DNA of 64,000 nucleotides from Antedon mediterranea (taxonomy: Eukaryota > Animalia > Echinodermata): NCBI RefSeq assembly GCF_964355755.1, contig NC_092674.1, positions 11,594,001 through 11,658,000 on the forward strand, read 5' to 3'. Position 1 is the stretch's first letter. Each line of letters opens with the position of its first letter. Positions 1-64,000 of the stretch are shown piece by piece. A program made the translations under genes and the position numbers. The notes below the pieces were generated by a model. The model ran no database searches and was not told the DNA's origin. It was given only the letters and a program-made list of their open reading frames with translations.

Positions 1-3000
1 GGTGTTTTAAATTATATTTTAATGAAAATTTTACGACTTTCGTCAATCTGTATTTTTTTTGCTAGTAAAATATAATATAGGCCTACCATTTTCATGCTTT
101 CGGTAACAAAAATAGTTTGTAAAAGATCATTGCGGTAAAAAAGGGGAAAAAATGAAAATGTGATAAAAAGATTCTCAATATGTGTCCAGCCTCTTTATTT
201 GGAGTTACATTATTATTTCATTTATTATATTTGAATGTATAAATTTCATAATTTGCATAATATACTTTTTTTCCCCAAATGTTTGCACACAACATTGTTA
301 TTTAACGTTCTCAGTGGAGGGTTTTATATTCTTCTTTATATTTAAACTTTTGGAATGGTTGCCAAGATGTAATATGTTGAAGGTGAATGAAAATAATAAA
401 CACACAATTGTGTTATTACTAAATATGACTATGTTTGACTGGGTTTATTATTTTTTTTTCAGATAAGCTGGTTTTATCGCCTCTTTTTCTTTCGCCGGCC
501 GTAGTATTTGTTTAACCAGAGGAATGAGTTATTTCAGTTTCATTTCTTTAAAAAAAATATTTAGAGAAATTGCCAAATAATTTATAATCAAATGCAATCA
601 TTCGTAAATGTGGTAATCTTGTTCCCAGACAAACATATATAGGCCTACAAGATGCTCTACAAACAAAGTCTTAAATAAAAATCTTATTCTGTCATACGAT
701 GGTCTGAATTGATTTGAGTCCAGGACGCCGAAGCCGAATATCTTAACCAACAAGGTATAATTCCATTTTGATGGTGTGTTCAATCAAACTAAAACTTCTC
801 AATATCTAGTCTTATTATTATAAGAAGATTGTTTCAGGAAGGTCATCTTTGCCATAGAGAATTGTGATATAAGATAACACAATTTGCTACAAACATTCTC
901 ACTTTAAAGTAATTATGTTCCACCTGTGTTCTTTACGCACCAGCATAGGTGGCACCGGGCCACAGTCTATTATACATATCTGGTCTTAGGATACTTCTAT
1001 TGATATGGAAAATGATTTTTTCTTTTGTGACACTGAAGGACAGGTGATAACATATGCCCGAATGTCACGCGGAGAAGACTCTAAGGTTAAGATAGAGTAT
1101 TCAATTGACTTTCTGGATTAGATACTGGCTGTCAAACAGTGAATATAATGGTTAGTATTTATTGCTCTGTTGGAACCCGTACTTCTATCGGTAGAAAACG
1201 TCGTCAGACCACAAATGCAGTGCTAATTACTATTGCTATCTTCGTGGTATAAACATTTCACTGCACAGTTACTTAATCTACGTGACATATTATAAAAATA
1301 CAGATGGATAAGCCCATGAAACCAATTGTCATGTATCACATGTTTTTAAATGGAATTACTTAACAAATTAGTATATCACAACATTAATACTATTACTATA
1401 TATTTACTAGGCATACTAAGACCTTTACTACTAATATGTGTATAGGCATATGTAGTTTTACAAAGGTATAACATACGTTTATGCCTAGAAAAGATACATA
1501 TAACATGTATTCAACAATATGTAGGCTATAGGCAGATCTTATAAAGTTATTACATACTGATCGTTTATTCATTAATTTATGTGATCATAAGGTTTTAAAA
1601 AATTCAATATCAGTTTCTATGAAAGTTTTCGATAAATATTTTATCACAAATTTCCAGATTATGGACGAATAGATCTTGAATCTTAAAGTTATCATATTTG
1701 TAATAATAATTGTTAGTTTAGAAATGTTTTTATTCAGTATTATTTTGTCAATAACAATCTGCTGGATTAGGCCTAATACAAAAACTATTTTGTTCTTTGA
1801 ACTAACTTTCCTGATTGAAAATATTATTATATTTACATTAGATCACATCATTACTATATTTTCTTACATTACTTTATTAACAAATTTATTCTAATATTGT
1901 AGGAGTTATTATGAATTGATTATTATTATTGATCACTAAAAGAGAATGTCTATTAAGAAAGCTGTGTTTTTGGTCTGTATAATACAGTATTAGGAAAAAA
2001 GAAACACTAAGAAAATGTGGTAACCTTATTTCTTTGATTTCGGTTACCGCAGACCAGTAAACACGTCCTTCCCTCTGGGTTATACGTCACACAAACTATG
2101 AATCGTGTAGACGCTACGTATTTCCACACAACATTTCCGTGATTCACGATTTACAAAAACGTGAGATTTGGTCAAAAAGTACGAAATTGATATAATATTC
2201 AAAATTAAAATTTACGAAATATGAACACCTGGGCACCACTGGAGTTCAGATTTCAAAAAAGTTAGTCAAACGATCATAGTTCCAGATCGGCACGTCTTTG
2301 ATCTTTTATCACGAAACCTTTGTTGAGAAAAATGGACCAGCCTGAAAGCAAAATCGATTTGATTATATGATTATATCTTTACTTAGTATGCATCGAGATA
2401 AAAATGTCCAAAAATGGTTCTCGGTCAGTCAATCGGGCCGCCATAATTCCAAACACCTTTCATAATACTGTTAAGTTCAGTTATTCTATCAATTAATAAC
2501 ACTAATACTACTACTACTAATAATAATAATTAGTTTGTCTTAACCATGTAAACCTTTATTTCAATAGAGTTATTGAAATAGATCACACCAGATTGGATAA
2601 CTATCTTAAAAAGCTGACCTCTGGTAATAATAAATTACTTTACGAAATGTGGACCGGTAATGTCTGAGATCCGGAAACAAACCACGGTTTTTGAATTTCA
2701 AAAATGCTTAGGAAAAGCGCTATATATAGGCCTAAATGAAATAATAACAATAATAATAATAATATAGATTGTTTTTAAATAATCACCGGTAGCCTACTAA
2801 ACTTTGTTATTATCTTTTTAGGCGTACAGTTTTTTGGTCACCGTTTTGGATATATTTCTGTCCAATTTTCTGTTGTTGATAATATTTCTTTTATGTGTTG
2901 ATATATAACATATAACAACATATTTTTCATACACTGATTGTAATCAGGATATATGATTGATATCAGATTATTTATTTATTTAACGAAAAATGAAACTATT

Positions 3001-4276
3001 GCCTTAGAACTATCAGCTTTATTTAATTATTTGCGTCAATATAAGTAATGATAAAATGAACTTATTTTTAGTAATTATCTACTGTCATTAACCACAACTT
3101 AAGGTCCAGTTTGTTTATAACTGGTTGGTGTACTAGCTGCTGCAGCACTTAAAGTAATTATCCCCTCTGTTGGGCACTAGTTATTGTTTACTGCCTACAG
3201 TGTTTAATGGAAATTGATGAACCTTCTAAAAAGCATACTCTAATCATTGTAAAAATTGATAAGCAGTAGCTAAAATTATAAAGTGACTGTTGTAAGGTAA
3301 TATAGATAATATAATACTGTATAAAGATAAATAATCTATCTGATGTTCAAATTGTTTTTAAATATTATGTTAATGTCACATCTTTTATAAGAAAAACGTA
3401 ATTTACCTTAAAAACTGTAAAACTAACCAGAATAGTCATCGGAATCTCATTTGCTGTCAGACAACTACTGTTGGTTCTGGTTAAATCAAACTGTTTATTT
3501 TGTTTTTTTTTAATTTTTATTCATCTAACTAATAATCCACTTAAACATTTGAAAGTAAAATCACTCTTTTTATGAAGTTGTTTTTCCTGTACAATGGACT
3601 ATTAAAATATTTCCCCTCTGTATTTGTAATGTTTTGGGAAATACAGTAGGCGTTACACCACAGAAAAAAGAAATAATTATTCAATCAATATATAGTTTAT
3701 CCGCAAAAACATTGTATTAAACTAGTTAACGTTCATATATATACCTTTATAAAACAAGATTTTGGTTATTAATTTCTCAGCGTTACTAAAATCAAAATAT
3801 AAAACGTTCGTTCCTTCGTTCCCCTAACGGGGTTTTATTTCCACAATATTTAGGCCTCTGGCCCTTATATCTTACATACAAATCATACAATAATATTTTC
3901 TGGTTGGGTTGCAAAATAATATTTTCTATTTTCGTAAGCTAAATAAACAAAATTTGCTAAATCTTGGACTACTCTAGTGTTGCACATTAAAAAATTAAAC
4001 TTATTAAACAAGTTATACGGCAAGTTTATGCAAATAAAAACAATTAGAAGAGGAAATGTTGTAGTATTTTGATAATATTGAAATCAATAACAATAAAATA
4101 TGCATATTTTATGATTTTGTATACAATTCAGCTATGAATAGCAAACATTAAAGTAAATGTCCATTTTTGTTGAATCTGCACTGACGTATAGTTTTTGTAC
4201 TGACAAAAAAAACCTGTTAGTGACAGTTGATAAGTAAAAGGTTATTACATTGATATCTGTTCAATGTTTCCGTACA

Positions 4277-4410
4277 TACTACAATGGACGCACCTTTTCT
4301 TTAGTTGCATCCTTCTTGGAACGAACTCCCATTTTTGTCAAACATTAGACCACTCTAAATTCTTCAGACAAATTTACAATACCTTCTTTGATAAATGATT
4401 TGGTAAATAC
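4277..4410 (+). mobile_element. Old CR1/L2 LINE 3' coding remnant
   Basis: Frameshifted YYNGRTFSLVAS / WNELP resembles the GRSFS...LWNSLP C-terminal motif of L2/CR1 ORF2. Confidence 0.4.
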
Positions 4411-7400
4411 TTAGTTAATATTATAAATGATTGGGTGACATATTTGTACTTGTTGTATATTTTTAGATTATCGAGAGTCTTAATGATAACTGAGTCTGTA
4501 TAATATATATATGTTTTTATCAATTTTTCAATTTGGAAAAGAACTTCTTTTTAGATCTAGAATCGTTTAATTTTAGAAACATTTTTTTAAGATGCTTTGT
4601 TTAAAAATGTTTGGCAGACACTTTTCACAACAGCTGTAATTTTCGTCTGTCTGCTGATACGTAATAAGAGATTCATTTTTTAATTCAATAACTCATTTTG
4701 GGCAATTGTTATAATACCATTACATCAGATTGCAAGCTCTTATATATTGGGTGGATTTCTATTTTTAAAACATGTTGAATTTTGCCATAAATGGTCACTA
4801 ACATAATTGGTTGCACGCTGCGATATCACTTCAGTTGGATATACAAAACAAAGGTATAGAATGATTGTAAGTCCAAGTGGCCAGATGTGACCGTCATTTG
4901 TTATAATGTAGATAATTCAGGATCAGTTTCATCGGTGTATCGTTGATTAAGGTTGGCTATTTTTCACCTAAATTTAGAAATATAAATTTACAAAGCGGTT
5001 TTACGTATTTACATTTAGGTTATTTTGCAAGCAAGTTTGAATCTTTGTCGAAAACAATCACTAGCTTCAATTTACAGACGAAATTAAAGAAAGAATTGTT
5101 AAGGAAAAAGTATCTAAAGGCATGAGTAGCCTATTGTAATGCTTGTGTTTAAATCAAAAGAGACATTATATATAATAGGATTTTAATGAAAAAAAATCTG
5201 AATCAATCCACAAAAAAAGGCATAGCTGAATAACAATAAAGACATCTTGAAATGACAAAATCGCCCACAAACCCTGCAGATTCGCTAAGGTATCCGGGTT
5301 GTTTCATTTTTTAGATGCACTTGTAGGCCTATGACACTTATTATGGAGAAATTAATTTACTTCTTTCTAACAATGCATAGAATATAATAATTATTAATTA
5401 TAATAATAATAATATTCATTATTAATTTGCATATATAGAGTTTGCACTTTTCTTTGACATTTTTGGAAGAACAACATCATATCCATCATATCTTGAAGTA
5501 ATACTGGTTCAATATGCTTTCAATAAAGTGACTTTGTTCATAATATGAATAAGGTGTACAAAACAGTAATTTACTGTCGTAAGCAGAATAATTAACAAGA
5601 TTCTAACAAAAATTCTTACACATTTTATAATTTTCATGACGGATTTTACACAAGAGAACTTGTGTGTCCACCATAATAGCACCTAAAAAAGCGATAAAAC
5701 CACTCTTTACGCTATTTGTGATCAAACCTATACTTTGATAATACCATTATTGGTCCAAAAAAATACGAACAACCAAGACAGTATCTGGGTCTTTAACCGA
5801 ATTGTCTAAGTTATAGGCCTAGTATTTCGAATGGATATCAACACTGCCGTCGTCTATTTTTGGCATTTATGAAAAATTGTGTATATTATTTTTAAATGCC
5901 TGTGAATGCTATAGAATCCGTTTTTTCTAAACCTGAAGTAAAGTAATACAAGATATGTCACGCATTTATTCAACCAAATATTTGCTGTTTTAAACTTTGG
6001 CCCTGTCGGAGATGAGTTACCGAAAAGATGGAGGTTTGAGTACACGTTTCATGTCAACCAATGGCCTTGAACTTGACAACATCAGCAGGTGTCGCCATAT
6101 TGGCTTTTCAGAACTTGTAAGCTGGACATAATTACACCTTTTCGTGATATTCCACAAACAAAAACAATCGCAGCCGCACATTTTGCGCACGTACTTGATT
6201 CATGTAATTTGTTGCAGGGCTGCAGAGAGCAAAGCGTCACGGCGGGGCCCAAAACGTTGTAAATATATTGTTTTTAGTTATTAAAGTTTTTCTGATTCTT
6301 ATCGTGTATTCAGTGAAATACAAGCCCATATTCATTAGCCCGTCATAATAGTTTTTAGATATCCTATTGGTGACAAGAAACATAGTATAAAGTAAGTAAT
6401 TAACAAACAGCTGAGCTCTCAAAGATTTGACCTATCGATATGGAAAAGTCTAATAATGATAATGTTTTATATTATTCTATCAAAGACATAATTTTATTTG
6501 CTCACTAGTAACATTTTCATTAAAGTTTTTCTGAAATGAAAGTAATTAATTATTTATTAATTAATTCAAACAGTTGATTAGATTACTCACTCAACAACAA
6601 ATCAATGACATGCAACACAAGAAAATCTGTTTAAAAAAAAAAATCTTAAATTGCTGCCACCAATTTCAAATTAAGTCTGACATGAAAAATTGATGCTATG
6701 GACGCTATTAACTATAAATTTGCAAATAATTGATTTAGGCCTACAGCAATGTTTATTTCTTTAAACATACTGTATATTAATTGATTATATAAAAAATAAT
6801 ATGCATTCGTTTTTGCTATTACAATGTGCCAACAACATACTTATTTTATTTGTTGCAAACGATCTTTCAATCATAATACTTGATGATAGAAAGATGATGA
6901 TGATTAAGCGTCATTGATGTAAAATGTGATAATTCAACGAACTAAAAGAAAAACCGTTGGAGATCGATCATGCATTTTCTGGAATATTTTTTAAATTTAA
7001 GATTGATGTAGTGCAGCTGATTATTTTTGTTTGTTTCAATATACACTATACTAAACTTTAAAAAAATATTAAATTTTTAAAATCATGCCTAGATATAGAA
7101 CAAATTAAAACAGAAATAATACAAATATAAAAGAATTGCTGTGATTTGATGGGCTTTATCTGTATCTTTTTGTAAATGAGTGAAAGTATTAATTCTTGTT
7201 TAATGACATTTTGTGTCTTTAAAGTACTCAATGATCGATTTATAAATTATATTGTTGCTTGTAAATAGTTTTTAGTTTAGTAAATAGTATTTATATTTAT
7301 TTTTGTGATGTTTCTTGGACCGCACCGAATATTGTGACATAGATTAAAAGGTGCATGGTCAACAAATACATAAATAACTTAAATTTATGTACATAATAAT

Positions 7401-10400
7401 TATTTAAGTTATCAATTTAATTTATTTTATTTATTTCGAATACAGATTAAAGTTATATGAATTTATTTATTTTAAAAACAATTATATAAAACGAAACTGA
7501 AATTAGGATATTGTTGGTATCTCATCATGATTTTCCAAAAGAATGCGTGAATGTTACAATGTGATATTATTTTAACCCCTTTGCGTTTTAATTAATTAGG
7601 CTTAGTACTGGTATTCTTCTACAATGTTGGCAGTGTTTAACTAGGTAAGCCTAAATAAAACTGCTGCTTTACAAAAGAAAAATGGATAGTGCGCCCTCTA
7701 TTGTACTTGTTTGCGTTGTTAGCCTTCCTACCATTTTTACGAATATTTTACTGAGATAAAACAGTTTCAGAAAAAATCATAGTTGGTTAATTTTTATCTT
7801 GGCCTAAAGTATAAAAATTAAAATATGTTGATCACACAAAAATCAAAAAATATCTAACTAATTTTATAGATTTCCCTTTAAGCTATCGTATTTCCCAAAT
7901 TCAGAAAAGCGGTCTCCGTAATTATTTACAACTGGGGTAAAGGCTCCAAACTTATAATTTACATCTTGTTTCACTTAGCTGGATGCAAATGATCAAATGA
8001 CATTTAGGTATTTTCAATTATTGTATTGATTAATTTAAGTTATCTTATCATATACCTATCATAATAACTTGCCGTTGCTGTTTGATATATCACAACGGTC
8101 ATCACGCAATGACGAATCCATCGCTTTTGATGAAAGAATAAAGGAGGAAAATCTATTAATTTACTGTATACTAATTATAGTAGTATACTATTAGTACTAT
8201 TGTTTTTATTTCATAATCAAATATGAAAAATGTTTAGTTTCAGTTTTTATTTTCCATTGTTTTTGTATTAAATTACGGTATGTAATTTGTATGGACGCAC
8301 CATCTACGCATGTGTGCCACTGTTAAAAAAGTTGTGTTCCAAATAAATATTATTATTATTATAAGACTGTTGACACAATTTGCCACGTTGTCGGGAGGTG
8401 TTTTTAAAATGGGTTTTGTTGTTTCGTATGGCAATGTTCAATATTTTATTCGTTTTGATTTTTTTTTGGTTCACAGTTTTTTAAAATAAAACAAGTAGGC
8501 CTATTGTATTGTAAAATAAAATGATTTATCAAATAAAATGATGAATGTGATTTAGATTTTGAAGCAGAAAACCCTGTGTGGGACTATTCTATCAACTCTG
8601 TCTCCAAGAAACTGAAATTAAAATTTCGTTATTGAATGAAATAAACAAATATTATGCATAAGCTAAAAAAATTAAGAACTATTATGATCACATTTTAGGG
8701 ATGTAGAATCTTTAAAACTTCATCTGACACACCAGCTGTATCATGTCTAGCGACAACAAATATCACACGGTATCGCGTCTTCTGACAGCAAAGTGAATAC
8801 TGCGTAGCCTTTCCTGCGGAGGCAACCGTTCTTGACGTTGGTTTGTACTCCGGCTAGGGCTTTTCCCTAATTCTCTAGCAGTTACGTGGTAAATGGCCGT
8901 ATGGACATGTGCAATCAGAAATACCGGCGTGTACGAGAATTGGCTGCCACTTTCTAACTCCTGAAGAATACCATTTCTAGCCATCATCATTTATTTTATT
9001 GCCATACATTAATATGCATTATTATCTAATTCAAGGTTTCAACAAACTTTTTTTTATAGATAGAAAATTCATGTTTTTTATATCATCAGTTTAAAAGGAA
9101 ACAATTAACGAATGATAATTAGTTCTAATGCGTTGCAATTAATTGTCAACTACACTGTGAACACCTTTACGAATATAGGAAATGTCAGACTTTATGCGTT
9201 TGATAGTACGCTATCACGCCGACATACTAATCATTTGAAACCTGTAAAGTAATTTAAAGAGTGTTACCTATATATCAAATGTGTTAAACTATGGGAATCA
9301 GGCGTTGACAAGCGCTGCAAGCCCTGGTTTGAATCATAATGGAAACCATCCTTCACTCAACACATGTCGTCCTTCAACAATCATGTTAAATCGGTCATAT
9401 TTAAACAAGTTATTTCCCATATTGCACACTGCGGCAAACCTACGAAATTAATTTGTATAAAATAGAATAAAGTAATGAATTATTCGATAGAAGCATAATT
9501 CAGAAGTTAGGCCTATATAGGTTATTTAAAATGATATTGTCTGTAAGAATTTGGTATATCCACAAGTGACACTCTCAAACAACCAATACAATCTTTCAAT
9601 AACTGGCTAGACTGATTTTTTCAGTACATAGCCTACACAACAAAAAAATAAATTGTCATTTCCATTGGAAACAATTGATGAGGACACTGATGACAGATGG
9701 AAGTCTCAAATTTTTTTTTATAATTGTCAAAGATTGTAATATTTAGAGATATCCACATAAATAAAGCAGTCTAGATCAAATAACATGTACATCAATTACT
9801 GTAGTTTAGTTAAGGAAAAAGAAAAATAGAATGCCGTGATGACCGAACGTTTGTTTATGAAGAAAAGTAAATAAATTACGTTGAATCATTCATATAGGCT
9901 TACTTTTTGTACACATATGAGTTGTCAAAATAATTCATGGTTGAATTATTAATAGTATACTGTATTATAACCAAGCAAGTTTACATCTAAACATGATTGA
10001 TCGATTGAATAAAGCACAAAACGAAATGTTGTAGAAATTGTGTGAACTTTATTAAAAAAATCGTAAATTCATAATGATTACCATAGCAACGTGTATAGTA
10101 CAGTGATTTTTACCAAAAATATTAATTATAAATATATACAGTGATTATTTAGAGTAATAATAATGATAAAAAATATGGACTATTAATTGAATTATACTGA
10201 CTGATAAATACATTGTTTCATTAGAGGTCTATACAATCAATGAAAAAGTGGAATATGTATACATTATAATATTGTAAGTATACAAATTAGCAGATAATGT
10301 TTAAATAATTATTGGCAAAGGCCGATTATTTCCTTCCTGTCGTATAATTGTCTTAGGCCTAAATCATTATTAATAATTAATGTATCTTCCAAAAAAAATA

Positions 10401-13400
10401 AAATCTTATCAAGTCTGTTATCTAGCCCGGCCTAATTTGTACCTCTTACCGGAACGAATCAAGATTATGACTCGGTTTTGATTTTTTTTATATAAAATGG
10501 ATAATCATGATTTTAATAATTAAAATCTACATCCGCAGTATGTTTTTGAGTCAGATGGTAATGTATTCAACATTTTATTTATAAGCTTATCCCAGCTTTC
10601 TTAACATACAACTAAAAACCATTTACATAGGCCAATCATCCGTTCTCTGCCTGGCCGTGGGTTTACATTAGTTCACTTTTCCATTGTTTCTATATGATAG
10701 GTTATTCTATTTGCCATTAAAAGCTAAAAAATAATTGAAATTGCATAGTAACAGGAAAGAGTTATTATAAACGGTAAAAATATCTTTCACATAATAGCCT
10801 ATTTAAATTTTTTTATTTATCAGCTACACTATATTTTTGATTGAATAACAATGATTTAACTAAATTGAATTACGGATTAAAATAATATAGAAAAAATTGG
10901 ATATTTTAAACTTTGACATTGAAGAAATTCCCCATGCTTTGATTGAAACAAATTATAAACGATTAGGTCTAACTGCCCTGAAATTTAATGGCAAGAATAG
11001 TCAACCGGAAGCACATTGTCACATGCATGGTTACTTAAACCATTCGTTATATTTTCATAAGCGAAATAAGTATCCTTTTGGCCGAAATTTAATAATTTTA
11101 TAAAAACTACAAAATCACACATGAAAAGTTTGATTCTATTCATATTTATTTTTCTTGGTGAGAAATATACGCTTTTTTACACACTTATACGGTACGGCAT
11201 TTAGTTTAGTATCTTGATTACAATACAAAAGAAATTAATTAAAAAAGTTTAAACATTAATTTACCATCGAAAGAGCAGAAACTCTTTGGCCTATAGATAA
11301 ATTATTTAAGATAATCCATGCCCTAGTGTGTTTTTCTATGAATTTAATAGGCTCAACGGAAAACCTTCGTACTGAGATAGGCCATTTGAATACATTTTTT
11401 TTCTCGCCTGAAGTTAACATTATAACAAAGAAAATAATTCATGTAAGGATGACTTTACAAAATTAAATATTATCATATTCTATTGAATTAATATCATGTT
11501 TAAATAAAATTCGTTTAAGATTTACCAGAAGTCTTTCCAACTGTGAACTTCAAAAGGTCTGCAGGTGGCGGCGTGCCATAGGCATTTAATGGTAGAATGT
11601 TCCTAGGGTGTAAATACTGCGCTTTATAATGTTACTATATCATAAAAACCCACTTCATCGTTACTTGTTTTTGTTTTTATATGTAGAAAGTGTGTTTTGT
11701 TGAGCAAAGTCAAGAACACCCAAAATATAAATAATGATTCCCGTGTAATTTGTTAATTTTTACAGTAGCTAAAAACAAATATTGAAATTCAAATTACCGC
11801 GTAGATACTGTAGGCCCCATACAAATAAAAACAAACATAAAACGAGAACGGTAAAAAATATAAAAATATACTCCTACAAGTGATCACCAGGTGAAGTGTA
11901 AAAAAAAAAAAAACTTGTTTTGTAGGCCTACTTTCCTATAAGCAATAATATGTTGAGGCCAAATTGGTATAAACAAACGTGTTCGTGTTCTCATGAACGA
12001 ATTTGGGGGAGTTACTAAGATGACGTAGATAGATATATTTTATTTCATTTAATTACTCTTTATTCGAAATTCAAAAGTTACTTAACAATCTAGATTAATT
12101 GCAGTTTAACAAAAAATCATTCCATTTTCTCTTGTGTTTCGATTCAGCTAGAACATTTTCGTTTATAGAACTCAATTTAAAAAGTGCACTTGCACTAAGT
12201 CTACAATATAAAATAAAGGACATTTTGATATGAAACACAAGGACTTCCTACATTTTGTTCACATTATGTACACCATCTACAGTCAATGACATGATTAAAC
12301 GTTTATCATAAAGAAGTATTGAAATATTCTACTTCCATGACAGGACGTGCACGCTGCACCTGCTTTTCTAATTAAACATTCAAAGAAAATTTGAGAAAAA
12401 CATTGTTTTTCTCTTTGCGGTTTCGTGCATTACATTGCAATGATGCTAACACATTTTAATCAACTTAATTGTTTGTAATCTACAATCGTCGATAATTATT
12501 TCTTTATTTAAGCTTATATATAATTATATGCATTTATTATTTTCTCCCTTATGTTTGTTTTATTACCTCGTATCTATCATGTTACACTTACCATATCATA
12601 TGTTTTAATATCGCATTAACCTTTACATTTTACCTTTTCATGTTTACTTTACACAGGTGACTTGATCTTATGTTCTTATGCCTTTTATTATTAATTTGAT
12701 ACGATTCTACGAAGAATTTTCAAAATTAAACTGCGCTCATGTTTGTTGTCCTTTACTTTTTTTACCTTATTAAACCAAGTTGAATTCAAGTCAAAAATTG
12801 TAATTTTTATTTTGAATGGCTGAAACTACCTATTCAAAGCATATAGCGTAAAATCAATTGTAATTTGTCCAAGTCAGCAACCTGTTGGATCGTTTTGGTA
12901 ATTAAGTTATTTACTGAAATTTAATGACTTATAAATATATATCAAGACGGTTAGGCCTATATGTAAATCACCCATCTTGATTTGCATTTAATGATATTAA
13001 AATAACACACTTAACACTTGACTTTTCCCGGCGTCGATATTAGTTAAAGTATTCCACAGCTGTTGAATGAGTCTTGACAAAACAACATATTGAAAACCCT
13101 TTACCACTGGAGTACCGGTACATATGATATAGACGGAACAATATAGACGTACAACCGATAGTATCGCCAGATTACCAGATTTACCAGATGTTTATATGTC
13201 CATCGATTATATCATAAAGATATTATAGTTCACTATAATATATTTACGATTAAGATATGGACGACAAGCTCATGTGATTATCTCCCCTGCAACTATGCCT
13301 ATATAAGCCCACTGTTAAGGGTATTTAACTAAGTATACGTATCAAATATTGAATAAGAAATTTAGCTATGGGCAATGCAAACACTGTGAACCATGAACCA

Positions 13401-16356
13401 CACACACTGTGACATGTTGGGCCTAACAATCGGCCCGCTGCTTAGTAAGCCGGGCTATGGGTGCCCTAAAGTTACCAATTGTCGTCGTAATGACACCAAT
13501 GGTGTTACACAACGCCAAACCAGCAGGCCTATTTATATGGGCTTTAATTTTGAATAGAAAGACAATTTAACTAATGTAAAACAACAGTTAATCAGTCATT
13601 CTACCTTAGGTACTGCTTGGCGAATGAAAGTCGCATGTATCAACCCAGAGACATCTCTATAATAAGCATTGGCAATTTAATCTCTCCAGCCTACAACCAG
13701 TATCGGTGCCATTTTAAAAATGAATATTCTTATGCATCAGTCTTTGTTTTCTTTGTGTTTATTGGGGAAAATATGGTTATATAGGATTATATATTATTCG
13801 TTGAGTAGAAAACGTGAAGGCCTAGGCCTATATTTGGAGTTCCATGTTCGACCGATACCGTACGACACGGTATCACCGACAGTGTTTACGGAAAGCGGTC
13901 AGCTGATTTTTCATTGACATAGGCCTATAATTAATTTGTTGTTAAACTTCTTACAATACCAATTTGTATATTGTCTGAAACGATATTTATCAAAGTTGTA
14001 TTATTCAATATTTAATGTAGGCCTAATGTTTGAATTACTTTTTAAAATGTATAACAATATGGTACCGGTATTGATTAGTAGTACTAATACAATTAATATT
14101 AATATAATGTTGTAAATATAAGTATGATTTCAATAATGATGATATTTAAGTATATTCTGTATGTTTGATCATGTTGTGAACTGTAATAATATCTTTTGGT
14201 TTGATGTACCGTAGTAATTATGTGAATTACAATAATGCAATATACTTTAGGTATAATATTTATTAAGTAGGCCTATGTAGCCTGTATGTCGAGGAAACGA
14301 CTTTTCATTTGTTTTGAAAAAAAGTTAATTTCAATTAGGCCTAAGTTAGATTCCATTATACAACTATGGATAACAAACTTTATTTCATGTTAGTTTTATT
14401 TTTATTCAAAAAATTAAAAAATCATATCTTTCTTATTTCTTGACATGTACCTATTTTTTCCACACTTCCTCCTTTTTAAAATTTATTTATACATTTCATT
14501 TTTTTTATTTACCGTATTTATTTATTTATTTATTTATTTATTATTTTTCTTATTTATTTATTAAGGCTCGTCCACCTCAAGATGTTTGTCTTCATCTTTC
14601 CGGGCATCTACCTACATTCTCTGACCCGTTATCATTATATTATTTGCATTCTTACCTTTTTTTGTGTCAGAGTTTGTAAATAAATGTTATGAAATGAAAA
14701 ATTGTTTAATGTTCTTGTATAGGCCTAGGCCAATAAGGTTTATTTAACTTATGACAAAATACAGTTTAAATATATCGTAATTATACAGATAGTTAATCTA
14801 TTTTAAGATACCTTCGGGACTCAACCCACTGAAAAGTATCCTCTTAAACATAGGGATTGTCCGTAGTGTTAAAAAACATATATACTTTGTTACAGTTGAA
14901 CTGAGACCTAGCGTTAAAACATATAATCATCCTTTTTGTTACAGTTTCACTGGGAATTATCCCTTTAGAAGTTGGCTGTAACACTAAAACACTATTGCGT
15001 CTCGTTCGTTTTATGCGAAAGTGTCCTCTTGATAATAATAGTGTCAACTAAAACCGTATGGTTACTACTGATGACAGACCAGAATGAGAAATTGATTTTA
15101 ACCCCATACTCTGTTAATGTTTCTAAATGACATTCACATATTCAGTTGCAAATTGCAGAAATTCTCACTGCCAAAGTCTATTTTTTACTAATTAATTAAT
15201 AGAATAACTTGTTGCACGTTTTTAATTAAGGAATTTGCTTTGTTTAATATGAGTTGACCACGATTCGATTTTTTTACCCAGTGTGACACTAATTAGTAAT
15301 AAAATACATTTGCACTTTTGAAAAGTCAAGTTTCTCTACCTGACTGTTTTCCGTATTTTTAGACCTATTAATGACTTTCTAAAATGCATTATTTCTTTGT
15401 GAAAACCTAGAATTCGACATAATTTACGAGTTTAGGGGGATTCGCTTTAGGCCCAGGACCTCCATCTAATACGCCGTCGAAGGCTAGCCCAAACGGACTT
15501 ATTGTCCGCGTAAGAAATCCAGCTGAGTCGCTAAGCTTAAGGCTTACTTGGGCCTGTTTAAATCTATTAAAAAATGTAAGAAAGAGATAACGAATTAAGA
15601 CAATTAATCTTTGGGAGGTATCATATTAAGTCAGAAATGATTGGTAACACAGGTAAACGGCATTACACCTGTACTTGAAGTTTGAAGTAACTTCTCGTAT
15701 TGTGGTTCTCATCCATTGTGATTGTTCTGAAATAACATTAACTGCAGCCTGAAAATATTGCTGGCGGCCACGTCTGCGTAAAACATGGTGTGTCAAACTT
15801 TCTCCAAGGTGCAATATCCGTGAGATTCCACTATGGCATTGATGAATACAATCTGCCTTAAAAACAATAATTTAATTGTATAAATAACTAACTATTTGTT
15901 CGTGGAGATACATAATTATGCATGCAATAAAATCAGTTTACTAAATATCAGTTCAAATATCTATCCACGTAAGCCCGATAAATAATACATTTCCTAAATC
16001 CTTAAAATAGAAATAAATATTTTACTTCTGTCAAGCACCCAATATTCTCTCCGGGAAACAGCCATGTAGTTTCTTTTCCACGGACTGCAAACTTTCGCTC
16101 TCAATACTGGTTATGTCTCGGTTTAAATTCAATCTCATCATGTGTAGGCCATAGTTTTCAAGAAGTTGTTTTCGTCTGTGTACAATGGAAAATATTTAAT
16201 AACATTAGGGTTAAATGTTGTTGTTTATAGAATCAGAACACGAACTAGTGTTGTATTAGTTAATCATTTCAATTATTAACAAAACATCTGTTGTGTATTC
16301 AGAAATTAAAGAAAAAGTAAATAAATAAACTGTTTTATTACTTTTCATAAGAATAA

Positions 16357-16418
16357 GTTGGACTTCTATTTGTTCAGACGATATTCAAATGTTGTGGGTT
16401 CGAGTCCCACCGGAGATA
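16357..16418 (+). pseudogene. 5'-truncated tRNA-Arg(UCU)
   Basis: Begins at GTTGGACTTCTA; acceptor 5' strand and D arm missing. Confidence 0.85.
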
Positions 16419-16536
16419 TATTTTTTTTTCCTGCCTAAGAGTTGGCCTATTTTTTAAAGTATTTGCATTATGATAAAAAAAACTATTAATGATGAAATAT
16501 GGTAATACCAAACAATAATTGTCGTGTACGGTAGTT

Positions 16537-16622
16537 GTCTCCGAGGCGCAATGGATAGCGCGTTGGACTTCTATTGTTCAGACGATATTCAAAGGTTGTG
16601 GGTTCGAGTCCTTCCGGAGATG
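16537..16622 (+). pseudogene. tRNA-Arg(UCU) copy 1, probable pseudogene
   Basis: U8>A and T-stem mismatches (GTCCTTCC); 13 nt intron. Confidence 0.7.
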
Positions 16623-16741
16623 TACACTTCTAAAAATTCCTTCCTAGAGTTAGCCTATTTTCTTAATTATTAATCCTGCTTTATGCTAAAAACAATTAGT
16701 CATGAAATATGGTTGTACCAAACAATACTTATCGTGTAGTT

Positions 16742-16827
16742 GTCTCCGTGGCGCAATGGATAGCGCGTTGGACTTCTATTGTTAAGACGACATTCAAAGG
16801 TTGTGGGTTCGAGTCCCACCGGAGATG
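16742..16827 (+). tRNA. tRNA-Arg(UCU) copy 2, intact, 13 nt intron
   Basis: Full cloverleaf, A and B boxes intact, T8 terminator. Confidence 0.9.
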
Positions 16828-16944
16828 TACACTTTTTTTTAAATTCTGCCTAAGAGATGGCCTAATTTTTTAATTATTTCCATTATGCTAAAAAACAATT
16901 ATTAATGAAATATGGTAATACCAAACAATATTCATCCTGTAGTT

Positions 16945-17031
16945 GTCTCCGTGGCGCAATGGATAGCGCGTTGGACCTCTGTGTGTTCAGACGATATTCA
17001 AAGGTTGTGGGTTAGAATCCAACAGGAGATG
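16945..17031 (+). pseudogene. tRNA-Arg(UCU) copy 3, pseudogene
   Basis: U33>C, A37>G, B box GGTTAGAATCC, T/acceptor stem mismatches. Confidence 0.75.
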
Positions 17032-17149
17032 TATACTTTTTTAATTCCTGCAAAAGAGTTAGAATAATTTTTAATTATTAATCCTGATTTATGCTAAAAA
17101 CAATTAGTGAGGAAATATAGTTATACCAAACAATAATTATCGTGTAGTT

Positions 17150-17235
17150 GTCTCCGTGGCGCAATGGATAGCGCGTTGGACTTCTATTGTTCAGATGACA
17201 TTCAAAGGTTGTGGGTTCGAGTCCCACCGGAGATG
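17150..17235 (+). tRNA. tRNA-Arg(UCU) copy 4, intact, 13 nt intron
   Basis: Consensus cloverleaf, T-run terminator. Confidence 0.9.
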
Positions 17236-17353
17236 TACATTTTTTTTTAATTCTGCCTAAGAGATGGCCTAATTTTTAATTATTTGCTTTATGCTAAAAA
17301 AACAATATTAATGATGAAATATGGTAATACCAAACAATATTCACCATGTAGTT

Positions 17354-17440
17354 GTCTCCGTGGCACAATGGATAGCGCGTTGGACTTCTATGAGTTCAGA
17401 CGATATTCAAAGGTTGTGGGTTCGAATCCAGCTGGAGATG
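17354..17440 (+). tRNA. tRNA-Arg(UCU) copy 5, degenerate
   Basis: D-stem GCAC mismatch, T-stem CCAGC mismatch; 14 nt intron. Confidence 0.65.
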
Positions 17441-17558
17441 TATACTTTTTTAATTCCTGCGTAAAAGTTGAAATAATTTTTAATTATTAATCCTGATTTA
17501 TGCTAAAAACAATTAGTCATGAAATATAGTTATACCAAACAATTATTATTGTGTAGTT

Positions 17559-17645
17559 GTCTCCGTGGCGCAATGGATAGCGCGTTGGACTTCTATGTGT
17601 TCAGACGATATTCAAAGGTTGTGGGTTCGAATCCCACCGGAGATG
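17559..17645 (+). tRNA. tRNA-Arg(UCU) copy 6, intact, 14 nt intron
   Basis: Consensus cloverleaf, T6 terminator. Confidence 0.9.
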
Positions 17646-17763
17646 TATACTTTTTTAATTCCTGCCTAAGAGTTGGAATAATTTTTAATTATTAATCCTG
17701 ATTTATGCTAAAAACAATTAGTCATGAAATATAGTTATACCAAACAATTATTATCGTGTAGTT

Positions 17764-17850
17764 GTCTCCGTGGCGCAATGGATAGCGCGTTGGACTTCTA
17801 TGTGTTCAGACGATATTCAAAGGTTGTTGGTTCGAGTCCCATCGGAGATG
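17764..17850 (+). tRNA. tRNA-Arg(UCU) copy 7, T-stem mismatch
   Basis: GTTGG/CCCAT T stem; otherwise consensus. Confidence 0.75.
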
Positions 17851-17968
17851 TATACTTTTTTAATTCCTGCCTAAGAGTTGGAATAATTTTTAATTATTAA
17901 TCCTGATTTATGCTGAAAACAATTAGTCATGAAATATAGTTATACCAAACAATTATTATCGTGTATTT

Positions 17969-18055
17969 GTCTCCGTGGCGCAATGGATAGCGCGTTGGAC
18001 TTCTATGTGTTCAGACGATATTCAAAGGTTGTGGGTTCGAGTCCCATCGGAGATG
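17969..18055 (+). tRNA. tRNA-Arg(UCU) copy 8, intact (G-U in T stem)
   Basis: Consensus except CCCAT. Confidence 0.88.
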
Positions 18056-18170
18056 TAGCCTACACTTTTTAAAAATTCCTGCCTAAGAGTAAGCCTAATT
18101 TTTTAATATTATGCTAAAAAACAATTATTGATGAAATATGGTAATACCAAACAATATTCATCGTGTAGTT

Positions 18171-18250
18171 GTCTCTGTGGAGCAATGGATAGCGCGTTGG
18201 ACTTCTATGAGGACATTCAAAGGTTGTGGGTTCGAAACCCACCGGAGATG
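18171..18250 (+). tRNA. tRNA-Arg(UCU) copy 9, 7 nt intron, D-stem mismatch
   Basis: Intron TGAGGAC (18208-18214); GAGC in D stem. Confidence 0.65.
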
Positions 18251-18368
18251 TATACTTTTTTAATTCCTGCCAAAGAGTTGGAATAATTTTTAATTATTAA
18301 TCCAGATTTATGCTAAAAACAATTAGTGAGGAAATGTGGTTATACCAAACAATAATTAGCGTGTAGTT

Positions 18369-18454
18369 GTCTCCGTGGCGCAATGGATAGCGCGTTGGAC
18401 TTCTATTGTTCAGACGACATTCAAAGGTTGTGGGTTCGAATCCCACCTGAGATG
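18369..18454 (+). tRNA. tRNA-Arg(UCU) copy 10, acceptor-stem mismatch
   Basis: CTGAGAT acceptor 3' strand; 13 nt intron. Confidence 0.75.
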
Positions 18455-18572
18455 TATAATTTTTTAATTCTTGCCAAAGAGTTGGAATAATTTTTAATTA
18501 TTTGCTTTATGCTAAAAAACAATATTAATGATGAAATATGGTAATATACCAAACCATATTTACCATGTAGTT

Positions 18573-18659
18573 GTCTCCGTGGCACAATGGATAGCGCGTT
18601 GGACTTCTATGTGTTCAGACGATATTCAAAGGTTGTGGGTTCAAATCCCGCAGGAGATG
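18573..18659 (+). tRNA. tRNA-Arg(UCU) copy 11, degenerate
   Basis: D-stem GCAC, acceptor AGGAGAT mismatch. Confidence 0.65.
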
Positions 18660-19059
18660 TATGCTTTTTTAATTCCTGCCAAAGAGTTGGAATAATTTTT
18701 AATTATTAACCCTGATTTATGCTAACAATTTTTAGTGAGGAAATATGGGAATAGCCTACACTTTTTAAAAATTCCTGCCTAAGAGTAAGCCTACTTTTTA
18801 CTCGGGGTACCCGAGTCTAGGACTTACTCATTTTCTCCTCTTCTTCTTCAATCTGGACACTATTGAGTAAAAAGTGCGATTTTTAAAGTACTACTCCTCC
18901 CTTATTCGTTGTAGTATTGAGCTGGGATTTGGCATGAACATACTACAGGGACATGTCCTCAAAGCTATAGAGCCGGATTTTTAATTTTTTGTTAATTAAT
19001 TTGTTTAATTAAGAATCCACAATGTGTGACACACACCACAGCGTTATGTAGTTATATGC

Positions 19060-19132
19060 GGCTTCTTGGCGTAGTGGTTATCACGTTTGCTTAACACGCA
19101 GAAGGTACCTGGTTCGAGCCCGGACGAAACCT
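19060..19132 (+). tRNA. tRNA-Val(AAC)-like gene A1, degenerate acceptor stem
   Basis: GGCTTCTTGGCGTAGTGGTTATCACGTTTGCTTAACACGCAGAAGGTACCTGGTTCGAGCCCGGACGAAACC + T8; A and B boxes intact. Confidence 0.75.
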
Positions 19133-19345
19133 TTTTTTTAAACGTTATGGTGAAAAGTACTGTATACGCAATATGATAATTACACACAGTATATCTTATT
19201 TTTATAATTTTTCTAAATACTTATTTTGTGTAATCGGTAATTATCACTTTTACACATGTTTATTTTTCTTTGTGCTTATTACCCTATTCATTTGTAATTT
19301 AAATGGATTAAAAAACTTTCTGTAACCCACATTTTTAGTGTAAGT

Positions 19346-19418
19346 GGTTTTCGTAGTGTAGTGGTTGTCAAGTCTGCTTAACACGCAGAAGGTCCCGGTT
19401 CGAGCCCTGGCGAAACCT
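19346..19418 (+). tRNA. tRNA-Val(AAC)-like gene B1, degenerate
   Basis: GGTTTTCGTAGTGTAGTGGTTGTCAAGTCTGCTTAACACGCAGAAGGTCCCGGTTCGAGCCCTGGCGAAACC; perfect anticodon stem, D and T stem mismatches. Confidence 0.75.
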
Positions 19419-19579
19419 CGGGTTTCTTTTACTTTATGGTGAAATAACTGTATACGTCTGTATACAGCTTCTTTCGCTGTACCCCGAGTATTGCACATTC
19501 GTGCTTTTTTGTTAATTAATTTGTTTAATTAAGAAGCCACAATGTGTGACACACACCACAGCGTTATGTAGTTATATGC

Positions 19580-19652
19580 GGCTTCTTGGCGTAGTGGTTA
19601 TCACGTTTGCTCAATACGCAGAAGGTACCTGGTTCAAGCCCGGGCTAAACCT
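19580..19652 (+). pseudogene. tRNA-Val-like pseudogene A2
   Basis: Duplicate of A1 with anticodon loop mutated to TCAATAC. Confidence 0.75.
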
Positions 19653-19861
19653 TTTTTTTTAAACTTTATGGTGAAAAGTACTGTATACGCAATATGATAA
19701 TTATACACAGTATATCTTATTATTATTTTTTAAAATACTTATTTTGTGTAATCGGTAATTATCACTTTTACACATGTTTATTTTGCTTTGTGCTTATTAC
19801 CATTTATTTGTAATTTAAATGGATTAAAAAACTTTCTGTAACCCACAATTTTAATGTAAGA

Positions 19862-19933
19862 GGTTTCGTAGTGTAGTGGTTGTCAAGTCTGCTTAACACG
19901 CAGAAGGTCCCGGTTCGAGCCCTGACGAAACCT
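19862..19933 (+). tRNA. tRNA-Val(AAC)-like gene B2, degenerate T stem
   Basis: Perfect GGTTTCG/CGAAACC acceptor and TCTGC/GCAGA anticodon stems; D and T stem mismatches. Confidence 0.75.
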
Positions 19934-20088
19934 ATTTTTCTTTAACTTTCTAACTGTATACGTCTGTATACAGCTTCTTTCGCTGTACCCCGAGTATTGC
20001 ACATTCGTGCTTGTTTAATATTTGCATTATGCTAAAAAACAATTATTGATGAAATATGGTAATACCAAACAATATTCATCGTGTAGTT

Positions 20089-20175
20089 GTCTCCGTGGCG
20101 CAATGGATAGCGCGTTGGACTTCTGTGTGTTCAGACGATATTCAAAGGTTGTGGGTTAGAATCCAACCGGAGAGG
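20089..20175 (+). pseudogene. tRNA-Arg(UCU) copy 12, pseudogene
   Basis: A37>G, B box GGTTAGAATCC as in copy 3. Confidence 0.75.
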
Positions 20176-20293
20176 TATACTTTTTTAATTCCTGCGTAAA
20201 AGTTGAAATAATTTTAAATTATTAATCCTGATTTATGCTAAAAACAATTAGTGAGGAAATATAGTTATACCAAACAATAATTATCGTGTAGTT

Positions 20294-20379
20294 GTCTCCG
20301 TGGCGCAATGGATAGCGCGTTGGACTTCTATTGTTCAGATGACATTCAAAGGTTGTGGGTTCGAGTCCCACCGGAGATG
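20294..20379 (+). tRNA. tRNA-Arg(UCU) copy 13, intact, 13 nt intron
   Basis: Same tRNA sequence as copy 4. Confidence 0.9.
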
Positions 20380-20496
20380 TACATTTTTTTTAAATTCTGC
20401 CTAAGAGATGGCCTAATTTTTAATTATTTGTTTTATGCTAAAAAACAATATTAATGATGAAATATGGTAATACCAAACAATATTCACCATGTAGTT

Positions 20497-20583
20497 GTCT
20501 CCGTGGCACAATAGATAGCGCGTTGGACTTCTATGAGTTCAGACGATATTCAAAGGTTGTGGGTTCGAATCCAGCCGGAGAGG
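20497..20583 (+). pseudogene. tRNA-Arg(UCU) copy 14, probable pseudogene
   Basis: GCAC D stem, D-loop GG lost (AATAGAT), CCAGC T stem. Confidence 0.7.
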
Positions 20584-20701
20584 TATACTTTTTTAATTCC
20601 TGCCTAAAAGTTGAAATAATTTTAAATTAATAATCCTGATTTATGCTAAAAACAATTAGTGAGGAAATATAATTATACCAAATAATAATTATCGTGTAGT
20701 T

Positions 20702-20788
20702 GTCTCCGTGGCGCAATGTATAGCGCGTTGGACTTCTATGTGTTCAGACGATATTCTAAGGTTGTGGGTTCGAATCCCACCGGAGATG
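20702..20788 (+). tRNA. tRNA-Arg(UCU) copy 15, degenerate
   Basis: D-loop AATGTAT, anticodon stem TTCTA mismatch. Confidence 0.65.
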
Positions 20789-20906
20789 TATACTTTTTTA
20801 ATTCCTGCCTAAAAGTTGGAATAATTTTTAATTATTAATCCTGATTTATGCTGAAAACAATTAGTCATGAAATATAGTTATACCAAACAATTATTATCGT
20901 GTAGTT

Positions 20907-20993
20907 GTCTCCGTGGCGCAATTGATAGCGCGTTGGACTTCTATGTGTTCAGACGATATTCAAATGTTGTTGGTTCGAGTCCCATCGGAGATG
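20907..20993 (+). tRNA. tRNA-Arg(UCU) copy 16, degenerate
   Basis: D-loop AATTGAT, GTTGG/CCCAT T stem. Confidence 0.65.
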
Positions 20994-21118
20994 CATACTT
21001 TTTTAATTCCTGCCTAAGGGTTAAGAGTTGGAATAATTTTTAATTATTAATCCTGATTTATGCTGAAAACAATTAGTCATGAAATATAGTTATACCAAAC
21101 AATTATTATCGTGTAGTT

Positions 21119-21205
21119 GTCTCCGTGGCGCAATGGATAGCGCGTTGGACTTCTATGTGTTCAGACGATATTCAAAGGTTGTTGGTTCGAGTCCCATCGG
21201 AGATG
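21119..21205 (+). tRNA. tRNA-Arg(UCU) copy 17, T-stem mismatch
   Basis: Same tRNA sequence as copy 7. Confidence 0.75.
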
Positions 21206-21323
21206 TATACTTTTTTAATTCCTGCCTAAGAGTTTGAATAATTTTTAATTATTAATCCTGATTTATGCTGAAAACAATTAGTCATGAAATATAGTTATAC
21301 CAAACAATTATTATCGTGTAGTT

Positions 21324-21410
21324 GTCTCCGTGCCGCAATGGATAACGCGTTGGACTTCTATGTGTTCAGACGATATTCAAAGGTTGTGGGTTCGAATCTC
21401 GCCGGAGATG
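21324..21410 (+). pseudogene. tRNA-Arg(UCU) copy 18, probable pseudogene
   Basis: D stem disrupted (TGCCGC...AACGC), T stem CTCGC. Confidence 0.7.
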
Positions 21411-21522
21411 TATGCTTTTTTAATTCCTGCCAAAGAGTTGGAATAATTTTTAATTATTAACCCTGATTTATGCTAAAAATTTTTAGTGACGAAATATGGG
21501 AATACCAAACAATCGTGTAGTT

Positions 21523-21609
21523 GTCTCCGTGGCGCAATGGATAGCGCGTTGGACTTCTATTTGTTCAGATGATATTCAAAGGTTGTGGGTTCGAGTCCCA
21601 TCGGAGATG
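21523..21609 (+). tRNA. tRNA-Arg(UCU) copy 19, intact (G-U in T stem)
   Basis: Consensus except CCCAT; 14 nt intron. Confidence 0.88.
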
Positions 21610-21721
21610 CATACTTTTTTAATTCCTGCCTAAGAGTTGGAATAATTTTTAATTATTAACCCTGATTTATGCTAAAAAATTTTAGTGACGAAATATGGGA
21701 ATACCAAACAATCGTGTAGTT

Positions 21722-21808
21722 GTCTCCGTGGCGCAATGGATAGCGCGTTGGACTTCTATTTGTTCAGACGATATTCAAAGGTTGTGGGTTCGAGTCCCAC
21801 CGGAGATG
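21722..21808 (+). tRNA. tRNA-Arg(UCU) copy 20, intact
   Basis: Consensus cloverleaf, 14 nt intron. Confidence 0.9.
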
Positions 21809-21929
21809 TAGCCTACACTTTTTAAAAATTCCTGCCTAAGAGTAAGCCTAATTTTTTAATATTTGCGTTATGCTAAAAAACAATTATTGATGAAATATGG
21901 TAATACCAAAAAATATTCATCGTGTAGTT

Positions 21930-22015
21930 GTCTCCGTGGCGCAATGGATAGCGCGTTGGACTTCTATTGTTCAGACGACATTCAAAGGTTGTGGGTTCGA
22001 GTCCCACCGGAGATG
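21930..22015 (+). tRNA. tRNA-Arg(UCU) copy 21, intact
   Basis: Consensus cloverleaf, 13 nt intron, T7 terminator. Confidence 0.9.
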
Positions 22016-22130
22016 TACATTTTTTTAAAATTCTGGCTAAGAGATGGCCTAATTTTTAATTATTTGCTTTATGCTAAAAAACAATATTAATGATGAAATA
22101 TGCTTACCCAACAATATTCATCGTGTAGTT

Positions 22131-22217
22131 GTCTCCGTGGCGCAATGGATAGCGCGTTGGACTTCTATTTGTTCAGACGATATTCAAAGCTTGTGGGTTC
22201 GAATCCCACCGGAGATG
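22131..22217 (+). tRNA. tRNA-Arg(UCU) copy 22, variable-loop substitution
   Basis: AGCTT instead of AGGTT; stems intact. Confidence 0.82.
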
Positions 22218-22335
22218 TCAACTTTTTTAATTCCTGCCAAAGAGTTGGAATAATTTTTAATTATTAACCCTTATTTATGCTAAAAACAATTAGTGAGGAA
22301 ATATGGGAATACCAAACAACATTAATCGTGTAGTT

Positions 22336-22356
22336 GTCTCCGTGGCGCAATGGATA
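22336..22356 (+). pseudogene. tRNA-Arg 5' fragment
   Basis: GTCTCCGTGGCGCAATGGATA then jumps to spacer-like sequence. Confidence 0.75.
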
Positions 22357-22476
22357 ACGAATGAAAATTCTGCCTAAGATTTTAATTAATTAATTTTCAT
22401 TTTTAATTATTTGCTTTATGTTAAAGAAAATAATTTATGAAATATGGCTATATTAAACAATATTCATTGTGTAGTT

Positions 22477-22536
22477 GTCTCCGTGGCGCAATGGATAGCG
22501 CGTTGGACTATTGTTCAGACGATATTCAAAGGTTGT
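22477..22536 (+). pseudogene. 3'-truncated tRNA-Arg with 3 nt anticodon-loop deletion
   Basis: GGACTATTG instead of GGACTTCTATTG; ends in T arm. Confidence 0.8.
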
Positions 22537-24730
22537 ACCTAAGGATTGACAATTCTAATTATTTGTTTCATTCTACAAGACATTACATTTATTTTGTTTG
22601 ACTTTTTTTTTGTTAACAGAAAGCCTTAAACACCGATAGTCTTTGAAACGCTGGTATATGTCGTGACGACAGTGATGACGTTTGAGAGTTTAGGCCTATT
22701 CATTTCGTTGTTTAAATTATTTGAGCTTTTGTGTTATACTATCAACAATACTGTAGTCAATATTAGGCTTACACTTCTAAAAACATTTTACATCATACCT
22801 TTTGCTTACAAATTTCCTACTATACTGTCTGTCCTCAAGACAGTCTAGTTGCTTTGTCCAGTATTCGACCATTGTATAGATAGACAGATTGAGGCAATAT
22901 TTTTGGCAAAATGACCAACTTCGAATATAATGAAAATGCGATTAATACTTGGATTAAAATCAGCATGTGCGCAACTGCGTCCCATCGTGCGTACCCTTCA
23001 CATCGACCAATCAGAGGCCAGCATTTGCATTTTACTGCTGTGCCGCTTCGTTTTGAATTTTATGATTTAAGCTTGCGTAAAATGCGAAAATTCAGCCACA
23101 AAACGATGTGCGGATTATGATTATAATTATGATTAATAAGTACTGTTGTCTTGTCTCCTCCTTCTTCGTGTTTCCCTTCTGAAACCATTCTCCCGGGACG
23201 TCCAGAAAACTTCGGAAAAGCAAATTTTATTATATCATCATCTTGTATAGCGAGATGGACATGACAGTGTTTTACTGGCAATTATTTAGCATTGTTGTAG
23301 GGATTATTTGAATTATAATACCATACAGATTTTGATTTAAGGATTAAACAGTTTCATCAAGTTATTAAACAACCAAATGTCAAATTGGTTTATAAAAAAC
23401 AGGTTGATGTAGTTCCATTGTATACCGGACTTGGCGCATTAAAGTAAAGTGTGTGTGTGTGTCGAGTAAAGATTACTTCGTAAAGAAAAACACAATTAAG
23501 ACCAGGTTTGTACCACGTGCGTAGGGCAAGTCCGAGTACAAATACTTTATCCATCATTGGTCTAAATTCATGTAGACAGTGATTCATAAAGTTGATTCAC
23601 CGGCCATTCTGAATTGCCTCGTGGAAGGAACGAGAGATGAAGTTCTTCACGGTAGAAGTAAATGCCATATTGGCCCTATATCATGTTTTTCAAGTTCGGT
23701 TGAAGATTAAACCATAGAGGGAATACATTTATACAAAAATATTTATTTTTTCCATGGGTAAACCATAGATATAAATGTAATAGTTTTTAAACTAATTCAT
23801 GTAGACCTAGAACGGGATTCGTACCGGACGTTGTCTAGCCGGTTGAGTACCTTAATAAGACAAAGATGGAATGAACCAACATTTCGGTATATTAATCAAG
23901 CTATTTCGGCAATAAATTCATTTTCTATCTGTCGTTGAGGTGTTAATTCAGACTGTCCAATAAAATTAAAATACAAGAAAATCAAATTTAAAGGCTTATT
24001 ACAATTACCATACGGATTTTAAAAGTGTCAACGACATTGTTTTATGTCTCCGCTTAACTATGGATTGACATTTTTCAATTGCTAGTATAGTTTATCTTAG
24101 GTATAAGTTCTTATGATATACAGCATTGATTTATATCATTTTACCCGTAATATATCAAAGAATCACAGTTGATTAAAACTCATTTGGGGTGACATGTTTA
24201 CAGTTTAAAAAGAGTATATGCCGATCAATTACAATTACAATAATTGAATAGCTGTTTATGTAATTAGGGTGCTAATTATAAGATTTGGATGTTTTATGTT
24301 AATTTATTGTATAAAATGCAATGTGATTAGGCCTATCTTCAATTTAACTTGTGTTTTCCTCAACTCTAGATGGAATGTACTGTGGAGTGCTAAACCCGCC
24401 CATTATTAGTTTCTATGTCTAATTTCCCACAAAAAGAAGAAAAAGCGATTTAGTATAGGATATTCTTCTTCCAGAAATCAACCCAAAACATATACCCCTG
24501 ACAACTACGTTGGCGGAGGCAATAACTACAATTAACGGAAGTACTCGGAGGTAATCGGAAATAATCGGAATTAGTGAATAAATGGTCGCAATTCGGTGAT
24601 TCTGTTAGTTCATTGATGTGTCGAACACGTGTTTTCACTGAAAATTAACAACTTATTGGTCTTAAAATAATTTGACTCAAATAAAATAATAAAAAAGTTA
24701 AACCCACATCATAACATAAACATAAACGTT

Positions 24731-24806
24731 CATCTCTCCGGCAGTGGGACTTCAACCCACACAATTTGAATACCGTCTGTATACAATACAAATCCAACGT
24801 GCTACC
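24731..24806 (-). pseudogene. Degenerate inverted tRNA-Arg(UCU) relic
   Basis: Reverse complement reads AGCACGTTGGATTTGTA-TTGTATACAGACGGT-ATTCAAATTGTGTGGGTTGAAGTCCCAC..CCGGAGAGATG, colinear with the array gene including the intron. Confidence 0.75.
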
Positions 24807-26154
24807 GTATTTATCACGCAACCAAGTTCATAGGTCCAAAACCATAACATAAAATACATCTTCGGTCTAAGTCATCCGTAGGGAGATACTGTAGCACTGA
24901 TATAATGTTTATAATTTTATAATTTATAATACTGTAGGCTTAAAGTTCCTAAAATTTTGCAGATGTCCTAGTGGTAAACAAGCTTTAGTAATACTAGCTA
25001 GATGATACAGTATTGGCGATGTCCAAACCAGCTTAATTAGCAAGGAAGAAGCCCTAAGCTAGCAGACTGTTTTGGGAGTTGGCGTTCCATAGGACATAAA
25101 ACTTCCCGTTCTATAATTTTTAAGATTGAATGTATCACGGTTGGTTTGTGACTCCTTTAATAAGAGAAGATCATACAAGTGTGAGTCGGATCGTTATTGA
25201 ATTACAGTCATCATTTTTAATATTCCGCGTGTCATGATTTAAAAAACTACATGACCTGCTATATAAAGTGTTTTTCTATAAATGATAAGGTATTACGAAT
25301 TATTAGAACGCATAACCTACAATTACTATAACCCAGGCTCAGATCTGTTTTATTGGTCCGTTTTAATCCGATTTTATTCGTTATTGTCGGGTTACCCACA
25401 ATGTGTGTAGGCAATAATGTGTTCCATAAGCCCTAAACCTTTTCAATACTTTTTTTCACACAAACTGTATCATCAATTTGATTTGTCTAAGTTTTCCTAA
25501 GTGTTATGTTTGTAGTTTGTTTGTTTTGGGTCAAAATAAAACGAGTTCGAATCTTAGGCTAACCTGAGATTAAATTTATTCTTACAGGTGACGAAAATCG
25601 AAGATAGGCCGCATGAATGCGTCAATGGTGTTTGCTGAGAAACAATAAGATGTTGACGCTTGCTGAATCTTGTTATCTTGGTCCAGACATTATGTTTAAT
25701 CAGATAAATACCAATGATTTCTTTCCAATACCGGTACCAAACAAGAAGGCAAAAACTTTAACAAAGTAACTGTATCTTAGCATGTGAATTGTAGTTTAAT
25801 TAGGCCTATTATACACAGTTACGATAACAAGTATAAAGTTAATTATACGGCGCCGTGTGGATGTACTTTTATCATTTAGGCCTACCCGGTTTCATAGTAA
25901 TTGCAACATTGCACTATATTTTCAATTTTAATTTTATTTTTAAATTATTAGACCTATTTACGCTGTTGATGGAATGAAATAAAAATAATAATTATCAAAT
26001 GATAGATAGAAATGGTGTATGAATCCTTACTATTTGGAACCACGTGGTATTATGTATTTCGATAAAGGCAATGATGACGACATCATGTGACAGCGACGCC
26101 GACGATGTGATGCAATAAGGAGACGGTGACATTCATAATGTTATTACAATCACA

Positions 26155-26169
26155 ATAATGATGATGATA

Positions 26170-26201
<32 letters not shown>

Positions 26202-26416
26202 AATGATGAAGATACTAATAACGATAATGAGGATAATAATGATGATAATGATGATGATAATGATGATGATAATGATGATGATAATGATGATGATAATGAG
26301 GATGATAATTATGATGATGATGATGATAATGATGATAATGATAATGATGATAATCATGATGATGATGATTATGATTATGATGATGATGATGATGATGATG
26401 ATTATGATGATGATAT
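26155..26416. repeat. Imperfect (ATG/ATA)n trinucleotide microsatellite
   Basis: Visible ATGATGATAATG run; explains the poly-M, poly-I and poly-H ORFs. Confidence 0.95.
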
Positions 26417-27500
26417 GATACTGACAAGAAAAAATGATGATGACATTGACGATGATAGGGAAGATGATAACTTTCAATTACTAGAAAAACAAATTTAAAA
26501 TAGTTTGCTATCAAGTGATTGCAATAAGAAATTGTAGCTAACATATATCATGGACTGAAGAATTCTAGTTTTTGGTTCATGATATAAAGGATTTATCATG
26601 CACTGTGTCACCAAGATTCTTCTGATATAAAATGAATGAATGAATAGCGCATAAAATATCTCTATGTTCTCAACATCGAAAAAAGAATTGCTGTAGCCCT
26701 TAAAGATGTATTGTGCCCCTGAAAAAATAATTCTTACAAAATTTTTTGTTGAATATTCCATTTTAGTGTAACATAATAGTTATCCACTTTAAAGAAAAAT
26801 TGGATAAAAAAAAATGGTATTTACCTGAAAAAATGTAATTTAAAGCAAAAAATGGTCAAATTGGCTGCCAACCAATGGATTTTTGGTTGAAATTAACCAT
26901 TTATTTTGTCATTTTATAAGTGAGAACATGATTTTTTTTCATTTTTTTTCCTATGGAAGTTTATTAAAACTACAAAATAACATATTCAAAGTCTGATTTA
27001 ATTAATCTTCATTTTTCATGTTTTTGGGGGACAATACATCTTTAATGGTTTGTTTTCTCTTTTCTGTAAGCCTAATTGTAGAGGTGATGGACTATCTACC
27101 GATCCTATTTGCTCTTTATCTACATTGATAATAGTAAGGTAAGGTATGTCTACTATACAAATCATCCTTATCGTTTAGTTAGAAGACGCAATGTCATTGA
27201 TCACAACATATCAATGCACTTTTAAGTTTATTCAATCAATCAAACTGACGTTGTGCCGGAAATTCAAATTATGCATAATATGAAATTAGATTTAAATTTA
27301 AAATTCAAACTAGTTTTCATAAACACACCTTAAGTATACGAACATCAGCTTCCAAGAAATTCAATAATAAAAGCAATTGAAGCGCCAAAATATCATAATA
27401 TTGGTTTCTCATTTTTTATCTGACTGTAACCTACTTTTAGGCATAACTGTTCTTTTTCGAAACAAAATTGTATGATCCTACTATATTAGGCCTACAAAAT

Positions 27501-27891
27501 CCATTTACACTTGGACGATAACGATGGACGATAAATATATAAACATGCATTTTTTTTACATAAAACAAAATAAATTAGAAAGGTTTTCGTTCTAGAACTA
27601 TAGGATAATCATTTATGCTGTCTTTGATAAAAATAATATTTTTAAAATTCCAATCAAATGACGTCATGATAAATAAAAACAATAAAATCGTTGTATTGTC
27701 ACGATATTATTGCTCTTACTAATCGTGATGTCATTTGATTGGACGTGTGAAAATATCATTTTCAGCAAAGGAAGCATAGATGGTTATTCTATAGTTCTAG
27801 AATGAAAAGTTTTTATATTTCTTTTGTTTTATGTATGAAAAATGCACATTTGTCTATTTATCGTCGATCGTTATCGTCCTAGTGTAAATGG
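27501..27891. mobile_element. Fold-back MITE (~390 bp imperfect palindrome), PIF/Harbinger-like terminus
   Basis: CCATTTACACTTGGACGATAACGATGGACGATAAATA... pairs with ...TATTTATCGTCGATCGTTATCGTCCTAGTGTAAATGG; arms stay symmetric to a 9 nt centre near 27696; right end GTGTAAATGGGCC. Confidence 0.8.
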
Positions 27892-30800
27892 GCCTTTATT
27901 ATTGACCTACTAATTCCCCGTTCACATCAGCGCATGCGCAGTAGAACAATCATTATAGGCCCTCCATTGAGATGCAACTGTTATACGCAATTTGAACGAT
28001 AATAGGCCTACTCAATTCAAAATGAATTTTTCAGTATTAGGCCTATTTGTTAAAACCAATAATAATCTTACTTAGGCCTATAATTCCTGGGCTTACATTG
28101 ATAAATAATGGATGTAATTATTAATAATTAACATAATGTAATGTTATAAAAATAAAATAAAACGATTTAGACCTACCTAGGCCTTTGTTTTTTATTAAAG
28201 ACAGACGATAAACTTATACGATATTCTCTTATATGCATAGAGGCCACCGTACGTTTCGTGTTATTAATATTATGTGTTCAAATTGAAAGGAAATCTTTGC
28301 GCAATTTTACATTGCGCAAATGGTTCACATTGCGCATAACACTGATACCCAGATCATTGTCATTTTCAAGTAACTAGCCTTTATATACATATAGCTTTTT
28401 TAAAAATAAATCATACTGTCAAATTACTATACCAATTTTAGGAATTTTCGAGTTTCTATAGCCTACATGAACATTTATTTAAAAAATATATTAAAATGTT
28501 AAACCTGAAAATACTCGTGAATATGTGTGAGTATGGCTAAATTATAGCTAATTTAGGCTATTTCTCCGTGGTGTGAGTGAACATTGGCAAGACGTGTTTC
28601 TAGTAAATCCACCTATAAACGTACAATATAAAACATAATGCAAAACGGAAACATATTAAACGTACGTCCCTTGTCATTTTATTGATATTATTATAAATTG
28701 ATATTTTATAAAACATTCTTTATAAGGACTCGGATTGAGATCGCCACACGAATGGGAACACAATAAAACCAAATATTTCAGTTGAAGTCATATAAAAAAC
28801 TTACATTATATAAGAGGGAACTCGTAATATTATAGGCCTATCGACCGCTTAACACAAGTATACATTATAAAAGAACAATTACATTAAAAAAAATAGAGAG
28901 ATTAAAGAGAGCCTAAAACTGACAACAAACAAATGACAAACAACCAATACAAATTGTAGACCAATTATAATGGGCCGTAGTTACTCCATGGACCAGATCC
29001 ACAACATGGTTAATTCGGCATACCAGGAAAGAGTGAATGGTTAGGGTTATTCCTTTTTCTCTGACTGTACTGTATTTACTTTCCAGCCCCTTTAAAAAAT
29101 CTTTACCCTAGTATAGTAGTAGTATGTAGTAGATTTTCCTGTAATTTTTAAAATGCTAAACAATGAGGTGAGGAGGAGGTGTTTAGATTTTTTCTCTGCA
29201 TTTTCTATTTTAAAATCCATATATATCCACTATATTCAACAATGGCTCATACAATGACAAAATAAGTGCATTTAATGTTCGCTTGTTTTTAGAATTATTT
29301 CTCCATGGTCAAGGCAATCTAATTAAATTACACGTTTTTAATTTTACACACCCCAACTCTTTTAAGTTACCGGCTGGTAGGATTGATTTGTAATTAATAA
29401 AGTTTATTTGTAGAATAGTTACGGTACGGTATCAATTAACAACACATTTATCATTAACTTATGTATGGCACGCGATCAGAATGATAAAGGGCTATGTACC
29501 GTGTAAACAATAATAGTCAAGGATTAAAAAAAAAAAAAGGTTTTTATTGTTCAATGACACCGGTGAATTGAAAAAAATGAACAATAAGATAATAGTTATT
29601 CAATTTTAATATCAAATTAAATTGATAAGCAAATTATTTTACCTGATAAAACCGTAGTCAACACAAAGTCAACAGAAAGGCCATTTTGTTTAAAACGTTT
29701 TTTTTTAAATTATTATGCCTAATTAAATGTTTATTTATTTATTAATTATTTAGCTTTGTTTTAAAAAGTTAGTTTTTTGACATTTTGATATTTGTTTGTT
29801 CATTTTTTTTTTAAACAGTGAATAACTTATAATAAATTATTATAATGTTTGCAAAATGGCCTATTCAAATTTTTTTGTTTCTTTATTTTCATGTTTTGGT
29901 GGAAAATATATCTTTAAACAACAATATTTTATTATTATTCTTAGTAAAAGATTGATTGATATGAATAAATTAAAAATTCTCTGAACCAAGAAAACATCTT
30001 CATCCCGCATCTTATAACACCCTAGGTCTTACAAAAGTTTGGAAAAAAAAGAAAGAAACGATTTATGTATAATCCTCTTGGGTGAGCCAATGAAGTGTGA
30101 TCATGATTTTAACCAAATCCGGAAGTTTCAGATTAGTATTGTTTGAACATGAATAAAATGAATGAAATCTACAGTTGTGGAATTCGTTTCTTCGGTAGCT
30201 GTCAAGGGCTACAACACTCTGCCAAATCGATCGTACGCTCGTTAAATTTCGTTACGGAGGAAAACAGTGGTTATGCTTGAAAGCGTTGGCGATGACTTGA
30301 ACAGGCGAACATGTGTTGAAGAAGCGGTCCGTCAGTCTGTTGACAAGCGGCTAGCACGAGCCACGGTGATTATCACAAGGCTGCCGGCTCTGTCTGGCTT
30401 TTGACCGTGAGCTTGCCTATAATTGGTCGAATGTTTTAAACATATATTTAGGGACTTAAATACTAATTATAAACCAACATTGTTTTGATATAGTTTTGTT
30501 TTGATAAAGTAAAATTAATAAAATTAAATAAAGTAAATTGCCATACCATGTACATCAGCAATTGTGCTAATAATAATGATATTCGGTATTCCCTTATTAT
30601 AGTTTAAAAATAATATAAATATTTTTCCCTAAAAAGTCAAATATATGCTTAGTTATTCACTTTGACAAAAAATATATATGCATGGAAAAATAGTCAACTT
30701 AAAGACCATGTCTGGAAGCCAATGGGTTGCTGTTTAAAATTAATTGTTTATATTGTCTTTTTATAAGACGAGTTCATTATTTATGGCACTGATTGTACTT

Positions 30801-31055
30801 ATGACAAAAGTTTATAACTTTATAAAAGCTACAAGATTCATTTTCATTTTCCATGTTTTGTGTGGCAATACAGCTTAAATAATGATTAAATAATAAACAG
30901 GTTTTTAGTTACTATATAGGCCACATCTTCAATTGACATCCAGTCATTAAAAACAATTAACCTGCATGTTAAACAACTATTCTTTCCAGTGAAACTATAA
31001 TATTGTATTAATCATTGGCATAGGGTACACGTACTATTATTTATGCTTATCACAA

Positions 31056-31273
31056 TTGTCGTATTCGAGTGTACCGTTGAGTATAGTTTTTCCGTTGAGT
31101 ACTTCTTTAACGGAGTATTTTGAGCGTTGAGATTGTTCTTAACGAAAAAGCTTTCATTGTCAACGTTTTCTATTCAAATGACTTTCTGTTGAGCACAAAT
31201 TTACAATTCAAATACAAAAAGTACTCAACGAATCTTTACGTTGACAACGAAAGTTCCCAATCGAATACGACAA
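31056..31273. mobile_element. MITE with 13 bp TIR and internal CGTTGAG repeats
   Basis: TTGTCGTATTCGA ... TCGAATACGACAA; subterminal CGTTGAGTACT / AGTACTCAACG. Confidence 0.65.
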
Positions 31274-31533
31274 ATGTTACCGTCTTTGTTAGAGTACTGT
31301 TGTTATCGTTATGTTTCTTTTGCATATTAAAATACAATTAAAATCTAGACAACCGTATTTTAACAATAGTATAAGACAGTGTAGTAATAATTAATGAACA
31401 ATCATTACTCCATGTTAAGACCTAATGAACTGCACCCACTGATTTAATCGGTTAATTTCGTTCAAATTTAGCAGAATTGCTGCGCAGTAGGCCTAGGCCT
31501 ACAAGGTATAACAATATAATAATTATGCTTTTT

Positions 31534-31570
31534 GCACTGATGAAGGGCTAGTGTTGCCCGAAAGCTCTGC
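31534..31570 (+). ncRNA. Minimal type I hammerhead ribozyme motif (Penelope-like element type)
   Basis: GCA-CTGATGA-A-GGGC-TAGTGTT-GCCC-GAAA-GC-TC-TGC: stem I GCA/TGC, both catalytic boxes, stem II, palindromic AGCT stem III, UC cleavage site at 31567. Confidence 0.72.
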
Positions 31571-32598
31571 TAACTTTTCTGGCTGTTCTAGGCTATATTT
31601 ATCGTTTTGATTGAGCTTTTTGCTTTTTTTATTTGTATCTCCATTGGGATCCAGCCACTGATACCCACAGCATTGTCATTTTTTTTCAGTAATTTGCCTT
31701 TGGAAATATATTATGCTTTTAATATAAACGGTTTATTCGTCGCTATGCAACAGAAACAGACCCTTCACACAAAATATACACGGTCGGCGATCAGAAAGAG
31801 GATTGAATGGTTGTTGTAATTATATGCGTCATAAATATTCAAGGTTATATAGGGTAGGTCCAATTATTATACTTGTACCATGGTAGGTGGTTTATATTTC
31901 TTTTCAATAGTTAATTTTAGGATACGAGGGAGCCGTAACATATTCGTGACGTAATAGATCTGTGTGCCTTAGTGTGCCTTTGTTTTAAATTATAAAGACG
32001 CAGGTTAGAATAAAATAGATGACAAAAGCCTAAATAAAGTACGGAGGCCTAAAAGGGAAAGTTAAATAGGATAACAAACAGCAAAGCAAACGTTACAACA
32101 CAAGTAAATATTACTACTATATTATTATTATTATTAATATCAATTTCAAATTATGAATGTTTGAAAATGTACAGACTGGCAAGAAGCCATTGCTCTTATT
32201 GAAGCACTCAAAATTCTGGATAGCAAAATGTAGGTCACTCCGCAGTCCTACTTTTCACGAGTGGACGACGAGTTCCTTAAATTATTATTATTATTATTTT
32301 TATAATAAGCAAACTCATGTAATTTTGCATGTCAGTTCATCTATTGACCTACTAGTTTATTTTTTGAAATAAAAATCCATCTCTACGGTACAGTAATAGT
32401 TTTCAATCTAGGCCTATAGGACGCATCTAAGAACTTTTGAAAATACAGAAACCTGATTCTCAGTGCTGTATCTTCACATACAATATTGGCACAGTATATT
32501 ATGAATATAGGCCTAAATCATCTCATTTGTATCATATGCAGTACCTGTAGCATGTAAGGGGATGTTAAGGGTTATGTTATGGTCTATGATACTAAGGA

Positions 32599-32616
32599 GG
32601 GGGGGGGGGGGGGGGG
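32599..32616 (+). repeat. G18 homopolymer
   Basis: Direct observation. Confidence 0.9.
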
Positions 32617-35600
32617 TTGGGTACACGTATAAAACATGTGATGCTGTATTACCGAATACCTAAGATACTGCAGAAAGATACAGACGGAGGATCGTGTGAC
32701 AAGAAAAATAGTTGACGATTTCCCGTGTAGAAATGCAGCCCTGGAACGAATACACAGCTTGGCCTGGTATCGAACTCCAAACCTCAAGGTCGGCATTTCT
32801 TCTGTTCATTAAGTGTATAAAATTGGTAGTTGTCACTAAAATCTAAAATTATACATTGAGTTGTTCATTTACAATTGACAGGTTTTACACCTGCAATGTA
32901 ATAGATATAACTCCATTTATGACATTAGTTTATCCATGGAGGTTTATTTTTTCCTCCATGGTTTAGCTGCTATCACGTTGCTTCGCAAGCATTTGCTATC
33001 ATAGTTTAGGCCTATAGGTAAAATCATGCATGAAAATAATTAACGTTATAAATGTAAAAGTCGTTTCTGAAAGTTTATCAACTCTATCCTAGTTTTGTTT
33101 ACTTTAACCGTAGATTTTGTTCATAAATTCTTTTTTAGTGTGTTTATTTTTTTTCTGGTAATACAATAATATTGCATTTCATGGCAATAGATTATTCTAC
33201 AAGTTTAATGAATATAGTTTTAAATGTTAAAGATTAATTTAAAAAATAACATTAGGGTGATTGTATAGGTCTGTTTAATTTAAAACACGTTAGAGATTTA
33301 ACAGTAGTCTTGTTTATTTGTTGTTAAGTAGATTTGTAGAGATAAAGTGAGCGGTTAATCGCTTGATTAAAAGCGCCGACTCTTAGAAGTAACAAAGTTT
33401 AATTTGATTACAGTAAACAAAGATAATAACAGTGTTTAGAAAACAATAATTTGTAGTGACTCAAACTTAAACTTCTAATTTAATCTTAACTTGTATAATT
33501 ATATATTTCTTGAGTTTCTTGTATGAATTTTCCACATTTAGACCTACTTTTCCGTGAAAGATATTTTAGTATATATTACTGTTAAGAATTAAAACACTAT
33601 TTCACATCAGAAATTGGCTTGCTTCGTCATTTTTCTGAAAACATATACATGTACTGTATTATGATTTTTAATAGACTTATTTCGTTTTCTGTCTGTTTAC
33701 TTATAAAAAGTACAGTACATCTACGTGCAAGAAGAACCGTGCAAGAATCTTACAATATCGTCTGTTAATGGATTAGTTTAACACCAAATACCATGGTTAT
33801 TTATTTTAAAGAAAACACGATCCATGTTTTGTCGAATATTGAAAACAGAATTCGTTATATTAAAAAGTACAGTTGAATTAGTTCATTACATTTACTTGAG
33901 CGAATGACTGTAGAATTAGATTGGCTTATTAGATGATTACGGGTTGTATAGCTCTTGTTTCTTTTGCAATTGACAATAGAAGTCATATTTTAGTTTCCAA
34001 ATTTTCGCTCCAGGGGTTTTCAATCAAAATTGGCTTCCTATACCCAAAGGGCAAAAAGCCAAATAAGCATAACCTCCTATTTTGTTTACTTTTGAAAGCT
34101 AACCCCTAAAACAGAGCCATGTTGAATGCACTCCCTCGGCGCATTACAACAACCCCCACCGCGGTTTAAGCCTAACTTGTATGGCACTTTTAACTTCATT
34201 TAGAGTCCCTCGAGGGTTGTTGTGTCATCCACACCAGGGTAGGTGATAAATGTATAAAGCAAAGTTATTGTTACTAAATGGTTCAAAAAGGAAATTATAG
34301 AAATAAAAGGGATATTTTAGTTAAATAATAAAAGATCAAAATGTATACGGTTCAAATCTGTTTGCTAAAACAGGCCTACTGGAAGCAATAGTAACATACA
34401 GCCTGTTGTACCGTCTCACACTAATTTCTGATAAATTGGCATCACATGATATCCAAAGAAAAATATTTTGTTTAATTTACAAGATAGCTTAAAAAAGATT
34501 TACACTGCTACTTTGGTAATTAAAATATTTGGCAAATCAATGTTTTAGACCTATAATTTAAATACCGGTACACTAAAAACCACTATAACACAAATGATGT
34601 CAATATAATGTTATATAAATTATGTGCACATTATTGCAGTCCATTGTTTGAGAATCGAATTAAGTCAAGTTACTATTGAAATAATACAAAACTTAAAATG
34701 GCAATTGTTTATTTGTTGAAGTATAAAAGCATGAAGTAAGAAAGCGAAACATTGTGTTGGTTCCAGAGATTTGTAAAATGCTTAACTAATTAACAGTGTA
34801 CCCATAAACTGTTTTTGTTTGGCTTCTTTTGTTAATTCATTTGTACCAATTAATTGATTCGTTCTTGGGCGCATATAGTTTAGTTTTAATTTCACTTAGG
34901 CCTATAAACAGACAAAATAAACAAAAAACCATTGTCTGCTTTAAATTACAGGATTTTCTAGTAAAATAATTTTTCATCAAATTTAAGGAAATTGAATATA
35001 TATTATGTGACATTAGAATGACATATTCAACAAAAAAGATATAGAAAGCATTTTTTTCAGAGGTGACAATATATCTTTAACATTATCTACATTGCTACAT
35101 TAAGTAAATTGAATGGGGAGGGGTGAGGGAGTTGGTGGATTTACGTAATAACCTGTGTTTAGTCAGGTGATGTTATTTAATACACTTTTACTATATTTTG
35201 TTTTGTATTCATTTGTGTAAAGTAATGATCTACTGTATGTATCGATGTAAATTGGGGGTGGGGGAGGGGGTAATTTTCTGTTAATTGTTATATTTTATAT
35301 TGTTATTGTGAAGGATGCACCTTTGTGCTAAGTGTGCCACCGATCTAAAGGTGTAATTCCAAATAAATAAATAAAATAAATAAACAATAACATATTATGT
35401 CTTATATAATTAATTGTCTTATGGTGTCTAATATAAATGTCAATAGTCAACGCATAGGTTACACACTGAGTGACAATAAAAATGAGAGGATGAAAAAGTG
35501 ATTCAATTTGATACTACAACTTCCATTAAATGACAATCGTTATCTGAGTTATAGCATCACTGTTATCAGTTAACGAATTAACTGCTTATTTCAAAGAGTG

Positions 35601-35917
35601 TGCCTTTACAATAAAAATATACCATGTTCAAAATAGGACACCAATATGGTAGTATAATTGCACCCTTTAGGCAATTAAGGGAATGGTAAAATCTGGCCAT
35701 AATTGTGTTTCTGCCAATAAAACACCTCAATCACTGAGAACTGATAAGGTGAAAGGTACATTACCTGCTCATCTTCTTATCTTACACCTGTGAAGGTAAG
35801 CTGATAGGTATATGGGTATTATATAGCCAATTCGTGTATTTTCAATGAGGAATTGAGGTAGAAAGATAAATATAGAAATCTAGGCCTAATCTAACACCAT
35901 AACACTCTCAAAAGAGT

Positions 35918-36000
35918 CAATTCAATTCAATTAAACTTTATTTAACCACAGAGGCCTAGATCAACACTTGTTGTTCTTCCTTCCTGAGGCCGTGCACTTA
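35918..36000 (-). mobile_element. Probable LINE 3' end
   Basis: Minus strand: stem-loop-like segment, AATAAA, then (TTGAA)n tail. Confidence 0.4.
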
Positions 36001-37861
36001 TAACAAACAAATACAATTTCAACAATGTTTTAACCATATTATGTATAGTATATACATATATATATATATTTAAAAGTTTATGTTTAGACGTGTGTAGGGT
36101 CCTAGACGAGTGAATGTCACCTCCCGATTCTCGTCCGTGAAAATAAACAGCACTACACCTGCGTTTCTTGCTGACTATAACATTTCTCCTACATGGCGTG
36201 CTGACACTTAGGCCTTCATAGTATTTTTCAAATAAGTTGCGGTAGGCCTATGTCATGTTTTTTTCTGCAAACCAGCCTACAAATTACCGTATAAAATACA
36301 AATATTCGTATGCCAGCTTATTTCATTATAATTCTAGATCTGTAGAATACATTTATCAAAACAATAGATAGAGTAGTAGTTACACGGTATTAATTAATAT
36401 TAATATAGCGTTCATTTTAATCCCCCACACCCGACTGTAGGCTGGATAGACCGCCTTTAACCACCACCCTAAAATATTGTCGAATTGAAATAATAAAATT
36501 AATTTGATTTCATTATAATGTATCATTGGCCTAACTTTTATTATTAAATTCTTCTACTCATTTTTTCTAATTCATATTGCTTATAATTTGGTTTAAAACT
36601 GATTTCTCATTGTACCTGATTTGAAATGGGACACCGGCTCAACAAAATTGTTATTCATTCATTTGTGATTTTACACGTTGTTTACATGCATAAAGGCTTA
36701 TAAGAATAACAGTTTATAAAACAACCTCTAAAGTATTCACTCTTGCTGACGTAACACCATCGCCTAATTATCTAATGAGTTAATTAATGTTATTTGACTA
36801 CCGCCTTTGAAGTAGCAATGATATACCCTATTGAAATTAATCCCCGATTAAAATGCCGCTCTTTCAAAGAATTTTTAAAACTAAGCAAATAGTATAATAG
36901 TGTTATTAAATAGATAAGCATAATTCGTAAATAGTCAAGAAATAGATACCAAACGTCATAATGTAAACCTACTAACCCAGAGGAAGCATTGTCTTGGTGT
37001 GTATAGGTATTGAAATGAAAACAAATATCAATAGGGGCCTACTAAAGTAGACCTTATTAAACAAGATTTAACCATGCCAATACATGCAGCTTCAGTGCTA
37101 CCTTATTCAGCAGCGATTAGGCCATTGGTTTCTTACCGTTTATCTCTACTTGTTAGTCTTATTAGGCCTAGCATTTGTTTTGGAGGAACACATTTTCGTG
37201 GTAGGCCAATTAAACTAAATCATTTTGCACTTTCTGTCTTACAAATAAAGGGGTAAACAAGTGTGGTCGCCAAGGATCTGAACATATTTTAATTTTCTTT
37301 GTTTAACTTTTGTTTGTATTTTTAACATTATTTTGAATTATTATTAGGTCTTTGTAAAAACAAATACATAATAATCACAAGGAACTAAATAAGAAAAATA
37401 AACTTTCATTCATATTAAACAACCCATAAAGTAGAATATACCTAGACCTATTCAATATTCGAGGGAAGAGTAAAACTCCTGGTTATTCCCCAGTGCACTA
37501 CCCTTTACCATGCGTTTATTGGCTAATTATCAGTAATTATCACCAATTATTCCTACGTTTATTTTAAATCTTACAATAATTATAAACAATACAAAACGCA
37601 AATAGTAAACAATAGCCCTTTGACTAAATGCGGTAGCGAAATAAGATCAAAGCGGCGGTAAGTGATGATGTCGACTAAGAAGTACATACAATACAAATAT
37701 AGGTAAACGAAACAACAATCTATTTTACAAACACATTTTTTTAGTACAGTCTAGAGTAAAAGTAGGCCATTTTACAGTTTTAATAAAGCTATACACTTCC
37801 TAAAAAAATAATGAATAAAAATAATGATTTTGCATACAGTTTTAAAAAATAAAAAAAGTGT

Positions 37862-38229
37862 TATAGTGTGTGGACAGAGCTTTAAAGGATATTCGTCCAA
37901 ACACATTTAAGATGCAACATTTATTAGAAGCAAAGAAATAAAAACAAAAAGTAGAGGCCTATACTAACTTATTGTTGATTATTTTATGGATTGATTTTGA
38001 TGAATTATCATATTGAATGTGTGCAAAATTGATTATAAAAATTATATAGTGTGTGGACAGAGCTTTAAAGGATATTCGTCCAAACACATTTAAGATGCAA
38101 CATTTATTAGAAGCAAAGAAATAAAAACAAAAAGTAGAGGCCTATACTAACTTATTGTTGATTATTTTATGGATTGATTTTGATGAATTATCATATTGAA
38201 TGTGTGCAAAATTGATTATAAAAATTATA
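37862..38229. repeat. Tandem duplication, 2 x 183 bp
   Basis: TATAGTGTGTGGACAGAGC... at 37862 and 38045; no differences seen. Confidence 0.93.
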
Positions 38230-38844
38230 AGAAGTTCAAGATGGGGCGTGGGGTGGGCAATAACCGTCAAACATACTTTTGTAGGTCAACATTATTAACA
38301 AACTTTCCACGATTGAATAGCTATCATTTAATTTTTTTGTCGTAATTCCGGTAGTTGGTATTTAATTAAACAATACTAGGTATACGGTACCTATGTTACT
38401 GAGGAAATCATGTAAATGCAATTAAAAATACCGCTACACAATGTTATCATGAGCATGACATCAATAATTTCCGATTTGGTGTTACTCCTTGTGAATGGCA
38501 TTCAGCAACAAAGGAGTAACCATAAATTAAACGAAACGATATATTTTACATTACACACTTGCTTAATTTTACGGGTGATGTAGGCCTCCTACCACCCGTA
38601 CCGCAAATTAATTTCTGTAACTTACATTCAACGTTCAACCACCACTACGTAATATCTTAATCCCGTAGGAGGAAAAAAACACATGAAAGGACATTGATTA
38701 ACTTGTAGTACTGGGTTGTCTTTTATTTTAATGAAAAATTTACATCATCATTTCCGTTAACCTGGGTCTAATAATGGTTCCTCTAGCCTAATTTTCTTTC
38801 TTTCTGTTTAATTTAGGATATTTTATAGATCATTTTTTATGTGT

Positions 38845-38900
38845 AGGGCTAAAGCGCGTAGAAACATGGTATTAAGCGCTATATAAAACTACAGATATTA
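38845..38900 (+). mobile_element. SINE/LINE 3' tail remnant
   Basis: TAAAGCGCGTAGA...AAGCGCTATATAAA, typical L2-related tail; similar tails at 2715-2763 and 62524-62556. Confidence 0.45.
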
Positions 38901-41900
38901 GGCGTCAACAGATTGGATATCATTTATTTTAACGTGAACTTAACATACTATCTTAAGACACAGTTAACGCGATGGATCGAAATGAAAATAATTCAATTTT
39001 ATTTGGGAACTGCAATTCCATATCAAGAGAAACAAGCGACAATACAACAAAATAATACAAATAAACACTTGCATAAAGAGATTCGATAATGAACCATTAA
39101 CGTTTTATTAAATCAATTCATTAAAAAATGTATACAATATTGACTGTTAATTACGGTATTTAAATTAAACTCTGAAATACAACTATTACTGACCGTATTC
39201 AATTCTACAAATTAATGTAACTATACTTTATTAATTCCTATGTTTGGATGGCACAAAATGAATTATATAAATCCTCTAAATAAAAAAAAAGTCACAACTC
39301 TTACAAGATCTTTGTATTGATCTCCTTTCATTCACACGTGTTAATTTGACAGTATCAATGTAATATACTTATTGTGAAGAATTGCGATAAGATAAAAAGT
39401 GAAAAAATACATGAATTAATATATTCCACAATCACAACAACATAATAAATATGAACCCGACTGTCAATTGATTTTTTTATTGATATATTATTTATGTGGT
39501 TATTAATTAGGCCTATATTGGTTTGTAAAGATTTAACCTAAATGTATACAGTACATGGTATTCGGTAACAGATTATGGTTAGGCCTAATCATAAAATGTA
39601 AAATTAAATCCTCAACTAATGAATTATCATAAAAGCGGCAAGTCTTTCATTAACCAGATAAACATTGATAAAATACAATAGGGTTACACAGAATATGAAT
39701 GGCTCCAAGCTAAGAACGGGAAGGGGTTGAATTAGCAGCTACTAAGAAGGCTTAATTAGGTGTCAAGTAGGATGGTTTAGGTATAGAATGTTTACCAATT
39801 AGGACTGTTCCATATATCGGTGTATTGACCACATCTTATAAATACATAATCACATGATGATTTAAATATTATATAGGCCTAAGTACGATCTATTGTTTTA
39901 ACGTGATATAATATTTACACTTAAAATAAGATGACTATAAAATAATGCATTTGGCACCAAGACACACTGAAATGCAAACATATAAAACTAAGTATTAAGT
40001 CATTAGCAACAAAAAGCATTTTCTTTCAGATTTTCCAAACATCAATCTATTTTTGTAACGTTGATTCTTTCCACCAATCAATCGCTTGTACCGTTCCAAA
40101 ATCTCAATAGAGTTACAACAAACACCATGCGCCAATAAGCATTCAATCGGGACGTATAACAATAACAGTATTTTTCCAAAGGTAAAATCGCAATGCATCA
40201 TTATGTATACCCAGTGTTTGGCTTTTCGATCCGACAATTGTTTGTCAACCGTTAGATAAAAAATATGCCGAAAAAGAAAAGTCTACATTTTCCGCAGGAT
40301 TGAGTTTTGTATTGACGGGCATGTTATTTCAAATTCGCATGGATGAATCTTTCTGTTTTATGTAACGCAAGTCGATTTAAGAAAATTCAATTTTTACACA
40401 CGCTACGATATACTAAATTGGTGTAAATAGTATATAAACAGTATCGTATATTGAACATTCTTTGTAGGTCTATTCTTTGTAGGAAAATCGCAGTTACAAA
40501 CCGAATTGAATAGATTTTTACAATGTATAAAAAATGTAAAGTAGACTTATATGATAACATATTAAAAATGACAAACGAATCGATATGCTTTTGTCAAGAG
40601 CCAAAAAAAACACCCAAAACAATATAACACATTTAAATTATAATTAAAAATATACAAAAGACTTCAATAAAAGGTAAAGGTATATTCATAAAACATGCCA
40701 CATTATCAATAGGCCTACTCAATACACCTAGAACCTACGCGATAGAACAATATGCTTTTAATTAATAAAACAAAATTATTACTATAAAATAGAATAGTTT
40801 ATATTCCGTACTTAGGCCTATACCATAACATTGTGGTTTGATTATTGACATTCTCACATGGGCTTTTGCGCAGTTTGAGCATGGAAGTAGCTCTATGATT
40901 GGAGTGAAGAACAAAGAGTGACGTAATATTAAACAAAACCCTTGGAGTATCACACTAGTGTGTTATCAAAGGCCTGGCATACCATTCATTGTACACAGAA
41001 TAAATATATTTCCTATTTTGTATACATATTTAATATCAATCAATATACAATATATTCCTCGGTTGCGTGATACAGTTTTCATATACAATTAAGGAATTAT
41101 TTTAAATGTTAGTTAAGGTTACATCACTTAAGTGAAACTGGATTTGTGAATTTGCCTTGATAAGCTACGGTACCATATACAGCTTTTGCCGAGATACACA
41201 GGAATCTGATAACTCGTGTGAACAAAAAGCACATTGGATATTGAATCGTTACAGACAACAAATGAACGAAGGGAAGACCGCTTTTACTGTGAAACAAAAG
41301 ATAAAACTAGACCGTTAGAGTTTTACTTTGCGTTGTATTAATAATTGATGTTGAGTTCACTTTGGAATCAGGAAAACAACAGGAAGAAATAAAAGATAGA
41401 GACGAGTGTTTGCTGTCGCTCGTGTGTCAGTTTCTTCGTAAAGGCCTATAAACAATACAATGATACACATTATTATTTGTGTTTTCAAAAAACATTATCT
41501 ACAATTTCTTTGCATTTCTCCTTCTTTAGGTAGGTTGTTTTCTTTAGTTTATAATTTAGTCACTTTTTATTTTGTTTTGGTTTATAATATTAGGAAAAGT
41601 TATTCTTAAAGTTATTATCGTTATTATATTTGATGATAAGCACATTATAAAATAATATACACACAACGAATTGTTATTTTATAATTATATAAATGCGATG
41701 GGAGCAAACGCAAATATTTAGTTATATATGTACATTTAAACAGTCGACTGTTCACCGATTTCGAGTAGTTTAGGCCTTTTTAGATTTCTTCAATATCATA
41801 TTCGGGAAACACAGCATCGTTATATTATATTTGTTTCACGTGTATCGCATCATAGATCATAACCCATAATCTTCCGTGATACAGGCATCACATGTGAAAG

Positions 41901-42727
41901 AAATGAGGTGCTGTATTACCAAATATTCCTATGATACTTGAAAGTATGTGGATATACATCACTGGGAATCGTGTAAATTACTGGCCTGCAAAGACAAATA
42001 TTTACGGCACGAATAAAAACAGACATATGGCCTCTTTACGTTTTTAAAACTACCGTAATTATTAGACTAAGCAATACGTTATAGTCCATGGTGAGTTTGA
42101 TATAATGAAGCCTATTATGCATAATTATCCTATTACAATTGATGTAGGCCTACAGAAGACTTGAATAATAGGACATTAGTGCAGATTTAATTTATTATAG
42201 AAAAATACCAGTTACTGAGATAGGACTATAATTCTATAATTGTCTGAATTTGTTTCATGAACTGGTGGCAAAACTACAAAAAACAAATAATTGTTATTGT
42301 AAGTAATAATGTACGGTAACGGTAAAGTTTGTGTTACGGTACTTAGCGTGAGCCGGAGTATGTAAATATAATACTGCGGCCATAATTATAAGTAAAGTTA
42401 TTGTTGTTCATTAATTACAACTCGGTAATAATGTAGTTTAGCTTTCTTTCTAAATAACTTTTTTTGTTGTTAAATTACTTTTATTTCACTTTATTTTAAA
42501 CACTCGAAAGCGTGCCACTGATTCAAAAGTGTAGATTCCAAATAAATTAAAATTGTTATTACAAACATATTTCAGAGTTTTCTCTTTGAGGTTTAATAAT
42601 TTCATTTAGTTGGTTTAATTTATAGTATTATGTGTATACTCTTTTGTTTTAATAAAATAGTCGAACGAATACAACCGTTTCACAACTGAACGTTCTGATA
42701 ATCCAGTAAAGTGTTGAAGTGCCTATT

Positions 42728-42810
42728 TCACGCATGCGTGAGCATTATTGGTCTGTTTCATTGGACGTTCAGTAACTTGTCACTCACAAAAGGATCAGCC
42801 AATCACGCGG
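42728..42810 (+). promoter_or_regulatory. Putative Zic proximal promoter
   Basis: Palindrome TCACGCATGCGTGA (42728-42741), ATTGG at 42747 and 42760, AGCCAATCA with CCAAT at 42799, ~190-270 bp upstream of the ATG. Confidence 0.5.
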
Positions 42811-42994
42811 AAGCTTAATTACCTTTAATTCAATCGTATACTAATACAAGTAATAAGTATTCTGGCTGAGTTGTATTTTAAGTGTCACTTGGAGCGGTTC
42901 GCTCCAGAAGTATATTTTTGACCAGTAACAAGTTTAGTCCAGTATACTACGGTACAATTTGCAATCGAAAAAATTGAAGAAAACTGTTTAGAAA

Positions 42995-44072
42995 ATGACC
43001 ACCGAGGCGTTGCAGACCCCTTACATGGATCATTCTCTTGGGAAGTGCAACCTTAGATATGCAGTAGACGTAGGCCAGAATTTTAATGTTTCTGGGTTTG
43101 GTATAACCCATCCACACCACCCAACGGCAGATACCGGCGGTGATAGTATCACATTGAATCCTTACAGCATGGAAGGTTCACATCTCGGTGCTCTGAAACT
43201 TAGCCCAACGCATATGACGGAACATACGAATGTTTCGCAACCAAACTACAGCAGTCAACAAGTCAACGGCTACGTATCGCATCCTCACCCCCATCCACAT
43301 CATGGAGTTAGTGGTTATGCTCCACAGCCCTTCGCCACAGGACGTGATTTCCTATTGAGAAGGGACCCACTCTCAGGTCCAATGTCGCGTGGCGGACTAC
43401 CAACACACGATGGAATGACAACAAATTCAGCAATGTTTCCAACTAGTACCTCTTATCATGGACCACATACAGACGCTGGCTCGACAGCCCATGTTATATT
43501 TCCTGGTTTGCACGAGCAGGCCCCAACTGGTCATCATATGAATGGACAAATGCGGTTAGGTATTCCCGGGGATATCCACCCCAGACATGACCAGTATAAT
43601 CCAATGCAGGCCACAAGGAATGATTATCTCACGTCTTCCATGACATCACAGCTTCATAATACGCACATGAACCACATGAATGCAAACATGAACAATTACA
43701 TGAATATGGGAGCACATGGACCTGGTGCATTCTTCCGATACATGCGTCAACCAATAAAACAAGAACTTAGTTGCTTATGGATTGATCAAGACCAGCCCGA
43801 ACCTAGGAAACCGTGCAACAAATGTTTTACAACAATGCATGAAATTGTAACACACATAACTATTGAACATGTTGGCGGACCTGAACAAGCCAACCATACA
43901 TGCTTCTGGCAAAACTGTCCTAGAGAACAAAAACCATTCAAAGCAAAATACAAGCTTGTGAATCACATTCGAGTACACACCGGCGAAAAACCCTTTCCTT
44001 GCCCGTTCCCAGGATGCGGAAAAGTTTTTGCAAGATCAGAAAATCTGAAAATTCACAAGAGGACACATACAG
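42995..44072 (+). CDS. Zic: Zic (odd-paired family) C2H2 zinc-finger transcription factor, coding exon 1
   Basis: ORF has GALKLSP, ZOC-like [29 protein letters not shown] and zinc fingers 1-3 (CLWID...[14 protein letters not shown]...[45 protein letters not shown]). Donor ACAG|GTATGT at 44072/44073, phase 1. Confidence 0.97.
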
Positions 44073-47000
44073 GTATGTGAAGTTTGCTAAATATTTTTTC
44101 TAATTTCTCATATTATTCCTAAATTGAGGCAATTTGTTGCAAGACTTAATAAGTATTATATACTATAAGTAATGCGTTATTGTAATGGTAAATGTTAATT
44201 TTCAACAACTGCTTTAAAATGTGTCACAATGATGTCTCTGAAATCACAACAAAGATTAATTTCTCATTTCTCCAAAATATTTCTTTTTAATTTCAAGTTT
44301 AATAAAGTAATCAAAAGTCAGTTATTCTAGATAGTTCAATAAAATATTTTGTTCCGCAAAGTTAAACAGTTTATTTATGTTTACTGGCTTAGTTACTAGG
44401 CCTCCAGGACAAGAGAGTTTAATTTCAAAAGCTAACGGAAAACTGACATAGCTTTTTCTTTGGATGAGAGATATCTGAGAAATTTTAGCTCTTGGTCCCT
44501 CCTAAAACGTCATTCCAGCGAAGTTGCCCTTCAATATTATATTTCAATATGGCTTTCGAATCAAGCCAAAATGTTAAAACTTTCCTACAGTTCTTCAGTG
44601 CGCCAATAAGTTTGTTTCTTATCTCTGATTTATGGGCGCTCTAAAACGACAAATATCTCTTTTATAAATAATATAAAATATTACATTACAATTAAATTGT
44701 AACCGTGCTTAATTACTTTAGTTAATTATTATTAATATTATTATTATTACTCACTGTTAAATAATATTGTATACCAAGATAATCAGTGCATTTACATTAC
44801 ATTAGGCCTACATTGTTATAATGCAATATTTCAGAGATCTTACAGAGAAAAGTTTATTGTCGCAAGACTCTTTGAAAAACAAAATATCACAAACCAAGTT
44901 TTTGTTACAGATATAAACGCTACAATTTGTATTGATATTAAATTAATTATGTAAGATGTATAATTATTATCTATTGGCACTCGAGGAAGTTCACATGGTT
45001 TATTGTTGGATAGGCCCATTCAACTAATTACATACGACGAGGCTATGGTGCTAATAAATTACAAGTCAAGACGATTTAATGGGTGTTTTACGCGAAAAAC
45101 TTAACACCTATACTTCCCAACAAATCAACTTTAATTGACAATTAGGTGAAACACATTATGTTTAATCTCAATTAGAGTGGCTACCACAATTGAAACATTA
45201 GTATTAATTTTTCTTCTTGAAAATTAACAAAACATAACAGCAATGTATATGTATTATGTAACGAAAAAGTCAAGGAAACCGAATTGCGTACCCGGCACCT
45301 TCCAACTACTTACGTAATCGCTAAAGAATGTTAAATTGATGAATAATAATATTATTTAAAAAATATTTCATTCACTTGTACCTCAATTATTAAATGTTAA
45401 TGTTAAACTAAGGTAACCTTAACAAATAGGCCTTCTTATTATAGCAAATAACGTTTATCTTCGTTTCAGTATGCTATGTTTTGTCACATAACTCCCAAGC
45501 AATTTTGATTGATGAAAAATGTGTGTATGTTTTTTTTCTTAATTAGGCAGTTCGCCTGTAGGTTTCATTGCGTAATCCCGCCATCCGTAACAGGGATTAA
45601 ATACTCTCTAAACTAATCTGTGTCTTTCACCAAGGAATTAAAACTTTTAAAATAAAGTTTGCAATGAAATAAACAGGACGAGTAGTAATAAACATCATAC
45701 AGTTCCTATAGGCACACCGCACCGAGACTCCGTATACATTTGTATAGTTTATCATGGGTGTTTAGATTTTAGTTCCTAGTGAAGTTCATTGTAAAATATA
45801 ATAAACGAATCATATCCTATTTTAATCCTTTTTTTAAACCACCTACCCCCCTCTCCCCACTTTAACACCCCGATACAGTATACTAGAAAAGTATATGATT
45901 TGTAAACACAGAAACATATAATTATTTCTGAGTGAAAGATTTATTACCGGATAAAGAAACAGTGACCAGGAAAATCCATGATTCCAATAATAAAATAATA
46001 GGCCTACCCTTAATATTTAAAAAAAAGTATACAGATTTGAACACAAATAAAATTTAAGTTGATTAGGCCTAATAATTTAAAGAAATATCATCCAATATCC
46101 TGTCGGTTGGCGGCGTATTTGTTTTGTTTTATACCATGATAATTGGATTTCATTAGATTAGTGACGTCATCATGACAGCATTGTGTATTATTATCACATC
46201 AAGTGCTTTTTTGTATATTTACCTCTTGTGATTATTATTCATCCACAATTAAATACTAAAGTCAGTCTGTTAACCAAACATACAAAGGTACACACACAAT
46301 AGCATCAAGGGCATGTTTCATTAGAAATATCAAGTAATATACGTGGTCAACGATTCTACTTATACGATACTTCGATCATCAACTTTTTATAGTTGATTAA
46401 TAAATAGAGTAAAAGTATTAATTAACTGTAATAATATTGTACTGATAAAAAAGTGTTTTATCCAAATAGTTTACAGTATGTATAGCATGCCTCTATTATA
46501 CAGTACACTTACAACTGCAGAAATAAGTCAATCTTTCAACACTCCATTGTTAGTTATTCGGATATTATTGTAGGACTTAAGCCTACATGTATCCTATTTC
46601 TATAGTGATTTACACCTTCGAAGTGATGATAGGCGTGCATGCCTTGTTATTTAGTACGCGTCGTTGATTTTACTGTGGGCCTAGCTATGGCTGTAGGAAT
46701 GGGCCACTTTTGGCAGGCCTTACAAACGGGTGACAATCACTCAATTAGAATTAAGAGATCATAAGTTTTGTTGTATTCTGTCACAGATGTATTGTGAAAT
46801 GTGAAGTACTTCCACAGATGGAATAACTAATCTGTTTCTTTACCCTTCACAAGTTTATTGAAGTAAAACAAGGACCAACATGATTGACGTTTACAATAAA
46901 TTTGATTATCTTTAATATATTATCAAATTTGAATAATTAACTTAATAATTTACTAATAATAACTGGTAAATAATATCTGTATGATATCTGAATAATATAT

Positions 47001-50000
47001 TATTATTGTGCAAACTTATAATTATAGAATATAAATATTTTGTATTGAGAAAAATAACCTCATAAAGTATATAATAAGTGGGCTATATGCCAATCTAAAA
47101 AATACTTCAACAAATTATAACATGGATGAAGTAAATAACACTATGTAGTAAATATAGGCCTAATACATAATACACTCTCTAAATTATAATTAAGAAGTAG
47201 GGCCTAGATCAAAAAGATTATTAAAATTACTTAAATATGTACTGACTGATAAATGACTTCATAAATAAAATTAGGCCTAAACATAAATAATTGTAATAAT
47301 CAATAAAATATACCAATGAACACAATTTAATTATTATTTTAACGTTTCCAATCCATCTAATTACCAATGAACTTCGTATTGACAAAACTTCAATCCATCA
47401 ATCTTACTAACTTTCAATGGGCATGTCAAGCAACTTCCACTTTATCTTTTGACTCGTCTATGTAACGTGACAAGATAATCCAGTAAAACAATGGTAGATT
47501 AAAAAACAAAACGTTACGAGAAGTTCGTTACATCTGATTATTCTGACGAGTTCATTAATTAAATGTTAAAGTTATGTTAACGCCTCCGTGTGAGCGACAG
47601 GTTCCATGGCTTAACTGACTACGTATGTAGTGTTAACAACACAATTGAATTAAATACAGTTGGTTTAATCAGGGAGAAATAACCATGGTTTAATTATGAA
47701 CCTTGTTCTTTATAAAGTTTAGGTTGCTATGGCTAAGAATAAATCTCAGTTCCTTTTCGAAAATAGAAAAACAAAATAATTAATCAAGAGACAAACATGT
47801 TAAAATGAACGCAAAATAACCCAATAAGAATTATAACTGTATGTGATAATTTAGTATTTATCGGAAGCTCTCTAAATTGGTAAAAATATAAATATTTTTT
47901 GTTGGTTGATATACTCGATGAACTTTCAATCATGCAATGTCATACAGTATACTATAGCCATGTCTAGTAACGTTTAGATTATAATTTTGCAACGAAGTTT
48001 GCAGGTTTTCTTTTTACCATAATTTATCAGTATTTTGGCCCTGTTATATGAACTTCGTTACTTAGCGGAAGTATACCAACTAATTGAGATATAGAAATTA
48101 TAGTTAAGACCGAGTATTAATTAGGTATAAGTTAAACCTATAGGCAAAATTGTAAGTAGGCCTATCGACTGCTAAACCGTCTTTATACCTTTAGACCCTC
48201 TGGCGTAGATTTTCTTTTAATAATTGAGATAATATTTGCCTCCTACTGTCTATGGGTTTCCCTAGCATTATTTCTACGCGTGAAAGCTTGTAGAGTAAGC
48301 GTGAGTCAGCCAGCTCTCATAGCCGTTCCCCGCTGGTTGTCAACTCGGTTTCAAGCATTGGGTAACGCATCAAATCGTCTGCTTAAAGTTTGTATGGCTT
48401 ACATGATCGTCTGCTCTCATGCAGAGCTTGTTTACCCGCCATGTTGCTAGATACAACTTTAAGTTGAATGTAGCTCAGTTGTTCGTCCAACAATATTGCT
48501 GATGTTACTTTGAGGCTGTGAATTCACACTCTTCCCATTGACATAAGAAATGTAATACTATAGGTATACTTTATTCATATTTGTTACACAGGCCTACCCT
48601 TTAACAGTTGATCACTATACATATTTTTAGATACAGACTGTCATAGAATTTCGAATAGGTGGGTGCCATCGTGGATTGAGAGTTCTGTCTTTATATTTCC
48701 GCACTTTAATATTTTTTTAAACAACTAAACACATACAAAAAAATTAAATATTTAATCATCAATATAATTTGTGCAATGTCATTTTAAAATAAATTATAAA
48801 TAATAAAGGACAGATACCATGTGGTGATTATGACATGTAATAATGATAAAAGTTCGTCGCGTTTAAATCTTTTACATTTGTAAGCAAAGCTACAGTAAGT
48901 TAGTTAATCCATCTAGACATTATTTGTCAACGTCAATCAATCACCCTTTTAGGCATGGGTTCCATGTAAAATTATTTTGTTTTCCCATCTTTCCTTCAGT
49001 AATATATGCGCTGAAGATAAGATTCATGAATAGCCTATAGTTATATATAGTTCGTTGAGAGTGAATTAATAATCACAACCATACTTTTTATAAAGACATT
49101 TATAGACCACGTTTACTGTGGCCGGACCGAACATTTGGAACATTCATTAAACATGAGTGAATGCAATCAGTTTAGAGACACGAAAACAATTCCTTCATGC
49201 AATGTTGTATAGTATTTATGTCATGTTATCCGCTAATTATAATTAATGTTATAAGTTGATGAAGCATTATTATCATTATTCAAAATTTCCAAAACGAATT
49301 ATAATTCCTTAGAAATTGACTTATTTAAGAATAATCAATGCAAATTGTATACAAAATACAGTAACAGTACAACCTTTAACCTTTAACCTCGTGGTGAAAT
49401 ACACTAATTGATTACCGCATCATCATTGCACCTACAACGATTAATCAATTCATTTACAAACTTTAGGGTAACGAAGCTTACTGATGAGGTGTACACACTC
49501 TGATTGACATGTGCTAAAAACCCGCTCATAACAAACTCTTTCACATTACAACATCTTTCATACAATCTTATTTTAAACATTTATTATAATTATTTGTAAC
49601 CCAGTTTGTAACATTAAAACCTATAGGCCTAAAGTAGGCCTATATTGCGTATAATTCTGTGAGAATTCTTAAAAATATTCGACTTATACAAATAAATTAT
49701 TTTTTTTCACATTGAATCACTATCCCAACAAGTTATACTATAAGACTCAATTTTGTTTACAAAAAACTTTATTTTACTTCAGGATTTGCATGTGTTTAAA
49801 AAATGAAAGTTATTTTTTTAACGTCTGAATGTTGAAGCATAGAATTACTCTCAATTTACTCTAATCCTCAATTAAGCTGGAGAAGTTTTTGACAACTTCT
49901 ACCAAAGAATGTTTTCAGACCATCTGTCACGTCACACATAGGTCTCAAGAGCTATAATTGATCCAACTTTAATATCCTGTAATTAATTATTGACATCAAT

Positions 50001-51223
50001 TTGATAATGCTGTTAGGAGAACATTCTCACAACCGGTGATAATGTAATAATGAATAATAATCATAAATCATAATTAAAACATGATTAAAGTGTAATAATT
50101 CGTTGCATTCCGTAGGCTACGTTTCCAGTATGTTATTCGTTACGGTATCTCAAAACCGGAAACAGCGAAATGCAGTCGTCGTCTAACTGCGCTGCCACAA
50201 CACCAGCGTATTTTGACTAAACATTACAGTAGGCCTAAGGTTAACCAAGGCCAACGTTTTTATCTAAAATTTAGAAGAAATATGCCCTGTCATTGCTAAG
50301 ATTCTCTTTCTGTAAGCAGACTTCTTAATTTCCTGACAGATAAATTCACAATTTAATTAAAAAAATTAAAATAAAATGTCTGTTTAGCTTGCCTGGAGTA
50401 TCTAACAACTTGACGATTAAGCCCCTTCTTAACAGTCATCGCAATCCCCCATCTCCGGTTTAAGTAGTCTGCAGATCTCAAAATTGTTTAATTACAAGTT
50501 TTATATAAATTGTAATAAGATGTATGTTTATTGATAGATGGTCATTATGTTCTATTGAGAATCGAGTAAAGCACGAGGACCTGAGGGATAGTGGCAGTAG
50601 ATTTACATTTCCTGCTGTTGATCCTTTTTTCCTCTACTATTTTTATAAACCTTTATTTTGATTGGTCTATGAGCATGCGTGAATTATTATTGCAGGTTAA
50701 CGAAAAGTTATAACATGAACACTTGTCGGACTGTAAAGCCGAATCATTCCACCCATGTTTTTGTATATATCTATAGGCCTAATAACAAAATTTGCCTACA
50801 GTGATTTTTTAAAAAACTTTATAACATTTTACTTAGAGCATGCACAATATTGTGTAGGCCTGTATCCCCACGAAGAAACTTTATTACAAAAAAATATAAC
50901 TAACTATGCAGATAGTGCATTGTAGGCCTAATTGTGCAATGGTTAAATACAACCTTCAATGTTAACAATAAAGATGAAACAGCTGTCGCGATTGCTTGAC
51001 AATAATATTTTGTATATAATATTACACATTAAGAATTGTTCCTATATAATATATTGTTTGTACTAAAATCTTAACACCAGGGTTGGGTCTAATAAATGTT
51101 ACCAGTTTTGTAATATAATAATTTCGTTATATTTTTTGTTCATGTTTGTTGTTTATAAAAAGTACATTCGTTTGACGTTTTCAATACAGTACGGTACTAA
51201 CGAATTCTTTACTTATTTTTCAG

Positions 51224-51663
51224 GTGAAAAACCGTTCAAGTGTGAGTTCGATGGCTGTGATCGCCGTTTTGCTAACTCGAGCGACCGCAAGAAACACAGT
51301 CATGTACACACCTCGGACAAACCTTACAACTGCAAAGTTCGTGGATGCGACAAAAGTTACACCCACCCTAGCTCATTACGAAAACATATGAAAGTACACA
51401 GCAAGTCTCCACCACCACCCGGACTGTTTGAAGATTCATCTCCAAAAGCTTCACCCAACGCGACGCAAACGGAGGACATCTCTATCACGACGGTATCGTC
51501 AAACCCGCCTAACATCAATGAATGGTACGTCTGTCAGACGACGGGTGGCATGCCTACACCACCCAGTAACGAACATTCTCCTGTTAACTCGAACTCTACA
51601 TCAATAACGACTGGATTACATAATAATAATAACAACTCAACGACGGTAACAAATTTGATATAG
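51224..51663 (+). CDS. Zic: Zic coding exon 2 (zinc fingers 4-5 and C-terminus)
   Basis: Branch point TACTAAC (51195-51201), pyrimidine tract and CAG acceptor at 51221-51223; G|GT GAA AAA restores [61 protein letters not shown]; C-terminal NINEWYVC motif; TAG at 51661-51663. Spliced CDS 1518 nt = 505 aa. Confidence 0.97.
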
Positions 51664-52379
51664 AAAACTGTTTACAAGAAAAAAGATCAGAGCTGCAATT
51701 CTTGTATACATAACTAAAGTTTTGAAACTAATGATTTCTTAATGTTTTTACCATATTTAAAGAAACTATTGTACTTTTAAATATCAGGCTACTTATTTTT
51801 TTTTACAAATCTAATTGATTTTCCAGTCCAGTACATTGTTATTGCATAAAAACTACTATTTATATCTATTTTTTTCTAAGGTACAGACAACATATTTTAA
51901 ATAAAATTATATCCTAATTTTTATTGATCAGATTTTTTTTTTCATTTTGAAAAACACGAATCATTTTGTTTAATTAGGCCTATATTTCTGTATTAATAAT
52001 GAATACGAATGTTTTCAATCGTCTTAGCATTCATAGACAACATTATTATTAAAATATAACTATAGTGATGTCTGAGAGCAGCAGATTGAACATCGTATCA
52101 AATTATTGTGGCAAATCATTTGGGATGATGACACAAAGTGGTTAATAGTTTAAACTTAAGGACCATCTAAAAGTTACTACTGCAGTTACAGTGTAGTCAG
52201 AGCACTTTGTTTACTCTTTATTCTCGTAATATATTTATTTATCAACCTGTTTACTGCTTCAACGTCTACTGCAGTTACTGCAGTAAATACGGTATCATAT
52301 ATGTTTTAATATCCTAATCTAACATAGACAACTATTTTTGATGATAATGAGTAGGTTTATGCCACTTATTTGATATAAA

Positions 52380-52544
52380 GGCCAATTAACACAGACGAGA
52401 GGTAAACGGAAAACCGTATAGGCCTATGTACCGTTATATCTCTCCCGAACGGAAACTGCCTGTCCGCTAAGCCTGCGCGTTGTGTAAATGGTCATAGATC
52501 CTATAAGTTTATTACAGTTACCGCTCGTCTTTGTAAATTAGACT
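52380..52544. mobile_element. Degenerate Harbinger-like MITE downstream of Zic stop
   Basis: GGCCAATTAACACAGACGAGAGGTAA is an imperfect inverted repeat of TTACCGCTCGTCTTTGTAAATTAGACT; TAA near both ends. Confidence 0.55.
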
Positions 52545-55500
52545 TAAACTTAATTAAAAATTTTTATTTATATTATTTACAATTGTCTAAGTTGTGTATT
52601 CCAATAACTACAACTAGTTCTAACAACTTGTTTTTTCCTTTGTCAAAGAATGACATTGATATACTAAACAACATGCCAATTACATATGATAATAAATGAA
52701 AATTTGCGGGCTACGATATGTTTTTGCGTTAATTTTCAAACCATATCCCATTTCATTAACGATACTCTATAAACAATGGTGAAATTGAACCGGGCGGTTA
52801 GAAAATCATGTGCGTTAACAACGTCACAAGTTTCCTAGCAACAAACCAATGACTACAAATAAAGTTACGTGGTTTGTTACGAAAATATCCGTCTTGTTAT
52901 CATAAAAGGCGGGGTTCTGAAGGCCAGTTGTAATAAAGTTAGAAAGCTGCGCTCAACATAGTACAATGGACTGCTCCATCACTGTTTCTAATTATGGGTT
53001 ATCCATTCTTAACAATTAATGATTTGTACCAATTATACCGTCGCAAAATGTATTCCTTTGAAGTTAGTATTTTACAAAAAAAGTATTATTTACCTCGCAT
53101 ACAAATAAAAATTGTATTAATTATAAACTGATTTACAATACACACTTGAAACCGAATTCTTGCCAATTATCTAAAAAAAAAAAGAAATCCATTTAGAAAT
53201 TCGAATACATTCCAAAGTGAATAACATAATAATTTAAAAGAGTATTTTGCATACATATGCCTACATTTTACAAAGTATTATGAGTATCTTAAAAAATATA
53301 TAGCAATTTTCTTTGGAGAGCATTGATATTCTCTATATTACATGTTGCAGGACAATTGTTTCATTTGCATACAAGCAAATATGTTTGATAATAATATCAC
53401 TTATTTGAAAGAAATTTAATTAACAAAAGAACAATCAATTGTAGTTTTAAAGATGTTTAGTTGAGTGTAATCAAAACTCAACATTGTGAGTTTAGTTTAA
53501 ATATAAATGTGTAAAAGGTAAACTTTTTCTGTAAGAATGTTAGTTTTTTTATCTACATTCCGTGTAATTGTGATTGTACATACTGTCAAACAAATGTGAA
53601 TAATGCCGTTGTACATTAGAACAAAAAACTTTTTAGATTTCGTAAATTAAATCTCCTATTTATTATTTCATACAAACAGAGTGTTAGTTTTATTAGGAAT
53701 AGAAAATTTATCCCATAATATCAATTAGACTATCAATGGTTGTATTATAATTTATATTGCGTTACCATGGAAACATTCGACACGATCGAATTCTGAACCA
53801 AATGTAAAATCTATACAGGTATTTCAAGACTTATATTATCGATTGTAAAAATGTGAATAAAAATTTGAATATTTTGTTTGAACCATTACAAATCTGGTGT
53901 TTAGTTTTTTATTTGAAAACATTAGAGGGAGCATCTAGAACAAGAAATAAAAAGTTTCAAGAAGATAGTTTCTTAAGATTTTCCTTAGTTTTTAATGCTG
54001 CAACAACTGAATCACTGTTACAACAAAGAGCGAAAAATAAGAAAAAAATAAAAATAAAAAACCGGGAAAGCAAGAGAAAGAGAAGAGAAAAGAAATTCCA
54101 ATCGATCGGTATTCAGTATAGGCCTATAATGCTGATTATCATGTTCGAAAGAAACCTACAATAAATTTATAACCAAGGAGAAATAATATTTGTCTACAGA
54201 CCTTTGAAGGACCAAACCAAATTGTCTTTTCACCATAAGCAAAGCAATTTCCCTCTAAGAATAAAAATTCATTTGTTTCCGAACCAAACACTTACTATAT
54301 TACTTACTTACTTACTACTACAATTATTTGAGAAGAAGAACTCAGATGACGATTATGTAACACTGAAACTTGAAATGGCAAAAACTACTGTTTATGTTTA
54401 TAGGATATTCGTTACTATGATAAAATAATATTAGTGTAGGCCTACTTATATTTCACCATAATACACATTTCTAAAAATAATTCAGAAATTAGGCCTTTCT
54501 TTCATAATTAAGGCTTTGTCTTTTATTTTGTTTAGGGCCTAATTCGAAGCAAAATACTCAGAATCATGGAAACATTTCTATGAATCAGGAGATCCTCAGT
54601 TATGCAATACCGCTACACGGATTTAAACGAATGTCATTTCTATTTCCAAGAAACCATTAAATGTGGTAATTTTCTGATTGAAGACACACTTTCACAATTC
54701 AACTTTTTAGAATTCAACGAAATGTTGATTATTCTGTGTGATGACTTAAAGCCTACCGGTACGACTTATGTTATGATAAACTTCGAAAGATGACGAGAAA
54801 CGACGATGGAAGGAAGAAAATCACGAAACCACGTTTACACTGACTCGGTCATTGACCCTTAAATAGTATTTAGGCCTATAATATTATGAGTAGTTTCTTT
54901 TAATTTTACAATTGTGATATACCTTACCCCTGTTACCTCGAGGTCAAAGATTCCGTTTCAAGGGCGGACACCCTCAACCTGTCTCACCGAAACTGAAATA
55001 TGCAATGTTAAGTTAGATCATATACAACTATATTATGACTAATGCAAATTCCAACGCCCATCTTTCTTCGGAAAACAAAATGAACACTTTTTTTGGAAAA
55101 TTCTAAAATGATCGTACAACTACTATAATTAACGTATTATTTCTTGAGATCTTAGCGTTGGCTTTCTGTTTGGATGAAGCCCATTCAACTTATCGAAGAC
55201 GCTCAGAAATAATGCTCAAAATGTATAATGATGTGAAAGGATTTTTATAATTATTTTAAGTTAATAATAATAAATACAATTTGGCACATTTAGACATCAT
55301 TTGTAATAATTTGCTCACGTTATTTTATCATGCGCGCGACAAAAGTCAAATTATTGATTTTATTCAAATGAAATAGGGCCAAACAAACTTAACGAAAATA
55401 TTAACAATTGGTAACTTGCATATATCTGATCAAGTGGCCTACGGTTTATGCTAACTGCTTGAGCTCACAGTAACAAATATTAAGCAAAAAGTTCAATGTC

Positions 55501-58500
55501 AGGCCCAGTATGATTTCTGAATGCAGACTTGGCCTACAAGAGTTGAAAGTTAGCGTCACTTTCTTGGCCTGAATTTCGGTCATCCACCTTACAATAGAGC
55601 CTGAAGCATATTCGTTGTCGTTGGAATCTGAATCTTAACTACTATGATACGAGATACAGCTCATTTATACAGACAACACAATTCTAAACAATTATTATGT
55701 ACTGGTACCGTATATAAAATCTAATTACATGGTGTTATTTTCTTTCTTTAAAGCAAGAGCACATTAATAATGCCGAAGAATTAGGTAGGGTAGGCCTTCA
55801 TATCTATAATTTTATTTAGCATTAGGCCTACAATCAATTTAATATGTTTGATTCGAAATTCAAGAGAACTTTAACACAGTTCTTCATGGATAAATCTCTG
55901 CATGGTTTTTATAAATAAATGTACGTGTTTTTTTGCCAAGAAAAGTGATTTTCATTTTGTTTATTATAAACAATAATGTTTGTCTACAATGTCTATCGTT
56001 TCGACAAGAAGACAAACCGCATGAAACTTCAAATTGAATTTGGAATTTTTGTTAATTCCAAGATCTCAAATGTGTGTAAACTAATACGAAATGCTGTAAA
56101 CGTCGTTAAATTAAGTTTTAGCTGGTTCAACGTATTTGTTTTTCTTGTAAACGACTTTTTAAATTCAATACTAACGACAATAACACTTTAGGCCTAGTTA
56201 TAAACAATATGAAAAATGACGGTAGCAAGCTATCACACAAAAAGTGTTGAAGACACTGCAATCATCATCTCAGTCTTCGTGGTGGGTTTAGGTCGAATGC
56301 TAATTTATTTCCCTTCATTTGTTTACTATTATTTACTTTAAAGAAATCACGGATTTGATTTAAATTACATTTTAATTATATCCTATGAATTTCGATCATA
56401 GAGTAGGTGCCTGTATCCATTGTTTAGCACAATAGCCAGTGAGCGTGAGCGACAGCAAGAAAACCCAAACGCCCTCTACCGATCTATTCAAATGAGTTGT
56501 CTGTTATCGAAGATCCAGAAGATTGACAGAATTTAAACAGTGGGGCTGTTCAAAGAAAGTATAACAGTACAGGCGTAGAACAATAGCTAACTCAGAGTTT
56601 AGCCTCATTTAAAGAAAAAGAACAGACAAATCCTTTTGAAAATTATCACACACTTGTGAGAAAATTGTAGCGATTCTTTTGGCTCGATAAATCGTAATCG
56701 GAAGTGAGCTTGAATGGGTGTAAACGCATTGACAAGACACGCTGACTGCGACTCTCCATGTGCACCGTTAACTTCTACTAAATCACCCAGGAACCAAAAC
56801 ATTGCTGTTTAGTGTTTTAGTATATCTGTTATTTACGGATTACATTTAATTTGTATTGTATAAAATAAAGACAAGAACATAATACCAAGGCAATCCTTGC
56901 CTTATAATACAATATAATTTTGGTTTGTGTACGGTGTTTATCCAAACAGAAGTCAACTGGTTCATGTAGAGACTGATCCCCGGACTGATCATTGTATAAA
57001 CCATTTTAAAGATTTAAAATGATAGTTAGCATAAACAGAAATCTTTTTAATTCCTTGTGTACAGATGTTAGGTTTTGACAAGATGACGTCGGACAGAACA
57101 GGACAATCTTGAACAATACCTTTATGTTCTGTGTTCTTTTGTGCAAACACAACAGATTTCAAATGAAATTCCTTGTTGTTATTATATCATTGTTAAAATA
57201 CACAGGCACATCACTGTAAAACAACAATTAATTATTGTACTGTAACTCATTAGGTAATGATGGATTATACCTATATAATTAAGCGATAGAAAGTTAAATT
57301 AATTTTCATCAACAGGAGATATATTATTTCTATTATTTGTATTTGATTGTATGTTTTGTATTAATAATGAAAGGCTTATTAATCACTATCAATAACAATA
57401 TTAAAAAGAATATAGCAATCCATTGTACTATAAACACACTTAAATTAGGCTATAATTGTTAGATTTATTTATAAGAATAGTTATGTGTTTTAATATACAC
57501 GATTTTTGTTGTAATCTTTTCTCTATTATCATTATTTACCCTCATTTTCACTTATAATATATAAATCATCTTTTAATGTAGGCCTATTTCTTTTTTTTTT
57601 TCTCTTTAATGTTAACTTGTAACATAATTTTTCAACATTTATTATTTTTAAAAACATATTTTGCATTCGTTAACATACATACTTATATCTATGTTATAAT
57701 ACTTCATAAAAACAGGGGGAGTTTGCAATGTAATTTTACTCTTTTACTCTACCCTTCTGATAAAAACAACAATTCATACAAATAAATGAGTGTTTAATAT
57801 TAGCCATAGTAAAATGTAAAAATAAATTCGTTGAACAGCAGCCAGTGATATTAAACATCGTTTACACCCCCTTGTTCATTTTTGATGCACCCCGTGAAGT
57901 AAGCTAAATGCGGGTCCCTCCCGGACAATTTACTACTAAAATGACTGTATATCCTGTCTAATAAAAATTCCGATATAACCCCTACGACGTACAATGTTGA
58001 CAGTTTGCAGGGAACCTTCGAATTATGAATGAATGGGGATGTTATAGTATAACATGTAAGCACACGATTAGGGTAAGTGGATGGGCTATTATTTGATAGT
58101 AGGCCTAGTATCTAAAAAACAGTGAATAGGTTAAGACTGATGGACGGGTTCCGCTACAAAGAGAGTTCCAAGAGGGCAGTTTGATTAGCACTTGATCACA
58201 TTTACCCCTTACACATTAATAAAGTAGGCCCAGGCCTCTGTATCTTGCAAATAGTCTGATATGGTAACAGATTTCGAACTTTAGATAATTCTACTTTTAA
58301 ACATATATTGTTTCTAATGTTTTTGTTGAATATGCCATTTATAATGTCACATTAACAGTTATTTAATTTGTTGATCAAAAATTGGATCGAATAAAAAAAA
58401 AAAAAACAACAATTATTTATCTAAAAAAACTGTAGGCCTAAATTAAAGCAAAAAAAAAAAAAAAAAAACAATTTAAATTGACTGGAAGTCGTGCAATGGG

Positions 58501-61198
58501 GTTTTGGTTGAATTTAACCGTTCATTTTGTCTTTTTCAGTTAAGTTTTTAGAAGTGATTAATTTGATAAAAACTGCGAAATGGCCTACCGTCTTAAAAAA
58601 AAAATAATCTTCATTTTCATCTCTTAAAAATTGCAAGCGACATTGTAGGCCAATTGCAGGCGTGGATTGGAAAATTCCGTACGTATACGTAAACTTACAA
58701 AAACGAAAAGTACACATTGTGACATTAATAATATTATTTAGGCCTATTATTAATTTTAGAATAGGCCTAATTATAGTAAATAACCATATTTTAATGTATC
58801 AAATTGATCTAAAACTGAAGAGGAAAGTAAAAGTTACAATTATTAGACCTATATAATAATGTGTTTTTGGGTTTTTTTTGCTAATGAATTACAGTTTTTT
58901 TTCAAGTAGGCCTAAATATATACATTTTTCGATAAAATTTTTAGTCAAAGTGAATAACTATTATGTGACATTACAATGGCATATTTAACATTTTTCAGAG
59001 GAACTATGATCTTACCTTTGCTAAAAGGCGTACGTTGATAATTATTGTTGTCAGGCTTACGATTTTATTTCTGTTTTGTATTAGAGATCTTGAGCCAGAT
59101 TTATATTTCTAATTTGATTCATAAAAAGTACGCATTATTTACGGTTTACCGTATGCGTTTATGCACGAATTGTACATTTATTTAGGGCCTAAACCTCATT
59201 ACAATCTTTACTGAAACTAAACTATGAATGATGCTATGAGCGAGGTTTTGGAGGTTTGTAGGCCTATCTTTTCAGCCAAAAATTAACTTGATACGGTAAA
59301 ACCTTACCATCATTATATTTTAAACCAAATATCAACATAGTTCGTACCAAACTCTGCCTTTCGCAAGTTATCATCCTTCTTTCATTTGTTGTCTATTTTC
59401 ATTACAATGTTTTGCATAATTCGTCTCTTCTTTAATCTATTACAAATATTTTAGTGGACTTATTATTATATTACATAATTGTATTCAACTTTTATTATTC
59501 AGTAGGCCTAAAGTCTTACGTATTATTAGACAAAATATACACACGTATTTTATTCGGTTTTTGAATGCGATCCATCCTCAAAGGACTTGAGCTCACCGGG
59601 GAGAGGCTTGCGTGAGATGGCCTGATAAGACAACGATCCCCTCGATATCATTTAATTTAAAAGATGAAATGTGATCGTCAAACATTCGTAGACCTGTTTG
59701 AGTTGCTTTCATTTCAATTGCTAGGCCTGTATTCCAACTGTATTATATCCTAGTAGGGTGTATGGGTTCTCCTACGGAGGTTAATTCTTAATTAGAGACT
59801 GGGTCAAAATGCAAAGCTTATGAAGGCTTAATATTACAAGCCTATTTAATTTTAATCAAATTTTGGTGTCAACTTAACTAGGCCAAACATGCCGGGGCGA
59901 CAGAAACATATTCTAGTCTACAATCAGTAATTAATTTCTTATTTTTTATATTTCGATCATATCTAATAGATACTATGAAAACCAATTTGTGATAGGCCTA
60001 TTTGACAATATGTTTTACATTCACAAAACAGGGTTTAATAAAGGTACACTGAACATTACACACAGTTTAAATTGTCCAGTGTATGTAGTTGTAAAATACA
60101 CGATTTTTGTTTTAACAGTTAATCGAAAGAACACATTATTTTTTTGTAAACAATTAGTTCCTTTATTTTTTGGTCAAAAAAAAACACAAAAAAAACAGGT
60201 AACAAAAAATACAGGAGAGGTTATTATTAGACAGTTACACTGTAATTTCACTTTTCCCTGATTATACTATGGGGCACATCTGATTCTTAACAAGTAAAGT
60301 TGGTCATTTAATGAACGGCGATGGCGCTGTTTTGAAATGAAATTCGTTCAGTATTTCTTTTCCCCCAATTATTTCCAATACTAAATATTATATATTATGA
60401 GTTAAATGTAACCATTTAAATACTTTGTTGATAAACGGTACGAATAAATGGATTAAACCATGCATGATTTTGACATTAGATAAAGAAGATGATATAATAA
60501 CGCAGTCATATGATTTATTGTGTTCAAATTCTTCTGACTTGGGTGGGTTAGATATAATATTGTAATGGTAACACTCTTATTTTTACATTATGATAGTTAT
60601 TTAATTACATAAGAATTAAAAGTAACAGTAACCTTAGAATGGTAACTTAAGAAAAGGTGACATATATTTCAAAGTCTAAGACTTAACCTGACAGTAAGGA
60701 ATCGAGTGAATGAAAAATACTTATAGTATTGTATTTACGTACTGTTTATTACCATTATTAATGTTTAATTTTAGTTATTTAAATTTGTTTTTCTCTCTTT
60801 TCTCCTAAACATAATAATATTATACAAGAATAAGTCAATAAGTTTATATATTATATAAACTTATTCTTATTATATAAACTTATTCTTTCATATCAACTGT
60901 GACCCGATCTGTCACTACTGTAGTACCTCAACAGAGGGCGACAAACAGTATTTCATAATTTTAAAACAAGTGAAAATAAGCATCAGCTCAAAATAATGTA
61001 GCATTAAAGATTTCATTTCATTCTTCTTTTATGGAATTTATTTCAAAATATAATAGGCTTTTGGACCCTGTATTTATATATAAATTATTCTTGTTTTGAA
61101 GAATCGTGGACTCAATTTTGCAACAAAAAATCTCTAAATGGTTAGAGAAGGCAATATAATTATAAAGTATAAAAATTAACGTTTAAATATACATTTTA

Positions 61199-61572
61199 TT
61201 AAATCTTAATTTTTTTAAACATAACATTGTCATTTGTACCAAGTTTCCTCAATGAATGTTGATTGCCAAGTTGTGTTCTAAACATCTTTAGGTGTTTGTT
61301 AGTTCTTTCTGTTTGCAATACACCAAGTCTGGTAAGAAGTCTATTGCAAAAAATTGGAATAATAGGCTGGAGCAAGAGACTACATATTCTAAGTGAATCC
61401 ATAGCAACATGGATAACAGTATCGAGCCACGCCCTGTTTTCATCTGTTGGATTTTTCACAAGTGTCCATGGTTCATGTTGCTGAATGAAGGCATTTGTAA
61501 GGCGAAGGCAAGACATGATGGCCTCTATGCTTTTATAAGGTTTGAAATCTTGGTAATACTTATCAACCAATT
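61199..61572 (-). CDS. MARS2: MARS2 terminal coding exon
   Basis: ttttcag|AA TTG; LVDKYYQDF...NAFIQQHEPWTL...SLRICSLLLQPIIP...MFKKIKI stop; AATAAA overlaps the stop codon. Confidence 0.92.
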
Positions 61573-62216
61573 CTGAAAAGAAATAATAAATAATGATTCT
61601 ATGAAAATTACCTAATGGTACAATTATAGCACATTAAATAAATCATTGTGGCAAAGTACAGTTGTAAAAAAAGCGTCAGTCAGTTTTTTTAAAGCTGATT
61701 TTGTGGTAATGAGGTTTTGCTAAAAAATACTATGGTATATGGCCAAAATCTAACATAACAATAGAGGGCACTACAGAAAACTCTCATCTCATGCACGCAA
61801 TTTCTACTAAAAATTTTAAACCTTGATTACAAAAAAAAAAAAGAAGCTGGCCCTAGATTTCATCAAATTTTGAGTTGGTTGGGATTAGTCAAAATAACTT
61901 GTTTACGCCTACATTGGATTTGAGAAAACATTTTTTCATTAAAGGCTGTAGGTTATCATAATAGTTCTGGGATGAAAATTGTTCTTTTGTTTTCTATAGG
62001 AAGATACGTATCTATCATCATTCGTTATCGACCTAGTATAAACAGGCTTTTATCCTTATAAGGGTGTGCGTGCGTTGGACTACTGTTTGTGAGATTGTGG
62101 GGTTGAACACATGGGTACTTGGTAAGGTCAAGACACAACTTTGCGCTGATTACTAGCTACATTATGGGAGTATGACTGGGGTAAAAATATCTACAGAAGT
62201 TGCTATTGTTAGTTCA

Positions 62217-62500
62217 TTTTTATACTTGGTGACCTCTTCAGTCAAAGACTGATCTCCCAGAGGGCCCAGTTGGTGATCAGTGGCAGTGATGTACTAATAC
62301 ACCGGGGTAACCCCCTACTTGTCTCGAAAGATGTACTAGGTTCTTTTAAATGCACACGAGACCTACGGTTTATAGTCCTTATCCGAGAAGACTCGTTCTA
62401 CCACCAGAAACATGGAGTGAGTGAGCCTCGAACTCTTGCCGATGTTATGGCTACGTAATTACGGTTCCACTGTCTTAACCGCTCAGCCACTCACTCACAC
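62217..62500 (-). mobile_element. tRNA-derived SINE with Nin/Deu-type central domain in MARS2 intron
   Basis: Minus strand: A box TGGCTGAGCGGTT, B box GAGTTCGAGGC, then TCGGATAAGGACTATAAACCGTAGGTC...TAAAAGAACC...GTAGGGGGTTACCCCGGTG resembling the Nin/Deu domain as I recall it. Confidence 0.7.
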
Positions 62501-62593
62501 AAGTTCCAGGTTTAACAGCATTAGGCGCTTTATAAATCCAGGTTATTATTATTATTAAACATAATAATGAATTTGCATGAATACTTGAGTCAC

Positions 62594-62809
62594 CTGGCAA
62601 ATGTTCTAGTTTTTCTAACAATTCATAATCTTCTTTTGTAGCTCTTGATCGGCAGCTACCATCTGGATGAATTGGGAACAAATCAGTGTGAAACTCTGGA
62701 AATGTTTGATCAGGGTTTAGTGACCTTGCTGTGACCCTTGAAAGAAGATTTCCAAAAGTGTCTGCTAATTCCGCATTTAAAATGGCTGCAATTTTCTCTT
62801 CCTTATAAT
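62594..62809 (-). CDS. MARS2: MARS2 internal exon (start of anticodon-binding domain)
   Basis: cattag|AT TAT, DYKEEKIAAILNAELADTFGNLLSRVTARSLNP...EKLEHLP, donor G|GTGAC; phase 1 on both sides, compatible with neighbours. Confidence 0.92.
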
Positions 62810-62893
62810 CTAATGAATAAACATAAATGTTAATATCACTGAAAAGAATTAAAGTTTTCATAAAAAAAAGCAAATTAATATCAATATTCTTAC

Positions 62894-63005
62894 CTCCGTC
62901 AGAGTGTAGTAGATCTTCACGTAGCAGACAAAATCGAAATCCATCGCAAGTTAATTTCTTAACGCACTCATTTGGATCAACAACATTACCAATACTTTTC
63001 GACAT
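62894..63005 (-). CDS. MARS2: MARS2 internal exon (completes KMSKS motif)
   Basis: cgcag|ATG, MSKSIGNVVDPNECVKKLTCDGFRFCLLREDLLHSDG, donor G|GTAAG. Confidence 0.93.
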
Positions 63006-63730
63006 CTGCGAAGAAAGAAATATATGTAGAGTTTAGAAGGAGTCACACGACCAGTTTCTGTGGAGCGACTTCACTATTATTTTAATTGATATCAAATATT
63101 ATTGTATTTGTTACCTTTTTATTGGTTGAATAAATGTTATTATACACACCGGCGGTATAGATTCTTGTCATTTGATTAGAGGATTGTGAGTCACATGACA
63201 TTCAATAAATACCCTGGCCAAGACGACAAGAAAAAGGCCACACCAGAGAGGGTGCAATATTTGTACTAGTTTCCGGCAAAAGGGGAATGCTTCGTGACAG
63301 GGTTTGCGCTAACATAGGTGGCTAGTTTTCATTGATTTAAAGGTAGAATCAATTTAGCGATGGGCTTAGCATCCAGTATTGCTAAAATCTCTGCTAAAAT
63401 TATGCGATAAATTGTGACATTTTGACACTGGACAGGCAAGGAACTACTACTACTTAAACTAATAATTTTCACCCCTTCATTTCTCACGCTTGTGCTACCA
63501 AATCCTCGGAAATATACCCCATAACGCTGCACCTCCTCATATTTTCCCACACCCACAAAAATATACCGCGTAAATGCAGCACCTCCCCATATAAAAATAT
63601 TTAAGCGTAACCACCCGGGATAAATACTCTATTAAACTCTCACATCATCAAGAGTGCAATTTCAGTATATGCAGATCATTCTTGTTACACAGTGAGAGGC
63701 CTTAATGTAGTAAAGAAATCTTAAACTGAC

Positions 63731-63830
63731 CTTTGAACCGTCTCTCGTCCAATGTGAATGGCAGACGATGGATGCAGGAGGTTCCATACCAGCAGCCATC
63801 AGAAAAGCTGGCCAGTAAATAGCATGAAAT
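63731..63830 (-). CDS. MARS2: Mitochondrial methionyl-tRNA synthetase, internal exon (gene continues beyond window end)
   Basis: Not in ORF track; manual translation [33 protein letters not shown] between acceptor tattag| and donor AAG|GTCAGT; matches the MetRS region preceding KMSKS. Confidence 0.93.
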
Positions 63831-64000
63831 CTAATACAAAAATCATTCTAATAAAATGGTCTATTTATCTATCTGCACAATGTAAATTCTGAAGAGAGGC
63901 TAGCAGTATAATCACTAAATCCAGAGAGTATATATTGCATGACCTTTGACATTTATGTTGTGCTGTCTCATTGGTTGCATAATATGTATTTTATTTAGAG

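Follow-up and report, generated by a model that had tools for sequence, protein, structure and literature searches.

Can a DNA transposon carry tRNA genes and spread them through an animal genome? This question is raised by a 1.2-kb insertion with four tRNA-Val-like copies inside a tRNA-Arg gene array of Antedon mediterranea. The initial annotation had read the insertion as a Helentron-type element that spreads tRNA-Val genes. Our analysis confirms the feature and indicates that it is a mobile element in many copies, and that what it spreads is tRNA pseudogenes. We refer to the whole 64-kb stretch of DNA that was analysed (GC content ~30%) as the window. Parts of this stretch were found in 17 public sequencing runs from six studies, and the contigs of six runs (X14, X1, X2, X3, X6 and X10) were analysed; the remaining runs were eight with minor shares (X4, X5, X7, X8, X9, X11, X12 and X13) and a further three from sample S14. 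X14 was taken as DNA because the non-genic flank was covered and contigs reached up to 27 kb, and it may come from the same sample as the window.

Insertion site and element ends

Of 24 tRNA matches reported by Rfam for the window, an array of ~205-bp units (16360-22530, plus strand) accounts for 22 and the insertion for two. The array genes contain introns and are of the tRNA-Arg(TCT) isotype, which we read off the sequence by eye without a tool call; the labels Pyl and '???' that ARAGORN gave to array genes were rejected as intron artefacts. Several recurring spacer types are present in the array, and a truncated unit stands at each end. The insertion, consisting of a 5' part and two cargo blocks, spans 18795-20016 on the plus strand according to the empty-site alignment and to a boundary at 18795 shared with X14 contigs, its exact extent being ambiguous within the terminal Ts. 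Its flanks align to array spacers, placing it inside the tRNA-Arg array as annotated, and the joined flanks align to two empty paralogous sites. Both empty sites named in the initial annotation are real; the first begins at 18091, and the second begins at 21844 rather than 21845. The empty paralogues have six Ts where the filled site has five on the left and three on the right, and the T-run is preceded by C at the filled site and by A in the paralogues. Compared with the two empty paralogues, the filled site shows no target duplication, as had been proposed for an insertion into a T-run. With a paralogous unit near 21700-21810 as reference, a 107-bp deletion was found at 18751-18752, ~43 bp 5' of the insertion, by which one whole tRNA-Arg gene was lost.

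The element ends are marked by 12-bp subterminal inverted repeats (subTIRs). The 5' copy (18799-18810, plus strand) starts 4 nt from 18795 and pairs perfectly with 19479-19490 and 19985-19996. Allowing up to two mismatches, the 64-kb window holds no subTIR copies beyond this one forward and these two reversed, nor any further copy of the termini, and in 3000 shuffles of the terminal pieces no inverted match exceeded 10 bp. Together with a nested 7-bp inverted repeat, the 5' subTIR is predicted to fold into a hairpin (18800-18816, plus strand; 7-bp stem, -6.9 kcal/mol with DNA parameters). It is followed by a CTT/CCT microsatellite (18835-18849, plus strand), whose length varies among copies (indels at 18839-18844 in X14 contigs). 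Two 3' hairpins with a 4-bp stem lie at 19493-19504 and 19999-20010. The final 3' terminus (19985-20013, plus strand) runs from the subTIR at 19985-19996 through the second of these hairpins and TTG into a T-run, and in one X1 contig the terminus is followed by the same G-T-T and then by a different flank. The 11 stop-to-stop ORFs of at least 100 aa all lie outside the insertion.

Seven features of HINE sequences are therefore present (subTIR, nested inverted repeat, 3' stem-loop, microsatellite, T-run, fixed boundary and non-coding character), and because of this structural match we file the element as a HINE. The subTIRs, both kinds of hairpin and the T-run ends listed in the initial annotation were all found, and its assignment to the HINE/DINE-1 architecture holds. 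In the available text of Thomas et al. (2014; PMC4067079), HINE/DINE-1 elements, among them those of mites and Drosophila, likewise have subTIRs near the 5' end (11-15 bp long and set 2-4 nt inward at the 5' side; 12 bp here), a nested inverted repeat and a 3' stem-loop, enter T-runs with variable numbers of Ts and without target duplication, and lack coding capacity; Helentrons are also listed there for echinoderms. The 3' subTIR begins 29-32 bp from the element end, closer than the 38-60 bp of the mite HINEs in that text and within a right module of 60 bp as defined for oyster HINEs (PMC7492417). The oyster Cg_HINE elements, as far as the available text describes them, share a left module of subTIR, inverted repeat and microsatellite and a right module of subTIR and palindrome, their group 2 combines related ends with unrelated interiors, and short arrays occur (PMC7492417).

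Cargo blocks and tRNA-Val copies

The 5' part (18795-18988, plus strand) is common to tRNA-free family members, as seen from loose contig ends behind 18982 and 18988 and from contigs that span its junction with the cargo. The rest is a block of ~510-520 bp, made of tRNA-Val A, tRNA-Val B and a 3' terminus, which occurs twice as had been claimed (block 1, 18985-19504; block 2, 19505-20010; both plus strand). The junction of the 5' part with the cargo (J1) lies in the T-run at 18985-18988. The junction of the cargo with the 3' terminus (J2; 19448-19465, plus strand) holds an 8-bp direct repeat, and 26 X14 contigs are loose before 19463, the position at which tRNA-free members join the 3' terminus. 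The internal 3' terminus (19463-19504, plus strand) comprises the subTIR at 19479-19490 and the hairpin at 19493-19504 and leads through a third junction (J3) into block 2. J3, a 3' hairpin followed by a T-run, resembles the junction left by any HINE insertion and was also found in X1, X2 and X3; J1 and J3 share the T-run at which they lead into the cargo. An alignment of the two blocks over 505 columns shows 21 substitutions (4.2%), of which six fall in 144 tRNA columns, 15 in 319 spacer columns and none in the 42 columns of the terminus. The tRNA and spacer parts diverge alike (Fisher p=1.0), and an unchanged 42-bp terminus has a 14% chance at the background rate. Block 1 departs from the X14 majority at 11 sites; block 2 has the majority letter at eight of the 11 and the other three fall in gaps.

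All four tRNA-Val-like copies lie on the plus strand. A1 (19060-19132), B1 (19347-19418) and B2 (19862-19933) are tRNA-Val(AAC) pseudogenes, and A2 (19580-19652) is a tRNA-Val-derived pseudogene with two anticodon-loop changes. ARAGORN called three of the four, and two passed the Rfam cut-off of 29 bits (A1, 28.5; B1, 39.0; A2, 22.6; B2, 42.1), compared with 53-59 bits for the ten best array tRNA genes. Cloverleaf pairing is damaged in every copy, with five non-standard pairs each in A1 and A2 and four each in B1 and B2; those of B2 lie in the D and T stems, its acceptor stem being intact. A T-run follows A1. Consensus A- and B-box motifs are matched by all four copies, and one of the six tRNA changes between the blocks falls in the B box of A2. 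Thus, the initial annotation was right that four tRNA-Val sequences are aboard and that their boxes are kept while their stems decay, but its reading of them as tRNA genes is not supported. Box retention as a sign of selection was rejected, since descent alone explains the four matches.

Several of the lesions appear to be shared across the family. Among the best 40 of 41 rows of X14 variants, none of 5% or more falls in either subTIR or at the lesion sites 19066, 19070, 19367 and 19371, and one of 7% lies at 19062. The scarcity of variants at these five sites suggests that the lesions are older than the amplification. Broken stems, lesions apparently fixed in the family and spacer-like divergence together argue for a HINE subfamily that spreads tRNA pseudogenes and not working tRNA genes, so that the proposed spread of tRNA genes is not supported. 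The anticodon-loop change of A2 (position 19092) accounts for about a quarter of the X14 depth, in 15 contigs, pointing to possible subfamilies of cargo blocks.

Family members in public contigs

On 18745-19530, 2650 X14 contigs were aligned. Among the best 19 of 133 rows of loose ends, at least 31 contigs depart from the element exactly at 18795 into differing flanks (agreement 0.39); no X14 row for the 3' flank was among the matches listed. In X1, at least six contigs have other 5' flanks and at least one has another 3' flank. A shared boundary with heterogeneous flanks indicates that the 5' end is dispersed. The expectation that the termini recur elsewhere was thus confirmed, by the X14 contigs for the 5' end and by the one listed X1 contig for the 3' end.

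Most family members appear to lack the tRNA cargo. In X14, at least 11 contigs leave the element at 18982 and at least 12 at 18988, and at least 26 enter at 19463, all of them from or into tRNA-free sequence; three joints bypass most or all of the cargo, and contigs of X1 and X2 follow this tRNA-free path too. These exits and entries indicate that the family has a tRNA-free form and that the Val pair replaces its interior between J1 and J2 (~19463). Over the 5' part, summed X14 depth exceeds that over the cargo two- to threefold, and the tRNA-free form appears to be the commoner one. Its interior has a similar ATGACGTC motif at each end, suggesting central repeats, and holds a TGACGTCA palindrome, which we take to be a CRE site. 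Two rearranged members were also observed in X14: the 5' hairpin alone is joined to the cargo in one (joint 18820-18988, depth 1686), and the end of Val B is joined back into the 5' part in the other (joint 19417-18929, depth 522).

Matches in runs from other sources were considered as possible horizontal transfer, namely those in X1, X6, X10 and X3, which are labelled as organisms A, B and C and aquatic metagenomes, and in the unlabelled X2. This was rejected, for the cargo depth in these runs is 2-33 and the sequence is that of the X14 majority, which trace DNA would explain. Short AT-rich X10 matches near 18975-19007 were dismissed as chance.

The cargo itself is multi-copy. For X14, the summed depth amounts to 427 in the first bin of the flank and to 0.42-0.74 million in most bins of the cargo, values that give bounds only since overlapping contigs are counted many times; an estimate of ~1,000 cargo copies from this depth was rejected for the same reason. 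The depth drops at 19339-19365 and 19420-19473, where block 1 carries private changes. At four spacer sites, the mean X14 depth per contig is 14,000-15,700, compared with 180-510 for most single-variant contigs. Taking 200-430 per single locus, we obtain at least 33-78 cargo copies with an upper bound of 750-1,960, counts that do not equal dispersed loci as the contigs cannot tie the cargo to distinct flanks.

The join between the 5' part and the cargo was examined on 75 bp around J1, where 211 X14 contigs aligned. All of the eight listed pieces (the best 8 of 211) cross J1; at least seven crossing pieces, with depths of 204-1388 and one to three differences each, sum to ~10-20 copies, the best of them covering 32+30 letters and none reaching the bridging bar of 31+31. 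With at least seven such variants, it is unlikely that the cargo is private to this copy, which would have spoken against the initial annotation. No contig of X1, X2 or X3 showed J1; in these runs the start of the cargo comes after a 3' terminus, through J3 (depth 29 of 33 in X1, 2.1 in X2 and 3.3 in X3). J3 is therefore probably a commoner entry to the cargo than J1, and tandem or read-through copies may dominate.

Origin, alternatives and known relatives

The locus is a 1.2-kb non-coding insertion with HINE ends in a T-run, its ends and cargo are multi-copy, and we consider it probable that it moved as one unit with a Rep/helicase acting in trans. Scans of metagenome contigs, prokaryote genomes and viral contigs with the terminal patterns of the element, in search of an autonomous partner, gave only chance matches or nothing. 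The 3'-end pattern had three matches in metagenome contigs, rejected as DNA of 58-70% GC, and one in prokaryote genomes, rejected as chance, none with any likeness beyond the pattern; the 5'-hairpin pattern had no match in viral contigs.

The junctions suggest a simplest course of events by which such a form may have arisen. A tRNA-free element would have entered a T-run ~75 bp upstream of a tRNA-Val pair of the host, creating J3. Replication would then have continued beyond the 3' hairpin and through the Val pair before rejoining the last 42 bp of the element at a short homology, creating J2 and giving the captured DNA a fresh terminator. Host DNA seems to end at J2, judging from its 8-bp direct repeat and from the common 3' flank of Val A and Val B up to this point. 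The unit of Val A, Val B and 3' terminus would thereby have become repeatable, because each terminator can be used or bypassed. A deletion between T-runs would have dropped the old interior together with the first terminator, creating J1 and the present form, which would then have been copied to new T-runs. Alternatively, filler DNA may have replaced the interior directly, followed by looping at the T-run; such replacement is discussed for HINEs in the available text of PMC7492417. Terminator read-through is proposed for HINEs (PMC4067079), and in experiments with the Helraiser Helitron it occurred in ~11.7% of events (PMC4778049), according to the parts of these papers available. The exact order of insertion, read-through with rejoining, formation of a repeatable unit, deletion and copying is tentative, and we would put it slightly below an even call.

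Other readings of these data have to be weighed. The cargo may chiefly be a tandem satellite, a 520-bp unit of Val A, Val B and the HINE 3' end amplified at one or a few loci, of which the ~10-20 mobile copies capped by a 5' part are an offshoot. The entry through J3 in X1, X2 and X3 fits this, as does, in our reading, the X14 depth, which does not rise at J1-specific positions as expected were J1 dominant, and HINE repeats akin to classical satellites are known from the available text of PMC7492417. On the other hand, J3 is expected too in dispersed full-length elements that read through the terminator, the blocks here have diverged from each other, and the J1 join occurs in several variants. 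Moreover, this copy was inserted cleanly into its site, and the satellite would alter the number of loci and not the mobility. We regard it as possible, if rather unlikely. A later gain of the cargo is improbable: a tRNA-free HINE would have been inserted first and received the Val blocks by gene conversion or ectopic recombination, and the cargo would never have transposed. The existence of the apparently commoner tRNA-free form and the common ends, which permit exchange, are compatible with it, but several J1 variants would demand repeated conversion, and the 5' part and the blocks depart similarly from the X14 majority (2-3 of 190 and 11 of 520 sites). A tRNA-derived SINE or a MITE is very improbable despite the tRNA-like heads with A and B boxes and the short inverted repeats, for the tRNA copies are internal and paired, with spacer on both sides, and are accompanied by neither a tail nor a target duplication as in a SINE, while the inverted repeats lie asymmetrically and inward of the ends, have a 3' hairpin beside them and, judged by the empty sites, lack the target duplication of a MITE.

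A role of the cargo itself deserves separate attention. The tRNA sequences might have been kept as a putative Pol III promoter or TFIIIC site that aids the element through open chromatin or by steering it to tRNA clusters. Besides the boxes matched in all copies, two entries of the family into tRNA spacers seem to have taken place (at J3 and at the present site), and 5S Pol III promoters are retained in Cassandra retroelements, which are clustered close to 5S loci (available text of PMC7215508). Such selection has in our judgement only a small chance: the tRNA parts diverge like the spacers, one change even falling in the B box of A2, the T-richness of tRNA spacers would by itself attract HINEs, the at least 31 other 5' flanks are heterogeneous, and none of the 17 listed runs is on record as RNA, in a run search aimed at DNA. 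A wider version would be a subfamily of Helentrons, its dispersed insertions numbering tens to hundreds, that acts as a putative mobile Pol III promoter cassette, in which the paired Val boxes bind TFIIIC, spread insulator-like sites and draw the element to tRNA clusters, and the unit seeds a tRNA-derived satellite; we hold this to be unlikely. The tRNA sequences are likely neutral passengers of the HINE, with A and B boxes kept by descent.

Helitron-class elements capture fragments of protein genes. The cargo described for HINE/DINE-1 elements is likewise of histone and other protein-gene fragments (PMC4067079), whereas here it is a tRNA pseudogene pair. In oyster Cg_HINE elements the units are central repeats of 140-180 bp, whereas the present unit is tRNA-derived and includes the 3' terminus (PMC7492417). 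A text search found no occurrence of 'tRNA' in the available text of PMC4067079 or in the available text and supplements of PMC7492417, figure content lying outside the search. In the open-licence PMC and bioRxiv literature, an element of this class with tRNA cargo is a rare case; this cargo and a repeat unit that includes the terminus set it apart from the described HINEs. Closest in kind is a tRNA-Cys cluster on annotated Helitrons in Arabidopsis, for which tRNA repeat units and amplification by Helitron terminator bypass were proposed; it is a single locus, was unconfirmed by three Helitron finders and consists mostly of expressed genes, in contrast to the present element, which has empty sites, ends that are both defined and dispersed, and a pseudogenic cargo (PMC10701932, available part). 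Cassandra TRIM elements are also non-autonomous, carry sequence derived from Pol III genes, form tandem arrays and lie near related host genes, but they are LTR retroelements with 5S sequences in their LTRs and conserved promoters, while ours is a DNA element whose tRNA cargo bears no sign of conservation (PMC7215508, available part). The Helraiser Helitron shares the 3' hairpin terminator and the capture of downstream DNA by bypass; it is a canonical Helitron whose bypass events stop at new termini, whereas this element of Helentron type uses its own terminus again (PMC4778049, available part). Two SINE-related satellites with tRNA-related regions are tabulated in the part of PMC9659126 available.

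The element provides a DNA-level route, without reverse transcription, to the numerous tRNA pseudogenes and stray A and B boxes in animal genomes. Copies of the cargo would inflate counts of tRNA-Val genes in this genome. With J1, J2 and J3, sequence data suffice to test terminator bypass in Helentrons.

Several other features were observed in the window. Two Zic coding exons lie on the plus strand at 42992-44080 and 51067-51663; the first matches P0001, a Zic protein of Antedon mediterranea, with 100% identity over 360 aa (42995-44074), the next match being 63%, which identifies the host as a crinoid. A pair of ORFs on the minus strand (61199-63032) presumably represents exons of a methionyl-tRNA synthetase. 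A long GAT/GAC microsatellite at 26139-26498 gives rise to low-complexity ORFs. An old AT-rich dispersed repeat is present in three copies that are ~74% alike (26700-26856, 34928-35080 and 58874-58990), and a tandem duplication of ~183 bp with 98% identity lies at 37854-38229.
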